Shown here in pieces: positions 1 to 64,000 of a stretch of DNA of 64,000 nt; the first letter of the stretch is position 1; the number at the start of each line of letters is the position of its first letter. The notes beneath the pieces were generated by a model. That model saw only the letters and a program-made list of their open reading frames with translations. It was not told the origin of the DNA and made no database searches. This stretch comes from an uncultured Planctomycetaceae bacterium (lineage in GTDB: Bacteria > Planctomycetota > Planctomycetia > Pirellulales > Pirellulaceae). The translations under genes and the position numbers were made by a program. The stretch spans positions 194 through 64,193 of the forward strand of contig CALBSZ010000696.1 of NCBI GenBank assembly GCA_937967665.1, in the 5' to 3' direction.

Positions 1-967
1 CCTTGGCCACGGCATACGAGATCTGTCCCTTATTGCCTTGCGACGACACCGATCCCATGAATACCACGACTCCCTGAATCGTTTCCTCCGGTTCCCAACG
101 CTTCAGACCGCGCTGGGCGCGATCCTCCGCAATCCGGGCCACCATCTCGATTCCCCAGTAAATGGGGGCCAGCAGGTTGACTTCCGTCACCTGCCGAAAA
201 CTCTCGATCGGGTAGAGTTCGGCGCGGCCGGTCTCTTTGTTCACGCGAACGGAAAGGGCGTCCCGCGTGATCCCTGCCGCCGGCACGCAAATCGTCACGA
301 TGCCGAACTCGTCCACCGCTTCGTTGAAGACACGTTTGCGGAACGCTTCGTCCGTCGTGTCGCCAACCTTGGCCACCGCTACCGTACGCCCGGTCTGCTC
401 GTTAATCGTGCGAGCCAATTCTTGAACGGCCTCGCTTCGATCTACCAGCAGGACGGCCTTGGCATTGCGATTCGCCAGTTCCAATGCCACCGCTTCACCG
501 ATGCCACTGGCCGCGCCGGTGACAATCGCCACCTTTTGCGCAATATTCTCAGCTTCGCGGGGGACCGACCGCGCCGCCTCTTGCGGAGGCCGTTCGGCCG
601 CTACCGCCACAGGGGGTGCCGTATCGGTTTCCGCCGCCGCAGGTGCCTGCTGGGCGACGGCCTCCTTCGCGGTCGGCGCCGTGTTCCCGTTATGGGAAAC
701 ATCCATGATCTGGTCGAACGCCGAAATCGCCGCGTCGAATTGCCGGTTGAGCAGCTTGCGCTGAGCGCGCGCGGCGCTCATCACGTGGTTTGATATCTCG
801 GGACGAAAGTCACCCGGACGCTCCGTTCGATCGGTGGGTCGAGCGGAAAAGCCGGGGAGCAAGCGCGTCAAGCCGAGCAACCACTCCTGCTGTAATTGCA
901 GGTTGGCTTCCGTGGCATCGACGGCACCCTGAATCATGGTGTCGAGTAACGTTTTGGCTGTAGACAT
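1..967 (-). CDS. Short-chain dehydrogenase/reductase (SDR) with ~125-aa N-terminal extension; 3' end runs off the window
   Basis: Not in the ORF track because it is open at the window edge. My reverse-strand translation is stop-free from ATG (965-967, AGGAG 6 nt upstream) to base 1. It contains the KVAIVTGAASGIG Rossmann motif and YAVAK (YxxxK) right at the edge. Confidence 0.8.
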   Translation of the reverse strand, partial: MSTAKTLLDTMIQGAVDATEANLQLQQEWLLGLTRLLPGFSARPTDRTERPGDFRPEISNHVMSAARAQRKLLNRQFDAAISAFDQIMDVSHNGNTAPTAKEAVAQQAPAAAETDTAPPVAVAAERPPQEAARSVPREAENIAQKVAIVTGAASGIGEAVALELANRNAKAVLLVDRSEAVQELARTINEQTGRTVAVAKVGDTTDEAFRKRVFNEAVDEFGIVTICVPAAGITRDALSVRVNKETGRAELYPIESFRQVTEVNLLAPIYWGIEMVARIAEDRAQRGLKRWEPEETIQGVVVFMGSVSSQGNKGQISYAVAK

Positions 968-1176
968 GACCTTTTCTCCTCATGCGAAGACGAACCTCCT
1001 GGAGGCCGCTGTATTGCTGCAACTGCAGCAATGCGGATGCAGTTGCAAAACATGTGCCATTCACGCTTCCATGCACGGTACAGAGAGAACGGTTGACGCA
1101 CTCGCATCAGGAAGTGCACAGCTGCGCACTTGCGCGCGCGGATACGACCGGTTTTGCACTGCCTGCGCCGGGACCG

Positions 1177-2238
1177 TCAGGCGATCGTTACGTCTTCCGC
1201 CAGGTAGACATCCTGAATGGCTTGCAGCAATGCGGCCCCTTCTGCCATGGGGCGTTGGAAGGCCTTGCGGCCGCTGATCAGCCCCATGCCACCGGCCCGC
1301 TTGTTAATCACTGCCGTCCGCACCGCTTCGGCAAGATCCGATTCTCCGCTAGACGCGCCCCCCGAGTTGATCAGGCCGCAGCGGCCCATGTAGCAGTTGG
1401 CAACCTGGTAGCGGCAGAGGTCGATGGGGTGATCCGTGGTGAGTTGCTTGTAGACCAGGGGGGACGTCTTTCCAAATGAAATCGCCGTGTAACCTCCGTT
1501 GGTCTCCGGAAGCTTCTGTTTGATGATGTCGGCCTGGATGGTGACGCCCAGGTGATTTGCCTGACCGGTCAAGTCGGCCGCGACGTGGTAATCGGTTTCC
1601 TTCTTAAAAGCGGGATTCCGCAGATAGCACCAAAGTATCGTGGCCATGCCCAGTTCATGGGCAAGGGAGAATGCTTCAGCGACCTCGACGATTTGCCGGC
1701 GTGATTGGTCCGAACCGAAATAGATCGTGGCGCCGACCGCGACCGCTCCCATGTCGTAGGCCCGCTGCACCGTACCAAACATGACCTGATCAAACTGGCT
1801 CGGGTAACCCAGCAATTCATTGTGGTTTATCTTGACGATGAACGGGATCCGGTGTGCGTACCGGCGCGCAACCGCACCCAGCACGCCAAAAGTCGAAGCC
1901 ACACCATTGCAGCCACCTTCGACGGCCAGACGCACGATGTTTTCCGGATCGAAATAGACCGGATTCGGGGCGAAGGACGCGCCCGCCGAATGTTCGATTC
2001 CCTGATCCACAGGCAGGATCGACAGGTATCCGGTGTCTTGCAACCGTCCGTGGCCGAACAGACGCTGGAGGTTGCCGAGCACACGCGGGCCGCGGTCGCT
2101 GCTTCCATAGTGCTGGCTGACAACGTCAGGGCCGGGCACGTGCAGCTGTTCACGCGAGATGGTCTGGCACTGGTGTTTCAGCAACGCATCGGCGTCGGAC
2201 CCGAGCAGTTCTACAAGGCGGTCAATCATCTTCATCAC
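1177..2238 (-). CDS. fbaB: Class I fructose-bisphosphate aldolase (FbaB/DhnA type)
   Basis: 353-aa ORF. Length and sequence blocks ([41 protein letters not shown]) fit the DhnA-type class I aldolase family as I recall it. Confidence 0.8.
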
Positions 2239-2460
2239 TCCTTTTCAAGCGGACAAACGGTTCAAGTTAAGAACCGACCAAGTTTGAGACATGCTGCAGT
2301 CAATTACCGCAAAGGATGTACCGTTAGCGGAGGTCGCGCCGACAATCCCGCGGCCCGCGCGTGAACTCGCGGCAACGCTTACGCGTGCCCTGGAGATTTC
2401 GCCATGGGACACAGGGACGCGCAGCGCGGCAGTCCGGGGCGGCCGGCCGCGCGAAGCGAA

Positions 2461-3774
2461 CTATTCCCCGCTCAGTCGGTAGAGGTGCTGGTCGCCGCGC
2501 AACAGGATCGAGTCGCCGGCAATCGCCGCGGACGCGCTGAAGCGATCATCCAGCTCGTTCCATGCCAGCACGCGGGGAATGGCGTCGTGAGTGATCACCG
2601 CGGTCACGCCCTCTTGATCGGTGACGTAAACACGATTGGCGGCGGCAACGGGTGAGGCGTAGATGTTGCCCAGCCTTCCGAGCCGCATGGCACCCGGTTG
2701 CGCTTCACCCGTTTTCGCATGGACACGGGTCAAGATGCCCTGGTAGTGGGTGAGGTAGTACAGTGCATCACCGTATAGCAATGGCGACGGAACATAAGGC
2801 GTGCCGCGTTGGACGCTCCAGACAACGTGATCTGAATTCGTGATGTCGCCACGCGCCCCACTCAGCCTAATCGCCATGAGAATCCGTTTTTCATAACTGC
2901 TGCCGACGAAAACCATCCCTTCGGCGGCGACCGGTGTGGCGACGATATTGTTGGACATGCCGCCGCACTCCCAGATAACCCGGCCTGTCTTCAGGTCGTA
3001 GGCTCGCACACGCTCTGTCCCGCATACAATCACCTGCAAGTCGTCACCGACCGGAACGACGATGGGGGTCGACCACGACGTGACTTCGTCCCGATGAACG
3101 CGCCAGCGTTGTTTCCCAGTAGCTTTGTCCAGCGCCACCACAAACGACGCTCCTTCATGATCCCAGTTCACGACAAGAGTGTCGCCATGCAAGGCGGGAG
3201 AACTCCCTTCGCCGTGCCCGTGTTTGGTCTGCATTTTCCCCAGATTCTGATTCCAAATGACATCCCCAGCGAAGTTCAAGCAGAACAGTCCGTGAGAGCC
3301 AAAGTGTGCATAAACGTTTTCGCCATCCGTCACGGGGGACGCAGAAGCCAGGCTCGCCGTGTAGTGAGCGCCTTCGTGAGGCAAGGTTTCGTGCAGCGTT
3401 TTCTGCCATGTCACCTTGCCGCTTCCCAAGTCCAACGCCAGGGCCACAAATCGATGGCGCTGGCGAATCGGCAGGTTGTCATGCGCGCCAGGCGCGCCGC
3501 TATACTTGGGCGGCAACATGTCTCCGTACGGAATCGCCGTCGTCAGGAAGACTCGATTTCCCCACACGATCGGAGACGAATGCCCGCGCCCGGGTATCGC
3601 AACTTTCCAGCGCACGTTGCTCTGTTCGCTCCATTCCACCGGTGGATTCGCGTGTTCGGCGACGCCCGTTCCCCGCGGTCCCCGCCACTGCGGCCAAATC
3701 GGCGTTTCCGCTCCGACTACGACCGGAGTAAGGAAGGCGAGCAAGAACAAGGGCATAACACGCATCGTACTCAT
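2461..3774 (-). CDS. Secreted PQQ-like (BamB-like) beta-propeller repeat protein
   Basis: 437-aa ORF. Signal peptide MRVMPLFLLAFLTPVVVGA, then WPQWRGPRGTG. Repeated V..G.V.A.D..TGK..W-type blades run through the protein. Confidence 0.75.
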   Translation of the reverse strand: MSTMRVMPLFLLAFLTPVVVGAETPIWPQWRGPRGTGVAEHANPPVEWSEQSNVRWKVAIPGRGHSSPIVWGNRVFLTTAIPYGDMLPPKYSGAPGAHDNLPIRQRHRFVALALDLGSGKVTWQKTLHETLPHEGAHYTASLASASPVTDGENVYAHFGSHGLFCLNFAGDVIWNQNLGKMQTKHGHGEGSSPALHGDTLVVNWDHEGASFVVALDKATGKQRWRVHRDEVTSWSTPIVVPVGDDLQVIVCGTERVRAYDLKTGRVIWECGGMSNNIVATPVAAEGMVFVGSSYEKRILMAIRLSGARGDITNSDHVVWSVQRGTPYVPSPLLYGDALYYLTHYQGILTRVHAKTGEAQPGAMRLGRLGNIYASPVAAANRVYVTDQEGVTAVITHDAIPRVLAWNELDDRFSASAAIAGDSILLRGDQHLYRLSGE

Positions 3775-4446
3775 TTACCGAGGGGGAAAACTCGAGCGCA
3801 GACCGACGAACGGATTGTTGCGTTTCTCGTCACCAATGGTAGTCGGTTCGCCGTGGCCGGTGAAGACAATGGTGTCGTCGGGCAGCGTGAAAAGCTTCCG
3901 ATGAATCGAATCGACCAGATCTTCGAACGATCCGTCCGGGAAATCGGTACGGCCGATGCCGCCTTGGAAAAGAACATCCCCATTGTAGACGATCCAGGGA
4001 CTGTGGTCCTTGTCGATCAGAACGATGTGCCCCTCGCTGTGACCGGGCGTTTCCAACACGTGCAAGCGGATCCCGGCTTCCTCAAAAACATCTCCTTCGT
4101 TTAACGTCCGTTCCGCCGGAGGACTGAGGATCGACAGACCGTACTTGCCCGAAAGATTGAGCATGGCATCAGTCAGCTTGGGAGCGTCGCCCGTGCCGAT
4201 GACGATCGGGGCATCCGGCCAGCGGTCCTTGACGGCCTGATTGCCGACAATGTGGTCGATATGGCCATGCGTGTTCACGATCGCCGCCACCTCCAACTCC
4301 TTGGTTTCAATATGGCGAATGATCTCCTGGAAATCGAAACCAGGGTCGATCACCAGGCACTGGTCCTGGCCGTTCAGGTTGAGGATATAAGTGTTTTCTG
4401 CGTAAATCTGGTCGACTTTAACGTCAATGTTTAGCTTCGAAGTCAC
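3775..4446 (-). CDS. MBL-fold metallo-hydrolase (hydroxyacylglutathione hydrolase-like)
   Basis: 223-aa ORF with THGHIDH (HxHxDH) and a downstream ETPGHSEGH metal-ligand block. It abuts the PQQ-like gene with no gap. Confidence 0.85.
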   Translation of the reverse strand: MTSKLNIDVKVDQIYAENTYILNLNGQDQCLVIDPGFDFQEIIRHIETKELEVAAIVNTHGHIDHIVGNQAVKDRWPDAPIVIGTGDAPKLTDAMLNLSGKYGLSILSPPAERTLNEGDVFEEAGIRLHVLETPGHSEGHIVLIDKDHSPWIVYNGDVLFQGGIGRTDFPDGSFEDLVDSIHRKLFTLPDDTIVFTGHGEPTTIGDEKRNNPFVGLRSSFPPR

Positions 4447-4563
4447 GAAGTCGCCTCCCCTAGGGATCGGAACTTGAGTAGAATAGGGCAGCTTTGCTGG
4501 AAAAACGTATCGTATACGGAGTGTTTACAGTTTTCGCAACGATTAAGTTGCGGATTGTAATGC

Positions 4564-4593
4564 TTGACTTGGCTCCCGGGCGATACCTAATAT
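4564..4593 (+). promoter_or_regulatory. Candidate sigma70-like promoter (TTGACT-N18-TAATAT) upstream of the DUF1571-like gene
   Basis: Hexamers read directly in the 230-bp divergent intergenic region. AGGAG lies 7 nt before the ATG at 4676. Planctomycete promoter rules are poorly known. Confidence 0.25.
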
Positions 4594-4675
4594 CACGCAA
4601 GCCCATAATCAAGGATGACGACCAGGGCGGCTCGCTCCCACCTTCGCCCCGCCGTCTCCAGTCAGGAGAATACGG

Positions 4676-5560
4676 ATGGCCTCTTATTTTCGAGTATACA
4701 GAATTGCTTCCCTTGCCACCGTCATTTTGACGGCATCGTCATTATACGCACAACAACAGCCTCGCGACGACTTGCGTGAGCCTGTCTTCCGCATCGCCAA
4801 CGCCAACAACATCGGTGATGTTAATGCGGCGAGCCAGCATCCGCTGGATCCTGCGATCGAAATTGCCCAGCGTTCCCTGGCCCATGTTCAGGCCAACATC
4901 GCCGACTACGATGCGATCCTGGTCAAACGCGAGCTCGTCGGCGGCGCATTGACGGATCACGAATACATCCTCACCAAGGTCCGTAACCGCAAGGTCGTCA
5001 ACGGCCAGGTGCAGGTCCCCTTCAGTGTCTACATGCGTTTCCTGAAACCGGCCAGCGTCAAGGGGCGGGAAGTCCTGTACGTCGAAGGCTGGAATAACAA
5101 CAAGCTGATGGCCCGCGAAGCCGGTCTGCTGGGGAAGGCCACCGGCGCTGTCAGCCTCAACCCGAACGGCATCCTGGCGATGCGTGGGAATCGCTATCCG
5201 ATCACCGAAGTCGGGATCGAAAACCTGCTGGTCCGTTTGATTGAGAAAGGGGTCCGCGACCGTCAGCACGGCGAATGCTCTGTGAATTTCTATGACAACT
5301 TCAAAATCAATGGTCGCGCTTGCACGAAGCTGGTCGTCACTCACCCCGTCCGCCGCGACTACTTCGACTTCCACATCGCGGAGGTCTTCCTGGATAAGGA
5401 ACTGAATATTCCGATTCGCTATGCCGCCTACGATTGGCCGGCCCAACCCGATGGCGAACCTTCCTTGATCGAGGAATACACGTACCTGAAGCTGAACTTG
5501 AACGTGGGACTCACCGACGCGGATTTCGATTCCAAGAATCCCAACTATAGTTTCAATTAG
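4676..5560 (+). CDS. Secreted hypothetical protein, DUF1571-like (recalled, unverified)
   Basis: 294-aa ORF with an N-terminal hydrophobic signal (IASLATVILTASSLYAQ) and clean coding character. The resemblance to the Rhodopirellula-type DUF1571 family is from memory only. Confidence 0.6.
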   Translation: MASYFRVYRIASLATVILTASSLYAQQQPRDDLREPVFRIANANNIGDVNAASQHPLDPAIEIAQRSLAHVQANIADYDAILVKRELVGGALTDHEYILTKVRNRKVVNGQVQVPFSVYMRFLKPASVKGREVLYVEGWNNNKLMAREAGLLGKATGAVSLNPNGILAMRGNRYPITEVGIENLLVRLIEKGVRDRQHGECSVNFYDNFKINGRACTKLVVTHPVRRDYFDFHIAEVFLDKELNIPIRYAAYDWPAQPDGEPSLIEEYTYLKLNLNVGLTDADFDSKNPNYSFN

Positions 5561-5650
5561 TTGCAGCCCACTCACTGCTCTTCGTAATCCGACAGAAAGC
5601 CTCGCCAGACCCGCGAGGCCGCGTTCGAAAACTCGCGAGAATACCAGCAG

Positions 5651-5666
5651 GCAGCGCGAGCAAGTG
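5651..5666. repeat. Copy of dispersed 16-mer core GCAGCGCGAGCAAGTG (ACASGLY-type planctomycete repeat)
   Basis: Identical 16-mer at 21339-21354. Near-identical reverse copy at 34616-34631. The flanks ATAC(C/A)AGC are also similar. Confidence 0.7.
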
Positions 5667-5893
5667 TATTCGGGCGACCCACATGGCCGTTGGCCCCAAC
5701 GATGCTAATGAGTTCTCCAAAGCATGCGGGTCGAGCGGGGCGTCGTACGCCTCCCCGGGCTGTAAGTGCGTTTGCGTATGAATCTGCATTCGCCCGCTCT
5801 GTCATGGCCCAGGATCACGTACGGCGACTCGGCTTCGGTCACCAAAACAGTAGGAACCGCTTCCGGAATCTGTGCCCGCAACCCATGCACGAC

Positions 5894-6472
5894 TCAACCT
5901 CGGACGTCTTGACTAGCCCTGGTCTGATGTGCGGCGAATCGACCCGCGTCCTTCCACATCACTCGAACGGCGCGGGGATCAGCTACATATTGCAGTCGTT
6001 CCCAAAAGCCAATTGCGGAAGGCCTCGGCTGAAGCCGTATTTCGCGCATTTCCAGTAATCGGGCCGCGGCCTCTGTGGCCCGCACTAACTGCGCCCCAAC
6101 GCCATTCGAGCGGTAACATGACGCCACTTGGATTGAGCCAATCCACAATTGGCGTGAATCGAAATGAAATCGGCAGTCAATGAACGTGCGTTCTTCTGAA
6201 TTGGCTCTTCCCCGGCAGATGTAAAAGAGTCGCACCTCCTCGAGCACACATTCGACAATGATGGGGTCGGTTTCGTCAAACCACGGGAATGTCCTCGTGA
6301 GAGCATGTCGGCTGATGTCGTGGACATCAGACACCCGTGTTGCGTCACGAAAATGCGACTTCCCGCTGCTTAAATTACTGCTGGGCATGCGACTCGGATC
6401 GAAGATCGCCGGCAAAGGCCCCTCGCTCGCGCCCGGCCGATTTCGACATTGTTCTGTTGTCGGGGCGGTCAC
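5894..6472 (-). CDS. Possible GNAT-family N-acetyltransferase
   Basis: 192-aa ORF. The C-terminal half has a GNAT motif-A-like block (IQVASCYRSNGVGAQLVRATEAAA ... FWERLQY). The N-terminal 60 aa are low quality. Confidence 0.4.
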   Translation of the reverse strand: MTAPTTEQCRNRPGASEGPLPAIFDPSRMPSSNLSSGKSHFRDATRVSDVHDISRHALTRTFPWFDETDPIIVECVLEEVRLFYICRGRANSEERTFIDCRFHFDSRQLWIGSIQVASCYRSNGVGAQLVRATEAAARLLEMREIRLQPRPSAIGFWERLQYVADPRAVRVMWKDAGRFAAHQTRASQDVRG

Positions 6473-7129
6473 TTGCTCATGTCCTATTCAGGGGCGTCGT
6501 CCTGCTACTCATCCATCCGTTTCGTCTCATTGGTGTCATGTAAATCCGCCCGATACCTTACGGTGTATATCGATGTCGCATTGCCGAAAGCGACTGTTCC
6601 CAGGCGGCTGCGCCTGAGGCTTTGAAGGTGGTGGTTCCGGTTCGGGGCGTGATCCAGGCTTGGGCTTGGCAGGGGGCGGCGCGGATGGTGCCGTGCTCAT
6701 CCTGTTTCCTCCGATTGCTTTCAAATTCGGTTCCGCACTATTGATCAGTTGGGGTGCGGCCGCCGTTTCGTGTCGCCGACGCGATGTTGGGACAACCAAC
6801 TCGTCGTGAACGCGTCGCACGATCGCCTCAATACGCTGCATCTCGTCGAGTGGAGCGCCAGCGCGGTTTCTCACAACAGTCGCCGTGACTACCTTTGGTG
6901 CCGATTTGGTAACTCGCCAATGTCAGTGGCTCGAATGTGTTCATGAATTGATTGAACGTTGACGCCAACCGCTCGCCAGCCGTGATGATAATGTCGTTTA
7001 GACTGGGCACGTTCTCAAACGCTGAACAAGACATTGCCACCGAACTCTTCAACGACTCGATGTCGTCTTGAATCTCTTGAGTCAACACGATGTCGTCCGT
7101 CAAATTCAAGTCTCGGACGAGTTGGATGT

Positions 7130-7558
7130 TTACGCGACGTCGAGCAACGAAATCTCAAACGTCAGCGTTTGCCCTGCTAGAGGGTGGTTTGCGTCGACGG
7201 TGACGGCGGATTCGCCGACTTTCGCGATGGTAGCAACAATTGGCGATCCATCACGTTGTTTGAGTTGCAGTTGCTGCCCAACCTGAAGCTCAACGTCGGG
7301 AGGAAAACTGGAGCGGTCGATCGCCACAATCATTTCATCCCGCCTCGCTCCGAAAGCCTCGTCCGGTGGTATCTTGACCGTCTTTGAATCTCCCGGGCTC
7401 ATGCCCAAGATGGCGTTTTGGAACCCAGGCATCAGTTGCTCCTGGCCTAACACGAATTGAAACGGCTCTCGATTTTCGGTTGTGTCGAATACCGAACCGT
7501 CGTCGAGTTTACCTGTGTAGGTGACTTTGACAGTGTCGCCCGTCTTTGCCTGTGACAT
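7130..7558 (-). CDS. FKBP-type peptidyl-prolyl cis-trans isomerase (SlyD/FkpB-like, no His-rich tail)
   Basis: I use the internal start MSQAKTGDTVKVTYTGKLDDGSVFD of the 177-aa ORF; AGGAG lies 6 nt upstream of the ATG at 7556-7558. Also present: LMPGFQNAILGM and a C-terminal DANHPLAGQTLTFEI block with an inserted flap domain. Confidence 0.85.
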   Translation of the reverse strand: MSQAKTGDTVKVTYTGKLDDGSVFDTTENREPFQFVLGQEQLMPGFQNAILGMSPGDSKTVKIPPDEAFGARRDEMIVAIDRSSFPPDVELQVGQQLQLKQRDGSPIVATIAKVGESAVTVDANHPLAGQTLTFEISLLDVA

Positions 7559-7589
7559 GGAATGCTCCTTCTGTTGTTGTGCTGTCCGC

Positions 7590-8099
7590 TCAGCACGAGT
7601 GAATCGTTCTTGCAAAAAAAAGGGGAACCGCCAAGCGGGGCAGAAGCCTAGCGGCTCGGGCACCTCTGCGAACAGAGACGTCGGAAGTTAAACTTTCAGC
7701 CGATGATCGGTTGCGGTGTTTGATCGTCCCCTTATCCTCCAGCCGCTTCGTTACTTCCGCTGTCAAGCACCGAGAACTTGATGGGGCGGATGATGCGCCG
7801 GCATAGGTTTCTCTCGGTTCTCTGACGTGCGCGACGACCAATGCCGCATCGATGTCACTTGCCCGCGCGGTTGCGTACAGCAGGCGCGCCCAAGCAGCCT
7901 CGGAGAAGTCGCTGGGATACGCGTAGCAAGAGTTGGTGCCGAGACCTTTGCGGTTTCGAACCAATGGCCAGATTTCGGCAGCATCCCTGACAATCGGATT
8001 TCGGATCGCAATTGCAGTGGTGTGGCCGGAAACATCCGTATTGTGTATCTGTGACGTCACGGTTTCGTGTGGGGCGATCTCGAATGAGATGGCGGCCAA
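7590..8099 (-). pseudogene. Possible decayed GNAT (EctA-like diaminobutyrate acetyltransferase) fragment
   Basis: Only residues ~28-62 of the 169-aa ORF (AIRNPIVRDAAEIWPLVRNRKGLGTNSCYAY) resemble the EctA N-terminus (IRKPT..D....I..LV.....LD.NS.YAY). The rest has no family character and overlaps the slyD-like leader. Confidence 0.25.
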
Positions 8100-8478
8100 A
8101 CCCGAACGAAGCTGGTGTCACTCCACCCAAGCGGACTGCTGTATCTCCTGTGGATGCGGCATAACCGTTGGTGCAACAATGATTGCATGTGCAACGGTTG
8201 CAAGAGCAAGCTTATCGCCTTTCAAGAGCGTGTGCAAGGGTGCGGTGCCGGCGGTTGAAGAGGACGCAGCTGTTTCTGTTGCGCTGGCGTCCGTTTGTGA
8301 AGGCCGTGCCTCTGTGGTGGCTTGAACGCGCGAGGTGAAACCACGAGGCGCGACTACCCCTCCGAACGATTGTATATTAAGGACAGGAGAGTGAGTTTCC
8401 GGATTGGACCAGGAGGCAGCTTCCACGGTGCTGACAACGCCCCCGGCCGCCCCCGCGTCAGACGCTGCCGCGGGCGGG

Positions 8479-8529
8479 AGGGTTGCACAACGCAGAGGGT
8501 TGCACAACGCAGAGGGTTGCACAACGCAG
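8479..8529. repeat. Perfect 3 x 17-bp tandem repeat (AGGGTTGCACAACGCAG)
   Basis: Counted base by base: 8479-8495, 8496-8512 and 8513-8529 are identical. It lies in a non-coding-looking stretch downstream of the sulfatase gene. Confidence 0.95.
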
Positions 8530-8708
8530 CACAGGATCGACACGCACGTTGAAGATGCGGAAGTTATTCTTGACTCATTACTGATGGTGGGAAGCGAGAC
8601 TTTCTTCCTGACCTTTTCTCGGAGATGTCGTTAGCGGATTTCCGACTCGGCAAGTCGCCAGGACTTTCGACGAGTGCCAAAGAGCGACAATCTTAGAGCC
8701 AGTCACTG

Positions 8709-10274
8709 CTATGGGAAGCGGCGCACCTTGACGTCGTTCTTCTGCGGTGGTCCTTGCGTGCTGCGACCGTTGGTGATGATTTCTTCCAGCAGTGCTTGCA
8801 TCTCCGAGAGGCGTTGGGGTTGCGCAGCGGCAAGGTTTTTGGATTCGCTGAGGTCCGTAGAAAGATCGTAAAGCTGCACCGGTTGGCTTTGGTCGCCGCC
8901 CTTGCCCCAGCCGCCGGAACCGCGAGCCGCGATGTATTTCCAGTTGCCGGCCCGCAAACTCGGCGTGCCGTTGATGGAACAACTGACCGCAGTCTCACGC
9001 ACGGGTCCATCTTCGCCTCTCATCAGTGGAAGAAGACTGAAGCTGTCCTCGCCGGCGTTGTCAGGCAAATCCGATCCCAGAATGTCTGCAATCGTGGCCA
9101 ACAAGTCGGCTTGATGGACGAGCTGGTCGTTAACGCTGCCTGCCTCCACAATGCCGGGCCAGCGGACAATGAAGGGGACGCGATGTCCGCCTTCCCACGC
9201 ATCGGCTTTGTAGCCCCGCAGAGGCCCGCTCGGGTAGTGACCTTTCTTTTCCAGGTCGGCCACACCGATGTACGGCGCGCAGCCGTTGTCGCTCGTAAAA
9301 ATGACGAGTGTGTTCTCTGCTGCTCCGCTTTCTTCCAAGGCCTCGAGCACCTGCCCGATAACCGCGTCCGTTTCCATGACGAAATCGGCGTAGAGGTTAA
9401 GGTCGCTCTTACCCTTCCATGGTTCGTTGACGGACAGAGGCGTATGGGGGGACGTGAACGGCAGGTAGAGCAGGAACGGCTGCGGCGTCTTCGCTTCGCG
9501 TTTGATAAATTCCGCCGCCCGCTCACCCAGGGCGGGCAGGATCGGTTCCAGTGTCCATCCCTCCAGCGCCGGCCCTTGCTGGCTCGCCTGGTTCTTGGCA
9601 AACAGCTTTGGATCGGCGTATTCGGAAGGAATGCCGACGGTACGATCGTTTTCGATGAAACAATAGGGGGGCCAGTTAGGTACGTCCGTGCCGAAGTATT
9701 CATCAAATCCGACCGCGGTCGGCCCACCCGGAATGGGTTGCGAGAACGCCTCACGCCACGCCGCACGATGCTCATCCGTCGCCTGGATGTTTTTCTTTCC
9801 GCGATAGCCGGTCGTCCGAAATAACGCTGCTTTGCCCGCGGGAATCGGCCAGTTCCAGCCAAGATGCCATTTACCAATGCAGGCGGTTTGATATCCATGT
9901 TGTTTCGCCAACGAGCCCAGGGTCATGCGGTCGGGCGTGATCAGCGGCGCTCCCCACAGCCCTACAATTCCGCGCTGCAATCGCGACCGCCAGTGATAGC
10001 GTCCGGTGAGAATCGTGTACCGGGAAGGCGAGCAGACACCCGACGACGAATGCCCGTCGGTGAAGCGCATTCCGTCCGAGGCCAGTTGATCGATGTGCGG
10101 CGTGGGTATCTTACCACGCTGCCTGTTGTAACATTGCACGTCGCCGTAACCGAGGTCATCGGCATACAGCACGACCATGTTCGGCCGTTCCGCGGCGCCG
10201 GCCAGCGTCGCAGCAAGGGCGAGAAGAAGCGGCAGCAGGAACGTGAGTAGTAGAGGTGCAGTTTTCTTCGTCAT
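8709..10274 (-). CDS. Arylsulfatase (formylglycine-dependent sulfatase family)
   Basis: PNMVVLYADDLGYGD followed by SSSGVCSPSRYTILTGRY (CxPxR FGly motif). I prefer the start MTKKTAPLLLTFLLPLLLALA (signal peptide) at 10274 over the ORF-track start at 10325. Confidence 0.9.
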   Translation of the reverse strand: MTKKTAPLLLTFLLPLLLALAATLAGAAERPNMVVLYADDLGYGDVQCYNRQRGKIPTPHIDQLASDGMRFTDGHSSSGVCSPSRYTILTGRYHWRSRLQRGIVGLWGAPLITPDRMTLGSLAKQHGYQTACIGKWHLGWNWPIPAGKAALFRTTGYRGKKNIQATDEHRAAWREAFSQPIPGGPTAVGFDEYFGTDVPNWPPYCFIENDRTVGIPSEYADPKLFAKNQASQQGPALEGWTLEPILPALGERAAEFIKREAKTPQPFLLYLPFTSPHTPLSVNEPWKGKSDLNLYADFVMETDAVIGQVLEALEESGAAENTLVIFTSDNGCAPYIGVADLEKKGHYPSGPLRGYKADAWEGGHRVPFIVRWPGIVEAGSVNDQLVHQADLLATIADILGSDLPDNAGEDSFSLLPLMRGEDGPVRETAVSCSINGTPSLRAGNWKYIAARGSGGWGKGGDQSQPVQLYDLSTDLSESKNLAAAQPQRLSEMQALLEEIITNGRSTQGPPQKNDVKVRRFP

Positions 10275-10324
10275 TTGTTTGGTCCCATTCCGAAATGGAT
10301 GCTCGACTTGGAGAGGGCGAGCCA

Positions 10325-11803
10325 CTAAGCCAGCAGTTCCTCAACGACATGACCATGGACGTCGGTCAGGCGATAGCGACGTCCCTGGTGCCGGTAGGTC
10401 AGACGCTCGTGATCAATGCCCAGCAGGTGCAGCAGGGTCGCCTGGAAGTCGTGAACGTGGACGCCGTCTTCGACCACGTTGTATCCGAATTCGTCGGTAC
10501 GGCCGTGTTGTGTGCCAGGCTTGATGCCACCGCCGGCCATCCAGATGGAGTAACAGCGAGGGTGATGGTCACGGCCGAAGTTGTTGCCGTTCAAGCGGCC
10601 TTGGCAGTAATTGGTGCGGCCGAATTCGCCCGCCCAGACGACCAGCGTGTCTTCGAGCATGCCGCGCTGGGCAAGGTCCTTAATCAGCGCCGCAGACGGT
10701 TGATCCGTTTCCGAGCACTGCTTACGAATACCGGCAGGCAGGCCGCCGTGCTGATCCCATCCCTGGTGGTAAAGCTGAATAAACCGCACGCCTCGTTCCG
10801 CAAGCCGACGGGCCAGCAGGCAGTTAGCCGCAAATGATCCAGGCTTGGCAACGTCCGGCCCGTAGGAATCGAGGGTCTCTCTGGTCTCTGCCGAAACGTC
10901 GAGGACGTCGGGAATCGACGTCTGCATCTGAAAGGCGAGTTCGTACTGAGCAATACGTGATTCGAGCAACGGGTCGGACTGCTCGCCCAACTGAAGCTGG
11001 TGCAAGGCTTCGAGTGCATCGAGCATTCGCCTTCGACTTGACCGATCCAGGCCGTCGGGGTTGTCCAAATACAAAACGGGATCCTTGCCGGATCGGAAGC
11101 GGACACCCTGATGGCGGGCCGGAATGAATCCGCTGCCCCACAACCGCGAAACCAGCGGCTGGCCGCCTTTGCCCTTGGTCACCATGACCACGAACGACGG
11201 GAGATCTTCATTGGCGCTGCCCAGTCCGTAGCTCAGCCAAGCCCCAATGCTCGGACGTCCGGGAAACTGGGAACCGGTTTGGATGAACGTCACGCCGGGG
11301 CCGTGGTTGATCGCTTCGGTATACATCGAATTCACAATGCAAAGGTGATCGGCAACTCCGGCCGTATGCGGCAGCAGTTCGCTGAACCACTGCCCGGAAT
11401 CGCCGTGCTGCCTGAATTTGAAGGGCGAACCAACGAGCGGAAGGCTCGACTGGTTGCCGCTCATGCCGGTTAGCCGCTGGCCTTTGCGCACCGAGTCCGG
11501 CAGCTGCTGTCCGTGGAGCTCGTTCAAGTGCGGCTTGTAATCCAACAAGTCGATCTGCGATGGACCACCGCTCTGGAAGAGGAAGATGACGCGTTTGGCC
11601 TTTGGCAGATGGTGGTAGTCCGCAAGGATGCCGCCGGTTGGTGGTAACGGGTTATTCCCCCTGGATTCGGAACTCAGCAGATCCACCAGTCCCAAGGCTC
11701 CCAGTCCCATCCCGAACTGTCCCAGAAATCCGCGCCGAGACATCCCCAGAGGGGATGCATATCCCGTGCATCGCGTGTCTGTCGGCTGGTGATTCATGTG
11801 CAT
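10325..11803 (-). CDS. DUF1501 domain protein (sulfatase-fold, Tat signal)
   Basis: Twin-arginine signal MSRRGFLGQFGMGLGALG, typical DUF1501 length, and a position directly downstream of a PSD1 gene. ATG at 11803-11801 overlaps the PSD1 stop (TAATG); 11797 and 11821 are alternative starts. Confidence 0.85.
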   Translation of the reverse strand: MHMNHQPTDTRCTGYASPLGMSRRGFLGQFGMGLGALGLVDLLSSESRGNNPLPPTGGILADYHHLPKAKRVIFLFQSGGPSQIDLLDYKPHLNELHGQQLPDSVRKGQRLTGMSGNQSSLPLVGSPFKFRQHGDSGQWFSELLPHTAGVADHLCIVNSMYTEAINHGPGVTFIQTGSQFPGRPSIGAWLSYGLGSANEDLPSFVVMVTKGKGGQPLVSRLWGSGFIPARHQGVRFRSGKDPVLYLDNPDGLDRSSRRRMLDALEALHQLQLGEQSDPLLESRIAQYELAFQMQTSIPDVLDVSAETRETLDSYGPDVAKPGSFAANCLLARRLAERGVRFIQLYHQGWDQHGGLPAGIRKQCSETDQPSAALIKDLAQRGMLEDTLVVWAGEFGRTNYCQGRLNGNNFGRDHHPRCYSIWMAGGGIKPGTQHGRTDEFGYNVVEDGVHVHDFQATLLHLLGIDHERLTYRHQGRRYRLTDVHGHVVEELLA

Positions 11804-14800
11804 TATCTCTTTGTAACGCATTCGTCGTGATTGATCAGGGTATTGGCAACACTCGACCAGGCCGCGAGCGTGGCGAGATCGGCATCGGACATTCGCTGTG
11901 TGTCGAAACCCGTTCCGCCGACCGCTGAGTCACCGGTGGAACGTCGATAACTGCCATACTCGCCGTTGCTCAGGTACTTGGCTGCCGCTTCAGGAGCGTC
12001 GAGGAAGTGCTCGCGCTGCGCGTGAAAGAGTTCCGTGAGAATCGATCGCTCGACGTCGCTTGGGGTGCGGCTTGTCAGAGTTCGAAACATGTCGATGGCG
12101 ATGCCGTCCGTCTGGTCCTTCCCGTGCCTGTGAATCAGCCGCTGACTGAGTGCGCGTGACGCCTCGACGAATTGCGGGCCGTTGAGCATGGCCAGTGCCT
12201 GCAGCGGCGACGAGGTGTGTTCGCGTTTGACTCGGCAGACGTCGCGTTTGGCGGCATCCAGGGCCAGCATCACCGGAGCGGGTCCCGTGCGTTTCCAGTA
12301 GGTGTACAACGACCGCCGATAGAGGCCCTCGCCTTTGTCCGGCTTCGATGCTTTGAAGGAAGCGGCCAGTTCGTAGGGTCTGACCGGCGGGCCGCCGATC
12401 TTGTCCACCAGCAGGCCGCTGACCGCCAGCACATTGTCTCGCAGCATTTCCGCTGGGAGCCGATAAGCCGGGGCGCGAGCCAGCAATTCGTTGGCGGGGT
12501 CGCGCTGCAGCAGTTGCTGCGAAGCCGAAGTGGATTGCCGGTATGCCCGCGACATCACCATCTGTTTCAACAGACGTTGAACGTCCCAGCCATGGGCGAC
12601 GAAATCGTTAGCCAGCCAGTCGAGGAGCTCTGGATGCGTTGGCGGCGCTCCCTGACGACCAAAGTCTTCTGGCGTACGAACGAGACCCTGGCCAAAGATT
12701 AGCTGCCAGAAGTGATTGACGGCGACCCGCGCTGTCAATGGATGCTCGGGCGATGTCAGCCAGCGCGCCAGACCAAGGCGGTTCTTCGGGAGCGACTCGT
12801 CCATCGCCGGGAACACGGCTGGTGTCTCCGCGGACACCTCTTCGAGCCGCTCGCTGTAAAGACCTCGCCGCAAAATGTACGCCGGCTTGGGTTCCGGCAA
12901 CTCGCGCATGACCATGATCTCGGTCAGTCCATCGAGCGATCGACAAAGCTGCTCGCGTGCGGCCCGCAGTCGGGCTCGATGCGCGTCGTGTTCCGTGGAG
13001 TCATTGAGCCGCAGGTGTTCCACCAGCACTTGCTGCTGGTGTGGGGGCAAGCCACCCGCGGCGATCGCATCCTGAAAACTCTTGCGAGTCGTCTCGTCGT
13101 CATGCAGAACGCCAACTTCCAATTCAGACAGCTGCCGATCGTAAACGCGGAACGACGACACCTGACCGCCCGTCAAGCCGCGGTCACGAAAACGTTGGCC
13201 GATGGCAATGTGATTGCCGCCGCCTCCCGTAATGTTCTTCGTGAGACGGTTTTTAATGACGTCCACGGCGGCTCGTTTGCCGTCAACAAAGATCGACAAT
13301 CCGTTGGCGTCGACGCTGCCGTCGTAAACCACGGCGATGTCCGTCCAGCGATTGACGGGAAGCGGTTCGCGAGTCTTCACACTGATCGCGTTGCCGGGCC
13401 AGAAATGCACCAGCGACGCACTCAGCTTGCCGTCTTCGATCAGCAGTTGATAACCGCGACTTCCCGCGTCGGTCCAGGCGCGCGACCGATGGAACACGAC
13501 CGCGCGCTCCTTCACGTCCGGAACGTGGATCGAGAGCGACACCGAGAACGGCTGATAGCGGGTAAAGTTTCCGGTCTTCAGTCCGACGGCGTCGTCTCCG
13601 GTCAATCGGACCGCAGGATTGCCGCGTGCGTCGGTAGTCTTCGTGTTGCGGCCAGCGACTTGGGAAAAGTCAACGACTTCGATGGGCGGCTTTCCGCGAA
13701 CTTCCAGCGCCTGCTCCACTGCCTCTGCGTCGCCCGGATCGAATGAAGTCTCAGGGGCCTGCCTGGGGAGCGCAGCTACCTTGGCCTGGAGCTCGGCCCG
13801 CGACTGGTGCGGAGCGTTGCGTGTCAACGCCAGGGTCGGAGTTGGCACGGACCTGGTGAAGTAAGAGTAGAGGCCCGATTCGTCGATGTTGTTGAAGAAC
13901 GCAAAAAGCTGGTAGTACTCCTGCTGAGAAATGGGATCGTACTTGTGGTCGTGACAGCGGGCGCATTCCATGGTCAGTCCCAGGAATGCGGTGGCAAACG
14001 TCTGCGTCCGATCGGCGACATACTCGACGCGGAACTCCTCTTCCGTACTGCCGCCTTCAACTTTCTGCGGATGCAGCCGATTGAACGTCGTGGCCAGAAT
14101 CTGGTCGTCCGTGGCGCCCGGAAGCAGGTCGCCGGCCAGTTGTTCGATCACAAACTGGTCGTACGGCATGTTGGCGTTGAAGGCTCGGATCACCCAGTCG
14201 CGCCAAGGCCAGACATAGCGGTCACGATCGACCTGATAACCATAGGTATCGCTGTAGCGGGCGATGTCCAGCCAGTCCGATGCCATTCGCTGGCCGTAGT
14301 GGTCTGATTCGAGGAGGCGATCAACGACGTTCTCGAAGGCCTGCGGCGAGTCGTCGGCCAGGAAGGCGTCGATCTCACCGAGCGTGGGCGGCATGCCGGT
14401 CATATCGAACGTGCCTCGCCGTATTAGTTTCTCCTTCGCGGCGAGCGGCGCGAAACTTAATTCTTCTTTTTCGCGACGGGACAGCAGAAACCGGTCGATG
14501 GCACCGGCGACGAGGTCCATTGAGCGAACTTCGGGGAGAGCCGGTTGGGAGCGAGGCGCGAAGGCCCAATGCTGCTTCCACTCGGCTCCCTGCGTGATCC
14601 ACGCGGCGATCAACTGCCGTTCGCGCTGGGACAGCGAAAGCTTCGAAGCGGGCGGCGGCATGACCTCGTCGGCGTCTTCCGACAGGATGCGCCGCAGCAG
14701 CTCGCTGTCAGCGGGATTTCCGGGCGACAGCACGCCCAACGCCTCCTCGCGTACATCGAGCCGCAGATCCGCCTGGCGCGTGGCCGCGTCCGGACCATGG

Positions 14801-14940
14801 CAAACGTAGCAGCGGTCCGAAAGAATCGGCCGGATCTCCCGGTCGAAATCAACTTCGTCCATGGCTGATTGAGCCGGCGCGGCGGAAGGAATTCCGGCCA
14901 GTACCAGGCCAATCAAAAGCAAAACAAAGCGGGCAAACAT
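11803..14940 (-). CDS. PSD1-type protein: planctomycete cytochrome c domain + DUF1549 + LamG + DUF1553
   Basis: Signal MFARFVLLLIGLVLAGIPSAAPA, then FDREIRPILSDRCYVCHGPD (CxxCH), a LamG-like middle region, and a C-terminus typical of DUF1553. I use the start at 14940 rather than 15015. Confidence 0.85.
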   Translation of the reverse strand: MFARFVLLLIGLVLAGIPSAAPAQSAMDEVDFDREIRPILSDRCYVCHGPDAATRQADLRLDVREEALGVLSPGNPADSELLRRILSEDADEVMPPPASKLSLSQRERQLIAAWITQGAEWKQHWAFAPRSQPALPEVRSMDLVAGAIDRFLLSRREKEELSFAPLAAKEKLIRRGTFDMTGMPPTLGEIDAFLADDSPQAFENVVDRLLESDHYGQRMASDWLDIARYSDTYGYQVDRDRYVWPWRDWVIRAFNANMPYDQFVIEQLAGDLLPGATDDQILATTFNRLHPQKVEGGSTEEEFRVEYVADRTQTFATAFLGLTMECARCHDHKYDPISQQEYYQLFAFFNNIDESGLYSYFTRSVPTPTLALTRNAPHQSRAELQAKVAALPRQAPETSFDPGDAEAVEQALEVRGKPPIEVVDFSQVAGRNTKTTDARGNPAVRLTGDDAVGLKTGNFTRYQPFSVSLSIHVPDVKERAVVFHRSRAWTDAGSRGYQLLIEDGKLSASLVHFWPGNAISVKTREPLPVNRWTDIAVVYDGSVDANGLSIFVDGKRAAVDVIKNRLTKNITGGGGNHIAIGQRFRDRGLTGGQVSSFRVYDRQLSELEVGVLHDDETTRKSFQDAIAAGGLPPHQQQVLVEHLRLNDSTEHDAHRARLRAAREQLCRSLDGLTEIMVMRELPEPKPAYILRRGLYSERLEEVSAETPAVFPAMDESLPKNRLGLARWLTSPEHPLTARVAVNHFWQLIFGQGLVRTPEDFGRQGAPPTHPELLDWLANDFVAHGWDVQRLLKQMVMSRAYRQSTSASQQLLQRDPANELLARAPAYRLPAEMLRDNVLAVSGLLVDKIGGPPVRPYELAASFKASKPDKGEGLYRRSLYTYWKRTGPAPVMLALDAAKRDVCRVKREHTSSPLQALAMLNGPQFVEASRALSQRLIHRHGKDQTDGIAIDMFRTLTSRTPSDVERSILTELFHAQREHFLDAPEAAAKYLSNGEYGSYRRSTGDSAVGGTGFDTQRMSDADLATLAAWSSVANTLINHDECVTKR

Positions 14941-15102
14941 AGGACTCGTGATCCTGGCTTCGACTTCGAGCGACACACGCTCATCAATTCTGATTGGAAT
15001 TCCCGACTCCGGCAAGAAGGAAAGGCACCGCGGGGTTCATTGCACAGACGAATCGCGACGCAAGCAATCAACAAGTCGATGCAGGCATGTGGCATCTTCT
15101 CG

Positions 15103-15155
15103 GCAGCACACGAATTCTCCGCAGCACACGAGTTCTCCGCAGCACACGAGGATTC
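15103..15155. repeat. Imperfect 3 x 18-bp tandem repeat (GCAGCACACGA(A/G)TTCTCC)
   Basis: Copies at 15103-15120, 15121-15138 (1 mismatch) and 15139-15155 (diverged end). It is intergenic, upstream of the leftward PSD1 operon. Confidence 0.9.
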
Positions 15156-15322
15156 AGGCTCTCCACTTCCTGTCTCGGATCACTTCCAGTCTCGGATCTC
15201 TCTGTTTTCGATCTTCTTGCCGCGTTCACGATAACACAAATTCCCGTGCAGTGTCAGGACGACGTCTTCCGGCGTCTTGCGGGCACCAAACGAGAACCGA
15301 CCCTGTTTTTTTCAGGAACCGA

Positions 15323-15868
15323 TCACTTGGGGTGACACATGCCGACGGCGGCGCAGGTGGAGCAGCCGCCGGTGCCGCAGCCGCTCGCCGCCGCGTCGGT
15401 TCCGCAGTCGGGGCCGCAGCCTGTCACCAGGGTTTCCGCGAAGGTGCCGATCTTCGCTTCCGACTCGTACACCGCGGCCAGATCGGCGGTCAGATTCTCG
15501 AGGAGCGGCGTGCTGCCTCCGAGGAAGTAGAAGTAGAGCGACTTGCCATCAAAGGTCGCTTCCACATCCATCAGCGTCGCCGAGACCTTCCGTTCGGCCA
15601 GCAGGCGGCAACAGGCCAGGAACGCCGAATCCTTGTGCTTTTCGATGCGGCTGAGCAACAATTCGTCTTCCACGGTCATGCGGCGCAACAACTCGCCGTC
15701 GGGCGTTCCCGTGCCGCGCGCGGAGTCGTCCAGCACCCTGCCCACCTCGAGCCCGCGCGCAGTACGGCAGATCACGCGGGTTTCGCGCGGATAACGTACG
15801 GCATCGACCGCGCTAAAGCGGCCGATGTTTCCAAATGCTCCAACCTGGACAAGATGTTCGAGGGGCAC
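15323..15868 (-). CDS. PSP1 (YaaT-like) domain protein with Cys-rich C-terminal tail
   Basis: The block MTVEDELLLSRIEKHKDSAFLACCRLLAERKVSATLMDVEATFDGKSLYFYFLGG matches the PSP1 C-terminal pattern (R.AT.ED...........A.......I.......MKLVDVEYTFDGSKL.FYF.A). The tail is GCGPDCGTDAAASGCGTGGCSTCAAVGMC. Confidence 0.7.
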   Translation of the reverse strand: MPLEHLVQVGAFGNIGRFSAVDAVRYPRETRVICRTARGLEVGRVLDDSARGTGTPDGELLRRMTVEDELLLSRIEKHKDSAFLACCRLLAERKVSATLMDVEATFDGKSLYFYFLGGSTPLLENLTADLAAVYESEAKIGTFAETLVTGCGPDCGTDAAASGCGTGGCSTCAAVGMCHPK

Positions 15869-16012
15869 AGCGGCCTTTCCCGGAAAAACGAACGGGACGA
15901 TCGGGGCGGAACGTGGCTGGAAGAACCACCGCCTTACATGGTATCATTCTGCCGGACTGGGCACGGTTCGCCAAGGTGCCCGCAACCGACAAATGACGAT
16001 TGAGAGACGACC

Positions 16013-17032
16013 ATGCACAGCACGCTTTCGGAACACGGCACTCGTAACTGGCAGGATCTGGCCGAGCAAATCCTGGCGGGGGAGCAACTCAACAAGGACG
16101 ACGCGTTGGCCATCCTGCGGGCGCCCGATACGGAACTGCTGGAGATCCTGTCGGCGGCCTACCGCATTCGCCATCGGCATTTTGGTAATACCGTACAACT
16201 CTATTTTCTGATGAACGCCAAAAGCGGCCTCTGCCCGGAGGATTGCGGATACTGTTCACAGTCCAAGGTCGCCACTTCCGATATCCCCAAATACAACATT
16301 CTGAGCCGCGAAAAGCTGATGGACGGCGCCCGGGTGGCGCACGAACGCAAGTCCAAGACCTACTGCATCGTCATTTCCGCGCGGGGGCCCAACGAACGCG
16401 AAATAGCGGCGGTGGAATCGATCGTGCCCCAAATCAAGGAACAGTACGACCTGAAGATCTGCGCCTGCCTGGGGCTGCTCACGCAAGACCAGGCGGACCG
16501 GCTCAAGGCCTGCGGTGTCGACCGCGTCAACCATAACCTCAATACCAGCGAGGAATTCTACGACGAGATCTGTTCGACGCACTCGTACGCGGACCGGGTC
16601 GACACGTTACGGGCCGTGCGAACCGCCGGCATGGAACTTTGCAGCGGCGGCATCATCGGGATGGGGGAAGAGGACATGGACGTGGTGAAGATGGCGTTCG
16701 AACTTCGCGATCTGGGCGTCGAGTCAATTCCGGTCAACTTCCTCAACCCAATCGACGGCACACCGCTGGCCGGCAGCAACCGGCTGAATCCTCGCTATTG
16801 CTTGAAAACACTCTGCATGTTCCGCTTTGCCAACCCCGATCGCGAAATCCGCATCGCGGGCGGACGCGAAATCCATCTCGGCAACCTGCAGGCAATGGGC
16901 CTGTACGCCGCCAATTCGGTATTTGTGGGTGACTACTTGACCACGAAGGGACAGGTTCCCGAGGCGGACTACAAGATGATCGAAGAGATGGGATTCGAAA
17001 TCACGCGCACGGACGAAGTCCAGTCCGCCTGA
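16013..17032 (+). CDS. bioB: Biotin synthase (radical SAM)
   Basis: 339 aa. Contains CPEDCGYCSQS (CxxxCxxC radical-SAM cluster), later CACLGLL and GGIIGMGE blocks, and a typical length. Confidence 0.92.
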   Translation: MHSTLSEHGTRNWQDLAEQILAGEQLNKDDALAILRAPDTELLEILSAAYRIRHRHFGNTVQLYFLMNAKSGLCPEDCGYCSQSKVATSDIPKYNILSREKLMDGARVAHERKSKTYCIVISARGPNEREIAAVESIVPQIKEQYDLKICACLGLLTQDQADRLKACGVDRVNHNLNTSEEFYDEICSTHSYADRVDTLRAVRTAGMELCSGGIIGMGEEDMDVVKMAFELRDLGVESIPVNFLNPIDGTPLAGSNRLNPRYCLKTLCMFRFANPDREIRIAGGREIHLGNLQAMGLYAANSVFVGDYLTTKGQVPEADYKMIEEMGFEITRTDEVQSA

Positions 17033-17062
17033 TGGAACAGTGCCACGCGTGATCTGGGGCAA

Positions 17063-17093
17063 TACGGTAGTACGGTATTACGGTAGTACCGTG
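17063..17093. repeat. Octamer-phased TACGGTA x3 followed by inverted TACCGTG
   Basis: TACGGTA at 17063-69, 17071-77 and 17079-85; TACCGTG at 17087-93. The last two form ACGGTA-G-TACCGT. It lies 31 nt after the bioB stop. Confidence 0.9.
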
Positions 17094-17108
17094 TCGCGGG
17101 TCTGAGTA

Positions 17109-17162
17109 CCTGTTTAACCCCAAGCCGCAGGCGCCGGCGCCTGCGGCTTGGGGTCAAACAGG
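17109..17162. repeat. 54-bp near-perfect palindrome (36-bp perfect core CCCCAAGCCGCAGGCGCC|GGCGCCTGCGGCTTGGGG); REP-like element or T-tract-less terminator
   Basis: Paired base by base. The core 17118-17153 is perfect; the outer 9 bp have one mismatch. It lies between bioB and the oxidoreductase gene, both on the + strand. Confidence 0.9.
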
Positions 17163-17236
17163 GAACTGGCCCTAGCTAGCAAGACCGGATTTCGAAACAA
17201 GGCTGAGTAAGACCAAATAACCGCGAAGGACGAACC

Positions 17237-18229
17237 ATGAAAGCTGCGTACATCGAACAGACAGGACCGCCCGATTGCATTCGCTACGGGGATTTGCCCA
17301 CGCCGGAACCGACGGGCTCGCAAGTCCTGGTAAAGGTCGGCGCCGTCTCGGTCAATCCCATCGACACGTATATTCGCAACGGCGCCAACTATTGGGAATT
17401 GCCCAATCCTTTTGTAATCGGTTGCGATGTTGCCGGCACGGTGACCGCCGTCGGCCCGGACGCAAAACGCTTTCAGGTCGGCGATCGGGTCTGGGGTTCC
17501 AACCAGGGGCTGCTGGGGAGGCAAGGGACGTTTGCCGAGTTCGCTGCGATTGACGAACAGTGGCTGTACCCGACGCCTGACGGTGTGGACGACGAAGCCG
17601 TCGCCGCCTGCGCCTTGGTCGGCATTACGGCTCATCTGGGCCTGTTCCACGCGGGACGCTTACAGGCGGGCGAAACGATTTTTGTCCACGGCGGCACCGG
17701 TGGCGTCGGCGCGATGGTCCTGCAAATGGCCAAGATCGCGGGTGCGCGCGTGCTGGCCACGGGGGGCAGCGACGACAAGTGCGCGCGCTGCCAGAGCCTG
17801 GGCGCGGACGCGGCCGTCAATTACAAGACGCAGGATGTGGCGGCCGCGGTGGAGGCGTTCGCGGCTGACGGAGTCAACGTGTTCTGGGAGACGCTCCGCG
17901 AACCCGATTTCGATACGATCGTCAGCTACCTGGCAGAGCGGGGGCGGATCGTCTTGATGGCCGGTCGCGACGCGCGGCCTCCGTTTCCGGTAGGTCCCTT
18001 TTATGTCAAAGGCTGCACGCTGGTCGGTTTCGTGATGTTCAAGGCCACGCCCGACGAACAGCGAGCCTGCGCGGCGGATATCAACCAGTGGCTGGCGTCG
18101 GGAAAACTGCAGCCGCAGATCAGCGAAGTCATGCCGCTATCGGACGCCGCCAAGGCGCATCAGCTTCAAGAAGCCAACACGCTTGGCAAAGCCGGCAGCC
18201 TGGCCGGCAAAATCGTGCTCAAGCCATAG
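17237..18229 (+). CDS. Zinc-type alcohol dehydrogenase-like NADPH:quinone oxidoreductase
   Basis: 330 aa. The N-terminus MKAAYIEQTGPPDCIRYGDLPTPEP..VLVKVGAVSVNPIDTY and the Rossmann block VHGGTGGVGAMVLQMAK are typical of the MDR/Qor family. Confidence 0.85.
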   Translation: MKAAYIEQTGPPDCIRYGDLPTPEPTGSQVLVKVGAVSVNPIDTYIRNGANYWELPNPFVIGCDVAGTVTAVGPDAKRFQVGDRVWGSNQGLLGRQGTFAEFAAIDEQWLYPTPDGVDDEAVAACALVGITAHLGLFHAGRLQAGETIFVHGGTGGVGAMVLQMAKIAGARVLATGGSDDKCARCQSLGADAAVNYKTQDVAAAVEAFAADGVNVFWETLREPDFDTIVSYLAERGRIVLMAGRDARPPFPVGPFYVKGCTLVGFVMFKATPDEQRACAADINQWLASGKLQPQISEVMPLSDAAKAHQLQEANTLGKAGSLAGKIVLKP

Positions 18230-18266
18230 TTCATCTCGGCGCCGCTGCCCTTGGTTTGCCGAGCGA

Positions 18267-19607
18267 CTACTCGGGACGTTCGGACTCGGGAATGTGCACG
18301 ATCATGAAGGCGCAGGTGTTCCAACGCACCTTCTTGTCCAGGCTTTCCGCGCCGCGAGCGCCGTTCCAGGTAATGTAGACCTTATCTCCCGCGGGCGAAA
18401 CGGCCGTACCGAACACACCGCTGGGAACGTAATCGTACTTCTTGAAATAGAACGGATGCAGGAAGGCGATCACTTTGCGTTGGCGGGTCTTCACATCGTA
18501 TTGGACCAGCGGCGAGCCGTCTCGTTCGGCCCCCCCGTGCGCGCCGGGCACGTAATACAGATAGCGATTGGTCTGAGGATCCAGGTCGATGCTGGTGGTA
18601 TAGGTCATGCTGCCCACAGCCGCTGAGCCCATGTCGACCACCTTTTCCGTCTGCGTGTTAAAGCTCCACAGGTTGTCGTGATCAATCGTATAGACGTGAT
18701 GATCGGCCGATTCTTCCGAGGCGGCGCGGAGACCGAGGCGCGCGGAGGTCTTCTCCAATCCTTTCGCCGTTTCCGGGTCAAAACGTACGAGTTGCCTTGG
18801 ACCATCCGTCGAATTCGGACTGGACTTGCCTCGGTGGAAATAGAGCTTCCCAGTCGACTTGGCGAAAATCGCGTAGCGGGAAGGGCCGTCTTCGCACGAG
18901 AAGAGCACTTTGCGGCGGGCAATGTCGTAGGCCAGGAACATGGGATCTTTTTCATTCGCGCCGTCCTGAGTCCCGGCGTAATAGATCAAGCGATCGGGAT
19001 CCAGCACGCTCATCGGCAACGTCTGCATCGGCAAAGGCGCGTGCGCCACGATCTCCGCTTTCTGGTCCTCGGGATGATACCGCAGGATCCAATCCCCCTT
19101 GAAGCCGAACTTGGGAATGGTGACGCGCGTCGAGCCTCGATGGGTTGAAAAGTAGAGCCAGCCGTCGCTGCCCAGATCGATCCGGCTGTGAATTTTCCCC
19201 GGCGTGTATTCGCCAGCAGGGACCTTCAAAAGCTTCTTGACATCAACAACCACACGCAGCGATTTCGTCGTCGAGTCGTACTCGTAAAGCAGCGCGTTGC
19301 CGGACGGGCCGTCGTGGTCGCCGATGGCGGAATAGCAGCGATCGCCGACCGCCAGGTTATCGCCCCAGGCCGACCAAAGCTTTGTTTCGTAATCCTGGCC
19401 GGGGTAATACATGAAGTCGACCGTCGGCGGTTCCTTCGCAATGGCAACGCCTGCGCGAAGCGTGTCGGTGGGCTTGAGCATTTGCGGCGACTTATCGGTC
19501 ACGACCGTCTGGCCACCGGGCAACGCCGGTGGAAAGGTGACCTCGGCGGCGTTAACCGCCAGCGGGAAGGCGAATGCGAACACGAGTGCTGAGAATTTGA
19601 GTGACAT
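18267..19607 (-). CDS. Secreted hypothetical protein (probable beta-propeller)
   Basis: 446-aa ORF with signal peptide MSLKFSALVFAFAFPLAVNA and consistent coding character. I recognise no family. Confidence 0.6.
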   Translation of the reverse strand: MSLKFSALVFAFAFPLAVNAAEVTFPPALPGGQTVVTDKSPQMLKPTDTLRAGVAIAKEPPTVDFMYYPGQDYETKLWSAWGDNLAVGDRCYSAIGDHDGPSGNALLYEYDSTTKSLRVVVDVKKLLKVPAGEYTPGKIHSRIDLGSDGWLYFSTHRGSTRVTIPKFGFKGDWILRYHPEDQKAEIVAHAPLPMQTLPMSVLDPDRLIYYAGTQDGANEKDPMFLAYDIARRKVLFSCEDGPSRYAIFAKSTGKLYFHRGKSSPNSTDGPRQLVRFDPETAKGLEKTSARLGLRAASEESADHHVYTIDHDNLWSFNTQTEKVVDMGSAAVGSMTYTTSIDLDPQTNRYLYYVPGAHGGAERDGSPLVQYDVKTRQRKVIAFLHPFYFKKYDYVPSGVFGTAVSPAGDKVYITWNGARGAESLDKKVRWNTCAFMIVHIPESERPE

Positions 19608-19625
19608 TGTGCGGGCCTCGCTAGG

Positions 19626-21218
19626 TTACTCTTCCAAAACAATTCTTTGATTTGCTGCCACGTTGGTTCGGGTGATGCGTTTTCCGTTGGGGAAGCGCAC
19701 GGCCAGGTCCACCGTGTCGTGCTGGGCAAGTCCGAAATGGCAAACCGCCTCCTGGCCGCTGGCATAGCCGTAGCCGATCGTGAGTTCCTGGAAGCCCAGC
19801 AGCGATGGTTCGTCCGTCAACTGTCCGGCGGGGTAGACGCGGATCTGTGAGCCGATCCCCTGCCGGTTGAACGATCGCCCGCGAACGGCCACTTGCAGCC
19901 AGCCCCGTTCCGGAGTACTGGCGTTCCGGAGCAGTCGGGTATGATTGCCGCTGAACCAGTTAATCAGGCACAGATCCACCCGGCCGTCGCGATCGAAATC
20001 GGCCGAGGGTCCCGCGGGGAAATAGACCACTTCGCCCGAGGGTGTCGCCGGCGCGGCGAACCGCGGCAGGCCGTTGTGCAGGCCCAGGTTGCGATAGACC
20101 AGCGGCGTGATCGTGCCATCGTTTCCCAGCCAGGCCGTGGACAGGTAGATGTCGACCCAGCCGTCGTTGTCGAAATCCTGCAATTCGACATGCGGCGACT
20201 TGTTGGACAGTTTCGCCGGCAGGCCCACGGCCGCCGTCACGTCGCGAAACACGGGAAAGCCGTCTTCGATTCCTTCATTCAAGTAGACGCGATTGCGAGG
20301 CTCATGATGATGGATGCTCAGGACCAGATCCAAGCGACCGTCGCGATTCAAATCGGCAAAGTGGGCGCCGCAGGGCCAGTCTTCGCCGTCCACGGGATCC
20401 CAGCGAAATACATCGTTCACAGCGGCGGATTCAACATACTTGCCATCGCGAGTGCTGAAAAACAGGCGGTTGCTGTGCCCAACGAAGAAATCAGGACGGG
20501 TGTCGTCATTCAAATCGGCCACGGCCAGGCCCAGGCCAAAGACATCGTCCGGCAGTCCGACCTGCGTGCTCGCGTCGGAGAAACGGAGATCGCCATCGTT
20601 ATGGAACAAAACCGAGCGGGGATTTTTGGTAAAGCGGTCCTCCACAACGAACAGGTCCAGCAGTCCGTCCTGGTCGTAGTCGAAGACGCCGATGTTCCGA
20701 GCCGTGCCCAGCGAGTTGGGGCAGGCACCCGACTCCGAGGAAATGTCGACAAGCATTCCGCCGTCGTTGCGGAACAGGTTGGAATAACGAAGCTGGGCAT
20801 CATGCTGCGGGCCCGAGTCCCGTTTCGTTCTCCCTTTGCAATTGTTGGCCACGTACAGTTCCGGCAAACCATCGTTATTCAGATCGGCGAAGACCGCGCC
20901 ACTGGTCCGGCCATAGAATTGCACACCGGGCATCTTCGCCAGGGTGAAGACGCCGTTGCCATCGTTAAGGAACAGGCAATTCTTCAGCGGTCCCGGCGCC
21001 GGCAGGTACTCTTCGTCCGGCCGATCGGCGAACCCGCCCACATAGAGGTCCACATCGCCGTCGCTATCGACATCTCCCCAGGCGCCACCGTGTCCCATCA
21101 TGCCCGCCAGCGGTTGTCTTACCCCGGCAGACTCGGTCACGTCCTCAAAAACGATCTGAGCGATCGCGACATGGTTCAGCAGCACGTAAACCAGCGAAAA
21201 CGTTATCGTTCGCAGCAT
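19626..21218 (-). CDS. CRTAC1-family protein (FG-GAP/VCBS repeats + ASPIC/UnbV C-terminal domain)
   Basis: Repeated D.D.DG..D(L/I) FG-GAP-type loops (GDVDSDGDVDLYVGG, ADLNNDGLPELYV, FDYDQDGLLDLFV and others). The C-terminus is WLQVAVRG...GIGSQIRVY...GYASGQE...HFGL (UnbV/ASPIC pattern). Confidence 0.85.
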   Translation of the reverse strand: MLRTITFSLVYVLLNHVAIAQIVFEDVTESAGVRQPLAGMMGHGGAWGDVDSDGDVDLYVGGFADRPDEEYLPAPGPLKNCLFLNDGNGVFTLAKMPGVQFYGRTSGAVFADLNNDGLPELYVANNCKGRTKRDSGPQHDAQLRYSNLFRNDGGMLVDISSESGACPNSLGTARNIGVFDYDQDGLLDLFVVEDRFTKNPRSVLFHNDGDLRFSDASTQVGLPDDVFGLGLAVADLNDDTRPDFFVGHSNRLFFSTRDGKYVESAAVNDVFRWDPVDGEDWPCGAHFADLNRDGRLDLVLSIHHHEPRNRVYLNEGIEDGFPVFRDVTAAVGLPAKLSNKSPHVELQDFDNDGWVDIYLSTAWLGNDGTITPLVYRNLGLHNGLPRFAAPATPSGEVVYFPAGPSADFDRDGRVDLCLINWFSGNHTRLLRNASTPERGWLQVAVRGRSFNRQGIGSQIRVYPAGQLTDEPSLLGFQELTIGYGYASGQEAVCHFGLAQHDTVDLAVRFPNGKRITRTNVAANQRIVLEE

Positions 21219-21338
21219 GGGATCCCTCGTTCATTGAAGCGCTGCCGACCAGCATAACACCAATGCAAACCGCCGCATAGCATCGCGGGCGATTGGTAGT
21301 GTCCTAATCTTGTGGTGCAGGCGTGAAAATACAAGCCC

Positions 21339-21398
21339 GCAGCGCGAGCAAGTGCGTTTTCTCCGGGATTTCGACACTGACTCACTCGCTTGCGCGTC
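21339..21398. repeat. Inverted pair of the dispersed GCAGCGCGAGCAAGTG core repeat
   Basis: Forward core at 21339-21354, identical to 5651-5666. A diverged reverse copy CACTCGCTTGCGCGTC at 21383-21398 matches 12 of 16 bases when reverse-complemented. It is intergenic between the CRTAC1-like and EF-hand genes. Confidence 0.65.
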
Positions 21399-21536
21399 GT
21401 GCTTATACCGGCACCACAACTTTAGGACACCGCCGGGAGATTCGCTGTTGTCCGTCCCGTCTTTTTTTCCCGCGAGTCCACGACCGCCCCCGTTCGCCGA
21501 TTGATGAACCGAAAGCAACAGGTCGTTCCGCCGGCG

Positions 21537-22739
21537 CTATCTGGATGATTCGGCTTCGAGGCATTCCGCGGCGGTGATGCAGCCATCGCCATTCAGATCG
21601 CAAGTGGCGAACTCGGCCGCTTTCGCGTCGCTCCAGATCGCGGCGTACTCCGACATCATTACCTGGCCGTCGGCGTTGGCGTCCACTCGCAGGAACCAAT
21701 CCGGCAGTCCCTTGGGTAAGCGTTCGGCCGGTGTCAGGAAGCGGTAGCTCTTCCTATCGCTAGACGAAGAACGCGCGTCGTTATCACGGGACCTGTAGCG
21801 AGAACCGGAACGCGAGGAGGTGTTCGAACGACGCGTGTCCGACGTGGACGCAGCGCTTGACGAACCGCTCTTACCGTAGTTGGACAGTCGCGCGGTGAGT
21901 TCGTCGAGCGTCAGGATGCCGTCTCCGTTGGCGTCGGAGTTGCGAGAATAGCCGCGCATTTTTTGCCACTCGTCTTTTTCGAGTACTCCGTTCTTGTTGG
22001 CATCGTACTGCCGCAGCAGCCCTTCCGCGTAACGTCGCACGCGGCTGCTGTCGCCGGATGAGGAACTGCTGGAACCGGACTGCCGGCCGAACCCCGACGG
22101 GGACTTCGATGACGGCGAGGACGAAGGCTTTTGCGATCCCCAGCGCTGAGCCACACGTTCACAGAACTCGACGCGCGACAGGATCCCATCATGGTTCAAA
22201 TCCGATTCCGTCGGCGGCGGACTGGACCAGCGCACTCCATTCCATTCCTCCTGGTCCAGTTGCCCGTTCTTGTTCTTGTCGTAGCGATAGAGGATGCGGT
22301 CGACATACTCGATCACACGCTTTTCGTAACGTTGCTCAATCGGCCGCGTCGATGCCAGCGGGCTGTCCGGTAACACGTCGAATCCAAACGGCTTCGGCCG
22401 GTCGTCGGGTTCGCCAAAGCCGGGCACGAGCGGCTCGGACTGCGATCGCGTGCCACGGGAAGAACGCTCCGTGCTGGCAGACGATTCGCGTGAACGTGAA
22501 TCGGATCGCAAGGCTGCGTAGACGTCCTTGAGCTTGACAGGCTGGCTGAGATCCAGTCCAGCCTCCTGCGCCTTCCGTGTTAAGAATGGGCGAACGCGAT
22601 CGGTGATTTCGCCCGGCTGCAGCAGGCCGTCCTCGTTTTCGTCCAGCCGGCGGAGCATTTCCTTGGCATCGAACGACTGGGCAGGGGCCAGCGCTCCCAC
22701 ACCTGTCAATAGAAGAAAAACAAAAAGTCGCACCTTCAT
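21537..22739 (-). CDS. Secreted multi-EF-hand calcium-binding protein
   Basis: Signal MKVRLFVFLLLTGVGALAPAQS (start at 22739 preferred to 22817). It has seven canonical 12-residue loops: DENEDGLLQPGE, DKNKNGQLDQEE, DLNHDGILSRVE, DANKNGVLEKDE, DANGDGILTLDE, DANADGQVMMSE, DLNGDGCITAAE. Confidence 0.85.
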   Translation of the reverse strand: MKVRLFVFLLLTGVGALAPAQSFDAKEMLRRLDENEDGLLQPGEITDRVRPFLTRKAQEAGLDLSQPVKLKDVYAALRSDSRSRESSASTERSSRGTRSQSEPLVPGFGEPDDRPKPFGFDVLPDSPLASTRPIEQRYEKRVIEYVDRILYRYDKNKNGQLDQEEWNGVRWSSPPPTESDLNHDGILSRVEFCERVAQRWGSQKPSSSPSSKSPSGFGRQSGSSSSSSGDSSRVRRYAEGLLRQYDANKNGVLEKDEWQKMRGYSRNSDANGDGILTLDELTARLSNYGKSGSSSAASTSDTRRSNTSSRSGSRYRSRDNDARSSSSDRKSYRFLTPAERLPKGLPDWFLRVDANADGQVMMSEYAAIWSDAKAAEFATCDLNGDGCITAAECLEAESSR

Positions 22740-22967
22740 GCCGGCACCTTCGCTCGAGTATGCGTCCTTCTTATTGTACCGCAAGTGCTTTGAGAATAAA
22801 ATGTTGTGTTCCGCCACGCCTAAAAGATTTTCGCCAGCGAAACAATCCGGACTCGAACGGGTTAATACAGACTGAGCTCATGCCGATCGACAGCTTGCTG
22901 GATAAGGCCGCGTGAAGCCGCTGTGTAAGTCGAAACAATTCATCCTTGCTATCCGGAGTAGAAAACT

Positions 22968-23693
22968 ATGTTGCGTCGTTACAGTCTCCTGTTGTCGTTC
23001 GCCGTCTTGGGCGTTCTGGGCGTGTCAACCATGGCGACAGCTCAACCACCCGGACGCGGTCCCGGTGGTTTTGGTGGTGGCCCCCGTGGCGGCGGGCTGT
23101 TGGACCTGCTGCGTAACGAAGAAGTTCGCACGGAATTGGGCATCCTGGACGACCAACTGGCCCCGCTGCGTGAAGCGGAACAGGAAATGCGGAATCAAGC
23201 GCGGGAAATGTTCTCGGGCCTCCGCGACCTTAACCAGGAAGAACGCGAAGCCCGGTTCGCCGAAATACGTGCCAAGTTCGAAGGCTTGCGCGAAGAGATG
23301 CAAAGCAAGATTGAATCGAGCCTGCTGCCGCACCAGGTGGACCGCTTGCGGCAGATTGCCACGCAGATGCAGATACAGCGCGGAGGGGCGAGCGGCATTT
23401 TGAACGATCGCATGAAAGAATCACTGGGCATTAGTGACGAGCAGGAAGAGGCACTGCGCAAAGCCGCGGAAGAAGCGGAAACGGAAATGCGGGCCAAAGT
23501 GGCTAAACTGCGGGAAGAAGCCCAGCAAAAGGTGCTCCGCGTGCTGACCCCCGAGCAGCGGGCCAAGTTCCAGGAAATGGTCGGCGAACCGTTCGAATTG
23601 ACTCAGCGACCCGGATTCGGCGGGGGGTTCAATCGCGGTGGCCGTGACGGAAGCCGGGGCCGCGGGAGCAACCAGCGTTCCGAGTCCGAGTAG
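22968..23693 (+). CDS. Secreted Spy/CpxP-like (LTXXQ-motif) helical protein with Gly/Arg-rich termini
   Basis: Signal peptide, a charged helical core with LTPEQRAKF and LLPHQVDRL motifs, and GGFGGG / RGG-rich ends. Confidence 0.6.
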   Translation: MLRRYSLLLSFAVLGVLGVSTMATAQPPGRGPGGFGGGPRGGGLLDLLRNEEVRTELGILDDQLAPLREAEQEMRNQAREMFSGLRDLNQEEREARFAEIRAKFEGLREEMQSKIESSLLPHQVDRLRQIATQMQIQRGGASGILNDRMKESLGISDEQEEALRKAAEEAETEMRAKVAKLREEAQQKVLRVLTPEQRAKFQEMVGEPFELTQRPGFGGGFNRGGRDGSRGRGSNQRSESE

Positions 23694-23763
23694 AATTGGC
23701 AGACGAACCAGGGTGTGGACTCGACGGGGATATCCGGGTCGCGCTCCACGCCATTTACGACTA

Positions 23764-23794
23764 GCACCCCGGCTGCCTGAAACGGCCGGGGTGC
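23764..23794 (+). terminator. GC-rich hairpin (10-bp perfect stem, 11-nt loop) between the LTXXQ gene and gspE
   Basis: GCACCCCGGC...GCCGGGGTGC paired base by base. It is followed only by a weak T run (GTGTTT) and ends 17 nt before the gspE ATG, so it could equally be a 5' leader structure. Confidence 0.35.
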
Positions 23795-23810
23795 CGGTGT
23801 TTGGGAAATC

Positions 23811-25430
23811 ATGGAAGCAGGCGATATTTTACTCCGTCGAGGACTTCTCGACAGCGATCAACTCAAACGGTCACGTACGGCAAATGGCGAAGAAGGAACG
23901 TTAGTCGACGCGGCGGTTCGCCTGGGATTCTGCCAGGAAGCGGACGCGCTGCGCGCCGTCGGAGATGAAATCGGCATCGACTTCGTGGACCTCAACGAGG
24001 CGGAGGTCGACCTGACTCTGCTGGCGGGGTTTCCTCAAAAGCTGATCTATCGCGAATCCCTCTTTCCGATCCGGCGAAATAACGGCCAGCTGGTGGTGGC
24101 CACTTGCGATCCGTTTGATCTGTACCCCTTGGACGAAGTGAGTGCGGCCACGGGGCTGTCGGTCCTGCCGGTGCTGGCCGAACGGCACGAAATCGCCAAG
24201 CTTATCAAAAAGCATCTCGGCGTCGGCGGTGAAACGATCGACGGCTTGATGGAACAGACCAAGGACGACGACCTGCAGCTGATCGGCGATATCGAAACGG
24301 ACGACTCGGAACTGTCCGAGATGGCGCAGGAGGCGTCCGTCATTCGGCTCGTGAACGAAATCCTGCTGGAAGCCATCGAGTCGCGGGCTAGCGATGTGCA
24401 CATCGAATCGCAGCCCACCGGACTCACCGTCCGCTACCGGATTGACGGGATGCTGCATCCTCAACCGGTGCCGCCCGAGATTCGCCGCTTTGAATCGGCC
24501 ATCGTCAGCCGCTTGAAAATCATGGCCCGCTTGAACATCGCCGAGAAGCGGCTGCCGCAAGACGGCCGCATGAAACTGAAAGTCGGCGGTCGCGAAATCG
24601 ATGTCCGCGTCTCGGTCATTCCCATGATTCACGGCGAGGGAATCGTGCTCCGTATCCTGGACAAGGGGAGCATGAACTTCGACTTGAAACAGCTGGGCAT
24701 GGCTCCGGACACGTACCAGATCTACCGTGAATTGATCGAAATGCCCCACGGAATTGTGCTGGTTACCGGGCCCACCGGGTCGGGTAAGACAACGACCTTG
24801 TATAGTTCCCTGCTGGAAATCAAGAGCGATTCCAACAAGATCATCACTACCGAGGATCCCGTGGAATACCAGTTGGCCGGGATCAATCAGATTCAGGTTC
24901 ATCACCAGATCGGCTTGACCTTCGCCCATTCGTTGCGAAGCATCCTGCGACACGATCCCGATATCGTTCTGGTCGGTGAAATTCGAGACTACGAAACGGC
25001 CGAAAACGCCATTCAAGCCTCCCTGACGGGACACCTGGTATTCAGTACGCTGCACACCAACGATGCGGCCGGAGCGTACACGCGTTTGGTGGACATGGGG
25101 GTGGAACCGTTCCTGGTAGCCAGCACGGTCGAAGCCGTGATGGCGCAGCGGCTGGTCCGTCGTCTGTGCAAACACTGCCGCGTTCCCTACACCCCCGGCG
25201 ATCAGGATTTACCGCAAGACTTCCCGCTTAACGAACTGACCGGCGACATCTACCGCAGTGCTGGTTGCCGTCAGTGCCGCGGTGTCGGTTATCAGGGCCG
25301 TGTCGGTATTTACGAGCTGCTGGTCACGTGCGATGAAGTGCGTCAATTGGCCCATGACAGCGAAAGTAGTTGGAAAATCAAGCAGACTGCTGTGCATAAT
25401 GGAATGCAGACCCTGCGACACGACGGCTAG
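23811..25430 (+). CDS. gspE: Type II secretion / type IV pilus assembly ATPase (GspE/PilB family); ORF ends at an in-frame TAG, conserved C-terminus continues to 25511
   Basis: N-terminal T2SSE_N-like domain, Walker A GPTGSGKTTT, Asp box, Walker B IVLVGEIRD, His box, and a CxxC...CxxC tetracysteine. After TAG (25428-30) the same frame reads RKVLEGVISVEEVLRVTKGDRIIDMK*. Confidence 0.9.
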   Translation: MEAGDILLRRGLLDSDQLKRSRTANGEEGTLVDAAVRLGFCQEADALRAVGDEIGIDFVDLNEAEVDLTLLAGFPQKLIYRESLFPIRRNNGQLVVATCDPFDLYPLDEVSAATGLSVLPVLAERHEIAKLIKKHLGVGGETIDGLMEQTKDDDLQLIGDIETDDSELSEMAQEASVIRLVNEILLEAIESRASDVHIESQPTGLTVRYRIDGMLHPQPVPPEIRRFESAIVSRLKIMARLNIAEKRLPQDGRMKLKVGGREIDVRVSVIPMIHGEGIVLRILDKGSMNFDLKQLGMAPDTYQIYRELIEMPHGIVLVTGPTGSGKTTTLYSSLLEIKSDSNKIITTEDPVEYQLAGINQIQVHHQIGLTFAHSLRSILRHDPDIVLVGEIRDYETAENAIQASLTGHLVFSTLHTNDAAGAYTRLVDMGVEPFLVASTVEAVMAQRLVRRLCKHCRVPYTPGDQDLPQDFPLNELTGDIYRSAGCRQCRGVGYQGRVGIYELLVTCDEVRQLAHDSESSWKIKQTAVHNGMQTLRHDG

Positions 25431-25632
25431 CGCAAAGTGCTGGAAGGCGTGATTTCGGTGGAAGAGGTACTGCGCGTGACCAAGGGTGACCGCATCATCG
25501 ACATGAAATAGCCGCTTTCGGGGGCCCACAAATTCACCCACGATTTCAACGCGTCTGGACCGAAAACGTGCCCGATCGAGACCATATCGAATAGAACAAC
25601 TGCCACCGCCGTACGACATCCCTCGACAACCC

Positions 25633-26832
25633 ATGCCTGATTTCGCCTACATCGCGCGCAACACAACCGGCCAGAAGGTGAGTGGTCGCGTATCGGCCGG
25701 CAGCGAGCGGGAAGTGGTGGCGATCCTGTCGGGGCAAGCTCTCTTTCCCGTCCCTGTGACCGAAGAAAAGCGTGCGCGGCGGATCGGGGGACGACGCGTC
25801 AGCGGCAATTTGATGGCTGCCACTTACGGCCAACTGGCCGCGCTGCTCCGTAGCGGCGTCGCGCTCCTCCGCAGCCTGAACGTGCTTCGCGAACAGACCT
25901 CGAACGAGCGCCTGAAGGAAGTGTTGGACGACGTCCATCATCGTGTGGAAGAGGGATCGACGCTGGCGGACGCCATGGCACGCCATCCACGCGTCTTCGC
26001 CGAGATGGCTGTCAGTATGATTCGGGCCGGCGGCGAGGGCGGGTTTCTGGAAGATGCCTTGGATCGGGTGGCTCAGTTTACCGAAGAGCAAGAAGACCTG
26101 AAGAGCCGCACGGTCGGCGCGCTGGCCTACCCGATCATCCTCATGACCATCGGCTCGACAGTCGTGTTTGGCCTGGTCGTGTTCTTTGTGCCGAAATTCG
26201 CGGCCATGTTTGACCGCTTGCGGCAGCGCGGGCAACTTCCCGTCCTGACCGATTGGTTGTTGTGGTTTAGCGATACCATGCGGGACTGGGGCCTGTACTT
26301 GCTGCTGGCGCTGGTGACCGTATTGTTTCTGCTGCGCACGCGGCTGGCATCAGAAAACGGCCGCCGTTGGCGCGATCGGGTGGAACGCCGCATCCCCAGG
26401 GCGGGTAATATCTTTACGAATCTGGCCGTCGCCCGTTTTTGCCGGGTCCTGGGGACACTGCTCAAGAATGGCGTGCCGATTTTGAAAGCCCTGGAGATCA
26501 GCCGGGAAGCCGCCGGGAACCGGATTCTGTCCGAGGCGGTGGGGCAGGCCTCGGAGAATATCACCGCCGGCCAGTCACTGGCGGAGCCCCTGGCCAGTTG
26601 CAAGTACTTCCCCAAAACGGTCGTCGAAATGATCGCGGTTGCGGAGGAGTCCAACACGCTGGATCGGGTGCTGGTCGATATTTCAGACGGACTGGAACGC
26701 CGCACCACAAGAAGACTCGACTTGATGGTCCGTTTGCTGGAACCATTGATGCTGGTGATCCTGGCAACGGTCGTGTTGCTGGTGGTCATCGCACTTTTGC
26801 TACCTGTAATTAAGATGAGCAGTTCGATTTAA
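25633..26832 (+). CDS. gspF: Type II secretion system platform protein GspF/PilC
   Basis: 399 aa. It has two repeated T2SSF halves (ATYGQLAALLRSGVALLRSL... and VARFCRVLGTLLKNGVPILKAL...) and three hydrophobic segments. Confidence 0.9.
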   Translation: MPDFAYIARNTTGQKVSGRVSAGSEREVVAILSGQALFPVPVTEEKRARRIGGRRVSGNLMAATYGQLAALLRSGVALLRSLNVLREQTSNERLKEVLDDVHHRVEEGSTLADAMARHPRVFAEMAVSMIRAGGEGGFLEDALDRVAQFTEEQEDLKSRTVGALAYPIILMTIGSTVVFGLVVFFVPKFAAMFDRLRQRGQLPVLTDWLLWFSDTMRDWGLYLLLALVTVLFLLRTRLASENGRRWRDRVERRIPRAGNIFTNLAVARFCRVLGTLLKNGVPILKALEISREAAGNRILSEAVGQASENITAGQSLAEPLASCKYFPKTVVEMIAVAEESNTLDRVLVDISDGLERRTTRRLDLMVRLLEPLMLVILATVVLLVVIALLLPVIKMSSSI

Positions 26833-26941
26833 ATCAATAGTGAAGCCGTGGCCGCACACTGGCTGTCGCGATCCGGGAACGGAGTCGAGGCGACGCTGCC
26901 GGGAAACCGCACGGCCTGACTCAAGACAAGGAGATGAGGAA

Positions 26942-27358
26942 ATGAACCGAAAAGTGTCACGCCGTCGGCGGCAAGGATTTACTCTGCTTGAAGTGCTCTT
27001 GGTCCTGGCGATCCTGGTGATCCTGGGATCGATGGTCGGCGTCTACTTCGTCGGCATGCAGGACCGCGGCTACGCGGATGCCGCGAAGACGCAAATGGGA
27101 TTGTTTGAACAGCAAATGAAATTCTTCCGCATGGACGTCGGCCGCTATCCGTCGAACCTGGAAGACCTGCGCAAGGCGCCCGCGGATCTCGCCAACCCGG
27201 AAAAGTGGAAAGGCCCGTACGCGGAGAAAGACCTTCCCCCGGATCCCTGGGGACGGCCTTATCAGCTGGAAGCGGACGGACAGTTCTATACCATCAAGTC
27301 GCTGGGCCCCGATATCAACGACGCCTCCGATGACATTACCGTGTCGAACAAGTCATGA
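26942..27358 (+). CDS. gspG: Major pseudopilin GspG
   Basis: Start at ATG 26942 with AGGAG upstream. Prepilin leader RRRRQG|FTLLEVLLVLAILVILG, then the GspG core (KTQMGLFEQQMKFFRMDVGRYPSNLEDL...WKGPY...PPDPWGRPYQ...SLGPD). Confidence 0.9.
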   Translation: MNRKVSRRRRQGFTLLEVLLVLAILVILGSMVGVYFVGMQDRGYADAAKTQMGLFEQQMKFFRMDVGRYPSNLEDLRKAPADLANPEKWKGPYAEKDLPPDPWGRPYQLEADGQFYTIKSLGPDINDASDDITVSNKS

Positions 27359-27960
27359 CCGCACGCCGCGCCTTATCGCTGTTGGAACTGCTGCTGGTGC
27401 TGGCCCTGCTGGTCGTCGTAGCGGCGCTGGTCCTGCCGGCCCTGGCCAACACGATGGAAAATCAGCGGCTCAGCAAAGCGGGAGACGTCGTGCGGGCGTC
27501 GTGGAACAACGCCCGAGTGCGGGCCATGCGCAGCGGACGCATCCACATGTTCCGCTATAGTCCCGGCGGTAATCAGTACTACGTGGAACCATGGTTTGCG
27601 GTTACGGACGAGATCGAATCGAGCGATAAGTCGTGGGACACGTCGGCGGGAAACGCAGACCTGCAAGCGGCGTTGGCGGTGCGGGCGAATCCGGAGGAAT
27701 TGCCGGAAGGAGTCACGTTCGTGCAGGCGCAAACATTTTTCGATTCCCGGGACCAGGCCGCCACGGAAGACATCGCCGGAGCCGGACTGCCGCTGCCGGC
27801 AGCTCCCATTCTGTTTTATCCCGACGGCACCACGTCGACCACACGCCTGCTGTTGATGAACGAACAGGAATCCTACGTCGTCGTGCAGTTGCGCGGCCTG
27901 ACGGGAATCGCCAAAGTCAGTGAACTGCTCACTCCCGCGGAACTCATCGCATGGCGCTAA
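27355..27960 (+). CDS. Minor pseudopilin (GspH-like) with Ala at the -1 cleavage position
   Basis: The N-terminus MTARRA|LSLLELLLVLALLVVVAAL is a prepilin-like methylation segment with Glu+5. ATGA overlap with the gspG stop. Gene order supports the call. Confidence 0.65.
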   Translation: MTARRALSLLELLLVLALLVVVAALVLPALANTMENQRLSKAGDVVRASWNNARVRAMRSGRIHMFRYSPGGNQYYVEPWFAVTDEIESSDKSWDTSAGNADLQAALAVRANPEELPEGVTFVQAQTFFDSRDQAATEDIAGAGLPLPAAPILFYPDGTTSTTRLLLMNEQESYVVVQLRGLTGIAKVSELLTPAELIAWR

Positions 27961-28442
27961 AACACGAGCACGCTCCGACATTTCGCAGCGGCCGTCAACG
28001 CGCGGGCCTGTCGATCCTCGAGGTGATGTTGGCCCTGGCCATCCTGGGACTCGCTGTGACTGCCATTGGGCAGCTGATTCATATCGGGTCGATGAGTTCC
28101 GTCGCGGCCAGTCACGAGACCACGGCGCAGATGATCTGCGAGTCGAAGCTGGCGGAGATTACGTCGGGTATCCAGCCGACAACACCGCTCGCCAACGTCC
28201 CCTTCGAACTTGACGACGACTGGAACTACAGCATCCAACGCGAAGAGATTAACGACTTGGGCCTGGTGGCCATTCAAGTAACGGTGGAACAGCGAGCCGA
28301 TCGCTACGACCGCCCGGTAACGTTCTCACTGATTCGCTGGGTCAATGAAAACGATCTGCCGACCATGGAGGAGGTGCCGGCGGAGGACGGCGGCAGCGAG
28401 GACGCGACTCGTGGAAACACAACGGGCGAGGCCGCGTCATGA
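27951..28442 (+). CDS. Minor pseudopilin (GspI-like)
   Basis: RQRAG|LSILEVMLALAILGLAV prepilin-type N-terminus, small size (163 aa), and a 10-nt overlap with the previous gene. Confidence 0.65.
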   Translation: MALKHEHAPTFRSGRQRAGLSILEVMLALAILGLAVTAIGQLIHIGSMSSVAASHETTAQMICESKLAEITSGIQPTTPLANVPFELDDDWNYSIQREEINDLGLVAIQVTVEQRADRYDRPVTFSLIRWVNENDLPTMEEVPAEDGGSEDATRGNTTGEAAS

Positions 28443-29455
28443 CACGAATCCCCCGGAAACCAAACGCCGTCCGCCGGATGCCTCGCAACGGTTTTTCGCT
28501 GCTGGAAGTGTTACTTGCCCTGGGCCTGTCCGTCGTGGTCTTGGGCCTGATCGCCGCGGCCGTGGACAACACGCTGCGAATGTTGGACGAACGCCGCACG
28601 AACGTCGAGAAGGCGCAGTTGGCCCGCGCGGTCTTGAGGCAGATTGCCAGCGACCTGCGTAGCTCCGTCCAGTATGAACCAGTGGATCTGGAAGGCATTG
28701 AAAGCATGTCGGCGACCGAGGCGCTGACCGGCGTCGATCCGGCAACGCTCCAATCGGCCGGCGCGGCGGCGGAGATCGATTTCGGGTCCGTGGCCGAGGA
28801 AGCGGATGAGCAGTTGGCCGGGATCGCCAGTACGCTTTCTCCCGCGACGATCCCGGGACTTTACGGCAACCAGTTTGAATTGCAGGTCGACGTCTCGCGA
28901 CTGCCCAGGCTGGACGAATACGAAGTGTTCTTGCGAATCGATCAACCACTGGCCATCGCGCAGATTCCCAGCGACGTCAAGACGGTGGCCTACTATCTGC
29001 AGGCGACTCCCGATGACGTGCTCGATCCGCTCGCCGCGGACGTCGCGGAAGACACTTCCGCGACGGCGCCGCGCGGGCTGGTGCGGCGCGAATTGGATCG
29101 GGCCGTCACGACCTGGGCGATGAACAATGGCAATCTGGAATCCCTCCAGAATTCGGCGGACCTGCTGGCGCCCGAAGTCACCGCGATCGAATTCCGCTAC
29201 TTCGATGGCCAACAGTGGCTGCTGCAATGGGATTCGGAAGTCGAGGGCGGGCTGCCGATTGCCGTGGAGATTGCGCTCTCGATCGCTCCCGATGATCCGC
29301 TCAACGCTCCGATTCCGACGACCTTGCTGGGCACTTCCATCGCGGGCGTGTTTGGGGACAACGTCTTTCGCATGGTCGTACAGTTGCCGGTGGGAAAACG
29401 GCAGCCTGACGAGTCCGCGAACGGTTCCACCGGTTTGGAGGAGCTGGGGCTATGA
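28439..29455 (+). CDS. Minor pseudopilin (GspJ-like)
   Basis: PRNG|FSLLEVLLALGLSVVVLGL prepilin-type N-terminus, 338 aa, ATGA overlap. Confidence 0.65.
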   Translation: MTRIPRKPNAVRRMPRNGFSLLEVLLALGLSVVVLGLIAAAVDNTLRMLDERRTNVEKAQLARAVLRQIASDLRSSVQYEPVDLEGIESMSATEALTGVDPATLQSAGAAAEIDFGSVAEEADEQLAGIASTLSPATIPGLYGNQFELQVDVSRLPRLDEYEVFLRIDQPLAIAQIPSDVKTVAYYLQATPDDVLDPLAADVAEDTSATAPRGLVRRELDRAVTTWAMNNGNLESLQNSADLLAPEVTAIEFRYFDGQQWLLQWDSEVEGGLPIAVEIALSIAPDDPLNAPIPTTLLGTSIAGVFGDNVFRMVVQLPVGKRQPDESANGSTGLEELGL

Positions 29456-30990
29456 CACGTTGTCGACGCGGAGTAGTTCTGATCATCGTGCTGGTGGTGG
29501 TGGTGGTCCTGTCGCTGGCGGCCTACACCTTCAGCGATTTGATGCTGACGCACAACGAGGCCAGTCAGTTGAACGGCCGCAGCCTGCAGGCTCGCGAAGT
29601 CGTGGCTTCGGGAGCGGAATGGGTGCGGACCTTTCTGATGCTGGACGACGAAACGATTATCGAAGCCGGCGGCATCTACAACAATCCACAGCAGTTTCAA
29701 GCGATTCCCGTTGTTCAGGATATTGAAGAGGATTTTCGCGCGAACTTCACGCTGGTGGCGCCCGCACTGGACGACGAAGGAAACCTGGCCGGCGTGCGCT
29801 ACGGTTTGCAGGACGAATCAACCCGCTTGAACGTGAACGCGCTGCTGGCGCTCGAGGACCAGCAAACGGGGGCGGGACGGCAATTGCTGCTGGCCCTGCC
29901 GGGAATGACCGAAGACGTCGCCGATGCCATCCTGGATTGGCTGGACGAAGACGACGACCCGCGTGACTACGGCGCCGAAGCCGAATACTACAGTACGATG
30001 CAGCCACCATACGGTCCCAAGAACGGACCGCTCGACACCGTCGAAGAACTGCTACTCGTCCGCGGCGTGACGCCTCGCCTGCTGTTCGGCATGGACGTCA
30101 ATCGCAACGGCATGATCGACAACTATGAATTGCAGTCGACCGAGTTGGCGGAAGACGCCACGACGACCACGGAGTTCACGGAATTCGGCTGGGCCAGTCT
30201 CCTGACGCTGCACGGCGCCGAATGGAACGCAAATTCGCTGGGAGAACCGCGGATCGATCTGAATGACGAAGACTTGAAACAACTGTACGCCGACCTGACC
30301 GCCGTCTTCGACGACGAATGGGCGAAGTTTATTGTCGCCTACCGGCAAGGGGGCGCTTACACCGGAAGCGATCCCGTCGATTCATCGGCCGGCCGCGAGC
30401 TCAATTTCGACTTGCCGGCTCAGTCCAACATCACGCAGGTGCTGGAATTGATCGGCGCGAAGACGCAAGTCACGTTTGCCGGCGCCAGCAGCCCGACGGT
30501 CCTGGCATCGCCGTTTGACACCGGCATTGTGGCAATGAACGTCTACTTGCCGATCCTGTTGAACCAGGTGTCCGTGAATCCCGCGCCGACCATTCCAGGC
30601 CGGATCAATATCAATCAAGCGCCTCGCGTGATGCTGGAAGGAATCCCGGGCATGACGACGGAACTGCTGGATACCATCTTGAAATCTCGCCCGGTGGAAC
30701 CGGTCGTGGAAAACCTCAACTTTGGGTACGAGACCTGGTTGCTGACGGAGGGGCTGGTAACGCTGGAACAGATGCGCGCGCTGTCGCCGTTCGTCTGTGC
30801 TGGTGGCGACGTGTATCGGGCTCAGATCGTCGGCTATTACGAAGGTGGAATGGCCTCGTCCCGCGCGGAAATCATTTTCGCTGCTACCGGGACCGCGCCT
30901 CGCGTATTATCCTGGAGAGATGTCAGCCATCTGGGGCGCGGCTACGCGATTGAGACATTGGGCGTCCAGATGGTGGGCGAGGAAATGTAG
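29452..30990 (+). CDS. GspK-like minor pseudopilin
   Basis: RRG|VVLIIVLVVVVVLSLAAY has no Glu+5, as in GspK. The LLLALPGMTEDVADAILDWLDEDDD and EQMRALSPFV regions resemble the GspK helix-hairpin-helix-like domains. 512 aa, ATGA overlap. Confidence 0.7.
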   Translation: MTRCRRGVVLIIVLVVVVVLSLAAYTFSDLMLTHNEASQLNGRSLQAREVVASGAEWVRTFLMLDDETIIEAGGIYNNPQQFQAIPVVQDIEEDFRANFTLVAPALDDEGNLAGVRYGLQDESTRLNVNALLALEDQQTGAGRQLLLALPGMTEDVADAILDWLDEDDDPRDYGAEAEYYSTMQPPYGPKNGPLDTVEELLLVRGVTPRLLFGMDVNRNGMIDNYELQSTELAEDATTTTEFTEFGWASLLTLHGAEWNANSLGEPRIDLNDEDLKQLYADLTAVFDDEWAKFIVAYRQGGAYTGSDPVDSSAGRELNFDLPAQSNITQVLELIGAKTQVTFAGASSPTVLASPFDTGIVAMNVYLPILLNQVSVNPAPTIPGRININQAPRVMLEGIPGMTTELLDTILKSRPVEPVVENLNFGYETWLLTEGLVTLEQMRALSPFVCAGGDVYRAQIVGYYEGGMASSRAEIIFAATGTAPRVLSWRDVSHLGRGYAIETLGVQMVGEEM

Positions 30991-30991
30991 T

Positions 30992-32449
30992 ATGGCACGA
31001 ATCCTGGCAATCGAATGGGACGCCCGCGAGGCGCGTGCCGTGGTGGCCCGCACACGGGCCGACGACGTGACCGTGGAAGACGCGTTCGTCATCGACGTGA
31101 CTCCCCGCGCCGGCCAGGAGACGTTGAGCGACGAGGAAGTGGGCGCGCGCATCTTGTCGGCCTTGTCCGCGCGCAATATCAGCAAGCTGGAGACGCACGT
31201 CTCCGTCGGCCGCGCGAATATCGAATTGCGGTTCCTCAACGTCCCGCCGGCGCCCGAGGAAGAATTGCCCGGGATGGTCCGGTTGCAGGCCGGACGCCAC
31301 TTTTCCAATCTAGGTGCCGACTCGACCCTTGATTTCGTCCCTGTCGGGCAGGCCGAAGATGGCAGCCTGAATCTGCTCGCCGCCGCCACCTCGGCCGAAT
31401 TCCTGCGCGATGTCCAACAGACGTGCTCGGCCGCGCAGCTGACTCCGCAGAGTATCGTGCTGCGGCCGTTCGCGACGGCGTCGTTGTGGCGGCGCAGCAA
31501 CGACGTAACACCATGCACGTTGATGATCGACGTGCTGGGAAATGAAGCCGATCTGACCGTGTTGGTGGACGGCAATGTGGTCGTCACACGCACCGTGCGA
31601 TTGCCAGACGACCCCGCGGCGATTGCAGCAGCGCTGATTGGCGAAGTCAAACGGACCTCGGCCGCCGCTCAGAATCAGACGTCCGGACGCAAGGTCGACG
31701 GGATCGTGCTGCTGGGGGACGTCAGTGAATTTGGCGACGCCCAGGAAACCCTTTCACAAGCGCTCGAAATCCCGGTTGCGTTCTTCAATCCGTTTACCAA
31801 TCTGAAATTCGCCGAAGGTTGGCGAGCGCCCGGTCGCAGCGGACGGTTTGCCCCGCTGCTCGGCATGATTCTGGACGAATCCGCCGGCGAAAGGCATCTG
31901 GTCGATTTCCTGAATCCACGACGCAAGCCCGAAGCCGCCAGTTACAATCGGCGGCAGGCCATGGTCGGTGGCGGCGTCGCGGCGCTCGCCCTGCTGGTGC
32001 TCGTGATCTTGTGGCTGCAATTCCGCGCGCTGGATCAACGCATCGAGCAACTCACACAGGAATCCGCCAGCTGGGACCCGCTGGTCAAGAAGGCACAGCA
32101 GCTGACCAGGGACGTCCACGAAATCGAGCAGTTCCAGGATGCCAACGTACGCTGGCTGGACGAACTGCGTCTGATGTCCGAAGTGGCGCCTCCCGCCGAA
32201 GACATGATTGTCCGGCAATGGACGTCGGCGGCCAGGAAGGAGGGAGGCGGTGTGATCGCGATCGAAGGACAAGCCGAGGAGTTTTCGACCATCGAACAGC
32301 TCGAACGCGCTCTGCGGGATCCTCGTCATCAGGTGTTTGGTCGCGGTGGACGCGAAGACGAGAAAGCCGACGCTTATCGCTGGGTGTTCAATGAGGAGAT
32401 TGTTGTCAGTTCGTCGTCGTCGGCGGACGGGGCGGAGGAAGCGCCATGA
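30992..32449 (+). CDS. GspL/PilM-PilN-like assembly-platform protein (cytoplasmic actin-like domain + TM + periplasmic domain)
   Basis: I use the start MARILAIEWDAREARAVV, 1 nt after the gspK stop. PilM-like N-terminal half, a single TM (VGGGVAALALLVLVILWL), then a coiled-coil and a ferredoxin-like tail. Confidence 0.65.
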   Translation: MARILAIEWDAREARAVVARTRADDVTVEDAFVIDVTPRAGQETLSDEEVGARILSALSARNISKLETHVSVGRANIELRFLNVPPAPEEELPGMVRLQAGRHFSNLGADSTLDFVPVGQAEDGSLNLLAAATSAEFLRDVQQTCSAAQLTPQSIVLRPFATASLWRRSNDVTPCTLMIDVLGNEADLTVLVDGNVVVTRTVRLPDDPAAIAAALIGEVKRTSAAAQNQTSGRKVDGIVLLGDVSEFGDAQETLSQALEIPVAFFNPFTNLKFAEGWRAPGRSGRFAPLLGMILDESAGERHLVDFLNPRRKPEAASYNRRQAMVGGGVAALALLVLVILWLQFRALDQRIEQLTQESASWDPLVKKAQQLTRDVHEIEQFQDANVRWLDELRLMSEVAPPAEDMIVRQWTSAARKEGGGVIAIEGQAEEFSTIEQLERALRDPRHQVFGRGGREDEKADAYRWVFNEEIVVSSSSSADGAEEAP

Positions 32450-33645
32450 TCCACCGTGAACGTATCCTCTTGTCCCTGGTAGTGGGACCCGGCATCGCCG
32501 CGATCGCCTTTGTGGGCGTGGCCAAAGTTCGCAAAGGGCTGTCTGATCGGCGAGACCGCGTGGCATTGCTGCAAAAAGAGATCGCCGACAAGGAGTTCGA
32601 GGTCGCGTTGGGCGAACGCAAAGCACTGGAACTGATTGAGTTGGAAGCGCGGTCACTGCCCCCCAGCCGCGAGCAAGCAATGTCGGTGTACCAGGCCTGG
32701 CTGCTGGACCTGGTCAAGAATGCCGGTTTGCAGGATGTGGACGTCAAACTGCAATCGAACCGCTCGGTCCGTGATGTCTACACGATGTTCACGTTTGCCG
32801 TCACGGGAGATGGTGATCTGCCCAGGCTGACCGAATTCCTGCACCGTTTTTACGAAGCCGATTTCCTGCATCGCATCGGGCGCCTGAATCTGAAACCGAT
32901 TCGCGATCGCCGCGAACTGTCGCTGTCCATGTCAGTCGACGCGCTGGCCTTGCCGGGATCCCCGCACCTCAAGACCCTGCCGACCGACCTGCAGCCCCCC
33001 CGGGATCTGCTGACACTCGAGGAATACCGGACCGCAATCCTCGGCCGGAATCTTTTCGGGCCGCCCAACAACAAGCCGCGCTTGACCATCTCCGGATCAC
33101 AGCGTGCCTACGTCGGACGCTCGCTGACGGTTTCCCCTCAGGCCAGCGACCCGGATAAACTGGATTCGCTGCGCTACAGTGTCGCTGAAAAAGAACTTCC
33201 CAGCGGCATGCGATTCGACGCCCAGACCGGCAGCCTGCAGTGGACACCGCGGGAAACCGGCGAGTACTCCGTCACGTTGATCGTTAGCGACGATGGGCTG
33301 CCGAGCAAGTCCGATAGCCAACTTGTCAAGATCAGCGTCAGCGAACCGCCCCCGCCTCCCACGCCGCGCCCGACCCCGCCGGCGAAACCAAGTTTTGACC
33401 CGGCACAGTACACGTTCCTGACTTCGGTCGTCGAGATCAACGGGGAGCCGCAGATCTGGTTGATCGACCGTACCACGGGGACACGATACGAATTGTCTGT
33501 GGGCGATTCCTTCGACATTGGCACCTGGAAAGGTACGGTGGTCCGTATCGGGACGAATAGTGCCGAGGTCGAATCCTCGGGCCACGTCTACCTGATCTCG
33601 ATCGGCGAACCGCTCACCAGCGGCGAAGAACTCGACAGCGTCTAA
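32446..33645 (+). CDS. GspM/PilO-like protein fused to a cadherin-like Ig domain, a Pro-rich linker and a PilP/GspC-HR-like C-terminal beta domain
   Basis: N-terminal TM plus coiled-coil plus a PilO-like block (AWLLDLVKNAGLQDVDVKL...FTFAVTGDGDLPRLTEFLHRFY). Ig-like SLTVSPQASDPD...LQWTPRETGEYSVTLIVSDDG. Linker PPPPPTPRPTPPAKP. C-terminus YTFLTSVVEINGEPQIWLIDRTTGTRYELSVGDSF..GTVVRIGTNSAEVESSGHVYLISIG. Confidence 0.6.
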   Translation: MIHRERILLSLVVGPGIAAIAFVGVAKVRKGLSDRRDRVALLQKEIADKEFEVALGERKALELIELEARSLPPSREQAMSVYQAWLLDLVKNAGLQDVDVKLQSNRSVRDVYTMFTFAVTGDGDLPRLTEFLHRFYEADFLHRIGRLNLKPIRDRRELSLSMSVDALALPGSPHLKTLPTDLQPPRDLLTLEEYRTAILGRNLFGPPNNKPRLTISGSQRAYVGRSLTVSPQASDPDKLDSLRYSVAEKELPSGMRFDAQTGSLQWTPRETGEYSVTLIVSDDGLPSKSDSQLVKISVSEPPPPPTPRPTPPAKPSFDPAQYTFLTSVVEINGEPQIWLIDRTTGTRYELSVGDSFDIGTWKGTVVRIGTNSAEVESSGHVYLISIGEPLTSGEELDSV

Positions 33646-33676
33646 AACGCGCCGCAGATGGGACATGGTCTGTAGC

Positions 33677-33803
33677 CCCGCGGCTCCGCCCGCGGGATTC
33701 CGCGAACGGAGTCGCGGAACTACGACAACGGGACCCGCGCGGAGTTCGACACTCGTTCCCGGGCTCCCGCCCGGGGACGCACTATCTCCGAGGCTCCGCC
33801 TCG
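33677..33803. repeat. Cluster of four short GC-rich hairpins sharing a CTCCG-type loop
   Basis: 33677-96 CCCGCGG-CTCCGC-CCGCGGG. 33698-719 TTCCGCGA-ACGGAG-TCGCGGAA (loop in reverse orientation). 33756-77 TTCCCGGG-CTCCCG-CCCGGGGA (8-bp stem, one G-U wobble pair). 33789-803 CGAGG-CTCCG-CCTCG. All are directly downstream of the T2SS-like operon. Confidence 0.8.
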
Positions 33804-33976
33804 CACCCTTGCTGGTCCAACTGCTACAGCTCGCCCCCAAAAAAAAGCGACCGGCTCACAGCGTCTCCTCGCTGCCTGCCACAAGTCATCTGCATTGTTG
33901 CAACGCGAAACCTGAATGATTACGTTAGTACAAAAATCCGAAAGTCCCGCTTACATCCTACTTATGGAGACGTCAC

Positions 33977-34507
33977 ATGAATGCCCGCATTGCCACTGTC
34001 ATTCTGGTCCTGCTTCTTGGTACTGCCGTCCGTGCGGAAGACAGCGAGTTCGCTCGCCAGACGATCGACATAGGTGTCGTGGTGAGCGATATCGAGAAGG
34101 CCGTGGACTTCTACACTAACGCCATCGGTTTCAAGGAACTGGACGGCTTCAAGGTGCCGGCCGACTTCGCCACCGATTCGGGGCTGACGCAAAACCAGCC
34201 GCTGGACATCCGAGTGCTCGCTTTGGGCGAAGAGGAATCGGCAACCCGCTTGAAACTGATGCAGCTTCCGGGGGTGAAGAGCAAAAAGTCCGATAACACG
34301 GTCATCCACTCCCAACTCGGTGTCAGCTACATCACGATCTTTGTCACCGACACGAACGCTGCCCTGGCACGTCTGAAGAAAGCGGGTGTTGCAGTGGCTG
34401 CGAAAGGTCCGGTCGAGCTGCCGAAAGGCTTTCCCGCCGGCGTCTACTTGACCGTGGTCAAGGACCCCGACGGCAACATTGTCGAGCTGGTCGGCCCCAA
34501 GAAATAA
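33977..34507 (+). CDS. Secreted VOC-family (glyoxalase/bleomycin-resistance fold) protein
   Basis: Signal MNARIATVILVLLLGTAVRA. IDIGVVVSDIEKAVDFYTNAIGFKE and the C-terminal VKDPDGNIVELV are classic VOC beta-alpha-beta-beta-beta blocks. Confidence 0.8.
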   Translation: MNARIATVILVLLLGTAVRAEDSEFARQTIDIGVVVSDIEKAVDFYTNAIGFKELDGFKVPADFATDSGLTQNQPLDIRVLALGEEESATRLKLMQLPGVKSKKSDNTVIHSQLGVSYITIFVTDTNAALARLKKAGVAVAAKGPVELPKGFPAGVYLTVVKDPDGNIVELVGPKK

Positions 34508-34615
34508 GACTCGGTAGGTTGTTCCGGATCCTGATGGGCTCGGGACCTGATAACGGGGGCGACGTGTTGTCTCTTGGCTCAAAACGCGAACGCCTGGGGC
34601 ACGTACGTCCGGACA

Positions 34616-34631
34616 CACTTGCTTGCGCTGC
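34616..34631. repeat. Reverse-orientation copy of the GCAGCGCGAGCAAGTG core repeat
   Basis: CACTTGCTTGCGCTGC equals the reverse complement of the core with one mismatch. The flanking GTGCTTGTAT also matches ATACAAGC(C/A)C of the 21.3-kb copy. Confidence 0.7.
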
Positions 34632-34675
34632 GTGCTTGTATTCTTGCGGATTGCCGGGAGGTCGACGCTCTCCAA

Positions 34676-36280
<1,605 letters not shown>

Positions 36281-36519
36281 CAGCTCCTGCGATCCTTGGT
36301 TGAAGGCCGTTCTCTTCAAGTGTAGGGGGCCAGGTTCGCTGGGTCGACCGTACTCGTTCCAGAACAAACGAGGTCGATGACTCTTGGAACTGAAATTCAA
36401 AGCACGAATATCGAAAAGCGAAACAATTTCGAATGTCACAATACCAAAGTCCGAAACCCCAACGGGGGTTGCGTTCCGCATTTCAGATGAATGAGCAGTA
36501 TTGCCCATCCTGGCCACAG

Positions 36520-38031
36520 TCACTTTTTTGACGGCGATAGCTGCCAGTTCGGATCGGGTTCGTGCAATTTGTTGAGCAGGTTTGTGGCGTGCTTGACCAG
36601 ATCGGGACGGCGCGGGGCGTAATTGTGATCTTCGTCGTGGTCCCACGACAGGTCGTACAATTCAATCTCGCCGGTGAACATCGGCGAGCGAATGGCCTTC
36701 CACTTGCCGAACCGCACCGCCTGCGACGAGCCTCGTTCGTAGAATTCCCAATAGAGGGGACTCTGGCGTTTCCACTTGTTCGGCTCGACGTGCCCGCGCA
36801 GCGCCGGCAGGAAGCTGTCGCTATCGATCCCCTCCGGCGCGTCGACACCGGCCATTTCGGCGGCGGTCCGCATCAGATCGCCAAAATACCAGGCCAGCTC
36901 GTTCTCGGTATTAGCGGCGACGGTGCCGGGCCACCAGGCGATGGTCGGCACGCGGATGCCTCCTTCGTAAAGATCCCTTTTGATGCCGCGATACTTGCCG
37001 TTCGAATCGAAATGATCGGCGCGATGGCCGCCTTCCTGGTGGGGGCCGTTGTCGGAAGTAAAGAGGACCAGCGTGCGATCATCAATCTCAAGCTCTTCCA
37101 GCAGATCCAGGATACGGCCTGTGTCGCGATCGATGTTGCGGATCATGGCGGCAAAACCTTTTTCCGGATCCGGCCAGTCGCGTGTGGAGAACTCGCCCAG
37201 TTCCGGCACTTCCATCCCCAGGTTCCCCGCTTCGTTGTTCGCATGGGGGACGTTCAGGGCAAAGTACAAGAAGAACGGACGCGCCTGGTTCTCCCGAATA
37301 AAATGCAATGCGTCTGCGGTGAACAGGTCCGGTGCGTACTGCACTCGTTTGACGGCGACGCCGCGTCCTCCCTGCGGCAGCTGCGGATCCTGCCACGGCA
37401 TCCACTTTTCGCCCACGACATTCTGCAGCGTTTCCACCTGGCCGTTCCGAATCAGGAATTCGGGATAGAAATTATGGGCGTGCCACATGTTGATGTAGCC
37501 GTAGAAATGATCGAAGCCGACGTCATTCGGGTTCGTCAGGTTATCGGGAGTCCCGATTCCCCACTTCCCAATGCAACCGGTGGCGTAGCCCGCGGATTTC
37601 AGCACCGAAGCGACCGTCGGCTGTCCGGGCTGGATGATCACCGGCGCCGTCGAATTGCCGCGTACGACTGTTCGTCCGCCGTGCCGGCCGGTCATGAGTA
37701 CACTTCGCGACGGCGCGCAGACCGTGCAACCTGCGTAGAATTGCGTAAACCGCATCCCCTCCGTCGCCATCTGGTCCAAGCGCGGAGTTTGTAGCGTCTT
37801 TTGCCCGAAACAGCCCAGGTCGCCATACCCCAAGTCGTCCGCCAGGATCACGATAATGTTGGGCCGATCGATCTCGGCGGCCCCTGCCGGCACCGCAGAA
37901 CCTGACGGTGCGCTGAGTCCCAGGATCCACACGATCGCTAGCTTGGCAAAGCGCCCCGCCGAACTCACTGAATGGGACTCACGGCTCATGGCCAGCGCCC
38001 CTGTCAAACGCCATCGAATCGATCCACTCAT
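36520..38031 (-). CDS. Arylsulfatase (formylglycine-dependent)
   Basis: PNIIVILADDLGYGD and CTVCAPSRSVLMTGRH (CxPxR) with a signal-like N-terminus. The start could also be the Met at 37989. Confidence 0.9.
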   Translation of the reverse strand: MSGSIRWRLTGALAMSRESHSVSSAGRFAKLAIVWILGLSAPSGSAVPAGAAEIDRPNIIVILADDLGYGDLGCFGQKTLQTPRLDQMATEGMRFTQFYAGCTVCAPSRSVLMTGRHGGRTVVRGNSTAPVIIQPGQPTVASVLKSAGYATGCIGKWGIGTPDNLTNPNDVGFDHFYGYINMWHAHNFYPEFLIRNGQVETLQNVVGEKWMPWQDPQLPQGGRGVAVKRVQYAPDLFTADALHFIRENQARPFFLYFALNVPHANNEAGNLGMEVPELGEFSTRDWPDPEKGFAAMIRNIDRDTGRILDLLEELEIDDRTLVLFTSDNGPHQEGGHRADHFDSNGKYRGIKRDLYEGGIRVPTIAWWPGTVAANTENELAWYFGDLMRTAAEMAGVDAPEGIDSDSFLPALRGHVEPNKWKRQSPLYWEFYERGSSQAVRFGKWKAIRSPMFTGEIELYDLSWDHDEDHNYAPRRPDLVKHATNLLNKLHEPDPNWQLSPSKK

Positions 38032-38562
38032 TCGTATCTCCAGTGCGTTTTCCGCGACGACCTCGAAGTGTTACCCTCCCCAGCTGCAGCCGTGAAACTC
38101 GCTCGGAACAGCTATCAGAAGGAAGCGGACAGCCAGCCCCGCGTGCCCGACGCGGAATCTATAGTTTTTCCCGTCATTTTCGTTGCATTCGTTATAATCG
38201 ATTATTATAGTGTCGATTGGTGGCCGGCGGAACGGGCGACACTTCAGAGACCCTGGCCATTACAAGGTTCATCGCGACCGCGTCCTCGAAAAACTCCATT
38301 CTTGGAATTCGGCGGCCCGGTTTCGCGGTTCCGGAACGGAGAAAGGACTTTCGAGAATCTCGTCCAACGTGACGTTCGAGAGGTCTTCCGGTGAATGCGT
38401 ATTTTATTTCACGTGGCGGGCGATTGCGTTCTGACATGACACTTCGCGACGGTATCGCTGCGCGCTGTGGATCCGCATTCGGAAACGACGCACGTCGCCA
38501 TCGACCGGTGAACCGACCCAACGGCTGATTGCCAACCCTTCAACCCGAGCGAGCACACTATC

Positions 38563-41500
38563 ATGCCACGAAGCCTGTCCAAGCAATTACGTCATCGCCA
38601 GAACGTGCGGCGCCTGCGATCCCTCCGACAAAGCCTGCAAATGGAATCCCTGGAAGCCCGTATGCTGTTGACCGCCTATGCTGATGCCGTCCTGGCGGAC
38701 AACCCGTTGGCCTTCTTTCAGTTTGACGAAGGCTCGGGAACGACGGCTAACGACTCGACGGCCAATGCAACGCATGGCAACATCGAAAACGCCACCTATT
38801 CACTCAATGGCGGAGGTCGCGGCGGTGACGCCGGTAACTACGCGCTGAGCTTCGACGGCAACGGAGACTCGGTTCGCGTGGTGGACGATGCTACCTCCGT
38901 GAACACGAATGCGTTCAATTCGATCACGGCCAACAACAAGGTCACGGTCGAATTCTGGCAATACGGGATCGGCCAGGCTCGCGACGACACAATCTTCGGC
39001 GGCTTCGACAGCAGCGGCAATCGTCAGGTCATGTCCCACCTGCCGTGGGGCAATAGCAATGTGTATTTCGATACGGGTGGTGGCGCGTCGACACCGAGCC
39101 AACGCATCAACACGGCCATGCCAGCGACGACCTTCAACGGGCGGTGGAATCATTGGGTCTTCATCAAGGACGGCAACAACAAGACGGTGTACAACAACGG
39201 TGTCGCCATACCGGCGCTGACGCAGTCCAATGCCACAGCAAACATCGGAGATATTCATCGCTTCTTTGTTGGAAGCGAAGCGAATTCGAGCGGCGGTATT
39301 ACCAACAGCTACCTTGGTTTGATCGATGATTTCGCCGTTTACGATAAGGCTTTATCCGCGGCGCAAGTGGCGGATCATTATCAGGCGAGTTTTGACGATG
39401 CCTTCGCCACGGACGAAGACACGGCGATCAGTGTCGATTCGTCTGTCGGCCTGCTGACCAACGATATGCCGCTGTATCGCTTCGAAAATGTCGCGTTGTC
39501 CAGCGCCGGCGGTGTCGCCTCACAATCCACCGATCGAGTCGGCAGCGGTTGCAATGTCGCGTCGTGCGCTATCGATGGCGATACCAACGGTAGTTTTGGC
39601 GGTAACTCCGTCACGCACACGCTTAACGAAACTCAACCTTGGTGGCAGGTGCAACTGCCGGCGATGCGTGACATCAATTCCATTAACTTGTTCAACCGCA
39701 CGGATTGCTGCAGCAACCGCCTGGACAACTTCCGCGTCTCCATCTGGCAGGGAGACCCGAATAGTGGCGGTGTCGAACAGTTCGGCCGCGATTTCTCATT
39801 CCCCGGCGGGCCGGGAACTTCTCTGTCGCTGGACGTCCCCAACTTTGTCAAAGGCAACTACGTTCGCGTGCAGTTGGCTAACGACGGGGAGAGCGAACCG
39901 CTGTCTTTGGCGGAAGTGCAGGTCTTTGCCGCGGCGCATGAAGTCGCTTCTGCCCAGGGCATGTCGTTGGGCGGCAGTACGACGGCCCGCGGCGACGGCT
40001 CGGTGACCGTCACAACCGACAAGGGTGGTTCGCTGACAATCACTGATGACGGCGGCTTTGACTATGATCCTTCCGTATCGTCAACGTTAAACACTCTTCC
40101 CGCCGGCGCCACGGATACCGACACATTCACCTATACCTACACCGATGGCACGTCCAGCCGTACGGCGACCGTCACGCTGACGATAACCGGTGTGAATGAC
40201 GCGCCTAATGCTGTGGACGACCCCAATGGCGGACTGCCCAATGCGGCATACACGACCACTGAAGACGCCGTGCTCAACGTTCCCGACGGCCCCGACGACG
40301 TGCTGGCCAACGACACGGACCCCGACACAGGCGATTCCATCAACCTTGTCACCTTCGACAGTACCAGCGTCAACGGCGCGGCGGTTGTCGTCAATCCTGA
40401 TGGCAGTTTCTCTTACGACCCGTCCGGTTCTGCGACGATCCAGACGCTTGACCAAGGTCAACCGCTGACGGATACCTTCACCTACACCATCACGGACTCG
40501 CTGGTACCGGCCAATGGTCGTTTCATCCGGGTCCGGAACAACGGCCCCGTAGATCGTTTGCTTCACATCGGTGAAATCGAAGCGTTTGCCCCAGGCGTGA
40601 CTCCAGCCGCCAACTTCGACGGGACCAACGATCTGGCGTTGAGTTCCAAAGGGGCTACGGTCGAATCGACCGTAGGGGGTGGCGGACATGGAAACCCGAA
40701 CGCCACCATCGACGGCAGTGAACAAACGGGTGGCTCGACCTGGACCAAACAGGCCGTCGGAACGGAAATTGTCATTGACTTGGGCGGATCGTTTGACATC
40801 GAACGCGTCCGCGTGCACCAGCGCAATGACAGTTGTTGCCAGGACCGCCTGATGGACTTCACCGTTTCCTTACTCGCCGACGACGGTTCCGGGAATCCAG
40901 GTGCTGTCGTACAGAGCGCCAGCTATCCCGGCCAGCCACCCACCAACTCGTTCGGTGAAGTCGCGCTGGATCCGGTGCCCTCGGGCGCCTTGCAAGTCGC
41001 CACGGTCAGCATTGCTGTCAACGGAGTCAATGATACCCCGAATCCGGCGGACGACGTGAACGACATCACCGAGTTGTCCGACGATACGGTCACCGTGAAC
41101 ACCGTCAGCGGTGACCTGTTCAGCAACGATACCGACGTAGACGATCCGGCAAGCTCCTTCAGCCTGGTACAAGTCAATGCGGACACCAGCGGAAACACAG
41201 TGGGGCTTTACGGCACGTTAACCTGGTCGCCCAACACCAACGGCGACGGAACCTACACGTATGCCCTGGACGATAGCAACGCGGCTGTGCAAGCGCTCGC
41301 CCCGGGGCAGACTCTCACGGACACGTTCACCTATACATTAAGCGACAATCATAGTGACGGCAGCGGCAGCAACAATCCACTTACCAACACCGCGAACCTG
41401 GTGATTACCATCAAGGGCGCTAACGATTCGCCGAATGCCGAGGACGATGCGGCCGATGTCATTGAAGACACCATGGTGACGACCGCAGGAAACGTCATTT

Positions 41501-44073
41501 CCGATGCGCCGGCCGACAGCGATGTCGACAATAGTTCGAGCGGCTTCGCGGTAACGGATGTCGATGGCAACGCGGTGAGCACTAATACGAACATTGTCGG
41601 CAGTCACGGCACGCTGACGATTTCGAGCGACGGCAGCTACAGCTACGCCCTGGACAACGCCGCCGCGCAACCTCTGGCTGAAGGCCAGACCGTAACGGAT
41701 AGTTTCGTGTACACGCTAGATGACAATGCCACAGGCCCGACGGTCGCCCGCTTTGTCCAGGTCATTGAGGCGACACCGAGTACATTCCACCTCAGCGAAC
41801 TCGAAGTTTTCGAAGCCGGCGTGACGCCCGATAACACGGGCGGCGCGACATTCGGTGGCCTGACTACCAGCAGCAACGACATCGCCGGCGGAGTGCCATA
41901 CAGCATAGGGAATGTGTATCCCGCGGTCGGCACGACGTCCATGATCCAACATGGCAATGTCAACAACCAGACAAACAATGTCCTGGAAAACGGCGGCGCG
42001 GTCTGGTCGACGAACGTCAGCGGTCAGAACCCGCAGTTCACGCTCGACCTGGGCAGCGAATATGCCATTGACCGTGTCCGCGCGTGGCCCCGTGCTGACA
42101 CTTGCTGTCCTGAACGCTGGGACGCTTTGACGATCAATTTCTATGCCGATGATGGCACGGGCAGCCCGGGAACGCTGGTGAGTTCCGTGAGTATCGCCGA
42201 TCCCAACGCAAACACCCCCCATGACGTCTCGGTGCCGGCCGTGCCGGTGCCGCTGACGGATACGGCTACGTTGACGGTCACCGTTACCGGATCGAACGAT
42301 GATCCTGTCGTCGATGCCGGCGGCGATCAGTCGGTGAATGAAGGTGCGACGGTAAACCTGGATCCGGCAACTTTCACGGATGTGGACACGAACGACACGC
42401 ACACGGCGACGATCGACTGGGGCGACGGCAGTCTGCTGGATACCGGAGTCGTGGAGCCGACCCTGCATACGGTATCGGGAAGTCATGTGTACGCCGACGA
42501 CGGCACTTATACGGCAACCGTGTGTGTTGACGACGGAACGGCGTCCGTCTGCGACACGTTCTCAGTGACGGTGAACAACGTGGATCCCAGTGTCACGGTC
42601 TCGGACCGCACGACTTCCGAGGGCGCCGCGCTGAACATTACGGGCCTGGCCACCTTTACCGATCCAGGTTTTGACAACGCCGCGAACCCGAACTCGCAAC
42701 CCCCGCTTCACGTGGAATCGTTCACCTACAGCCTCGACTGGGGCGACGGCTCCGCGCTGGAATCGGGCTCGGTCACGATGGTCACGCCCGGTTCGGCCGG
42801 GACACCCACCTCGGGCTCGATCAACGGCAGTCATGTCTACGCGGACAGCGGCGTTTACGACGCCACGGTGACGATCACCGACGACGACGGTGGGTCGACA
42901 ACGGAAACGTTCGGCGTCACCGTCAACAACGTGGCGCCAACCGGTACGATCAGCGGTCCCGGAGACGCCTCGCCATCGGAAGAACTGACGTTCACCTTCG
43001 AAGGCCACGACATCTCGCCCGCCGACGAGCTCATCCTGGATTGCAACGTCAACTGGGGCGACGGCAGCATGGACAGCCTGGGGAACTGCACGACCCCTGT
43101 GACGCGAACGCACGAATACGGCACGTTGGGATCGTTTTCCGTCGTACTGAGCATTACCGATGACACGGAAACGACCAACGTCACGCACACAGTAAGCGTA
43201 ACGAACAATCCGCGCATCGACGCGAACGGCAACTTGCTGGTGCCCGATTCGCTGGAGGGCAGCAACGACATTCTGATCTACAAGTCCAGTCGGGGCGGTC
43301 ACCTGGTGAAGCGTAACGCAACGACTTACGGTCCCTTCTTCCCGACAACAGGGACCACGGTGGTGATCACGGGCGACTACCCGGACCGGATTACGATCGT
43401 GTCCGACACACTGTGCGGCAACGTCGATGCCGGAGGCGGGGACAACATCTTCAACGGCAGCGGTTGTGACGATACGTTTGTGGCCACCGATGGCCGTAAC
43501 GTCGTAATTGCCGGTGCCGGAAACGACACGATCACCGTTGGCAACGGCGACAACGATATCGACGCCGGCGCTGGCGACGATGTCGTGACGACCGGTTCCG
43601 GCAACGACGAGATCATTGGACGCGACGGCAACGACGTGCTCAACGGCGGCGGCGGGAACGACGACATCTCCGGCGAAAGGGGCGATGACATCATCCGTGG
43701 CGGGGACGGTAACGACACGCTCAGCGGCGGAGAAGGCAACGACATCGTGCTCGGCGAGGCAGGGCAGGACCGAGTCTTCGGCCGACAGGGGAACGATATT
43801 CTGTTCGGCGGCCTGGGCGCGGACGACGTTCAGGGCAATAACGATGACGACATCGTGGTCGGCGGCGGCGTCACCTTGGACAACGTGGCGCTCGGTCATA
43901 TCCGCAGCGAGTGGACGAGCAACAATTTGGCGTCGACACGGTTGAGCAACATCCTGATTGGAGCCGGATTGACGATGGGCAACGCGCTCAATTCCACCAC
44001 GGTGACCGCGGACGGTGTGGGTGGGGGATGCGGTGTGGGCTCGTATTTGTATGTCGTGGAGGATCGGTTATGA
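38563..44073 (+). CDS. Giant secreted adhesin-like protein: ESLEAR leader motif, LamG, F-type-lectin/discoidin-like x3, cadherin/VCBS-like, PKD-like, RTX repeats
   Basis: 1836-aa ORF. N-terminus ...SLQMESLEARMLLTA. LamG-like region at ~38.7-39.4 kb. HT...PWWQVQL...NRTDCCSNRL at 39.6 kb, plus two degenerate copies. Repeated DTFTYT..D VCBS-type blocks. IDWGDGS...SHVYADDGTYT PKD-like units. 12-13 GxGxDxUxx nonapeptides near the C-terminus. Confidence 0.9.
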   Translation: MPRSLSKQLRHRQNVRRLRSLRQSLQMESLEARMLLTAYADAVLADNPLAFFQFDEGSGTTANDSTANATHGNIENATYSLNGGGRGGDAGNYALSFDGNGDSVRVVDDATSVNTNAFNSITANNKVTVEFWQYGIGQARDDTIFGGFDSSGNRQVMSHLPWGNSNVYFDTGGGASTPSQRINTAMPATTFNGRWNHWVFIKDGNNKTVYNNGVAIPALTQSNATANIGDIHRFFVGSEANSSGGITNSYLGLIDDFAVYDKALSAAQVADHYQASFDDAFATDEDTAISVDSSVGLLTNDMPLYRFENVALSSAGGVASQSTDRVGSGCNVASCAIDGDTNGSFGGNSVTHTLNETQPWWQVQLPAMRDINSINLFNRTDCCSNRLDNFRVSIWQGDPNSGGVEQFGRDFSFPGGPGTSLSLDVPNFVKGNYVRVQLANDGESEPLSLAEVQVFAAAHEVASAQGMSLGGSTTARGDGSVTVTTDKGGSLTITDDGGFDYDPSVSSTLNTLPAGATDTDTFTYTYTDGTSSRTATVTLTITGVNDAPNAVDDPNGGLPNAAYTTTEDAVLNVPDGPDDVLANDTDPDTGDSINLVTFDSTSVNGAAVVVNPDGSFSYDPSGSATIQTLDQGQPLTDTFTYTITDSLVPANGRFIRVRNNGPVDRLLHIGEIEAFAPGVTPAANFDGTNDLALSSKGATVESTVGGGGHGNPNATIDGSEQTGGSTWTKQAVGTEIVIDLGGSFDIERVRVHQRNDSCCQDRLMDFTVSLLADDGSGNPGAVVQSASYPGQPPTNSFGEVALDPVPSGALQVATVSIAVNGVNDTPNPADDVNDITELSDDTVTVNTVSGDLFSNDTDVDDPASSFSLVQVNADTSGNTVGLYGTLTWSPNTNGDGTYTYALDDSNAAVQALAPGQTLTDTFTYTLSDNHSDGSGSNNPLTNTANLVITIKGANDSPNAEDDAADVIEDTMVTTAGNVISDAPADSDVDNSSSGFAVTDVDGNAVSTNTNIVGSHGTLTISSDGSYSYALDNAAAQPLAEGQTVTDSFVYTLDDNATGPTVARFVQVIEATPSTFHLSELEVFEAGVTPDNTGGATFGGLTTSSNDIAGGVPYSIGNVYPAVGTTSMIQHGNVNNQTNNVLENGGAVWSTNVSGQNPQFTLDLGSEYAIDRVRAWPRADTCCPERWDALTINFYADDGTGSPGTLVSSVSIADPNANTPHDVSVPAVPVPLTDTATLTVTVTGSNDDPVVDAGGDQSVNEGATVNLDPATFTDVDTNDTHTATIDWGDGSLLDTGVVEPTLHTVSGSHVYADDGTYTATVCVDDGTASVCDTFSVTVNNVDPSVTVSDRTTSEGAALNITGLATFTDPGFDNAANPNSQPPLHVESFTYSLDWGDGSALESGSVTMVTPGSAGTPTSGSINGSHVYADSGVYDATVTITDDDGGSTTETFGVTVNNVAPTGTISGPGDASPSEELTFTFEGHDISPADELILDCNVNWGDGSMDSLGNCTTPVTRTHEYGTLGSFSVVLSITDDTETTNVTHTVSVTNNPRIDANGNLLVPDSLEGSNDILIYKSSRGGHLVKRNATTYGPFFPTTGTTVVITGDYPDRITIVSDTLCGNVDAGGGDNIFNGSGCDDTFVATDGRNVVIAGAGNDTITVGNGDNDIDAGAGDDVVTTGSGNDEIIGRDGNDVLNGGGGNDDISGERGDDIIRGGDGNDTLSGGEGNDIVLGEAGQDRVFGRQGNDILFGGLGADDVQGNNDDDIVVGGGVTLDNVALGHIRSEWTSNNLASTRLSNILIGAGLTMGNALNSTTVTADGVGGGCGVGSYLYVVEDRL
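43513..43863 (+). repeat. RTX-type calcium-binding nonapeptide repeats (12-13 consecutive units) within the giant CDS
   Basis: In-frame split into nines: GAGNDTITV GNGDNDIDA GAGDDVVTT GSGNDEIIG RDGNDVLNG GGGNDDISG ERGDDIIRG GDGNDTLSG GEGNDIVLG EAGQDRVFG RQGNDILFG GLGADDVQG NNDDDIVVG. Confidence 0.85.
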
Positions 44074-44127
44074 GTGGTTATGGCGGGCGACACGGCCACG
44101 TTGCTGTAGTCTTTGCAGACACGTAGA

Positions 44128-44174
44128 ATGGACGTTGCCAGGCAGCTCGATGCCTGCAACGTCCATTTCTTTTT
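44128..44174 (+). terminator. Intrinsic terminator after the giant gene
   Basis: 16-bp stem (one bulged C), 6-nt loop (GCTCGA), followed by TTTCTTTTTC. Paired base by base. It starts 55 nt after the stop codon. Confidence 0.75.
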
Positions 44175-44183
44175 CTGGAGCGT

Positions 44184-45308
44184 ATGATGGCTCGCTTCAC
44201 CGTCGCGCTGTTTCTTTCCGCGACCGCCGCCGTGGCGTCCGCGCACACAACCGGCCGGACCGAGCCGTGGCCCGCCGGTACCCAGCAGGCGCCCGCCCGC
44301 GTCCCCGACGATACTCCGCAACTGCCTTCGCTAATCGAAACGGACAACCCGCCAACACGGGATGGCTGGCAGGCACGCCGCGCGCAAATCCAGCGTGAAT
44401 GGCTCGAGTTCCTTCATCCATGGACGAAGGAGCGTCCGCGTTCTTCCTGGGAAGTGCTGAACACGGAACAGGTTGGCGACGTCGAGCGGGTGCTGCTGCG
44501 CTACGAAACGGAACCTGGCATCTTCACGGAAGCCTACCTCTTGCACCCGAGGCAGCGAGGAGAGTCTCGCCCGGGCGTCGTGGTCTTTCATTCCACGGTG
44601 GATCACTCGATCCGGCAGCCCGCGGGCGTCGAGGGCGTTCCGGAAAAGGCATTCGGGTTGAAGCTGGCGCAACGCGGCTACGTCACCTTGTGCCCGCGTA
44701 ATTTCCTCTGGCCGGACAATCACCGGATCGACGCGGCCGAGCAGACTCGGTTGTTTCAGCAGCGCCATCCTGGCTCGAAAGGGATGGCCAAGATGCTGCA
44801 TGACGCGCACCGCGCGGTCGATCTTTTGATTTCCTTTCCGGACGTGGACAAGAACCGCATCGGCGCGGTCGGTCACTCGCTGGGTGCCAAGGAGGTGCTG
44901 TACCTGGCGGCGTTCGATCCGCGGGTGAAAGTGACGGTTTCCAGCGAGGGTGGTATCGGCACGACGTTTTCCAATTGGGATGCGGCTTGGTATCTGTCGC
45001 CGGACATTCGCAACGGCGTTTTCCCACGCGAGCACCACGAGCTGCTGGCGCTGATTGCGCCGCGACCGTTCCTGTTGATTGGCGGCGAATCGGCCGACGG
45101 GGACCGCAGCTGGCCATATATTGACGCCGCGCTGCCGGTGTACCGACTGTTCGGTGATCGCCCCGCCTGTGGACTCTACAACCATCGGCAGGGGCACGCC
45201 GTTCCCAAAGGTGCTGAAGAACGCATCTATGATTGGTTTGACGCCTACCTGGGAACGGACGCGGGAAATGAGCAGCACATCGAGAATCGTCATAACGATC
45301 GCAATTGA
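44184..45308 (+). CDS. Secreted alpha/beta hydrolase (dienelactone hydrolase / acetyl-xylan-esterase-like)
   Basis: Signal MMARFTVALFLSATAAVASA and nucleophile elbow GHSLGAKE (GxSxG). Later Asp and His candidates (GGESADGD, NHRQGHAVP). GGAG RBS. Confidence 0.75.
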   Translation: MMARFTVALFLSATAAVASAHTTGRTEPWPAGTQQAPARVPDDTPQLPSLIETDNPPTRDGWQARRAQIQREWLEFLHPWTKERPRSSWEVLNTEQVGDVERVLLRYETEPGIFTEAYLLHPRQRGESRPGVVVFHSTVDHSIRQPAGVEGVPEKAFGLKLAQRGYVTLCPRNFLWPDNHRIDAAEQTRLFQQRHPGSKGMAKMLHDAHRAVDLLISFPDVDKNRIGAVGHSLGAKEVLYLAAFDPRVKVTVSSEGGIGTTFSNWDAAWYLSPDIRNGVFPREHHELLALIAPRPFLLIGGESADGDRSWPYIDAALPVYRLFGDRPACGLYNHRQGHAVPKGAEERIYDWFDAYLGTDAGNEQHIENRHNDRN

Positions 45309-45357
45309 CCTTCGGCAGAAGAATTCCGAGCTCGGCGTCAAATCCTGCTGATGAGAA

Positions 45358-45387
45358 TTGACAGGTCGCACCGAAAATGTGTAGGTT
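45358..45387 (+). promoter_or_regulatory. Candidate promoter TTGACA-N18-TAGGTT upstream of the DUF1559 operon
   Basis: Consensus -35 hexamer and a TAnnnT -10-like hexamer read directly, ~80 nt before the GTG start at 45466. Confidence 0.25.
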
Positions 45388-45465
45388 CAGGGAATCGACC
45401 GCAGCGTGATCACGCTCCCTCGTCCGTCGTAACCATGAGAATGCTCATCGAAGAGGCACAGCCGA

Positions 45466-46380
45466 GTGAATGTTAAGCGGTCTTCCCGGGTTCATCCGGG
45501 AGCGAGTGGTTTCACGTTAGTCGAGTTGCTGGTGGTAATCGCGATCATCGGCATCCTGGTCGCCTTGTTACTGCCGGCGGTGCAGGCCGCCCGCGAATCG
45601 GCGCGGCGCACAACGTGTTCCAACAACCTCAAGCAGCTGGGGCTGGCGGTCCACGAATACCACGACGCCTTTCGCCGCGTGCCGTCGAGTTTTGATTGGC
45701 TGGGAAATCAGCGGCGCGGCTGGATCGTGGGCATCCTGCCGTTCATCGAACAAGACGCTCTGTTCGCCACGCTGTCGGAGATCCATTTTCAGTTGCCCGA
45801 CCCCAAAGCCGCGCCGGTGAGGACCGCCGTCATCGACACCTTGATCTGTCCCACGGATGGCCGCACCGGCAAGTCCGGCACGCCTAATCGCATCACCACC
45901 AAACAGTTTCAGTGGGTGGGAACCGAAATGGCCACCACGAACTACAAGGGAGTGATCGGGGACCCCAACATGGGCAACGGCTGGCCGGGGATGGGCAGCC
46001 AGGACTTCCACAACACGTCTCCCAACAACGGCATGTTCTGGCGTTACAGCTTCCGGCACCCCGTGGCCTTCAACCAGGTGATCGACGGGCAATCCAACAC
46101 GCTGATGATCGGCGAAGACATCCCCTTTCACAACCACCATTCGGCCTGGGCGTATTCGAACGGCGACTATTCGAGTTGCCATGCGCCGTTGAACTACCTG
46201 CCCGATCCACCCGAGCCGGATCACTGGCCGCGCGTGATGGGGTTTCGCAGCTTTCATACCAGCATCGTCCAATTCTGCGCGGCCGACGGGTCGGTCCACG
46301 CGGTTCGCGACACCATCAATCACGACATCTATCGCGGCTTCTGTACTCGAGCTGGCGGGGAAGCGGGAAACCTGGAATGA
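45466..46380 (+). CDS. DUF1559 protein with prepilin-type N-terminal methylation domain
   Basis: GTG start. GFTLVELLVVIAIIGILVALLLPAVQAARESARRTTCSNNLKQLGLAVHEYHD is the canonical planctomycete DUF1559 N-terminus. The C-terminal H-X9-DG-like block is FCAADGSVHAV. Confidence 0.9.
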   Translation: MNVKRSSRVHPGASGFTLVELLVVIAIIGILVALLLPAVQAARESARRTTCSNNLKQLGLAVHEYHDAFRRVPSSFDWLGNQRRGWIVGILPFIEQDALFATLSEIHFQLPDPKAAPVRTAVIDTLICPTDGRTGKSGTPNRITTKQFQWVGTEMATTNYKGVIGDPNMGNGWPGMGSQDFHNTSPNNGMFWRYSFRHPVAFNQVIDGQSNTLMIGEDIPFHNHHSAWAYSNGDYSSCHAPLNYLPDPPEPDHWPRVMGFRSFHTSIVQFCAADGSVHAVRDTINHDIYRGFCTRAGGEAGNLE

Positions 46381-46907
46381 GCAGTCACGCAGGCGATGGG
46401 GTTGGCCTCGATACGGCGACACGTTTCACCACATCACGCATTCGCCACCGTTGTCTTGTTTGCCGAAACGCCAGCGTTTGCCGCAATGCCTGCGCGTTGG
46501 CATCGAGCTGCATTTTCCTTCTGCTGCTGGCCACGGGTTGCGGGTCACGTCTGGAAAGTTCGGTATCGGGAACCGTGACGCTGGACGGCGTCCCGCTGTC
46601 GTTCGGCACGGTCACGTTCAAACCGGTCGGGCAGGGCGCGACGGCTTACGGTACCATCGCCGCTGATGGCACGTACTCCGTCAAGACGGGTAGCGGCCAG
46701 GGACTCGACCCCGGCGAATACGCGGTGGCCGTGGCCGCCACGAAAATGCCCGACGACTACGACGATTCGGCCGCCGAAAGCCCGCTGCCCGAATACGTTT
46801 CGCCCGAACGATATGCCGATACCGCCACGTCCGGATTGAGCTATGCGGTGAATCGGGGGAAAAACTTGATCAATATCGAATTGCGATCCGCTGCGAATTT
46901 GCCCTGA
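46377..46907 (+). CDS. Lipoprotein with carboxypeptidase-regulatory-like domain (usual DUF1559 partner)
   Basis: ATGA overlap with the DUF1559 stop. Lipobox-like LLLATGC, then VSGTVTLDGVPLSFGTVTFKP...GTIAADGTYSV. The ORF-track entry 45912..46907 is chimeric with an out-of-frame overlap. Confidence 0.7.
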   Translation: MSSHAGDGVGLDTATRFTTSRIRHRCLVCRNASVCRNACALASSCIFLLLLATGCGSRLESSVSGTVTLDGVPLSFGTVTFKPVGQGATAYGTIAADGTYSVKTGSGQGLDPGEYAVAVAATKMPDDYDDSAAESPLPEYVSPERYADTATSGLSYAVNRGKNLINIELRSAANLP

Positions 46908-47004
46908 GCCGTCCCTGCCGTGGAACGGATTCTTCGAGTGCGATTGTTTTTTGTTCATCGCACCCGACGGGAACGCACGGTTCGCTGCAGACTGTCATGC
47001 GAAC

Positions 47005-48582
47005 ATGGAATTCAACAACATCATCGTTGTCGGCGGTGGTACCTCGGGATGGATGGCGGCGATCTCGCTGGCCAGCTACCTGCCGGACAAGAGGATTACC
47101 GTGATTGACCCGGCGAGCATCTCGCCGATCGGTGTCGGGGAAGCAACGACGGGCGTGGTGCAGCGGTTCGTCAATGACCCGCGGCACCGCCTCTCCCAAC
47201 AGGATCTGTTTCGACACTGCGATACGACACTGAAACTGGGCGTTTGGTACAAAGACTGGCAAGGCGCGGGGACCGATTATCCAACCCCCATCGATGCGCC
47301 GTTCCGCTGGTTCCCGCACACGTATGGCCAGGACGGCGAGGACTTCTACGCGCTGGCGGCGGCAGACGGCCAGGCGCTGGGCGATATCCAGATCCACGCC
47401 ATCTTGATGCGGTTGAACAAGACCGATCTCATCCGTCAACCCGACGGCGCGATCTCGGACCAGTACGCGGATCCTTCCTGCCATTTCGATGCGCTCCAGT
47501 TCGCGGCGTGGTTGAAACGCGTTGCACCGTCGCGGGAAAATATCGTCCATGTGGACGACGTGGTCACGTCGTTCGATCAGGATGCAACGACCGGCCATAT
47601 TCGCAGCGTCACGACGGAGCAAGGTCAAACGTTCGCGGGCGATTTCTTTCTCGACTGCACCGGCTTTCGCCGTCAATTGCTGCAACCGGCCTACACCCCC
47701 GCCTGGATCGACTATTCCAGGCACATCCGAGTCGATTCGGCAATCCCCTTTTTTACGCCGCACGATGACGCCGCCGATATCCCCGTATTCACCGCGGCGC
47801 AAGCCCTGCGTCATGGTTGGATGTGGCGGTTGCCTACCCAGTCGCGGATGGGCAACGGTTACGTCTATTCATCCAGTTATGTCAGCGACGAAAACGCGGT
47901 AAGGGAGCTCCAGCAAGCCGGCTTCGACGTCGGCGAAACGCCGCGCATCATCAGGTTCCAGCCGGGACGCTTCAAATCGCAGTGGCAAGGCAATGTCTGC
48001 GCCCTGGGACTGGCTGGCGGGTTCCTCGAACCGCTGGAAGCGACGACCATTCATATTACGTCGGTGCAGATCAAGGCGCTCGCGGAATTGTATCTGCCTT
48101 TCTATACTTCAGCAGCCGCGGCCGTGTTCGCCCGCGATTTCAACCGGCTGATGCAGTCAATGTATGACGATTTCGTGGACTTCATCAGCATCCACTACCA
48201 CGCCGGCCGTGAAGACTCGGAATTCTGGCGAGACTATCAGCGCGACGACTCGATCACGGCGACGAATCTCGAGCGTCGGGAAAAGTGGCAATACCGTTTT
48301 CCCGTCCGCGAGGACCTGACGCCGATCAACACCAGCCGCCTGCACCTGGTGGCCGGTATGCCCGTTTGGATGCCCACACTGTCGGGACTCGGCTACCTGC
48401 AACCGCGCCAGGCGCAGCAGTTCTGCCGAACGTCCCCGTTCCCAACGCAAGCCCAGGAAAACGCGCAACGCTACCTGAGGATGCGCGAAGTCATTTGCCG
48501 GAATCCCGTGTCACATCGGGATGCGATTGCGTACCTTCGCGGCGAATCACGCGGCACGCCGGCGGCCGCGCCGATGAACTGA
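47005..48582 (+). CDS. Flavin-dependent (tryptophan-type) halogenase family protein
   Basis: Start MEFNNIIVVGGGTSGWMAA (GxGxxG). IGVGEAT; Lys in CDTTLKLGVW aligns to RebH K79; GWMWRLP (WxWxIP-type); GFLEPLEATT (EPLE Glu). Confidence 0.85.
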   Translation: MEFNNIIVVGGGTSGWMAAISLASYLPDKRITVIDPASISPIGVGEATTGVVQRFVNDPRHRLSQQDLFRHCDTTLKLGVWYKDWQGAGTDYPTPIDAPFRWFPHTYGQDGEDFYALAAADGQALGDIQIHAILMRLNKTDLIRQPDGAISDQYADPSCHFDALQFAAWLKRVAPSRENIVHVDDVVTSFDQDATTGHIRSVTTEQGQTFAGDFFLDCTGFRRQLLQPAYTPAWIDYSRHIRVDSAIPFFTPHDDAADIPVFTAAQALRHGWMWRLPTQSRMGNGYVYSSSYVSDENAVRELQQAGFDVGETPRIIRFQPGRFKSQWQGNVCALGLAGGFLEPLEATTIHITSVQIKALAELYLPFYTSAAAAVFARDFNRLMQSMYDDFVDFISIHYHAGREDSEFWRDYQRDDSITATNLERREKWQYRFPVREDLTPINTSRLHLVAGMPVWMPTLSGLGYLQPRQAQQFCRTSPFPTQAQENAQRYLRMREVICRNPVSHRDAIAYLRGESRGTPAAAPMN

Positions 48583-48839
48583 TCCAGCGCTGAGTCAAAC
48601 ACGGTGACCGGACGCTGCAGGGGAGGGAGGCAATTGCCGGAACGGATACCGTTGAACGCTTCACCCTTCAGCCACCCGAATTGCCATCTCCGCTCGATCC
48701 TCGCGACTCTCCCGAAGGGAGCATCCAAGACACTCTTCCTTCGGCAGGGTCGGACTTCGTAGCGGGTGCCATGTCAGGTTTGGTGAGCTGTTGGAAGGCT
48801 TCGTCCATCTGTTGGCGGCGCTCGCGCGGCTGGGTGGCC

Positions 48840-48861
48840 GGGGTCGAGCGCAGCGAGCCCC
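48840..48861. repeat. Left copy of 22-bp direct repeat GGGGTCGAGCGCAGCGAGCCCC flanking the IS
   Basis: Identical 22-mer at 50312-50333, counted base by base. Confidence 0.95.
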
Positions 48862-50312
48862 ATACGCATCAAGTTAAGAAAAACTGCTCTTCGCGAAAAG
48901 GCGGAAGCTCCGCCAGAATTGAGGGTTGTATCAAAAAACAATCCTGGGAGAAGGAGCTTCCGCATGAGTATGATAGCAAAGGTGGCTGCCGCGTTGCAGA
49001 GCGTTTTCGGTGCGTGTGCAGAGATTGCTGCTGAGGAATCAAAAGTTATTCAGAGACGGCGAAAATTTACTCCGCAATCCTTAGCACAGGTGTTCGTGTT
49101 GGCGTTGCTTCAGAATCCGAGAGCCAACAGTGAGGATATGGCGAGCATGGCGGCCGCGAGTGGCATCGAGGTCTCTCATCAAGCGGTCGAGCAACGCTAT
49201 TCGCTGCGACTCGTGGAGTTCTTCCGGGAGTTGTTCCAGCAGATGACGAAGCAAGTCGTGTCCTCGGATACCGCTTTGGCTAAGCTCTTGGAACGTTTTA
49301 CTGAGGTCATTGTGATCGACAGCAGCGTGATCACCTTGCCAGACAGCCAACAGGAAAACTTTCGCGGCTGTGGCGGAAGTTACGAAGGTGGCAAGTCGGC
49401 TTTGAAACTTCAAACCGAACTGGAGCTTCGTGGGGGAGAACTCCGTTGTGTTCAGATCGAGCAAGGGCGCTCTCCCGATGGTGCTAGCGATCGTCAACAC
49501 GTCGCTTTTGCGCCGGGTTCGTTGCGCCTCGCCGACTTGGGATATTTCAACCTTCCTGTGCTGAAAAGGATCGCTGCCTCGAAAGCCTTCTTCCTCACCC
49601 GGTTGCCGCATCACACGAAAATCTATTTCGCAGCCAAAAAACACGACGTGGTGGCTTGGCTTAAATCGCAGGGCCGAATGCTGGTCGATACGTGGATTGA
49701 AATTGGCTCCGAAGCTCGCGTTCAATGTCGCTTAATCGCGTGGCGAGTTCCCGAGGAAGTCGCGAACCGCCGCCGTCAGAAGCTGATCGAAAAGACGCGT
49801 AGCAAGACAGGACGGGCTCCCACGGCCGAGTCGCTGGCCTCATGTGATTGGGAACTCTTGGTCACCAATCTTCCCGAAGATCAGCTGGGCGTCAAAGAAG
49901 CCGTTGTGCTGTATCGCTCCCGTTGGCAAATCGAATTGCTGTTTAAACGTTGGAAGTCACTCTGCTTGATTGATGAGTTAGACGGCCGCAACGATGTCGT
50001 GACGATGGTGAGGTTCTGGGCTCGCCTGTGCGGGGTGCTCATACAGCATTGGCTAACGGTCGGTGCGGCTTGGTCGGATGCGCTTCACTTAAGTTTCACG
50101 AAAGTGGCCAAGCTAGTGCGAAAGTTTGCGAAGGACCTTGCTATCGCCCTCTCCTCAGCTGGAGACGTGGAGCTGATTATTGAGCGATTCTGCACGATGG
50201 CTCGCACCGGATGTCGACGGAACAAACGCAGGAAACACCCCGGAACCATTCAGTTATTGAGAAACCCGGAATTGCTCGACTACACTTTAATCGGCTTAAC
50301 TTGATGCGTATG
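48861..50312 (+). mobile_element. IS4-family insertion sequence (~1.45 kb) with 18-bp perfect terminal inverted repeats
   Basis: IRL CATACGCATCAAGTTAAG (48861-48878) and IRR CTTAACTTGATGCGTATG (50295-50312) are exact reverse complements. It carries a single DDE transposase ORF whose stop lies inside IRR. Confidence 0.9.
48964..50304 (+). CDS. IS4-family DDE transposase
   Basis: Start MSMIAKV with AGGAG upstream. VIVIDSS (D1) and LRLADLGYF (D2). YRSRWQIELLFKRWK fits the Y-x2-R-x3-E-x6-K signature exactly. Confidence 0.9.
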   Translation: MSMIAKVAAALQSVFGACAEIAAEESKVIQRRRKFTPQSLAQVFVLALLQNPRANSEDMASMAAASGIEVSHQAVEQRYSLRLVEFFRELFQQMTKQVVSSDTALAKLLERFTEVIVIDSSVITLPDSQQENFRGCGGSYEGGKSALKLQTELELRGGELRCVQIEQGRSPDGASDRQHVAFAPGSLRLADLGYFNLPVLKRIAASKAFFLTRLPHHTKIYFAAKKHDVVAWLKSQGRMLVDTWIEIGSEARVQCRLIAWRVPEEVANRRRQKLIEKTRSKTGRAPTAESLASCDWELLVTNLPEDQLGVKEAVVLYRSRWQIELLFKRWKSLCLIDELDGRNDVVTMVRFWARLCGVLIQHWLTVGAAWSDALHLSFTKVAKLVRKFAKDLAIALSSAGDVELIIERFCTMARTGCRRNKRRKHPGTIQLLRNPELLDYTLIGLT

Positions 50313-50333
50313 GGGTCGAGCGCAGCGAGCCCC
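50312..50333. repeat. Right copy of the 22-bp direct repeat flanking the IS
   Basis: Identical to 48840-48861. Confidence 0.95.
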
Positions 50334-50352
50334 CGGGAGGCCAAGGTTCTGT

Positions 50353-50381
50353 GGGGTCGCTGCGCTCCACCACAGCCACCC
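50353..50381. repeat. Inverted partner arm of the REP-like element targeted by the IS
   Basis: GGGGTCGCTGCGCTCCACCACAGCCACCC aligns at about 27 of 32 positions with the reverse complement of 48832-48861 (GGGGCTCGCTGCGCTCGACCCCGGCCACCC). Confidence 0.75.
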
Positions 50382-50404
50382 ATTCTCCACTCTTGAGACA
50401 ACGC

Positions 50405-51541
50405 CTAGGAGTGCGACGCCGTCGGCAGGTCCGCTGTCGCCGAATCGGGTCTGGTCAGCTGGCCGAATACGGCTTCCATCTGATTGCGGCGAGCGGGCGA
50501 CCACCAGTCGAAAAACGCCTGGCGCGACGTTTCGAGTAGTTGCTGCTCGGCACACAGCGTGCGTTCCAGGTACTTCACCTCTTTCGGCTTGTCCGCTTCG
50601 CGCAACCAGCGCTGCAGGCGTCGGACGGCCGTCGCATGGTCATTGATTTTCCCCAGCTTGTCCTGCATCTCGGACAGGCAGGGATAGAGCGACGCGCGCA
50701 GCTGCTCCGGAAACGCCGCGGCCAGCAATTCCATCGCGTAACGAAGCTTCTTGCCCTGGATACGAAACTGGTGCAAGTTGTCGTGGTCCGTGAAATCGGC
50801 CCGGCCGGCGATCAGGAAGGCATCGATGTACGACTGCAACTGCAGCGCCGACCAGGGTCCGAACTGGAGCGGCGAGGCGGCCGGTTCGCCGCGCCAGCGC
50901 GACCGCTTGACGAGCTTGCGAACGCGCCGGGGAAACCGCTTTTTGTACATCAACCGCCGATAAACTTTTCGGATTGATCGCTGTGCCCGCCGCCGGTCCG
51001 CGCGCACGCGCTTGAGTAGCCGCGCCGCCCCGGCGTCTCGCTTTTCAGATTTCAGGCGCAGGATACAGACATCGTCATCGCGAGACTCGCTGGTAGCGCG
51101 GAGGATGCGTTTGAGTTGTCTTAGGATCCACCGCGCGCGTCGGCGCGGCACGAAGTCGCCATACAATTCGACGGCTGCCTGGGCACGGCGGCTCCAGACA
51201 CGCAGTTGATGCACGTACTCGACGTTCTGTTTCGAACGCGTCGCCGCCAATCGCAGATACTTTTGCAGCGGCGACAGGCGGCTCAGCAAACTCTGCCGAA
51301 CGACGTCGTCGACCGGATCGGTCGGCGAAACTTCGATCCATTTGACAGGTTGCGGCACGTTTCGACCTCGTCGTCCAATCAAGGATGTACTGTGAAGCAA
51401 CGAAGCCAGCCGGCCCGTGCACTCCTGTATTAGGCCATTGTGAAGGCCGCCGGGCAAGACGCAATAAGGTTCCTGTTCTAGAAGCCCCTGTAGCCCCACG
51501 CCCCGCGCGGTTTCGGGTTTCGCCGAGTCGACTCGCGTCAA
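50405..51541 (-). CDS. CHAD domain protein
   Basis: Two CHAD-type helical blocks with conserved His/Arg: VHQLRVWSRRAQAAVELYGDF and LHQFRIQGKKLRYAMELLAAAF. The start codon is uncertain. Confidence 0.75.
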   Translation of the reverse strand: MTRVDSAKPETARGVGLQGLLEQEPYCVLPGGLHNGLIQECTGRLASLLHSTSLIGRRGRNVPQPVKWIEVSPTDPVDDVVRQSLLSRLSPLQKYLRLAATRSKQNVEYVHQLRVWSRRAQAAVELYGDFVPRRRARWILRQLKRILRATSESRDDDVCILRLKSEKRDAGAARLLKRVRADRRRAQRSIRKVYRRLMYKKRFPRRVRKLVKRSRWRGEPAASPLQFGPWSALQLQSYIDAFLIAGRADFTDHDNLHQFRIQGKKLRYAMELLAAAFPEQLRASLYPCLSEMQDKLGKINDHATAVRRLQRWLREADKPKEVKYLERTLCAEQQLLETSRQAFFDWWSPARRNQMEAVFGQLTRPDSATADLPTASHS

Positions 51542-51679
51542 GGCTTCCTCTTAACGGCCTCTTAACGTAAACTTCATCCGTGCTTCATGTGATGGGCTGC
51601 CGAGAAGGCGTTGCCTGGCTCGACGGTAATCGACCATTCGCGGTGGTCATGGAAAACGGTGGGAGGAGTAATTCAGCGA

Positions 51680-53836
51680 ATGACCAGCATTTTTCCTCGT
51701 CAAAGAATCGAGTGCGGGGGGCCGTTGCGCGCGGCACCCCAACGCGTCGCAGCTGGATTCGTTACTGTCCTGATGCTGGGCATGCTCGTGCCCGCCTCGG
51801 CGGTTTCCCAGCAAGTCGAGAGGTCAGCGGCGGCATCCCCTTCGGGTGGCGACGTCGCCGCGCCTGTCGGGAATGGAATTCCCGCGGAAGACTCAACGGC
51901 CCGCGTTGTTTCGAAACTGGTTCCCGATTTCAGAATGCTGTCCGGGTCGCCGGCAACTACGGTGGACCTGCGCGGCCTGGAACAGCTGCCAGATGCCGGG
52001 ATCGCTTGGGGAACGGCGAGTATTGTATTTAACAAGAAAAGCAAAGTCGTGGCGGCGGAGATTGTGGACGACCGGTTCCTGGTGCTCAAGCCGGGCAAGG
52101 TCGGCGCCAGTGAACTCGTCGTCGAGTTCGCTTTGTCGAATGGCCAGCCGTTACATTCGAAGTTCAACGTCGAAGTCTGGGAGCCGGACTACTGGAAACT
52201 AGCGCTCACCGTCATCGGCGGATTGGGGATTTTCCTGCTGGGCATGAAGAGCATGTCGGACGGGCTGCAAGCGGTCGCCGGCAATGGACTTCGTCGCATG
52301 ATCGCGGTGGTAACGAACAATCGCGTAATGGCCGCCGGCGTCGGAACACTCGTCACCATGATCCTGCAATCCAGTTCGATCACCACCGTCATGGTCGTTG
52401 GCTTCGTCAACAGCGGATTCATGACCCTGGCGCAGGCCATTGGCGTCATTTTTGGAGCCAACATCGGCACGACGATTACTGGCTGGATCCTGGTGCTCAA
52501 GATCGGCAAGTACGGACTGCCGATTGCCGGAGTGGCGGCATTCGGGTACCTGTTCCTGAAGCGGGACCGCTGGCGTTACGCTTCGATGGCCCTGATGGGA
52601 CTCGGCATGGTCTTTCTGGGTCTCGAATTGATGAAAGACGGTTTCGCGATCATCAAGGACTTGCCGGCCTTCGAACAATGGTTCGAGCGGTTTGCGGCAA
52701 ACAGTTATATCGGCGTTTTGAAATGCGCGGCGGTGGGTTGCGTGCTGACATTCATCGTGCAGTCGTCGTCCGCGACGCTGGGCATCACCATTGGGCTGGC
52801 ACAGATCGGCGTGATTCCCTTCGAAACGGCCGCGGCACTTGTGCTGGGCGAGAACATTGGGACCACGATTACGGCGTGGCTGGCGTCCTTTGGCACGACG
52901 GCCAACGCGAAACGTGCGGCCTTCGCGCATATTACGTTCAATGCTCTCGGTGTGGCCTGGATCACTGCGATTTTCCCCTGGTACATCACGCTGATCAAGA
53001 CCTTTATCAGCGGCAGTCCCACGGGCGATGTATCGGCTGACGTCACGGCCGCCATCGCTGCGACGCACACGGGTTTTAACGTGGTGAATACGCTCGCCTT
53101 CCTGCCGCTCGCCGGCGTCATGGCTAAAGGACTGACGCGTCTCATTCCCGAACGCGGCAGCCCGATGCAGCCCCATTTGACAAACCTGGACGTCCGCATC
53201 CTGGAATCTCCGGTGCTGGCGATCGAACAGTGTCGCGTGGAAGTATTGAGAATGGCCGAGTCCTGCAAGGTGATGATGGCGTGGCTGCGCGAGGTGCTGG
53301 CAAGTGACGTTCCGGATTCCGCCATCGTGCAGCAGGCCTCTCGGGAAGAAAAGGACGTCGACGTCATGCAGGACGAAGTGGTGGCGTTCATGACCGGCCT
53401 GCTGGCGTCGAATATTCCCGAAGACCTGATTAACGAAGCACGTCGCCTGCTGCGCATGGCTGACGAGTACGAATCGATTACGGACTACGTGGGCAGAATC
53501 ATCAAGTATCAGGTCAAGCTGCACGAAGCAGGCTTGACCTATGACGACACGGAGCGGCAAAGCCTGCTGCATTTGCACGAAATGGTTGACGCCTACCTGC
53601 AAGCCACCATCCAGGATTTTCGACAATTGCAATCGGGACAGGCAGCGGCGGAAAGTGGACGCGGACGGGATATCGCGCGGGAAGTCCGCAACTTGAGGAG
53701 TAAGATTATGGACCGCATGTCCCAAAACGGCATTCCTCCCCGCGTTAGCGTGACGTACAACCGGCAAATCAACGCCTACCGCCGCGTACGCGACCACGCC
53801 GTGAACATCGTCGAGGCCATCGCGGGAACCAAATAG
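51680..53836 (+). CDS. Na/Pi-cotransporter family protein with C-terminal PhoU-like domain and ~170-aa N-terminal extracytoplasmic extension
   Basis: I use the start MTSIFPRQ with GGGAGGAG 12 nt upstream. GGLGIFLLGMKSMSDGL...QSSSITTVMVVGFVNSG and the second half QSSSATLGITIGLAQ are the duplicated NaPi-II motifs. The helical PhoU-like tail has DEVVAFM / DEYESITDY. Confidence 0.85.
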   Translation: MTSIFPRQRIECGGPLRAAPQRVAAGFVTVLMLGMLVPASAVSQQVERSAAASPSGGDVAAPVGNGIPAEDSTARVVSKLVPDFRMLSGSPATTVDLRGLEQLPDAGIAWGTASIVFNKKSKVVAAEIVDDRFLVLKPGKVGASELVVEFALSNGQPLHSKFNVEVWEPDYWKLALTVIGGLGIFLLGMKSMSDGLQAVAGNGLRRMIAVVTNNRVMAAGVGTLVTMILQSSSITTVMVVGFVNSGFMTLAQAIGVIFGANIGTTITGWILVLKIGKYGLPIAGVAAFGYLFLKRDRWRYASMALMGLGMVFLGLELMKDGFAIIKDLPAFEQWFERFAANSYIGVLKCAAVGCVLTFIVQSSSATLGITIGLAQIGVIPFETAAALVLGENIGTTITAWLASFGTTANAKRAAFAHITFNALGVAWITAIFPWYITLIKTFISGSPTGDVSADVTAAIAATHTGFNVVNTLAFLPLAGVMAKGLTRLIPERGSPMQPHLTNLDVRILESPVLAIEQCRVEVLRMAESCKVMMAWLREVLASDVPDSAIVQQASREEKDVDVMQDEVVAFMTGLLASNIPEDLINEARRLLRMADEYESITDYVGRIIKYQVKLHEAGLTYDDTERQSLLHLHEMVDAYLQATIQDFRQLQSGQAAAESGRGRDIAREVRNLRSKIMDRMSQNGIPPRVSVTYNRQINAYRRVRDHAVNIVEAIAGTK

Positions 53837-53893
53837 CAGCACAGGGAGGCTAACAGCGCCGAGGCGTTCTCGCAGTGACTCAATCGCCGCAAT

Positions 53894-54349
53894 TCAGGTG
53901 TTGAAGCATTCCGCGGCAATCCGGTCCGCGGTGGCTTGCAACAAGTCGAGCAGTTCGGCATCTGTCACCAGTTCGGCGGCATCCGTTAACGAAACCCAGC
54001 GCCGTTCCCGACGATGCGATTCGTTCCAAATCACATCGGTTCGAGACACCTTCATCAGAAAAGCAATGACAGTAAGCTGCTTGCGACGCTTCGTCATCTG
54101 AATGCAACCCAGCGGTTCGCCGATGATTTCGCCATGCAGGCCGGCTTCTTCCTCGGCTTCCAGCAACGCGATGCCGGCCTCCGATTCGCCGCCCTCCACG
54201 TATCCCTTGGGAAAGATCCACTTGCCGGCACTCGAAGTGATCAAGCAGACTTCAGTCAAGTTGCCGCGCCGGCGAAAGGGGACGGCACAGGCTTGATCAA
54301 TGCGTGAATCGTCATGGGGAGCGGGTGTCATGCCATCCTTGCCTCGCAA
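53894..54349 (-). CDS. NUDIX hydrolase
   Basis: Nudix box GYVEGGESEAGIALLEAEEEAGL (Gx5Ex7-[L]-EUxEExGU), 151 aa. An alternative start is at 54331. Confidence 0.8.
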   Translation of the reverse strand: MRGKDGMTPAPHDDSRIDQACAVPFRRRGNLTEVCLITSSAGKWIFPKGYVEGGESEAGIALLEAEEEAGLHGEIIGEPLGCIQMTKRRKQLTVIAFLMKVSRTDVIWNESHRRERRWVSLTDAAELVTDAELLDLLQATADRIAAECFNT

Positions 54350-54910
54350 AATCGCAACGGAAATCCTTGCCGCTGCAAGAACTTAGCAAAACCACACCGG
54401 TGGAAACAAGACGAATCGCTGCCGTCGTCACGATAAGATGCCGCGGCTTGCTTGCCTCACGCGGCAGCTACGCCGCCTTTCGCCCCCGCAGCGCCCGTCT
54501 TGGCCCCGCTATGGGGTAGCGGATTCCTATGGCTCGTGTTCCGAGACGAAGCCGTTTTGTTCAGAGTTCGCGACATTTCCTCGCAATAGGAACATTCATG
54601 GCCAACAAACCTGCCATTTGATTGCAATCCACAAAATCAGTTACTAAAGTATGCATTAGGCGCTTGAAGTCGTCGGAATCGAACCGGGATTTGCGTGTTC
54701 GCAAACGTTGTACTGTCTTCCCGCGTTCGACGGCGACTCACGCTCCTCTCTTCGGGACAGAGACGTAGCGAGGCGGTCATTCGATCCTTTTCCTGAACGA
54801 ATGCAGTTGCGTCCCAAAAAGACGGTAACGGTTGGAGACACGGTGAAACAGGGCTGCACGAGCAGTTCCTTATTTTTCGCTGTGCGCATACCACATTTGG
54901 AGAGTCACTC

Positions 54911-57900
54911 ATGACGAAGCGAAGACAGCTGTCCCGACGTCGCGCACGCAGGCAGCAACAGCGTGATTCCCGGCGAGTCCTTGTGGAATCGCTTGAAGCC
55001 CGGCAGATGCTGGCGGTCATCGCCTGCAACAACGGGACGAACTTGGGTGACCTGACGCTGACGGAAGATACGACGATCGACAATCAATCGGGCACGTGCC
55101 TGATCGGCAACGTCGACATGGGTAACTTTAGTCTGATCGTCGATGGTGACGGCGACACGACCATCTCCGGCAACCTGACCGGAAACGCCGCCGCCGGAAA
55201 CACGCTCAACAATTTCGACGCGCTCGGCACGGGCGATTTTTCTTTCACTGCCGATTCACAAACGTTCGACGCGCGACTCGACGACGACGGCACCGACTCC
55301 TGGCTGCTGGTCGGTCGCGGCCGCGACGGCTGGGAATTCGACGCGGACGGACCTGGGGGAGCACTGGCCGCGGTCAATCAGAATCTCGGCACACCAGCCG
55401 CTTTCACCCCTGCCGCCTACGACGACGCGATTATCAACGGTTTGCTTGCACAGATTGGCGTTGACCTGACCAACGTGGAAATCCGCCTGAAGCGGGCCGC
55501 GAACACAGCGGGAACCGAGTACCAGGAAGTTCGCTGGAATCCAACAACACAAACGACCTGGACTTGGGATTTCGATGCCGGAGCCAGCGGCTACGCGGTA
55601 TCTCACGAAGTCGGCGCGTCGGTACTCGGCGGCGCGTTTACCGACGCCACCAGCCAGACGCGTGATACGTTAAGTGCGGGCGGAGGCAATAACCACGAAC
55701 GCGTCTTCACCTGGTCGTGGGGCGGCCACGGCGGCCGACAGGGGTTCAGTTATGGGGGTTCGGTACAGGGCACCGACAACAACAGCCCCACGACGTTTCT
55801 CTGGGAAATCGGCAACGAGAATCACGCCATTCCCTACACCGAAGTCTATATCCGCAGCACCGGTGCGCGCGGGGCGGCCAATCACCTGATCAAGGAAGGC
55901 ATCGGCTCGCTCACGCTGCAGGGAAGCAACACCTACACCGGCGAAACCCTGATCAAAGCCGGGACGGTAGTGGCCGCTGCCGACATGGCATTGGGCGCGA
56001 CGACCACGAATACGCAAGTTCATCACGGAGCGGTTTTGGAATTGTCCGGCGGCGTGAACCTTCCCGAGCAGCTCGAAGTGACAGGGCAGGGCGAAGGCAA
56101 CGGCGTCATTGTCAGTTCCAGCGGTTCCAACGCGATTTCAGGAGACGTCGTTGTTGCCGGTCCGAGGACCTCGGTTACGACCGCTGGCGCTGTGACCGGT
56201 GGCGATCCGGGTGAAGGACTCGACATGTCCGGCGATTTCCACTACGCCGTCAACGCGCTCGGCGTCGGAGGCATGCAGGTCGGCGACGCCTTATTCACCA
56301 ACCAGGCGGGTGAGCCGAACGTTACCATTACTTCCAATCAAGCGGCAGCAAACTGGGACAACGCTTCTGATTTCGGATCCTCGGCCAACGACGCGGCGTT
56401 GAACACCATCATGCGTGACATCCGTTGGAGTTCGAACCCGACGCCGCTGGGAATCACTCTGAATGGTCTCACGATCGGCACGAAGTACAAATTCCAAGGG
56501 CTGTTCCAGGAACGCTGTTGCAATCGCGGCTGGGATGTGATTGTCGACGGACAGAAAGTGCTGCAAGACTTCAGCCCGAACGCCATCCAGGGTGGCGACT
56601 ATGTCAATACCGGCGCGGTCCTGACGCACGAGTTTACGGCGTCCGCCGAATCAGTACAAATCACGTTCGACGGCACGGCGACGGCGTTCCCAGACAAAAA
56701 TCCGATCCTCATGGGCCTTACGGTCGAGGACCTGGGCGAATCGAGTATCGTGCTGTTTGCTGCCGACAACGGCGCGGATTTGGAAATCAGCGGCAATGTG
56801 GATCTCGGTACTTCGGACCTGGTGGTTGGCGGTGCCGGCAGCACCACCATCGCCGGCGACATCGCGGGTGCGGTGACAGGAAACAATTTGAGTTCGCTGG
56901 AATCCTTGCATTCAGGTGAGCACTCATTTACCGGTGACGCACAGACGTTCGACGGACTGATCGACAATGACGGCCTGCATTCCTGGCTCCTGGTGGGCCG
57001 CGGCCGGGAAGGCTGGGAATTCGATGCTGACGGTCAGGGAACTCTCGCCGATGTGACGCAGGATCTCGGCACTCCAAACGCGTTCGCGCCGGCGGCTTAC
57101 AGCAACGCCATCATCAACGATCTCATCACGCAAGCAGGTATCGACCTGACCGACGTCGAAATCCGGCTCAAGCGGGCCGCCAATACTTCCGGTACCGCGT
57201 ATCAGGAAGTGCGCTGGAAGCCACTGACGCAACCTACCTGGACCTGGGCGTTCGATCCGGGCTATGCCGTGGCCCTGGACGTGCAGCCATCGGTACTTGG
57301 CGCGGCGTTCTCGGATCCCACCAGCGAAACCCGCGACGGCTTTTCGTCAGGGGCGGGAAACAACTACCAGCGCGTCTTCACCTGGGCCTGGGGTGGGCAC
57401 AACAACCAGCGGGGCTTTAGTTACGGCGGCAGCGTCGCCGGTACGGACAACAACAATCCAAGTACGTTCCTGTGGGAATTTACTACGGAAAACCACGCCA
57501 TGCCCTACACGGAAGTCTACGTCCGCAGCCTTGGAACGCAACGGGGTACCAATCGCGTTACTAAGGTGGATGACGGCACGCTCACCTTGTCGGGCGACAA
57601 TTCCTATCGCGGCTTGACCGAAGTTCAAGAAGGGATCCTCGTCGCCGCGTCCGACAATGCGCTCGGAGATGTCGACGCGAACACCACCGTCTTCGACGGC
57701 GCCACCCTGGAACTGGCCGGCAATACCAGCATTCCCGAGCCGCTGACGGTGACCGGCGCCGGCGTGGCCGGCACCGGCGCCATCCTCAGCAGCAGCGGCA
57801 ACAATACGCTTACCGGAACCATCACTGCCCTGAGTCCCCAGCCTATGGCAACGACTAGTCGCGGCGCGGTGACGGGAGGTGATCCTGGTGAAGGTTTGGA

Positions 57901-60900
57901 TATGGAAGGAAACTTCCTGTACGCCGTCAATGCGCTCGGCGCGGGTGGCCAGCAGGTGGGCGATGCGCTGTTTACCGACCAAGCGGGCGAACCGAACGTC
58001 GTGATTTCGGCCAACGCCAACGCCGCGAACTGGGTGACAAGCACGTATGATTTAGGCACGTCAGCGAATGACACGGCTCTCGAAAGTGTCCTTCGTGATA
58101 TTCGTTACAGCGTGGCGCCGCAGGTGGTTTCCATCGACATCCAAGGCCTGACCATCGGCAACCAATACAAGTTCCAAGGTCTTTTCCAGGAACGCTGCTG
58201 CGACCGCGGCTGGGATGTCCTTGTCGACGGCCAGTTAGTGAGCGAAGACTTCAGCCCTCTCGCGATTCAAGGGGGCGATCAAAACAATACCGCCGCCGTG
58301 CTGACGCACGAATTCACGGCGGCCTCCACATCCGTGAACATTGTCTTCGACGGTAATCCGACGGCATTCCCCGACAAGAACCCGATCCTGATGGGGTTGA
58401 CGGTCGAACAACTTGGTCCCTTCCAGCGTGACCTCGTTATCGGCAGCGACGGCGGCACGCTGAACATCAACGGCGACATCGAATTGCAGGACAACGTAGG
58501 ACTCGAGTTGACCGGATCGGCGGACACGATCGTCAACGGCATAATCTCGACCCCCGCGCCGACGTTGAACAACATCGGCGGCCTCGGAGCGGGCGAATTC
58601 TCGTTCACCGCGGATTCGCAGACATTCGACGCCCTGGTGGACGACGACGGCGAGGCGGCTTGGCTGCTAATCGGGCGCGGACGAAATGGCTGGCAGTTCG
58701 ATGCCGATGGCCCGGGCGGAAGCCTGGCCGCTGTCACACAAGGACTGGGCACACCCGCCGCGTTTACTCCCACGGCCTACAGCGACGCCATCATCAATGA
58801 CCTGCTGGCCCAAGCTGGGCTGGACCTCACGGATGTCGAAATCCGCTTGAAGCGGGCCGCCGATACGACCGGCGACTCGTACCAGGAAGTACGCTGGAAT
58901 CCGATCACGCAGTCATTCTGGACCTGGGATTTCGACGCGGGCAGCAATGGGTACGCCGTCTCGCATGAAGTCCGGCCTTCTGCGTTGGGCGGAGCCTTCA
59001 CGGATCTGACCAGCGAGACTCGCGATACCAATGCCGCGGGCTCGGCAAACAATCACGAACGTGTCTTCACCTGGTCGTGGAGCGGACACGGCGGCCAACA
59101 GGGCTTCAGCTACGGGCAGGATGTCGTCGGTACCGATGGCAACGACCCCAACACGTTCCTGTGGGAAATCGGTACGGAAAATCACCCGTTGCCCTACACG
59201 GAAGTCTATATCCGCGCGAGGGATGCCCTGGCGATTCCGGTTTCTCTTTCCAAAACGGGCAGCGGCACCGCAACGCTGGCGGGTAACAACACGTACCTCC
59301 TGCCGACCGACGTCATCGAAGGAACACTGGTCGCCGCCAGCGACAACGCGCTCGGCAGCACTTACGCGGACACGACCGTACGCGCGGGTGGCACACTGGC
59401 GTTGCCCGGCGGCGTCGACTTGCCAGAAAACATCCTCGTCAACGGCACGGGGAATGCCGGCGCAGGTGAGATCGTGAATACCGCCGGCACCAATACCTTG
59501 TACGGCGCAGTCACGCTGATCGGCGCGCCGCTACCTGGTTCCGCTACGACCGCGGGAGTAGTGACCGGCGGCGATCCGGGCGAGGGACTCGATATGGACG
59601 GGAATTTCCTCTATGCGGTCAACGCACTTGGCGCTGGAGGCCAACAAGTCGGCGATGCGTTGTTCACCGACGAAGCGGGCGAACCCAACGTCGTGATCAC
59701 GGCGAATGCGAACGTCGCCAACTGGGATAACGCATCCAACTTTGGTTCGTCAGCCAACGACGTGGCACTTAACAGTATCATGCGCGACATTCGCTACAGC
59801 GTGGCGCCACAAGTCGTTTCGATCGACATCAACGGGCTCACCGTGGGCAACCAGTACAAGTTCCAGGGACTGTTCCAGGAACGCTGTTGCGCGAGGGGCT
59901 GGGATGTCATTGTCGACGGCAACCTCGTGCTGGAAGATTTCAGTCCGAACCTCATTCAAAGCGGCGACTACGTCAATACGGGCGCCGTATTGACGCACGA
60001 ATTCACAGCGACCTCCAGTTCCGTGAACATCGTCTTCAACGGCAATCCAACGACGTTCGCCGACAAGAATCCCATCTTGATGGGGCTGACCGTCGAGGAT
60101 CAGGGTGCCACTCAGCGTCCGGTGAGCATCGGCAGCGCGGCGGGCGAATTGATTGTCAACGGTGAATTGAAACTCGTGGACGCCGACGCCGAGATCACGG
60201 GAGCGGGCGATGTCACGGTCAACGGTACGATCACTTCGCCGGCCCCCAGCCTCAGCAATCTCAGCGCCTTGGCGACCGGTAACTACTCCTTTACGGCCGA
60301 CAGCCAGACATTCGAAGCACTGGTCGATAACGACGGTACGGACACGTGGCTGCTGATTGGTCGTGGCCGCAACGGTTGGGAATTTGACGCCGATGGACCC
60401 GCATCGGTGCCCGATGAAGTCAACGATGGTCTGGGAACTTCCGCCGCCTTCGTACCGAAAGCGTTCGACAGCGCGATCATCAACGATCTGCTCGCCACCG
60501 CGGGGCTCGACATGAGCGACGTCGAAGTACGCCTCCGCCGCGCCGGCGACAGCGCCGGCACGGGAGACTACCAGGAGGTCCGCTGGCGCGATTTTACTGG
60601 CAACGGTAATCAATGGACCTGGGATTTTGACGGCACTCCCTACGGTGTGACCATGCAGCACTTGAACGTCGTTGCGGGACTGCCCGGAAGCCAGGCCTAT
60701 ACCACGACCGGCGGAAACACCGACGATTTCTACGGACTAGGGTCCGGACGAAACGATGCGACGCGCGTCTTTACCTTTGCCTGGAGTGGCCACGGTGATC
60801 AGCAGGGGTTCAGCTACGGCCTGACGGTCGGGGGCGTCAACAACAACGATCCCAACACGTTCCTCTGGGAAATTGGCAACGAAGATCACGCCATTCCCTA

Positions 60901-63900
60901 TACCGAAGTGTATCTCCGCAGTCGCACGTCTCCCACCCAGTTGCCCGATAATCTGCTCAAGACCGGTGCCGGTACGCTGACGCTGAACAGCGCGAATACC
61001 TATAACGGGCTCACCGAAATCGAAGGCGGCACGGTCGTGGTAACCGACGAAGGCGCCCTGGGGAACCCCAACGTGGGAACCACGGTGGACGGCGGGACGC
61101 TGGCTCTATCCGGCGGGATTAACCTCAGCGCGGAAGACGTGACGATTACGGGCACCGGGGCGGCGACGCAGCCGGGCGCCTTGGTCGGCATCAGCGGGAA
61201 CAACGAGTTCAGTGGACAACTGTCCGTGACCGGCACGACGGCCGGCGTCGGATCGGTAGACGATCCGGGCACCGGGTTTGTCGACACGCTCACCATCAGT
61301 TCGTCGATTGACTTGCAGGCCGGGTTAGTGGTCGATGGCGATGGGGACACGGTCGTCACAGGCAACATTATCGAAACGCTGGGGGTCCACCAGTTGGAAG
61401 CCTTGGGGGCCGGCGAATTCGCCTTTACCGCTGCTGGCCAGGATTTCCTCGGCACGGTCGATAACGATGGCACGAACTCCTGGCTGCTCGTGGGACGCGG
61501 TCGTGAAGGCTGGCAATTCGACGCGGACGGTCAAGGCAACATCGCTGATGTGAACCAGAATCTCGGCACCAGCGCCGCCTTCGCTCCGGCTGCGTATAGC
61601 GAAGCCATTGTCAACGAATTGATCGCGCGTGCAGGCATCGATATGAGTGATATCGAAATACGCCTGAGTCGCGCTGCTGACACGTCGGGAATCAATCAAT
61701 ACCAAGAAGGTCGCTTTCGCAACCTGGCCACCAGCGACTGGCGTTGGGACTTTGACGCTGGAACTGGAGCTGGCGCACTAACGGGCACTTGGGAGATCAC
61801 CAATAACGTGCTCGGCGGTCCGTACCTCGATACCACCACGGGAACGCGTGACACTTTTGAAAACCCGCCGAATAACAACGACGGACGCCGGGTCTTCACC
61901 TGGGCCTGGAGTGGACATGGCGACGTGCGCGGCTTCAGCTACGGCAGCAGCGTGAACGGTGTGGCCAACAATGACCCGAACACGTTCTTATGGGAGATTG
62001 CCAACGAAAACCATGCCATCCCGTATACCGAGGTCTACATCCGCAGCCTCGGCACACAGGCACCCGTGAACGGTATTACGAAACTTGGCGCCGGTACCCT
62101 GACCGTCACCGGTAACAACACATACAACGGCGATACGATCGTATCGGAGGGCGTCTTGGTCGCCAACACCAGCGGCCCGAATTCGGCAACCGGCGGCGGC
62201 AACGTCGTTGTGCAGAATGGCGGGTCTCTGGCAGGGGCGGGCAACGTCAGCGGTGCCGTGACGGCCGCATCCGGCGGAACCGTCGCGCCGGGTGATACGG
62301 TTGGTGCGATTTCCACAGGCGACCTCACATTGCAAGCAGGAGCCAACTACGAGTTCGAGCTGGCTTCCGATACGCTTCATGATACGACCAATGTGTCCGG
62401 CTCCGTGGATGTCACCGGCGCCAACCTGGTCGGCTCCGATACGTCGGCTTCCGGCGTGACGGGAACCTTTGTCATCATCAACAACGACGGCACCGATCCG
62501 GTCGTGGGCGAGTTCGCCGGAGTTCCCCAAGCGACGGCCGTGACGATCGGGGCGCAGAGCTTCTTTATCGATTACCAGTACGACTCCGGCACCAGTACAC
62601 CGGCTGCGGGCAATGATATCGCGCTCGTCTCGAACAGCGCCCCGGATGCCGTGGACGACCCGAATGAAACCACCGACGAAGCGTCAGCCATGAATATCGA
62701 CGTGATGGACAACGATTCCGATCCCGATGAGGCGATCGGCGACACGATCTTCCTGCAAGGAGTGTCTACGCTGGGGACCCTCGGCAGCGTGACCGTCAAC
62801 GATGGCACCACTCCCGCCGACGCCTCGGACGACACCGTCGATTACGATCCCAATGGACAGCTTGAATACCTCGGCGTCGGTGACAGCGCCACCGACACGT
62901 TCACCTACACGATCAGCGACCGCGGCGGACTCACCGACATGGCCACCGTCACCGTGACGATCAGCGGGCTCAATGACCCGCCAGTGCTCAGCGTGCCCGG
63001 TCCGCAAACAGTGGCGGAAGGGGCTCTCTTGGACCTGAGCGGGCTGGTCAGCTTCACCGACCTGGATCTCACCGACAGCCATACGATCACGATCGACTGG
63101 GGGGACGGCAGCGCCGTGGAAAACGGCAGCGTCACGGAAACGATGGGCAGTGCTCCGGCCAATCCGGACACGTTTGCTTTGACGAACTCGCACACCTTCG
63201 CCGACGATGGCAGCTACACCGTCACCGTCACCGTCGACGACGGCGAAGCACTCGGTTCGGTGACCGAAACGATTAGTGTTACCGTGACCAACGCGCTGCC
63301 TGCCCTGACGCTGGCCGCAGCGGCCCAGAACGAAGGCACGGCGTTTGCCATCACGGACCTTGGTGTGATTACCGACGCCGGTTTCCGGAATCCCGCCAAC
63401 CCCAACGGCGCCTCGGACGAAACGTTTACCTATTCCATCGACTGGGGCGACTTCTCCGCGGCTGCGACGGGAATGGCCACCATTGACGACATCGGCGGGA
63501 TGGGCGATTTGACCGACGCGTCATTCGATGGCAGCCATTCATACGACAACAACGGCGTCTATACCGTGACCGTCCGCGTGGCGGACGACGACATGACCGG
63601 GGACTTCACGGGCGGTGATGACGGCGTCGACTTCGTCGAACAGACGATCTCGCTCACGGTCAACAACCTGCCGCCGACGGGTACGATCAGCGGTCCCACG
63701 GATGCGTTGCCGTCTCAGACGTTGACGTTCACGTTCAGCGGCGACGACCCGTCGCCGGTGGACGACACCAACCTCTCCTGTTCGGTCAACTGGGGCGACG
63801 GCAATAGCGATGCGTTGGGCAATTGCTTCACACCGGTGGTACTCGATCACGAATATAACGGGCTTGGTATCTTCACCGTTTCCCTCACCATCACCGACGA

Positions 63901-64000
63901 CACCGTCACACAACTGGTCGACACGCACACGGTGAACGTCACCAACAATCCACGCGTGGACGGCCAGGGCAACCTGCTGGTTCCCGATTCCTTGATGGGC
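54911..64000 (+). CDS. Giant modular surface protein (>3030 aa, 3' end beyond the window): ESLEAR leader, 5x novel ~205-aa domain, PATR beta-helix repeats, 3x CBM-like domain, cadherin/VCBS-like and PKD-like domains
   Basis: Absent from the ORF track because it is open-ended. I translated the frame from ATG 54911 (GGAG upstream) to base 64000 (9090 nt, 3030 codons) with no stop. All minus-strand ORFs listed here are antisense shadows. The N-terminus is MTKRRQLSRRRARRQQQRDSRRVLVESLEARQMLAV. Confidence 0.9.
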   Translation, partial: MTKRRQLSRRRARRQQQRDSRRVLVESLEARQMLAVIACNNGTNLGDLTLTEDTTIDNQSGTCLIGNVDMGNFSLIVDGDGDTTISGNLTGNAAAGNTLNNFDALGTGDFSFTADSQTFDARLDDDGTDSWLLVGRGRDGWEFDADGPGGALAAVNQNLGTPAAFTPAAYDDAIINGLLAQIGVDLTNVEIRLKRAANTAGTEYQEVRWNPTTQTTWTWDFDAGASGYAVSHEVGASVLGGAFTDATSQTRDTLSAGGGNNHERVFTWSWGGHGGRQGFSYGGSVQGTDNNSPTTFLWEIGNENHAIPYTEVYIRSTGARGAANHLIKEGIGSLTLQGSNTYTGETLIKAGTVVAAADMALGATTTNTQVHHGAVLELSGGVNLPEQLEVTGQGEGNGVIVSSSGSNAISGDVVVAGPRTSVTTAGAVTGGDPGEGLDMSGDFHYAVNALGVGGMQVGDALFTNQAGEPNVTITSNQAAANWDNASDFGSSANDAALNTIMRDIRWSSNPTPLGITLNGLTIGTKYKFQGLFQERCCNRGWDVIVDGQKVLQDFSPNAIQGGDYVNTGAVLTHEFTASAESVQITFDGTATAFPDKNPILMGLTVEDLGESSIVLFAADNGADLEISGNVDLGTSDLVVGGAGSTTIAGDIAGAVTGNNLSSLESLHSGEHSFTGDAQTFDGLIDNDGLHSWLLVGRGREGWEFDADGQGTLADVTQDLGTPNAFAPAAYSNAIINDLITQAGIDLTDVEIRLKRAANTSGTAYQEVRWKPLTQPTWTWAFDPGYAVALDVQPSVLGAAFSDPTSETRDGFSSGAGNNYQRVFTWAWGGHNNQRGFSYGGSVAGTDNNNPSTFLWEFTTENHAMPYTEVYVRSLGTQRGTNRVTKVDDGTLTLSGDNSYRGLTEVQEGILVAASDNALGDVDANTTVFDGATLELAGNTSIPEPLTVTGAGVAGTGAILSSSGNNTLTGTITALSPQPMATTSRGAVTGGDPGEGLDMEGNFLYAVNALGAGGQQVGDALFTDQAGEPNVVISANANAANWVTSTYDLGTSANDTALESVLRDIRYSVAPQVVSIDIQGLTIGNQYKFQGLFQERCCDRGWDVLVDGQLVSEDFSPLAIQGGDQNNTAAVLTHEFTAASTSVNIVFDGNPTAFPDKNPILMGLTVEQLGPFQRDLVIGSDGGTLNINGDIELQDNVGLELTGSADTIVNGIISTPAPTLNNIGGLGAGEFSFTADSQTFDALVDDDGEAAWLLIGRGRNGWQFDADGPGGSLAAVTQGLGTPAAFTPTAYSDAIINDLLAQAGLDLTDVEIRLKRAADTTGDSYQEVRWNPITQSFWTWDFDAGSNGYAVSHEVRPSALGGAFTDLTSETRDTNAAGSANNHERVFTWSWSGHGGQQGFSYGQDVVGTDGNDPNTFLWEIGTENHPLPYTEVYIRARDALAIPVSLSKTGSGTATLAGNNTYLLPTDVIEGTLVAASDNALGSTYADTTVRAGGTLALPGGVDLPENILVNGTGNAGAGEIVNTAGTNTLYGAVTLIGAPLPGSATTAGVVTGGDPGEGLDMDGNFLYAVNALGAGGQQVGDALFTDEAGEPNVVITANANVANWDNASNFGSSANDVALNSIMRDIRYSVAPQVVSIDINGLTVGNQYKFQGLFQERCCARGWDVIVDGNLVLEDFSPNLIQSGDYVNTGAVLTHEFTATSSSVNIVFNGNPTTFADKNPILMGLTVEDQGATQRPVSIGSAAGELIVNGELKLVDADAEITGAGDVTVNGTITSPAPSLSNLSALATGNYSFTADSQTFEALVDNDGTDTWLLIGRGRNGWEFDADGPASVPDEVNDGLGTSAAFVPKAFDSAIINDLLATAGLDMSDVEVRLRRAGDSAGTGDYQEVRWRDFTGNGNQWTWDFDGTPYGVTMQHLNVVAGLPGSQAYTTTGGNTDDFYGLGSGRNDATRVFTFAWSGHGDQQGFSYGLTVGGVNNNDPNTFLWEIGNEDHAIPYTEVYLRSRTSPTQLPDNLLKTGAGTLTLNSANTYNGLTEIEGGTVVVTDEGALGNPNVGTTVDGGTLALSGGINLSAEDVTITGTGAATQPGALVGISGNNEFSGQLSVTGTTAGVGSVDDPGTGFVDTLTISSSIDLQAGLVVDGDGDTVVTGNIIETLGVHQLEALGAGEFAFTAAGQDFLGTVDNDGTNSWLLVGRGREGWQFDADGQGNIADVNQNLGTSAAFAPAAYSEAIVNELIARAGIDMSDIEIRLSRAADTSGINQYQEGRFRNLATSDWRWDFDAGTGAGALTGTWEITNNVLGGPYLDTTTGTRDTFENPPNNNDGRRVFTWAWSGHGDVRGFSYGSSVNGVANNDPNTFLWEIANENHAIPYTEVYIRSLGTQAPVNGITKLGAGTLTVTGNNTYNGDTIVSEGVLVANTSGPNSATGGGNVVVQNGGSLAGAGNVSGAVTAASGGTVAPGDTVGAISTGDLTLQAGANYEFELASDTLHDTTNVSGSVDVTGANLVGSDTSASGVTGTFVIINNDGTDPVVGEFAGVPQATAVTIGAQSFFIDYQYDSGTSTPAAGNDIALVSNSAPDAVDDPNETTDEASAMNIDVMDNDSDPDEAIGDTIFLQGVSTLGTLGSVTVNDGTTPADASDDTVDYDPNGQLEYLGVGDSATDTFTYTISDRGGLTDMATVTVTISGLNDPPVLSVPGPQTVAEGALLDLSGLVSFTDLDLTDSHTITIDWGDGSAVENGSVTETMGSAPANPDTFALTNSHTFADDGSYTVTVTVDDGEALGSVTETISVTVTNALPALTLAAAAQNEGTAFAITDLGVITDAGFRNPANPNGASDETFTYSIDWGDFSAAATGMATIDDIGGMGDLTDASFDGSHSYDNNGVYTVTVRVADDDMTGDFTGGDDGVDFVEQTISLTVNNLPPTGTISGPTDALPSQTLTFTFSGDDPSPVDDTNLSCSVNWGDGNSDALGNCFTPVVLDHEYNGLGIFTVSLTITDDTVTQLVDTHTVNVTNNPRVDGQGNLLVPDSLMG
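55238..62047 (+). repeat. Five tandem coding modules (periods 1689, 1671, 1686, 1134 nt) inside the giant ORF
   Basis: Novel-domain copies at 55238-55858, 56927-57529, 58598-59218, 60284-60922 and 61418-62047. All are in frame, each starting (F/Y/H)(S/A)FT and ending PYTEVY(I/V/L)R(S/A). CBM-like copies at 56192-56734, 57869-58414 and 59561-60103. Confidence 0.9.

What the first reader, a model, noticed from the sequence alone, without database searches (positions are those of the whole stretch)
25428..25511. In-frame amber codon removes the conserved C-terminal helix of the secretion ATPase GspE
The ORF stops at TAG 25428-25430 after ...MQTLRHDG. The same frame then continues RKVLEGVISVEEVLRVTKGDRIIDMK to TAG 25509-25511.

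GspE/PilB-family proteins end ...(I/L)R.DG(L/W).KV..G(I/V)(T/S)S.EEV.RVT... (for example, Vibrio EpsE as I recall it: IRDDGLDKVRQGITSLEEVMRVTKE). So the 26 codons after the stop are the genuine conserved C-terminus.

TAG is one substitution from TGG (Trp) or TTG (Leu). The possibilities are:
- a sequencing error;
- a very recent nonsense mutation, since all eight downstream genes are intact (seven of them, gspG to gspM, tightly coupled);
- a truncation or readthrough that the cell tolerates.
Basis: partly seen in the sequence, partly recalled or inferred. Interest (0 to 1): 0.7.

Follow-up and report, generated by a model that had tools for sequence, protein, structure and literature searches.

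The report
Amber stop truncating a secretion ATPase
One G-to-A change turns a conserved tryptophan codon into a stop near the end of a secretion-motor gene (gspE) in an uncultured planctomycete; it is an ordinary, very recent nonsense variant or a sequencing error, not a new mechanism.

Summary
The gspE-like ORF (23811-25430, 539 aa) stops at TAG 25428-30. The next 26 in-frame codons are the family's genuine, highly conserved C-terminus.

- **Ancestral codon.** Two other assemblies of the same population (99.2-99.4% identical DNA) read TGG here. 113 of 120 homologues have Trp, and none of 80 species-representative genomes has a stop here. The change is therefore TGG to TAG, and recent.
- **No recoding.** TAG ends about 14 other genes in the window. 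There is no tRNA, no Rfam match and no unusual RNA structure nearby.
- **What is lost.** Half of the penultimate helix and all of the last helix of the ATPase domain, including invariant K542 and E552. All catalytic and zinc motifs remain.
- **Real or error?** The TAG sits on a distinct haplotype with linked SNPs. Those differences are transition-rich, unlike the transversion-rich singletons of the low-coverage contigs. This favours a real strain allele (about 0.55) over a consensus error (about 0.33). Only the raw reads can settle it.

Gene loss and functional consequence are inferred, not shown. Interest is low.

The parts
23811..25430 (+). gspE-like ATPase ORF as encoded (539 aa), ending at the premature amber codon
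   Evidence: ORF list and translation. Pfam MshEN plus T2SSE. The best NCBIfam match is TIGR02533 GspE, at 599.6 bits against a cutoff of 630.25. Walker A, Walker B, the His box and the four zinc cysteines all lie upstream of the stop.
25428..25430 (+). Amber codon TAG replacing Trp540 (TGG); A at 25429 is the derived base
   Evidence: L001 and L002 both read G at 25429. The sister protein P0121 has W. 113 of 120 homologues have W and 7 have F. The change creates a CTAG/GCTAGC palindrome, and CTAG is 2.8-fold under-represented in the window.
25431..25511 (+). Orphaned 26-codon tail (RKVLEGVISVEEVLRVTKGDRIIDMK plus the natural TAG stop). It encodes the rest of helix 535-544 and helix 550-556
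   Evidence: It carries two linked haplotype SNPs. At 25446 the window has the ancestral Gly546 and the sister contigs have Ser. At 25453 the window has Ile548, where 120 of 120 homologues have Thr or Ser.
25633..26832 (+). gspF (inner-membrane platform protein), intact, 399 aa
   Evidence: Pfam T2SSF E = 1.4e-60. TIGR02120 E = 2.7e-104. The window haplotype carries K251E, L252R and M256R in a conserved motif.
26840..27358 (+). gspG major pseudopilin (the real start is probably ATG 26942, giving 138 aa)
   Evidence: Pfam N_methyl plus T2SSG. TIGR01710 scores 91.4 bits, above its cutoff of 88.85. Gene calls of 138 aa in L003 and L084.
27355..27960 (+). gspH-like minor pseudopilin
   Evidence: Weak XpsH/GspH matches. 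It overlaps the stop of gspG by 4 nt.
27951..28442 (+). gspI-like minor pseudopilin
   Evidence: N_methyl. TIGR01707 gspI E = 1e-6, below the cutoff.
28439..29455 (+). gspJ-like minor pseudopilin
   Evidence: Pfam T2SSJ at 28.5 bits (cutoff 28) plus N_methyl.
29452..30990 (+). gspK minor pseudopilin
   Evidence: Pfam T2SSK_1st E = 1.9e-21. NF037980 GspK E = 1.4e-27.
30992..32449 (+). PilM/GspL-like actin-fold assembly protein (485 aa)
   Evidence: PilM_2 and TIGR01175 weak matches. Gene call of 485 aa in L003.
32446..33645 (+). Last gene of the cluster, an Ig-domain (He_PIG) protein; its role in the machine is unknown
   Evidence: Pfam He_PIG E = 7e-13. No NCBIfam match.

Best explanation
**What it is.** A real, very young nonsense allele. 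In the strain represented by this contig, a G-to-A transition at 25429 changed the Trp540 codon TGG of a GspE-type secretion ATPase to amber TAG.

**What it does to the protein.** TAG is an ordinary terminator in this organism, so translation ends 27 residues early. The 539-aa product keeps these parts:
- the N-terminal MshEN domain;
- the N2 domain;
- Walker A and Walker B;
- the His box;
- the tetracysteine zinc site.

It loses half of helix 535-544 and all of helix 550-556 of the C-terminal helical bundle.

**Likely consequence (inferred, not shown).** The lost segment holds invariant residues. The truncated ATPase is therefore probably unstable or inactive. That would weaken or switch off the type II secretion-like pseudopilus machine encoded by the eight intact downstream genes. 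The rest of gspE shows no decay, so the event is recent. A sister strain in the same environment keeps the intact gene.
For: **Shown**
- The ancestral state is TGG. Two independent sibling assemblies, L001 and L002, are 99.4% and 99.2% identical to the window and read TGG. Trp is present in 113 of 120 homologues. None of 80 species-representative loci has a stop here.
- TAG is a normal terminator. My gene calls give 15 TAG, 20 TGA and 10 TAA stops, and no other gene has an unexplained coding-like in-frame extension.
- The window is a distinct haplotype. L001 and L002 share 11 differences from it, including 25446 and 25453 within 25 bp of the TAG. The G at 27459 is seen in four other assemblies.
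- The window-unique differences are 8 transitions to 3 transversions. Singletons private to the low-coverage contigs are 3 to 23 (Fisher p = 5e-4). The TAG-making G-to-A change therefore falls in the class that looks like real polymorphism.
- At 25446 the window keeps the ancestral Gly and the other haplotype is derived. The three-SNP cluster therefore cannot come from one bad read in the window.
- The two window-derived changes, G-to-A and C-to-T on the same strand, cannot both come from a single deaminated strand.
- The 65.7-kb contig carries long uninterrupted ORFs of 1836, 1070 and more than 3029 aa, so it is not a generally error-ridden assembly.
- gspE is otherwise normal, with 1 deviation in 248 columns that are at least 97% conserved. 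The median for homologues is 1.

**Structure**
- The AlphaFold model has pLDDT above 90 through residue 550 and shows helices 535-544 and 550-556.
- The model matches solved PilB/GspE structures with target-normalised TM-scores of 0.8-0.85.
Against: - No reads are available, and the TAG allele is seen in only one assembly. The contig's coverage is unknown.
- A nonsense change in a strongly constrained gene is more expected from an error than from a surviving mutation.
- About 1 kb downstream the same haplotype has a tight cluster of changes towards G (T>G, A>G, T>G, T>G at 26378-26399). They put Arg or Glu at conserved Leu, Met and Lys positions of GspF. This resembles the single-bad-read error clusters seen in the low-coverage contigs, and hints that the window consensus may be locally unreliable.
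- Loss of function of the truncated protein is inferred from conservation only. I found no published C-terminal truncation of a GspE or PilB ATPase.
Confidence: 0.55

Rival explanations
1. Sequencing or assembly error. The organism's gene reads TGG, and the A at 25429 is a consensus mistake in a metagenome-assembled contig.
For: - The TAG is unique to one assembly, and the two other assemblies that cover the site read TGG.
- Sibling contigs from the same sample series are demonstrably error-rich. L001 has its own nonsense codon in gspG and a 15-nt deletion in gspF. L002 has a 5-nt deletion.
- The window itself has a suspicious cluster of changes towards G that hits conserved GspF residues.
- gspE shows no other sign of decay.
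- Broken gspE genes occur in other MAGs: two of about 40 planctomycete species representatives are frameshifted.
Against: - The change is a transition, and it is linked within 25 bp to two other haplotype-specific transitions. One of those is derived in the other haplotype.
- The error-like singletons are 88% transversions.
- A 65-kb contig with giant intact ORFs argues for adequate coverage.
Confidence: 0.33
2. The stop is real but harmless. Either UAG is read through often enough (suppressor tRNA, weak TAG-C context) to give full-length GspE, or the 539-aa protein still works.
For: - All catalytic and zinc motifs lie upstream of the stop.
- The tail and all eight downstream genes are still intact.
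- The base after the stop is C. From my own knowledge, that is a weak termination context in E. coli.
Against: - TAG terminates about 14 other genes in the window, including three with TAG-C.
- There is no tRNA gene in the window and no Rfam hit.
- The RNA downstream of the stop has no unusual structure (z = -0.17).
- The stop is not conserved, since the sister strain has TGG.
- The lost residues are invariant across the family.
- Intactness of the tail is equally expected if the mutation is simply young.
Confidence: 0.07
3. Genetic-code recoding: UAG encodes pyrrolysine or is reassigned as a sense codon in this organism.
For: None beyond the presence of an in-frame TAG.
Against: - TAG is used as a terminator by a third of the genes in the window.
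- No other gene has a coding-like in-frame TAG.
- The position is Trp/TGG in the sister strain and in relatives.
- No pyl genes or tRNA genes are in the window.
Confidence: 0.01

Closest known systems
GspE/EpsE type II secretion ATPase (Vibrio cholerae EpsE, PDB 1P9R/4KSR) and type IVa pilus assembly ATPase PilB (Geobacter, PDB 5TSG/5ZFR)
   Same: - Same domain order: MshEN/N1, N2, then the RecA-like C-terminal domain with Walker A, Walker B, His box, tetracysteine zinc site and C-terminal helices.
- Sequence E-values of 1e-123 to 1e-145.
- Predicted fold with target-normalised TM-scores of 0.8-0.85.
- Operon with gspF, gspG and the minor pseudopilins, including GspK.
   Different: - The encoded ORF lacks the last 27 residues.
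- Even the full-length sister protein scores just under the GspE equivalog cutoff (626 against 630.25). It carries a PilB-like full N-terminal domain.
- No secretin gene was found in the window.
Spontaneous loss-of-function mutations in type II secretion or pilus genes. One example is the phage-insensitive Ralstonia solanacearum mutants with T2SS defects (PMC9765573)
   Same: Point mutations, frameshifts and premature stops that disable a secretion machine arise readily and can be selected. In that study phage phiAP1 needed an active GspE-driven T2SS.
   Different: - Those were laboratory-selected mutants with measured phenotypes.
- Here there is only a sequence from an uncultured strain, with no phenotype, no known phage and no proof that the allele is real.
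Disrupted genes in metagenome-assembled genomes (assembly or sequencing artefacts)
   Same: - It is a single-base disruption of a conserved gene, seen in one assembly only.
- Sibling contigs and other MAGs show comparable lesions.
   Different: - This lesion is a transition linked to other haplotype SNPs.
- The clear artefacts nearby are transversions, indels or frameshifts.

Membership tests
GspE/PilB secretion ATPase (Pfam PF00437 T2SSE; NCBIfam TIGR02533) | RecA-like core with Walker A (GPTGSGKT), Walker B/Asp box and His box | tested here: met
   GPTGSGKTTT at 320-329, DPDIVLVGEIRD and LTGHLVFSTLHTND are all present. They align to PilB and GspE structures. T2SSE E = 3.5e-136.
GspE/PilB secretion ATPase (Pfam PF00437 T2SSE; NCBIfam TIGR02533) | Tetracysteine zinc-binding CM subdomain (CXXC...CXXC), which separates assembly ATPases from PilT | tested here: met
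   C453-x2-C456 and C486-x2-C489 are invariant in 51 aligned homologues. The motif definition is taken from PMC5061722.
GspE/PilB secretion ATPase (Pfam PF00437 T2SSE; NCBIfam TIGR02533) | N-terminal GSPII/MshEN domain | tested here: met
   PF05157, E = 4.3e-18, residues 55-138.
GspE/PilB secretion ATPase (Pfam PF00437 T2SSE; NCBIfam TIGR02533) | Complete C-terminal helical segment, to the end of the family profile | tested here: not met
   The ORF as encoded stops at TIGR02533 profile position 468 of 486. The feature is met only if the TAG is read as Trp.
GspE/PilB secretion ATPase (Pfam PF00437 T2SSE; NCBIfam TIGR02533) | Score above the curated GspE equivalog cutoff (630.25 bits) | tested here: not met
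   599.6 bits truncated and 626 bits for the full-length sister protein. GspE is still the best family, ahead of PilB at 575.7 bits against a cutoff of 675.65. It is therefore a GspE-like member of the GspE/PilB clade, not a certified equivalog.
Type II secretion system gene cluster | Adjacent gspF, gspG and minor pseudopilins including GspK | tested here: met
   T2SSF, T2SSG/TIGR01710 (above its cutoff), T2SSJ and T2SSK_1st/NF037980.
Type II secretion system gene cluster | Outer-membrane secretin GspD | tested here: not met
   No Secretin-family hit among about 50 ORFs of the window scanned with Pfam. It may lie elsewhere in the genome.
Programmed stop-codon recoding (pyrrolysine, suppressor-dependent or reassigned UAG) | The in-frame stop is conserved in relatives | tested here: not met
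   TGG in L001 and L002. W or F in 120 of 120 homologues. No stop in 80 species loci.
Programmed stop-codon recoding (pyrrolysine, suppressor-dependent or reassigned UAG) | UAG is avoided as a terminator, or is in frame in many genes | tested here: not met
   15 of 45 called ORFs end in TAG. No other unexplained coding-like read-through extension.
Programmed stop-codon recoding (pyrrolysine, suppressor-dependent or reassigned UAG) | Recoding machinery (tRNA-CUA, pyl genes) or a stimulatory RNA element | tested here: inconclusive
   None in the window: no tRNA, no Rfam hit, fold z = -0.17. The rest of the genome is not available.
Decaying pseudogene | Several disabling lesions or relaxed constraint along the gene | tested here: inconclusive
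   - gspE has a single lesion and a normal count of deviations at conserved columns.
- However, T548I in the orphaned tail is unique among 120 homologues.
- GspF carries three radical replacements at conserved sites.
- There are too few events to decide, and they could be errors.

The most novel reading that the evidence does not exclude
The amber allele is real and established in a free-living Pirellulaceae strain that coexists with a wild-type strain. Together with the radical GspF replacements on the same haplotype, it would mark a natural on/off polymorphism of the type II secretion-like machine, for example phage escape or 'cheating' on secreted enzymes. Alternatively, it would show that a GspE lacking its invariant last helices can still work.
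Probability: 0.15. Interest if true: 0.35.

Novelty: new member of a known kind. Interest (0 to 1): 0.15.

Why it matters
It matters little beyond annotation. The gene should be flagged as a gspE carrying an internal stop (pseudogene or possible sequencing error), not as a 539-aa protein, and the 26-codon tail should not be treated as intergenic DNA.

If the reads confirm the allele, it would be a small natural experiment. It would bear on whether the invariant C-terminal helices of GspE/PilB motors are dispensable. It would also be an example of strain-level loss of a secretion machine in an uncultured planctomycete population.

Tried and rejected
- **Exact look-ups of the window's own proteins, to recover the contig record and its coverage.** Searches returned nothing. 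Searches returned only sibling contigs. The 65,658-bp contig is counted in the index but was never returned.
- **Exact 33-mer scan of GTDB species genomes, allowing either allele.** No match. The nearest species representative is only 75% identical in protein, so no close reference genome exists.
- **Second homologue search with the C-terminal 136 residues, to find other near-identical fragments carrying TAG or TGG.** Nothing above 70% identity was returned, so it was uninformative.
- **Literature search for C-terminal truncations of GspE/PilB.** Nothing directly relevant was found.
- **Recoding, pyrrolysine or suppressor ideas.** Rejected on stop-codon usage, lack of conservation of the stop, absence of tRNA genes and Rfam matches, and an unremarkable RNA fold.
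- **A compensating gspE paralogue in the window.** None was found by tblastn.
- **Polarity on gspF.** No terminator-like site lies between gspE and gspF, and the extra untranslated stretch is only 81 nt. A strong polar effect is therefore not expected (inference).
- **Apparent gene-poor region at 54-64 kb.** It turned out to be one giant ORF that runs off the window.

Full report
**1. The observation**

- The + strand ORF 23811-25430 (539 aa) ends ...MQTLRHDG at TAG 25428-30. The same frame runs on for 26 codons (RKVLEGVISVEEVLRVTKGDRIIDMK) to TAG 25509-11.
- With Trp at the stop, Pfam T2SSE aligns residues 172-555 to the last position of its profile (E = 3.5e-136). An MshEN domain sits at the N-terminus.
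- Solved PilB and GspE chains align through residue 558-561.
- The GspE model TIGR02533 scores 599.6 bits for the truncated protein, which reaches profile position 468 of 486. It scores 626 bits for the full-length sister protein.

**2. What the codon was**

- The homologue search returned the window's own product (P0001, 539 aa, from a 65,658-bp contig held by NCBI and ENA). All other relatives are at most 80% identical, and every one of them runs through the C-terminus (538-605 aa).
- The 90% cluster of P0001 holds one more protein, P0121 (566 aa), which reads ...RHDGWRKVLESVTSVEEV....
- Its contig L001 (ERZ869940, coverage 3.9x) is 99.4% identical to window 22766-30907 and has G at 25429.
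- An exact-pattern scan found a second contig, L002 (ERZ869936, coverage 2.7x, 99.2% identical), also with TGG.
- Among 120 homologues, position 540 is W in 113 and F in 7.
- None of the 80 GTDB species-representative loci has a stop there, and in 78 of them the gene reads through position 540 in a single alignment. L034 and L043 are frameshifted elsewhere in the gene. L040 ends at its contig edge before this position.
- The event is therefore a TGG to TAG transition, and it is recent.

**3. Not recoding**

- TAG ends 15 of the 45 ORFs I called, including this one.
- Among 37 genes checked, no other has a coding-like in-frame extension past its stop. The few long extensions are adjacent genes or shadows of genes on the opposite strand.
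- The window has no tRNA gene and no Rfam match.
- The RNA around and after the stop folds no better than shuffled sequence (z = -0.17), and there is no terminator-like site.

**4. What is lost**

- An AlphaFold model of the full-length sister protein has mean pLDDT 77, above 90 for residues 430-550. It shows four terminal helices: 508-515, 520-529, 535-544 and 550-556.
- The model matches PilB/GspE structures with target-normalised TM-scores of 0.8-0.85.
- The stop falls in the middle of helix 535-544 and removes helix 550-556.
- The lost residues include invariant K542 and E552, and near-invariant W540, G546, K558 and D560.
- Walker A, Walker B, the His box and the CXXC...CXXC zinc site all lie upstream.
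- In Geobacter PilB the chain is ordered to its last residue and belongs to the C-terminal domain (PMC5424180).
- That the truncated protein is defective is an inference from conservation. I found no experimental C-terminal truncation.

**5. Real allele or error?**

Evidence that favours a real allele:
- Four other assemblies of this population overlap the operon: L001, L002/L084, L003 and L085.
- Where at least two of them cover a site (5,803 bp), 11 sites differ from the window in all of them with the same base. These include 25429, 25446, 25453, 25754, a cluster at 26316-26378, and 27459. The window is therefore a separate haplotype.
- These shared differences are 8 transitions to 3 transversions. 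Differences private to a single low-coverage contig are 3 to 23 (Fisher p = 5e-4). The private ones behave like errors, and the shared ones like true polymorphism. The TAG-making change is a shared transition.
- Within the 25-bp cluster, outgroups polarise each site. Gly546 (119 of 120) is ancestral and is kept by the window. W540* and T548I are derived in the window. A single bad read in the window cannot explain this pattern.
- G-to-A plus C-to-T on one strand cannot both come from deamination of one strand.
- The window also holds uninterrupted ORFs of 1836, 1070 and more than 3029 aa. This argues for a sound assembly.

Evidence that favours an error:
- The allele is seen in only one assembly.
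- Nonsense changes are enriched among errors relative to surviving mutations.
- The window haplotype has four changes towards G within 22 bp (26378-26399). They turn GspF K251, L252 and M256 into E, R and R. Across 53 orthologues, position 252 is always L, I, T or M, and position 256 is V, L, I or M in 50.
- That cluster looks like the single-read error clusters in L001 and L002.

My estimate is real allele about 0.55, error about 0.33, and the remainder for tolerated or read-through variants.

**6. State of the locus**

- gspE is otherwise unremarkable. It has 1 deviation in 248 columns that are at least 97% conserved, and the median for homologues is 1.
- The downstream genes are all open and overlap or abut. 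They are gspF, gspG, H-, I- and J-like pseudopilins, gspK, a PilM/GspL-like protein and a He_PIG Ig-domain protein.
- No gspE paralogue and no secretin gene lies in the window.
- The surrounding genes are typical of Pirellulaceae, including DUF1501, PSD1/PSCyt, DUF1559 and sulfatases. This agrees with the names carried by the homologues.

**7. Comparison and verdict**

- The protein is a GspE-like member of the GspE/PilB assembly-ATPase clade, and the lesion is a plain nonsense substitution.
- The closest functional precedent is the ease with which T2SS-null mutants arise and are selected, for example by phage in Ralstonia (PMC9765573).
- Nothing here requires a new mechanism.
- Interest is low. 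The practical outcome is an annotation correction and a read-level check.

Noticed in passing
window 26316-26399 (gspF codons 228-256): The window haplotype differs from L001/L002 at about 10 sites in 84 bp. Four changes towards G within 22 bp give K251E, L252R and M256R in the conserved 'D..KL+lP(h)xG' motif. Across 53 orthologues position 252 is always L, I, T or M. Position 256 is V, L, I or M in 50 of them. This is either an error cluster in the window or real radical changes on the same haplotype as the amber codon.
   Followed up: partly
window 24983-24992 (gspE codons 391-394): There are five differences from L001 in 10 bp. Two are synonymous, and CTG to TAC replaces the conserved Leu394 (L in 108 of 120 homologues) with Tyr. 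A multi-nucleotide change like this looks like a short gene-conversion or recombination tract. Only L001 covers the site.
   Followed up: partly
window 22766-33168 compared with L001, L002, L003 and L085: Differences between the window and the other haplotype fall in a few tight clusters, with none in 27460-30907. Singletons in the 2.7-3.9x contigs are 88% transversions (A/C and G/T) and often sit near contig ends. L001 has its own nonsense codon in gspG (27107 G>T) and a 15-nt deletion in gspF. L002 has a 5-nt deletion at 28079-83.
   Followed up: yes
window 25426-25431, and window-wide: The mutation creates a GCTAGC/CTAG palindrome. CTAG is strongly under-represented in the window, at 24 observed against 66.8 +/- 7.7 expected.
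   Followed up: partly
window 54911 to beyond 64000 (+): A giant ORF of more than 3029 aa runs off the window end, so the ORF listing does not show it. It has PATR repeats and Big_9 and PKD domains, and is presumably a cell-surface protein. It explains the apparent lack of long ORFs at 54-64 kb.
   Followed up: partly
window 38563-44073 (+): An 1836-aa protein with Laminin_G_3, F5/8 type C, cadherin-like, PKD and RTX calcium-binding repeats. It lies about 5 kb downstream of the secretion cluster and is a plausible secreted or surface protein.
   Followed up: no
window 48919-50304 (+): A DDE_Tnp_1 transposase gene (461 aa), presumably an insertion sequence. Local GC is slightly lower (0.57).
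   Followed up: no
L034 and L043 (species-representative Planctomycetia MAGs): In both, the orthologous gspE is split into two reading frames (a frameshift). Several C-terminal gspE fragments of 180-230 aa were also called on contigs of 0.4-2.8 Mb. Broken gspE calls are therefore not rare in MAGs.
   Followed up: partly
P0121 / L001 and L002, at window position 25446: The intact sister allele carries Ser at Gly546, a position that is Gly in 119 of 120 homologues. Both haplotypes therefore have an unusual residue in the last helices.
   Followed up: no

What the first reader, a model, noticed from the sequence alone, without database searches (positions are those of the whole stretch)
32446..33645. 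Last operon gene fuses a GspM/PilO-like module, a cadherin-like Ig domain and a PilP/GspC-HR-like domain
N-terminus: TM, coiled-coil and a PilO/GspM-like ferredoxin-type block.

Middle: SLTVSPQASDPDKLDSLRYSV...LQWTPRETGEYSVTLIVSDDGLPSKSDSQLVKISV, an Ig/cadherin-like domain.

Linker: PPPPPTPRPTPPAKP.

C-terminus: YTFLTSVVEINGEPQIWLIDRTTGTRYELSVGDSFDIGTWKGTVVRIGTNSAEVESSGHVYLISIG. This follows the PilP / GspC homology-region pattern (L.L.G.......A.I.....G....V.VGD.L....G.V..I....V.L...G....L).

In canonical systems that HR domain docks onto the secretin N0 domain. A single-chain M(O)-Ig-C(P) protein would be an unusual way to bridge the inner-membrane platform to a distant or unknown outer component.
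Basis: inference. Interest (0 to 1): 0.6.

Follow-up and report, generated by a model that had tools for sequence, protein, structure and literature searches.

The report
GspM fused to secretin-docking domain
The last gene of this planctomycete type II secretion-like operon encodes one protein that joins an inner-membrane GspM/PilO-type module, an Ig-like insert and a GspC/PilP-type beta domain, so it probably does the work of two separate proteins in linking the inner-membrane machine to its outer-membrane pore.

Summary
ORF 32446-33645 (399 aa) is real, conserved, and the last gene of a gspE-F-G-H-I-J-K-L operon.

- **N-terminal module:** the AlphaFold2 model (pLDDT 90) shows a TM helix, a long helix and an αββαββ domain. 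43 of 52 one-Ig homologues and 42 of 48 short homologues hit NCBIfam GspM_XpsM, all below its cut-off.
- **Middle:** a He_PIG/cadherin-like Ig domain, then a proline-rich linker.
- **C-terminal domain:** modelled alone (pLDDT 94), its only PDB fold matches with TM above 0.5 are ETEC GspC-HR (3OSS_C, TM 0.80/0.61) and Neisseria PilP.

The family is restricted to Planctomycetota. It comes with no insert (~295 aa), one Ig (~400 aa) or a longer insert (~560-630 aa). The gene always follows the gspL-like gene.

A 1100-1400-aa secretin lies directly downstream in about a third of loci and co-occurs 17/17 in a phylum sample. This genome's ortholog is on another contig. The genome has no recognisable separate GspC or PilP.

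The protein is best read as a GspM-HR fusion (PilO-PilP-like) that couples the platform to the secretin. This is a new variant of a known kind, since PilO-PilP fusions have been noted before. Docking is inferred, and the partner secretins lack a detectable N0 domain.

The parts
32446..33645 (+). Whole ORF (399 aa plus stop): GspM-like module, Ig insert, proline-rich linker and HR/PilP-like domain
   Evidence: ORF list and translation. Homologues at 30-47% identity over the full length. AF2 model with pLDDT 90.4.
32464..32526 (+). Single N-in transmembrane helix (residues ~7-27, ILLSLVVGPGIAAIAFVGVAK), preceded by the basic stretch HRER
   Evidence: Read directly from the sequence. It forms part of helix 3-69 in the model. 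The topology is inferred from the positive-inside rule.
32527..32652 (+). Long periplasmic helix or coiled-coil stalk (residues ~28-69)
   Evidence: DSSP helix 3-69. Only coiled-coil proteins such as geminin match this stretch in PDB sequence searches.
32668..32949 (+). Ferredoxin-like αββαββ domain (residues 75-168), GspM/PilO type
   Evidence: DSSP gives H75-92, E96-108, E112-123, H125-137, E142-151, E158-168. NCBIfam NF040576 GspM_XpsM is hit by 43/52 one-Ig and 42/48 short homologues (best E 8.9e-10 and 2.1e-8). There are weak Pfam T2SSM_b and PilO hits. JGI names some short forms PilO.
33016..33060 (+). Conserved helix ending in the invariant motif RNLFG (residues 191-205); the insert begins immediately after it
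   Evidence: Y194, I198, R201, N202, F204 and G205 are invariant across 21 sequences. The model shows a helix at 191-201. E. coli HofP (a PilP homologue) has RDPF in the equivalent place before its β domain. That comparison rests on one sequence and is a lead only.
33079..33342 (+). He_PIG / cadherin-like Ig domain (residues ~212-299), a clade-specific insert
   Evidence: Pfam He_PIG 7e-13. The family profile hits cadherin repeats in PDB down to 2e-25. Foldseek on the whole model returns cadherin, Rib and SraP Ig domains. The domain is absent from the ~295-aa homologues.
33346..33390 (+). Proline-rich linker PPPPPTPRPTPPAKP (residues 301-315)
   Evidence: Translation. This is the lowest-confidence stretch of the model (pLDDT 66-72).
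33400..33633 (+). C-terminal β-sandwich (residues 319-396) with the GspC-HR / PilP fold
   Evidence: Domain-only AF2 model with pLDDT 94.4. Foldseek: 3OSS_C TM 0.80/0.61 and rmsd 2.1 Å; 2IVW and 4AV2_M TMq 0.52-0.55; nothing else above 0.40. BLASTP aligns it in register with the HR region of E. coli K-12 GspC (28% over 54 aa, E 0.18, not significant alone).
23811..32449 (+). Upstream operon: gspE (23811-25430), gspF (25633-26832), gspG (26840-27358), H-like (27355-27960), I-like (27951-28442), J-like (28439-29455), gspK (29452-30990), gspL/PilM-like (30797-32449; start uncertain)
   Evidence: Pfam and NCBIfam hits. The same gene order is found in all loci from other Planctomycetota long enough to show it.

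Best explanation
The gene encodes the GspM-equivalent of a planctomycete T2SS-like (type IV filament superfamily) machine. Its periplasmic end carries the secretin-docking 'homology region' (HR) β-sandwich that other bacteria place on a separate protein, GspC in T2SS or PilP in type IVa pili.

**Proposed mechanism.**
- The N-in TM helix, stalk helix and αββαββ domain pair with the GspL/PilM-like product of the preceding, translationally coupled gene. Together they form the inner-membrane assembly platform.
- The conserved helix-RNLFG segment, the cadherin-like Ig domain and the polyproline linker project the HR domain across the periplasm.
- The HR domain binds the N-terminal periplasmic domains of the system's own large secretin. 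In this genome that is the 1163-aa protein on contig C642.
- One polypeptide therefore fixes a 1:1 M:HR ratio and replaces a stand-alone GspC/PilP, which this genome does not detectably encode.

**Shown:** the ORF, the domain folds, the gene order, family-wide conservation, variation of the insert, and genomic linkage and co-occurrence with the secretin.

**Inferred:** pairing with GspL, physical docking on the secretin, which secretin domain is contacted, and the role of the Ig insert (spacer or extension is the default reading).
For: **Fold of the C-terminal domain.** The only PDB matches with TM above 0.5 are GspC-HR and PilP.

**N-module.** It has αββαββ topology. GspM_XpsM is the one family hit consistently: 42/48 short forms and 43/52 one-Ig forms.

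**Core architecture.** The short forms consist of N-module plus HR with no Ig, so the fusion itself is the conserved core.

**Synteny.** All 82 loci examined carry an M-like ORF. It directly follows a gspL-like ORF in all but three short loci that lack the upstream sequence, and a gspEFGHIJK set precedes it wherever the locus is long enough. A large secretin starts within 2.5 kb downstream on the same strand in 25 of 71 loci with enough sequence. This includes complete genomes and the same-family genome G190.

**Co-occurrence.** In a 301-genome phylum sample, the 17 genomes of families f1 and f2 that carry this gene are exactly the 17 that carry the secretin ortholog at E ≤ 1e-60.

**Own genome.**
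- The secretin ortholog is C642:4304-7795(-), with phmmer E 1.9e-207 and five Secretin_N domains plus a Secretin domain.
- There is one copy of the M-HR family.
- There is no hit to Pfam T2SSC and only one sub-threshold PilP hit (E 0.17, another contig).

**Literature.** HR and PilP are structural homologues. HR binds the secretin through its first three strands. PilO-PilP fusions exist (PMC3169554). In this family the N-terminal strands of the domain (T.LTAV..V.G.PE.W) are among its better-conserved stretches.
Against: - No binding was tested, and no multimer prediction could be run.
- Sequence-level membership fails. P0001 itself hits no GspM, PilO, PilP or GspC model. The family's GspM_XpsM hits all lie below the 60-bit cut-off. 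Pfam T2SSC, HofP and PilO hits are isolated and weak.
- Foldseek E-values for the 88-residue domain are weak (0.35-0.5), so the case rests on TM-score and probability.
- The N-module fold was never compared with solved GspM or PilO structures on its own. The whole-model search was swamped by Ig hits.
- The partner secretins start with a Secretin_N-type domain. They show no N0 or STN hit at E ≤ 1, while E. coli GspD and HofQ controls do. The canonical HR-N0 contact therefore cannot simply be transferred.
- In this genome the secretin is unlinked, and gspE carries a premature stop according to an earlier follow-up, so the system may not be intact here.
- The Pfam PilP search rang in none of the 14 control genomes, so that negative result is weak.
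- The genome's other seven or eight secretins must also have connectors that went undetected.
Confidence: 0.72

Rival explanations
1. The protein has the same architecture, but the machine is a type IV pilus-like fibre system and not a secretion system. The protein is then a PilO-PilP fusion of a pilus assembly platform, and the Ig insert relates to fibre biogenesis.
For: - The gspL-like gene hits PilM_2, TIGR01175 pilM and the Akkermansia Amuc_1101 PilM-like family.
- JGI names some short forms PilO.
- PilO hits appear in one A3 member (E 0.007) and in L098.
- The known precedent for this fusion is in T4P.
- The secretin is far larger than a GspD.
Against: - The operon carries T2SS-type pseudopilins, including T2SSG (7.9e-20), GspK (T2SSK_1st 1.9e-21; NF037980 1.4e-27) and GspH/I/J-like genes.
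- No retraction ATPase sits in the operon.
- The family-wide hit is to GspM_XpsM, not to PilO.
- This rival changes the output of the machine, not the bridging role of this protein.
Confidence: 0.2
2. The C-terminal β-sandwich has the HR/PilP fold but does not dock on the secretin. It binds another periplasmic partner such as the pseudopilus, cargo, peptidoglycan or GspL. In this reading the Ig domain is the functional ligand-binding part, a substitute for the PDZ or coiled-coil domain of GspC, and not a spacer.
For: - The partner secretins lack a detectable N0 domain.
- Partner secretin length does not track insert length: about 1054-1426 aa with short forms, 1163-1330 with one Ig, 1253-1353 with the longer insert.
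- The cadherin-like domain keeps near-invariant acidic motifs, DPD..D and DDG.P.
Against: - Every characterised HR/PilP-fold domain named in the paper read here (GspC, PilP) binds a secretin (PMC3169554); GspB/OutB is added from the abstract of PMC9239104 listed and from my own knowledge.
- Secretin adjacency and 17/17 co-occurrence are strong.
- The short forms lack the Ig entirely, so it cannot be essential to the core function.
Confidence: 0.12
3. The three-module ORF is an artefact: a misassembly, a frameshift joining two genes, or a chance ORF in GC-rich DNA.
For: - The source is a fragmented MAG (784 contigs).
- Many overlapping spurious ORFs occur in this GC-rich window.
Against: - The same full-length architecture is found in dozens of independent assemblies, including complete genomes.
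- The model has high pLDDT throughout.
- Translational coupling to the upstream gene is conserved.
Confidence: 0.01

Closest known systems
PilO-PilP fusion proteins of type IVa pilus systems (for example Pseudomonas putida Q88CU9, noted in Korotkov et al. 2011, PMC3169554)
   Same: One chain combines a PilO/GspM-type inner-membrane module with a PilP/GspC-HR-type β-sandwich. This implies 1:1 stoichiometry and a direct link from platform to secretin.
   Different: - That fusion sits in a T4P pilMNOPQ context, whereas this one sits in a gspEFGHIJKL operon with T2SS-type pseudopilins.
- No Ig insert or polyproline linker is described for it.
GspC of canonical T2SS (ETEC GspC HR domain, PDB 3OSS)
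   Same: - The C-terminal domain has the same β-sandwich fold (TM 0.80 by target, rmsd 2.1 Å).
- It is anchored in the inner membrane by a single N-terminal TM helix.
- It is expected to link the platform to the secretin.
   Different: - GspC is a separate protein with its own TM helix and a C-terminal PDZ or coiled-coil domain, and it has no ferredoxin-like domain.
- Here the HR is the last domain of the GspM-like protein.
- Pfam T2SSC does not recognise it.
- GspC's partner domain, N0, is not detectable in the cognate secretin.
GspM / XpsM (NCBIfam NF040576; Pfam T2SSM, T2SSM_b) and PilO
   Same: - It has an N-in TM helix, a helical stalk and an αββαββ periplasmic domain.
- The gene lies immediately after gspL.
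- The family consistently gives sub-threshold hits to GspM_XpsM.
   Different: - It is about twice as long and carries roughly 230 extra residues (RNLFG helix, Ig, linker, HR).
- Scores lie below the curated cut-offs, and P0001 itself gives no hit.
PilP (Neisseria meningitidis, PDB 2IVW / 4AV2)
   Same: - It has the same β-sandwich fold (prob 0.91-0.94, TMq 0.52-0.55).
- An R-(D/N)-x-F motif lies upstream of the domain, as in E. coli HofP.
   Different: - PilP is a lipoprotein that binds PilN/PilO non-covalently through its N-terminal tail.
- Here the link to the PilO/GspM-like module is covalent, and there is no lipobox.

Membership tests
GspM / XpsM (NF040576; PF04612 / PF10741) | Score above the curated HMM cut-off | tested here: not met
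   P0001 gives no hit at E ≤ 1. The family does hit: 43/52 one-Ig and 42/48 short members, best E 8.9e-10 and 2.1e-8, all below the 60-bit cut-off. T2SSM_b gives 0.0021-0.017 in a few members.
GspM / XpsM (NF040576; PF04612 / PF10741) | Single N-in TM helix followed by a periplasmic helix and a ferredoxin-like αββαββ domain | tested here: met
   AF2 DSSP gives H3-69, H75-92, E96-108, E112-123, H125-137, E142-151, E158-168, with pLDDT of 87 or more. That GspM (EpsM) and PilO have this topology comes from my own knowledge. No superposition on a solved structure was obtained.
GspM / XpsM (NF040576; PF04612 / PF10741) | Gene immediately downstream of gspL in a T2SS operon | tested here: met
   There is an ATGA overlap with the gspL-like ORF. 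An M-like ORF is found in all 82 loci examined, directly after a gspL-like ORF in all but three short loci that lack the upstream sequence.
GspC homology region / PilP core domain | Six- to seven-strand β-sandwich superposable on GspC-HR (3OSS) or PilP (2IVW) | tested here: met
   Foldseek gives 3OSS_C prob 1.00, TMt 0.80, TMq 0.61, rmsd 2.1 Å over 65 columns; 2IVW prob 0.94; 4AV2_M prob 0.91. All other hits have TMq of 0.40 or less. E-values are weak (0.35-0.5) because the domain is short.
GspC homology region / PilP core domain | Recognition by Pfam T2SSC (PF11356), PilP (PF04351) or NCBIfam GspC models | tested here: not met
   Hits are isolated and weak only: T2SSC E 0.058 (one member), HofP 0.063 (one member), GspC_delta 0.041 (two members). 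hmmsearch against PDB sequences finds no GspC or PilP.
GspC homology region / PilP core domain | Binds the N0 domain of the cognate secretin | not testable with these tools
   No multimer prediction or experiment was available. Indirect support comes from secretin adjacency in 25/71 loci and 17/17 co-occurrence. Against it, no N0 or STN domain is detectable in the partner secretins, while E. coli controls are positive.
He_PIG / cadherin-like Ig (PF05345) | Score above the Pfam gathering cut-off and an Ig-like β-sandwich fold | tested here: met
   49.3 bits against a cut-off of 24. Foldseek returns Rib, SraP and cadherin domains. The family profile hits cadherins at 2e-25.
PilO-PilP fusion (T4P) | PilO-type and PilP-type modules in one chain, encoded in a pilMNOPQ cluster | tested here: inconclusive
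   The one-chain architecture is met. The context is gspEFGHIJKL with no pilN, so the cluster criterion is not met. Common origin with the Pseudomonas fusions was not tested.

The most novel reading that the evidence does not exclude
In Planctomycetia the T2SS-like machine has been rewired. There is no GspC. The HR domain rides on GspM with a clade-specific set of Ig spacers: none, one, or a longer insert. It docks on an over-long secretin that has no N0 domain, so it would use a new HR-to-N1-type (or cryptic N0) interface adapted to the unusual planctomycete envelope. The same layout might explain the two genes that lie between the PilM-like gene and the secretin in the Akkermansia Amuc_1098-1102 cluster.
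Probability: 0.3. Interest if true: 0.6.

Novelty: new variant of a known kind. Interest (0 to 1): 0.45.

Why it matters
- **Missing component explained.** It explains how a widespread planctomycete T2SS-like system works without a recognisable GspC or PilP. It also assigns a role to a large family now annotated as hypothetical, 'cadherin repeat' or 'PilO' proteins.
- **Stoichiometry.** A natural covalent M-HR fusion across a whole class supports the long-argued 1:1 GspM:GspC (PilO:PilP) stoichiometry of the assembly platform.
- **Natural deletion series.** The forms with no insert, one Ig and a longer insert give a ready-made series for asking how far the platform must reach to the secretin.
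- **HR-secretin recognition.** The apparent lack of an N0 domain in the partner secretin makes the system a useful test of how general HR-N0 recognition is.
- **Limits.** The finding is incremental for secretion-system biology and is not a new principle.

Tried and rejected
- **Foldseek on the whole model** returned only Ig and cadherin hits, so it gave no information on the N- or C-modules.
- **Sequence and profile searches against PDB chains** found no GspM, PilO, PilP or GspC for the full family, the C-domain alignment or the short-form alignment. They returned only designer β-propellers and geminin coiled coils, which are chance hits.
- **hhalign of the N- and C-module alignments against single E. 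coli K-12 sequences** (GspM, GspC, GspL, GspB, HofN, HofO, HofP) gave probabilities of 4% or less, no better than negative controls. Single-sequence templates are too weak for this.
- **Building a GspM reference profile** from the big protein database using E. coli GspM returned only close Escherichia relatives, so the search was wasted.
- **The search for related loci with the mixed alignment A1** failed because no stretch was conserved enough. A3 worked.
- **A profile search of the 1.84-billion representative library** with the full alignment was dominated by giant cadherin-repeat proteins. It was useful only for counting full-length family members.
- **Paralogues in the same genome:** none found.
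- **Simple molecular ruler idea** (insert length tracking secretin length): not supported.
- **Intrinsic terminator after the gene:** the consensus scan found none.
- **Literature searches** for planctomycete T2SS, GspC or PilP, and for M-C fusions, found nothing specific beyond Korotkov 2011.
Full report
**1. The observation**

ORF 32446-33645 (+) encodes 399 aa. Its ATG overlaps the stop codon of the upstream ORF as ATGA.

Upstream on the same strand lie:
- gspE (T2SSE 1.4e-131) and gspF (T2SSF 1.4e-60);
- gspG (T2SSG 7.9e-20) and three N_methyl pseudopilins with GspH-, GspI- and GspJ-like hits;
- gspK (T2SSK_1st 1.9e-21; NF037980 1.4e-27);
- a 550-aa GspL-position protein with PilM_2, pilM and Amuc_1101-family hits.

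Downstream are unrelated genes: a glyoxalase, SelO on the opposite strand, and a sulfatase. The window holds no secretin, no GspC and no prepilin peptidase.

**2. Anatomy of the protein**

Pfam recognises only the middle domain: He_PIG, residues 216-289, 49.3 bits against a cut-off of 24.

An AlphaFold2 model built on 21 homologues has mean pLDDT 90.4. It shows:
- a continuous helix 3-69, which includes the hydrophobic stretch 7-27 after a basic N-terminus;
- an αββαββ domain (H75-92, E96-108, E112-123, H125-137, E142-151, E158-168);
- a short conserved helix at 191-201;
- an Ig-type sandwich at 212-299;
- a low-confidence proline-rich linker at 301-315;
- a compact β domain at 319-396.

Foldseek on the whole model returned only cadherin, Rib and SraP Ig hits. 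I therefore modelled residues 312-399 separately on an alignment of C-terminal fragments, which gave pLDDT 94.4 and pTM 0.82.

Against the PDB, all E-values are weak, as expected for 88 residues. The only matches with TM above 0.5 are:
- the ETEC GspC homology region in complex with GspD (3OSS_C: prob 1.00, TM 0.80 by target and 0.61 by query, rmsd 2.1 Å over all 65 residues of the chain);
- N. meningitidis PilP (2IVW, prob 0.94, TMq 0.55);
- N. meningitidis PilP (4AV2_M, prob 0.91, TMq 0.52).

Every other hit has TMq of 0.40 or less. GspC-HR and PilP are each other's closest structural homologues, and both bind secretins (PMC3169554). A BLASTP alignment with E. coli K-12 GspC falls in register on its HR region (28% over 54 residues). 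At E 0.18 it is not significant on its own.

**3. The N-terminal module**

P0001 itself matches no GspM or PilO model. Its family does:
- 42 of 48 short homologues hit NCBIfam NF040576 (T2SS_GspM_XpsM), best E 2.1e-8;
- 43 of 52 one-Ig homologues hit the same model, best E 8.9e-10.

No other family comes close in frequency. All scores are below the 60-bit curated cut-off.

Scattered Pfam hits point the same way: T2SSM_b at 0.0021-0.017 and PilO at 0.007-0.032. JGI annotates several short forms as PilO. Taken with the αββαββ topology and the position directly after gspL, I read the module as a divergent GspM/PilO homologue.

**4. The family and its variants**

Homologues come in three classes.
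- About 295-aa proteins have the N-module joined directly to the HR domain, with no Ig (P0015-P0021 and more than 240 others).
- About 400-aa proteins have one Ig, as here. More than 50 clusters at 50% identity have this form.
- About 560-630-aa proteins occur in complete genomes. They carry at least one He_PIG domain (two matched stretches in L099) plus roughly 150 further residues (L098, L099).

The insert always sits between an invariant helix-RNLFG motif and the HR domain. E. coli HofP, a PilP homologue, has RDPF just before its β domain, which is a suggestive parallel.

A quick ML tree of the concatenated N and HR modules separates the three classes into clades. The one-Ig clade of 56 sequences has SH-aLRT 92. 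Six proteins with 46-50-aa inserts group with the short forms. The tree is a quick search with a midpoint root.

All 80 GTDB-species loci retrieved belong to Planctomycetota. They include Pirellulales, Thermoguttaceae, Planctomycetaceae and Schlesneria, among them a complete Schlesneria chromosome. In an even sample of 301 genomes from the phylum, 22 carry the family, and 17 of these belong to the two families of the window's own class. The window's genome has a single copy.

**5. Context and the missing outer component**

All 82 loci examined carry an M-like ORF. It directly follows a gspL-like ORF in all but three short loci that lack the upstream sequence, and gspEFGHIJK precedes it wherever the locus is long enough.

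In 25 of 71 loci with at least 1.5 kb of downstream sequence, a 1100-1400-aa secretin ORF starts within 2.5 kb on the same strand. This holds for:
- the 39%-identical one-Ig homologue P0004;
- the complete genomes G070 and G173;
- G190, the sampled genome of the same family as the window.

This genome's ortholog of that secretin is on contig C642 at 4304-7795(-). It is 1163 aa, with phmmer E 1.9e-207 against the L016 secretin, while the next-best paralogue scores 3.4e-19. It carries five Secretin_N stretches plus the Secretin domain.

In the phylum sample, the 17 class-level genomes with the M-HR gene are exactly the 17 with a secretin ortholog at E ≤ 1e-60. The genome gives no hit to Pfam T2SSC and only one sub-threshold PilP hit (E 0.17, 15.7 bits, on another contig). 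The PilP search rang in none of the control genomes, so that negative is weak.

**6. Mechanism**

The best-supported reading is as follows. The protein is the GspM of this machine. It forms the platform with the GspL-like protein and carries the secretin-docking HR domain itself. It thereby replaces GspC or PilP and fixes a 1:1 M:HR ratio. Korotkov et al. inferred exactly this ratio from rare PilO-PilP fusions in T4P systems.

In ETEC, the first three HR strands contact β1 and α1 of GspD-N0 by strand augmentation. In this family the equivalent N-terminal strands are among the better-conserved parts of the domain.

The Ig domain and the polyproline linker most simply act as an extension. This is weakly supported. 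Partner secretin length does not co-vary with insert length. The conserved acidic motifs of the Ig leave room for a binding role.

**7. An unresolved difference**

Ten partner secretins, including this genome's own, begin directly after the signal peptide with a Secretin_N-type domain. They show no type_II_gspD_N0 or STN hit at E ≤ 1 in the first 300-400 residues. E. coli GspD and HofQ controls hit those models at 3.9e-25 and 1.6e-9. The docking site is therefore either a cryptic N0 or a different domain. Docking itself remains an inference.

Two further points suggest the system may not be intact in this MAG:
- the secretin is unlinked here;
- an earlier follow-up of this scan found a premature stop near the end of gspE.

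**8. Novelty**

The folds and the idea of a PilO-PilP fusion are known. What appears undescribed in the literature I could search is:
- a class-wide GspM-HR fusion in T2SS-like operons of Planctomycetia;
- its variable Ig inserts;
- its pairing with an over-long, apparently N0-less secretin.

I rate this a new variant of a known kind, of moderate interest.

Noticed in passing
G000 contig C642:4304-7795(-) (locus L097); also L016:4735-8727 and secretins in L025, L036, L037, L041, L043, L046, L047, L055: The operon-linked secretins are 1100-1400 aa with five Secretin_N stretches. They begin with a Secretin_N-type domain directly after the signal peptide. No N0 (PF21305) or STN (PF07660) hit appears at E ≤ 1, although E. 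coli GspD and HofQ controls hit these models strongly.
   Followed up: partly
window 30797-32449 (+): The GspL-position protein matches the NCBIfam Amuc_1101 family (Akkermansia PilM-like) at 2.2e-13. The Akkermansia cluster Amuc_1098 (secretin)-1099-1100-1101-1102 has two genes where planctomycetes have the single M-HR gene. Whether Amuc_1100/1099 correspond to the M and HR modules is an untested lead.
   Followed up: no
window 21537-22817 (-) and 19626-21218 (-); L015:1-249 (-); L097:1962-3149 (+): An EF-hand repeat protein lies divergently upstream of gspE both here and in a Thermoguttaceae genome. FG-GAP/ASPIC proteins flank both the operon in the window and the unlinked secretin on C642. 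This may be conserved accessory or cargo genes, or coincidence.
   Followed up: no
L098:9503-11398 (G070) and L099:9132-10823 (G173): Homologues of 564-632 aa in complete genomes carry at least one He_PIG domain (two matched stretches in L099) plus an additional ~150-residue segment of unknown fold between the ferredoxin-like domain and an NPF/SPF motif. The secretin is the very next gene.
   Followed up: partly
window 29452-30990 / 30797-32449: The longest gspL-like ORF (GTG at 30797) overlaps gspK by 194 nt.
   Followed up: no
whole genome G000: Eight or nine secretin-domain ORFs and at least 13 GspE/PilB-family ATPase ORFs with E below 1e-20 lie on different contigs. No Pfam-recognisable GspC or PilP is found anywhere. 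Connector proteins of the other systems may also be divergent or fused.
   Followed up: no
window 33645-34100: The simple scan finds no consensus intrinsic terminator after the last operon gene. Another first-stage note reports four GC-rich hairpins at 33677-33803.
   Followed up: partly

Follow-up and report, generated by a model that had tools for sequence, protein, structure and literature searches.

The window, a stretch of 64 kb of planctomycete DNA, encodes a protein of 1836 aa that is probably a giant, Ca-dependent and multivalent lectin-type adhesin, with one canonical F-type lectin domain (FTLD) head and two circularly permuted FTLD (cpFTLD) heads on a stalk of repeats (Table 1). Domain 1 is a genuine FTLD with a complete His/Arg/Arg triad, a Cys-Cys pair and a Ca motif, and is an ordinary new member of its class. 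Domains 2 and 3 are placed by sequence-profile comparison in a conserved, circularly permuted FTLD family. All three lectin domains sit inside loops of cadherin-like/VCBS repeats.

From the N-terminus, the leader is followed by a LamG domain, host repeat 1 with the FTLD insert and host repeat 2 with a cpFTLD insert; next come a cadherin-like repeat free of inserts, another cpFTLD within host repeat 4, three PKD domains and the RTX repeats. The leader has no hydrophobic h-region or classical signal peptide, and its LE.R..L motif is common to homologues P0003, P0007, P0028 and P0097. The C-terminal GGxGxD nonapeptides, the mark of an RTX type I secretion substrate, match PF00353 with 77 bits in four stretches (aa ~1623–1770). 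The scan of window ORFs with a minimum length of 200 aa found no type I secretion gene (ABC transporter, MFP or TolC).

Table 1. Features of the multi-lectin protein and of its neighbourhood, in window coordinates.
Feature	Coordinates	Strand	Evidence or remark
Second sulfatase in the window	8709–10325	-	Pfam
Sulfatase, divergent neighbour	36520–38031	-	Pfam; no shown functional link
Multi-lectin secreted/surface protein (location putative), 1836 aa	38563–44073	+	ORF translation, Pfam, NCBIfam, repeat profile
Arg-rich N-terminal leader with ESLEARMLL motif (LEARMLL at 38650–38670)	38563–38697	+	
Laminin_G_3 (ConA-like) domain, aa 111–270	38893–39372	+	PF13385, 54.7 bits
Host repeat 1, N-terminal piece (profile 5–33)	39385–39468	+	Repeat profile
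Domain 1, canonical FTLD, aa 305–458	39475–39936	+	Pfam, PDB sequence matches, AF2, Foldseek
AIDGD, aa 336–340, fits Ca-binding motif h2DGx	39568–39582	+	
Fucose-binding signature H352-x26-R379-x-D381-C382-C383-x2-R386	39616–39720	+	Regex, alignment to 3CQO
Host repeat 1, C-terminal piece (profile 46–121)	40003–40221	+	Repeat profile
Host repeat 2, N-terminal piece (profile 1–94), ends TDTFTYTITD	40219–40500	+	Repeat profile
Domain 2, cpFTLD, aa 650–807	40510–40983	+	Profiles, AF2, de-permuted Pfam match
Domain 2 permuted strands RFIRVRNNGPVDRLLHIGEIEAF, which terminate a canonical FTLD and are here placed first	40519–40587	+	
Trp727 of domain 2, at the canonical triad His position	40741–40743	+	Exactly x26 before Arg754
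Domain 2 family-invariant R-x-D-x-CC-xx-R block HQRNDSCCQDRL, aa 752–763	40816–40851	+	
Host repeat 2, last strand ATVSIAVNGVNDTPNP	40984–41058	+	Within profile 80–122 match, aa 790–832
Repeat 3, uninterrupted cadherin-like/VCBS	41077–41448	+	NCBIfam, repeat profile; internal control for split repeats
Host repeat 4, N-terminal piece (profile 5–100)	41434–41742	+	Repeat profile
Domain 3, cpFTLD, second subtype (WPRADTCC..RW), aa 1060–1229	41740–42249	+	Profile comparison, de-permuted Pfam match
Domain 3 permuted strands RFVQVIEATPSTFHLSELEVF	41749–41811	+	
Domain 3 R-x-D-x-CC-xx-R block WPRADTCCPERW, aa 1175–1186	42085–42120	+	
Host repeat 4, last strand TDTATLTVTVTGSNDDPV	42256–42312	+	Repeat profile
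Three PKD domains	42295–43212	+	PF18911, 3 stretches
RTX Ca-binding nonapeptide repeats	43429–43872	+	Pfam, NCBIfam
alpha/beta-hydrolase (DLH / glucuronyl-esterase-like)	44184–45308	+	110 nt past the stop codon

A regex scan for H-x26-R-x-D-x4-[RK] finds a single match in the protein (aa 352–386, HTLNETQPWWQVQLPAMRDINSINLFNRTDCCSNR), exactly where an earlier note made from the sequence had counted the canonical fucose signature. Only 0.0027 chance matches are expected in this protein (6 of 5000 shuffles gave one), but when all six reading frames of the window are counted the expectation is ~1.5, so the bare motif is weak evidence and the reality of domain 1 is carried by evidence at the level of the whole domain. 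Both the domain search and the superposition on the eel lectin AAA that the earlier note had proposed as checks bear it out: domain 1 scores 61.8 bits with PF22633 and 38.7 bits with PF00754, each exceeding the cut-off, and all six of its PDB sequence matches are FTLDs (including 3CQO, 8.5e-28; 2J1R, 1.7e-17; 3LE0, 3e-15; and 1K12, 9.5e-14). An AF2 model (pLDDT 85.1, pTM 0.85) superposes on AAA, MsaFBP32, SpX and lectinolysin, and its best 11 Foldseek matches are FTLDs (E 1e-11 to 4e-10, TM 0.77–0.81, rmsd 2.5–2.8 Å), several of them solved with fucose or Lewis antigens.

The motif is printed as HX24RXDX4(R/K) in two reviews (PMC5712786, PMC12221842), whereas the residue numbers given in both (His52, Arg79, Arg86) yield x26 and contradict the printed x24. 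The spacing is also x26 in MsaFBP32 (3CQO), with which the triad, the Asp and the Cys-Cys of domain 1 align gap-free. The vicinal pair C382-C383 directly follows the Asp, and the role of its AAA counterpart (Cys82-Cys83) is described in PMC5712786, as is the definition of the h2DGx Ca-binding motif. Domain 1 is 74% identical to its counterpart; the AAA hydrophobic-pocket residues His27 and Phe45 are not kept.

When a profile derived from 1688 uninterrupted repeats is run over the protein, its match breaks at each of the three lectin domains, the pieces recovered being 5–33 + 46–121, 1–94 + 80–122 (last strand) and 5–100 + 100–118 for the three hosts, and 15–121 for the intact repeat. Once the insert is skipped each host gives a full profile, that of the bacterial cadherin-like/VCBS repeat (PF17803, TIGR01965). 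Other cp copies share these flanks, with TDTFTYT..D upstream and ATV.V.V.GVNDAP downstream; a strict regex for the nested context finds eight copies, and the evidence for nesting consists of the flank listing and the profile split.

Domains 2 and 3 each contain an R-x-D-x-CC-xx-R block in which five residues separate the Asp from the last Arg (x5, not x4), and neither has the triad His at x26; its place is taken by Trp727 in domain 2 and by Trp1148, x28 before Arg1177, in domain 3. The absence of the His and the additional residue were located correctly in the earlier note. The h2DGx Ca motif fits domain 2 (TIDGS) but not domain 3 (QTNNV). Searched singly against the PDB with phmmer, the two domains give marginal or spurious matches only (to designed beta-propeller 'Bagel' proteins and plant LRR kinases), and only the first ~60% of the PF00754 and PF22633 models is matched.

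The partial Pfam match is due to circular permutation. A canonical FTLD begins with the N-terminal NxAL strand and ends with the YVRV...EVEVF strands, whereas domains 2 and 3 open with the pair of strands (RFIRV...HIGEIEAF) that a canonical domain has at its C-terminus. After de-permuting, the PF00754 match lengthens from 3–74 to 3–114, and when domain 2 is doubled an end-to-end alignment of domain 1 is obtained only across the junction (29.1 vs 23.5 bits). A canonical profile aligns with each cp copy in two parts whose order is exchanged, and a cp profile aligns with the copies end to end. Against the PDB the cp profile ranks solved FTLDs first (4GWI, 7.9e-11; 3CQO, 6.9e-10; 1K12, 7e-6), and among the alignments listed profile positions 53–126 correspond to chain positions 16–95 and positions 2–31 to 121–149. 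The AF2 model of a permuted unit forms one compact domain (pLDDT 94.6, pTM 0.90; N-terminal strands pLDDT 92–97) with the same set of strands as domain 1 in rotated order. Foldseek finds no significant sequential match of this model in the PDB (best 6EON, E 9e-3, TM 0.43), as expected since a sequence-order-dependent aligner fails on a permutant, and this is not taken as evidence of a new fold; the predicted fold is assigned from the sequence profiles and from the order of secondary-structure elements in the model.

In a tree, a branch with support 94 sets 93 of the 102 cp copies apart, and the other nine are tandem canonical FTLDs read across their junction. The first tree had contained 11 cp/canonical label changes, which were traced to nine mislabelled tandem canonical copies and one tandem cp copy read in the canonical register. 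After relabelling, the cp copies form one clade in the sequence tree, which points to a single, monophyletic origin.

Conservation was assessed over 103 copies in 75 proteins, taken from representatives of clusters at 50% identity and from further relatives. The R-x-D-(x)-CC-xx-R block is conserved at about 98%, with R105, C109, C110 and R113 each present in 101–102 copies and D107 in 96, and 'HG' occurs in 94. The triad-His position is aromatic in 89 copies (W 72, F 10, Y 7) and His in seven. The x4 spacing (R-x-D-x4-R/K) is found in 28/103, one extra residue being usual. At the Ca-motif positions, D68 is Asp in 59 and Asn in 39 copies, and G69 is Gly in 79. Domain 2 is 78% identical to the copy in a paralogue and is conserved on a par with domain 1.

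The cpFTLDs range over Planctomycetota, Verrucomicrobiota and Omnitrophota, and carriers include Kiritimatiellia, Pontiellaceae and Verrucomicrobiales, as well as Neorhodopirellula pilleata Pla100, which is in culture, and Oceaniferula spumae, whose ~200-aa BDS07094.1 has a PEP-CTERM tail. At E ≤ 1e-10 the cp profile matches about 1158 cluster representatives, canonical FTLDs counted in, and clean full-length cp copies were found in 66 proteins. NCBIfam has no model for the family, whose proteins are annotated as 'hypothetical' or matched by Pfam in part, at times under its cut-off. Nothing relevant on circular permutation of F-type lectins, discoidins or CBM32 appeared in the literature searched, coverage of which is incomplete, and the reviews PMC5712786 and PMC12221842 mention neither circular permutation nor cadherin-like nesting of FTLDs ('permut' occurs 0 times in the latter, of 2025). 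The cpFTLD is apparently a rearranged and so far undescribed variant of a known fold.

In the proposed arrangement, the stalk of cadherin-like/VCBS repeats would bear three sugar-binding heads, each inserted in a repeat loop so as to project sideways. Head 1 has the full fucose apparatus (His352/Arg379/Arg386, Asp381, Cys382-Cys383 and AIDGD), and its ligand is most likely terminal alpha-L-fucose or a look-alike sugar. Heads 2 and 3 are permuted offshoots, of single origin, of the F-type lectin fold, in which movement of the last two strands to the front may have created adjacent termini suited to insertion in a beta-hairpin. Their predicted pocket retains the Arg, Asp, Cys-Cys, Arg and a His27-equivalent 'HG', with Trp for the triad His, and both heads probably function in glycan binding, with a predicted specificity other than L-fucose.

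Four other readings have to be set against this arrangement. The earlier note took domains 2 and 3 for degenerate lectin copies and recognized neither their permutation nor the cadherin-like nesting; the missing His, the extra residue ahead of the last Arg and the short Pfam coverage agree with degeneracy, but the block kept in 96–102 of 103 copies, the 'HG' and the aromatic residue at the His position, the 78% identity of domain 2 to its paralogous copy and the confident AF2 model all speak against it, the permutation accounts for the partial Pfam match, and a cpFTLD is the sole domain of small secreted PEP-CTERM proteins. We regard degeneracy as highly unlikely. The chance that the permutation is an artefact of tandem canonical arrays read in a shifted register is close to negligible. 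Such arrays (P0005- and P0089-type proteins) can be matched in either register, and the nine misplaced copies in the tree were exactly such readings; however, both copies in the window are single and flanked by cadherin-repeat strands rather than by lectin copies, and no YVRV...EVEVF follows their last strand (FGEVALD). These flanks, together with the profile split and the small single-cpFTLD proteins, refute the artefact for the window copies. Moreover, 31 of the best 150 representatives have single-copy full-length cp matches, 33 of 94 cp copies start ≤70 aa from the protein N-terminus, and there are proteins of ~200 aa in which a lone cpFTLD stands between a signal peptide and a PEP-CTERM tail; the permuted order is therefore native.

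The other two readings concern the ligand. Domain 1 might have the FTLD fold and triad yet recognize a sugar other than fucose (e.g. 3-O-methyl-galactose, or another 6-deoxy or methylated sugar) or be mainly structural: AAA additionally binds 3-O-methyl-D-galactose and 3-O-methyl-D-fucose (PMC5712786), and the loops of the C6-methyl pocket differ, domain 1 having a Cys-x4-Cys (GSGCNVASC) and MsaFBP32 THGAAYN. The full-triad solved FTLDs among the PDB and Foldseek matches are nevertheless all fucose binders, and together with the gap-free alignment of triad, Asp and Cys-Cys they make this reading unlikely. Participation of the protein in the capture and degradation of sulfated fucans (fucoidan) with the help of nearby sulfatases is distinctly unlikely; the earlier note had called attachment to such polymers plausible. 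Pfam agrees with that note on two sulfatases and a PSCyt/PSD1–DUF1501–sulfatase run in the window; the divergent sulfatase lies 530 bp upstream and the other 28 kb away, the fucose triad of domain 1 is complete, and the cpFTLD carriers Kiritimatiellia, Pontiellaceae and Verrucomicrobiales include sulfated-polysaccharide degraders. However, with about 115 sulfatase matches in a genome of 8.7 Mb, ~0.85 are expected per 64 kb against two seen (Poisson P(≥2) ~0.2), and with a count near background the link is weak. The window contains no glycoside hydrolase, fucosidase or fucose-pathway or catabolism gene, GH29 fucosidases are missing from the assembly, which is 92% complete, and no sulfatase occurs within 10 kb of the homologues P0007, P0028 and P0005 (three loci). 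The marks of a fucoidan-utilisation locus, in which sulfatases and a fucosidase or fucoidanase would lie together and be conserved along with the lectin gene, are thus not found. PMC5712786 and PMC12221842 describe characterised FTLDs as binders of alpha-L-fucose and fucosylated glycans, and binding of internal sulfated fucose is reported in neither.

The reading that we prefer for the protein itself remains the multivalent adhesin with one canonical and two permuted heads. For the cpFTLDs at large we tentatively suggest, at somewhat short of an even chance, an undescribed lectin family of the Planctomycetota-Verrucomicrobiota-Omnitrophota group with one origin of the permutation, probably by tandem duplication, a replacement of the His by a stacking Trp that gave a new specificity, and two deployments, one in small PEP-CTERM surface proteins that have no other head and one as a module plugged into the stalk hairpins of giant adhesins. 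If true, these specialists in marine polysaccharides would have in the cpFTLD one of their chief modules for recognizing glycans. The domain is widespread in bacteria dominant in marine polysaccharide turnover. F-type lectins serve as probes for fucose and are investigated for their parts in virulence and immunity, and the canonical FTLD of a planctomycete adhesin adds just another family member; the permuted sister family is more useful, offering a natural experiment in lectin specificity (a fucose pocket mostly kept, with the key His turned to Trp) and a dedicated profile that would improve the annotation of at least 66 proteins and probably of many more. The adjacent new termini would account for the way in which lectin heads fit into beta-hairpins of the stalk repeats, a clean example of nesting made possible by permutation.

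The known FTLDs compared are AAA (1K12, eel), MsaFBP32 (3CQO, striped bass), SpX-1/SpX-3 (2J1R and 2J22, Streptococcus pneumoniae) and the lectin domain of S. mitis lectinolysin (3LE0, 3LEI, 4GWI). Domain 1 resembles them in sequence (31–35% identity), in the modelled structure (at the TM values given above), in the H-x26-R-x-D-CC-xx-R signature and in h2DGx, but differs in its pocket-lining loops and in being nested in a cadherin-like repeat of a large planctomycete protein. Bishnoi et al. 2015 (Glycobiology 25:888), as summarized in PMC5712786, had already catalogued FTLDs from bacteria that include Planctomycetes and Verrucomicrobia, in single or replicated form and joined to other domains. 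Domains 2 and 3 belong by profile to the same superfamily as the known FTLDs (E down to 8e-11), retain the equivalents of AAA Arg79, Asp81, Cys82-Cys83 and Arg86, and have an 'HG' whose aligned counterparts are THG in MsaFBP32 and AHG in lectinolysin; they differ in the rotated strand order, in the Trp for the triad His and in usually having one residue more between the Asp and the Cys-Cys. The CBM32, F5/8 type C (discoidin) and NedA-like galactose-binding domains share the jelly-roll superfamily with all three lectin domains and are the source of the Pfam models that match them (PF00754, PF22633). CBM32 structures rank behind FTLDs in the Foldseek list of domain 1, and the CBM32 of AlyQ (7D29) is the first non-FTLD match of the cp profile. 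Unlike domains 1 to 3, these relatives are without the R-x-D-CC-xx-R signature, and unlike the cpFTLDs they have the canonical strand order.

The 1836-aa giant protein is composed of a leader, a LamG domain, a stalk bearing three lectin domains, three PKD domains and RTX repeats, in that order. The first of these lectin domains, domain 1, is a bona fide F-type lectin domain (FTLD). Residues 300-460 match Pfam families PF22633 (61.8 bits) and PF00754 (38.7 bits), and a phmmer search of all PDB chains returned six sequences for domain 1, all F-type lectins: MsaFBP32 (3CQO, 8.5e-28), SpX (2J1R and 2J22, ~2e-17), lectinolysin (3LE0 and 4GWI, ~4e-15) and eel agglutinin AAA (1K12, 9.5e-14). No gaps interrupt the alignment of its His, Arg, Asp, Cys-Cys and Arg to PDB F-type lectins, and the domain carries the h2DGx Ca motif in the form AIDGD. 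The 11 best Foldseek matches of the AF2 model (pLDDT 85.1, pTM 0.85; 10-sequence alignment) are all FTLDs, several of them solved with fucose or Lewis antigens (E 1e-11 to 4e-10, TM 0.77-0.81, rmsd 2.5-2.8 Å), and CBM32 modules rank below all 11. The domain search and the structural comparison proposed in an earlier note are thus both positive.

Features of the giant protein and its downstream neighbour (profile coordinates are those of the host-repeat profile)
Feature	Residues (aa)	Position (nt, strand)	Description
Giant-protein ORF		38563..44073 (+)	1836 codons
Leader		38563-38697 (+)	Arg-rich, motif ESLEARMLL, without hydrophobic core
Host repeat 1	275-302 + 481-553		profile 5-33 + 46-121; insert, domain 1
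Domain 1	305-458		canonical FTLD
H-x26-R-x-D-x4-[RK]	352-386	39616-39720	single match
Host repeat 2	553-646 + 790-832		profile 1-94 + 80-122; insert, domain 2
Domain 2	650-807		circularly permuted FTLD
Permuted strands, domain 2	653-675		RFIRVRNNGPVDRLLHIGEIEAF
Further site, domain 2	752-763		HQRNDSCCQDRL
Repeat 3	839-962		profile 15-121; intact, without insert
Host repeat 4	958-1060 + 1232-1250		profile 5-100 + 100-118; insert, domain 3
Domain 3	1060-1229		circularly permuted FTLD
Permuted strands, domain 3	1063-1083		RFVQVIEATPSTFHLSELEVF
Further site, domain 3	1175-1186		WPRADTCCPERW
Alpha/beta-hydrolase		44184-45308 (+)	374 aa

The fucose-binding motif is found once in a regular-expression scan of the protein, with the sequence and position quoted in the earlier note. 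The protein's composition predicts 0.0027 chance matches (6 of 5000 shuffles contained one), but ~1.5 bare matches are expected across all six frames of the window, so the motif by itself is weak evidence and the domain context decides. The spacing had been called the published signature; x26 agrees with the residue numbers used in two reviews (His52, Arg79 and Arg86; PMC5712786, PMC12221842) and with MsaFBP32 in its gap-free alignment with domain 1, although both reviews print the signature as HX24RXDX4(R/K). The two further sites lie where they had been placed and, as noted then, have an extra residue, with five separating the Asp from the last Arg at each.

Domains 2 and 3 had been read as degenerate copies, and both match only the first ~60% of PF00754. 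The last strands, missing from these matches (canonical 'YVRV...LSLAEVEVF'), precede the domains instead of ending them. A full-length alignment of domain 1 (5-152) to a doubled domain 2 is obtained only when it spans the junction (29.1 vs 23.5 bits). In nine proteins, a canonical FTLD profile matches every permuted copy in two pieces whose order is exchanged (e.g. hmm 93-152, then 4-122), and a profile seeded with domain 2 matched 19 copies end to end. Searched against the PDB, an 18-copy profile of circularly permuted domains (cpFTLDs) places solved FTLDs first (4GWI, 7.9e-11; 3CQO, 6.9e-10; 1K12, 7e-6), with profile positions 53-126 corresponding to chain residues 16-95 and positions 2-31 to residues 121-149 in the chains with printed alignments. 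With the first 30 residues relocated to the C-terminal end, PF00754 is matched over positions 3-114 instead of 3-74 in domain 2, and over 13-110 instead of 13-75 in domain 3. The 158-aa domain 2 unit is modelled by AF2 as one compact domain (pLDDT 94.6, pTM 0.90; N-terminal strands 92-97); its strands are the same set as in the domain 1 model, but their order is rotated. Foldseek gave no significant structural match to the domain 2 model, as expected of a permutant because the search depends on sequence order. The swapped-order matches, the Pfam gain on de-permutation and the predicted fold argue against the reading of degenerate copies and, on profiles and modelled strand order rather than superposition, indicate a circular permutation in both domains.

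The pocket residues are also retained. Among 103 full-length cpFTLD copies (domain 2 numbering), R105 is conserved in 102, D107 in 96, C109 and C110 in 101 and 102, R113 in 101, and H60 of an 'HG' pair in 94; the extra residue ahead of Cys-Cys is present in 75 and absent from 28. Domains 2 and 3 lack the triad His, as the earlier note had observed; across the 103 copies its position is occupied by W (72), F (10), Y (7) or H (7), and in domain 2 by Trp727, exactly x26 ahead of Arg754, with 'TWT' where canonical domains have 'THT'. The 'HG' pair lines up with THG in MsaFBP32 and AHG in lectinolysin, and probably corresponds to the AAA His27 position in the C6-methyl pocket. The counts show a pocket kept except for the His-to-aromatic change, which argues for a predicted working site with altered specificity rather than decay. 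Domain 3 represents a second subtype (WPRADTCC..RW), also seen in P0054, P0190 and P0243.

A HMMER search with the cp profile over 1.84 billion cluster representatives gave 4306 matches at E ≤ 1e-3 and 1158 at E ≤ 1e-10, both counts including canonical FTLDs. Among the best 150, 67 match end to end in permuted order, 31 of them single-copy. Nine 'cp' copies were tandem canonical FTLDs read across a junction and were dropped, leaving 94 copies in 66 proteins; 33 of the 94 begin no more than 70 aa from the N-terminus, and 22 of the 66 proteins end in a PEP-CTERM-like tail. Proteins of ~200 aa comprise a signal peptide, one cpFTLD and PEP-CTERM (e.g. Oceaniferula spumae BDS07094.1, annotated 'hypothetical protein'); they have only partial PF22633 matches in Pfam, some below cut-off, and NCBIfam contains no cpFTLD model. 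The permuted arrangement marks a native domain boundary, and the family has many members. Full units occur at genome loci of Pirellulaceae, Rhodopirellula, Neorhodopirellula pilleata Pla100, Fuerstiella, Phycisphaeraceae, Brocadiia, Verrucomicrobiales, Kiritimatiellia, Pontiellaceae and Omnitrophota; a few belong to MAGs assigned to Alcaligenaceae, Rhodobacteraceae and Nealsonbacteria, where mis-binning is possible. In a tree of de-permuted cp and canonical copies, 93 of the 102 'cp' rows lie on the same side of a single branch (support 94), a grouping that fits a single origin. Homologue P0005 (locus L043; aa 564-1043) has three cpFTLDs head to tail in one hairpin of a single cadherin-like repeat, compatible with origin by tandem duplication. 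Either register can be read in arrays of this kind, which resemble a duplication intermediate that could yield a permutant.

Matches to a profile of 1688 uninterrupted cadherin-like repeats from 108 relatives without lectin domains place each of the three lectin domains within a stalk repeat; the meaningful part of the aa 790-832 match is the last strand after the insert. The cp copies of other giants are flanked alike, by TDTFTYT..D before and ATV.V.V.GVNDAP after, which puts the insert in the repeat's last hairpin. In P0003 (aa 542-710) and P0007 (aa 1124-1291 and 1719-1886), canonical FTLDs lie in a different loop, after the first strand, 'TDEDTAL.V', and before 'LLxNDTD'; domain 1, by comparison, follows 'LLTND', and the stalk repeat therefore takes lectin inserts at no fewer than three loop positions. 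The permutant's new termini fall in a hairpin of the canonical fold and should be close together, as a hairpin insert would need. P0007 also has unassigned ~200-aa inserts (aa ~1330-1560 and ~1925-2150) in the hairpin that elsewhere holds a cpFTLD; of their motifs, 'GGGNDKWCC' and 'HQLGELEFFG', the second hints at another variant of discoidin-like domain.

The giant protein and the N-termini of P0003, P0007, P0028 and P0097 share a leader motif, (L/V)E.LE.R.(L/V)L(A/D/T) (ESLEARMLLTA, ESLENRIVLDA, EALEARQLLAT, EDLEQRVLLAT, ENLEERRVLA). No hydrophobic signal-peptide core is present in these Arg-rich leaders, which may be a dedicated export signal. The same genome encodes a paralogous giant (G000 contig C463, ~8333-9505, -; loci L002 and L003, proteins P0003 and P0006) whose FTLDs share 72% and 58% identity with domain 1 and which also has two cpFTLDs; in the assembly it lies on a short contig and appears to be split between open frames of 305 aa and 1706 aa. 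The alpha/beta-hydrolase gene (dienelactone hydrolase/glucuronyl-esterase-like), 110 nt past the giant gene, may be co-transcribed with it.

Attachment to sulfated fucans had been proposed from the lectin motif together with two sulfatases and a PSD1/DUF1501/sulfatase operon within 30 kb. The window has two sulfatases, where ~0.85 per 64 kb are expected from ~115 PF00884 matches in the assembly (8.7 Mb, 92% complete). The window genes include no glycoside hydrolase or fucose-pathway gene (among the others are a T2SS-like operon, SelO, a halogenase, an IS, a phosphate transporter and a biotin synthase-like gene), a genome search limited to GH29 found no alpha-L-fucosidase of that family, and no sulfatase lies within 10 kb of P0007, P0028 or P0005. 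On these results the proposed role is not supported and seems unlikely. The giant protein is most likely a Ca-stabilised multivalent adhesin or glycan-capture protein.

FTLDs of Planctomycetes have been catalogued (Bishnoi et al. 2015, as cited in PMC5712786), and domain 1 is an ordinary member of this known group. What is added here is the cpFTLD family and its nesting, a variant of a known fold.
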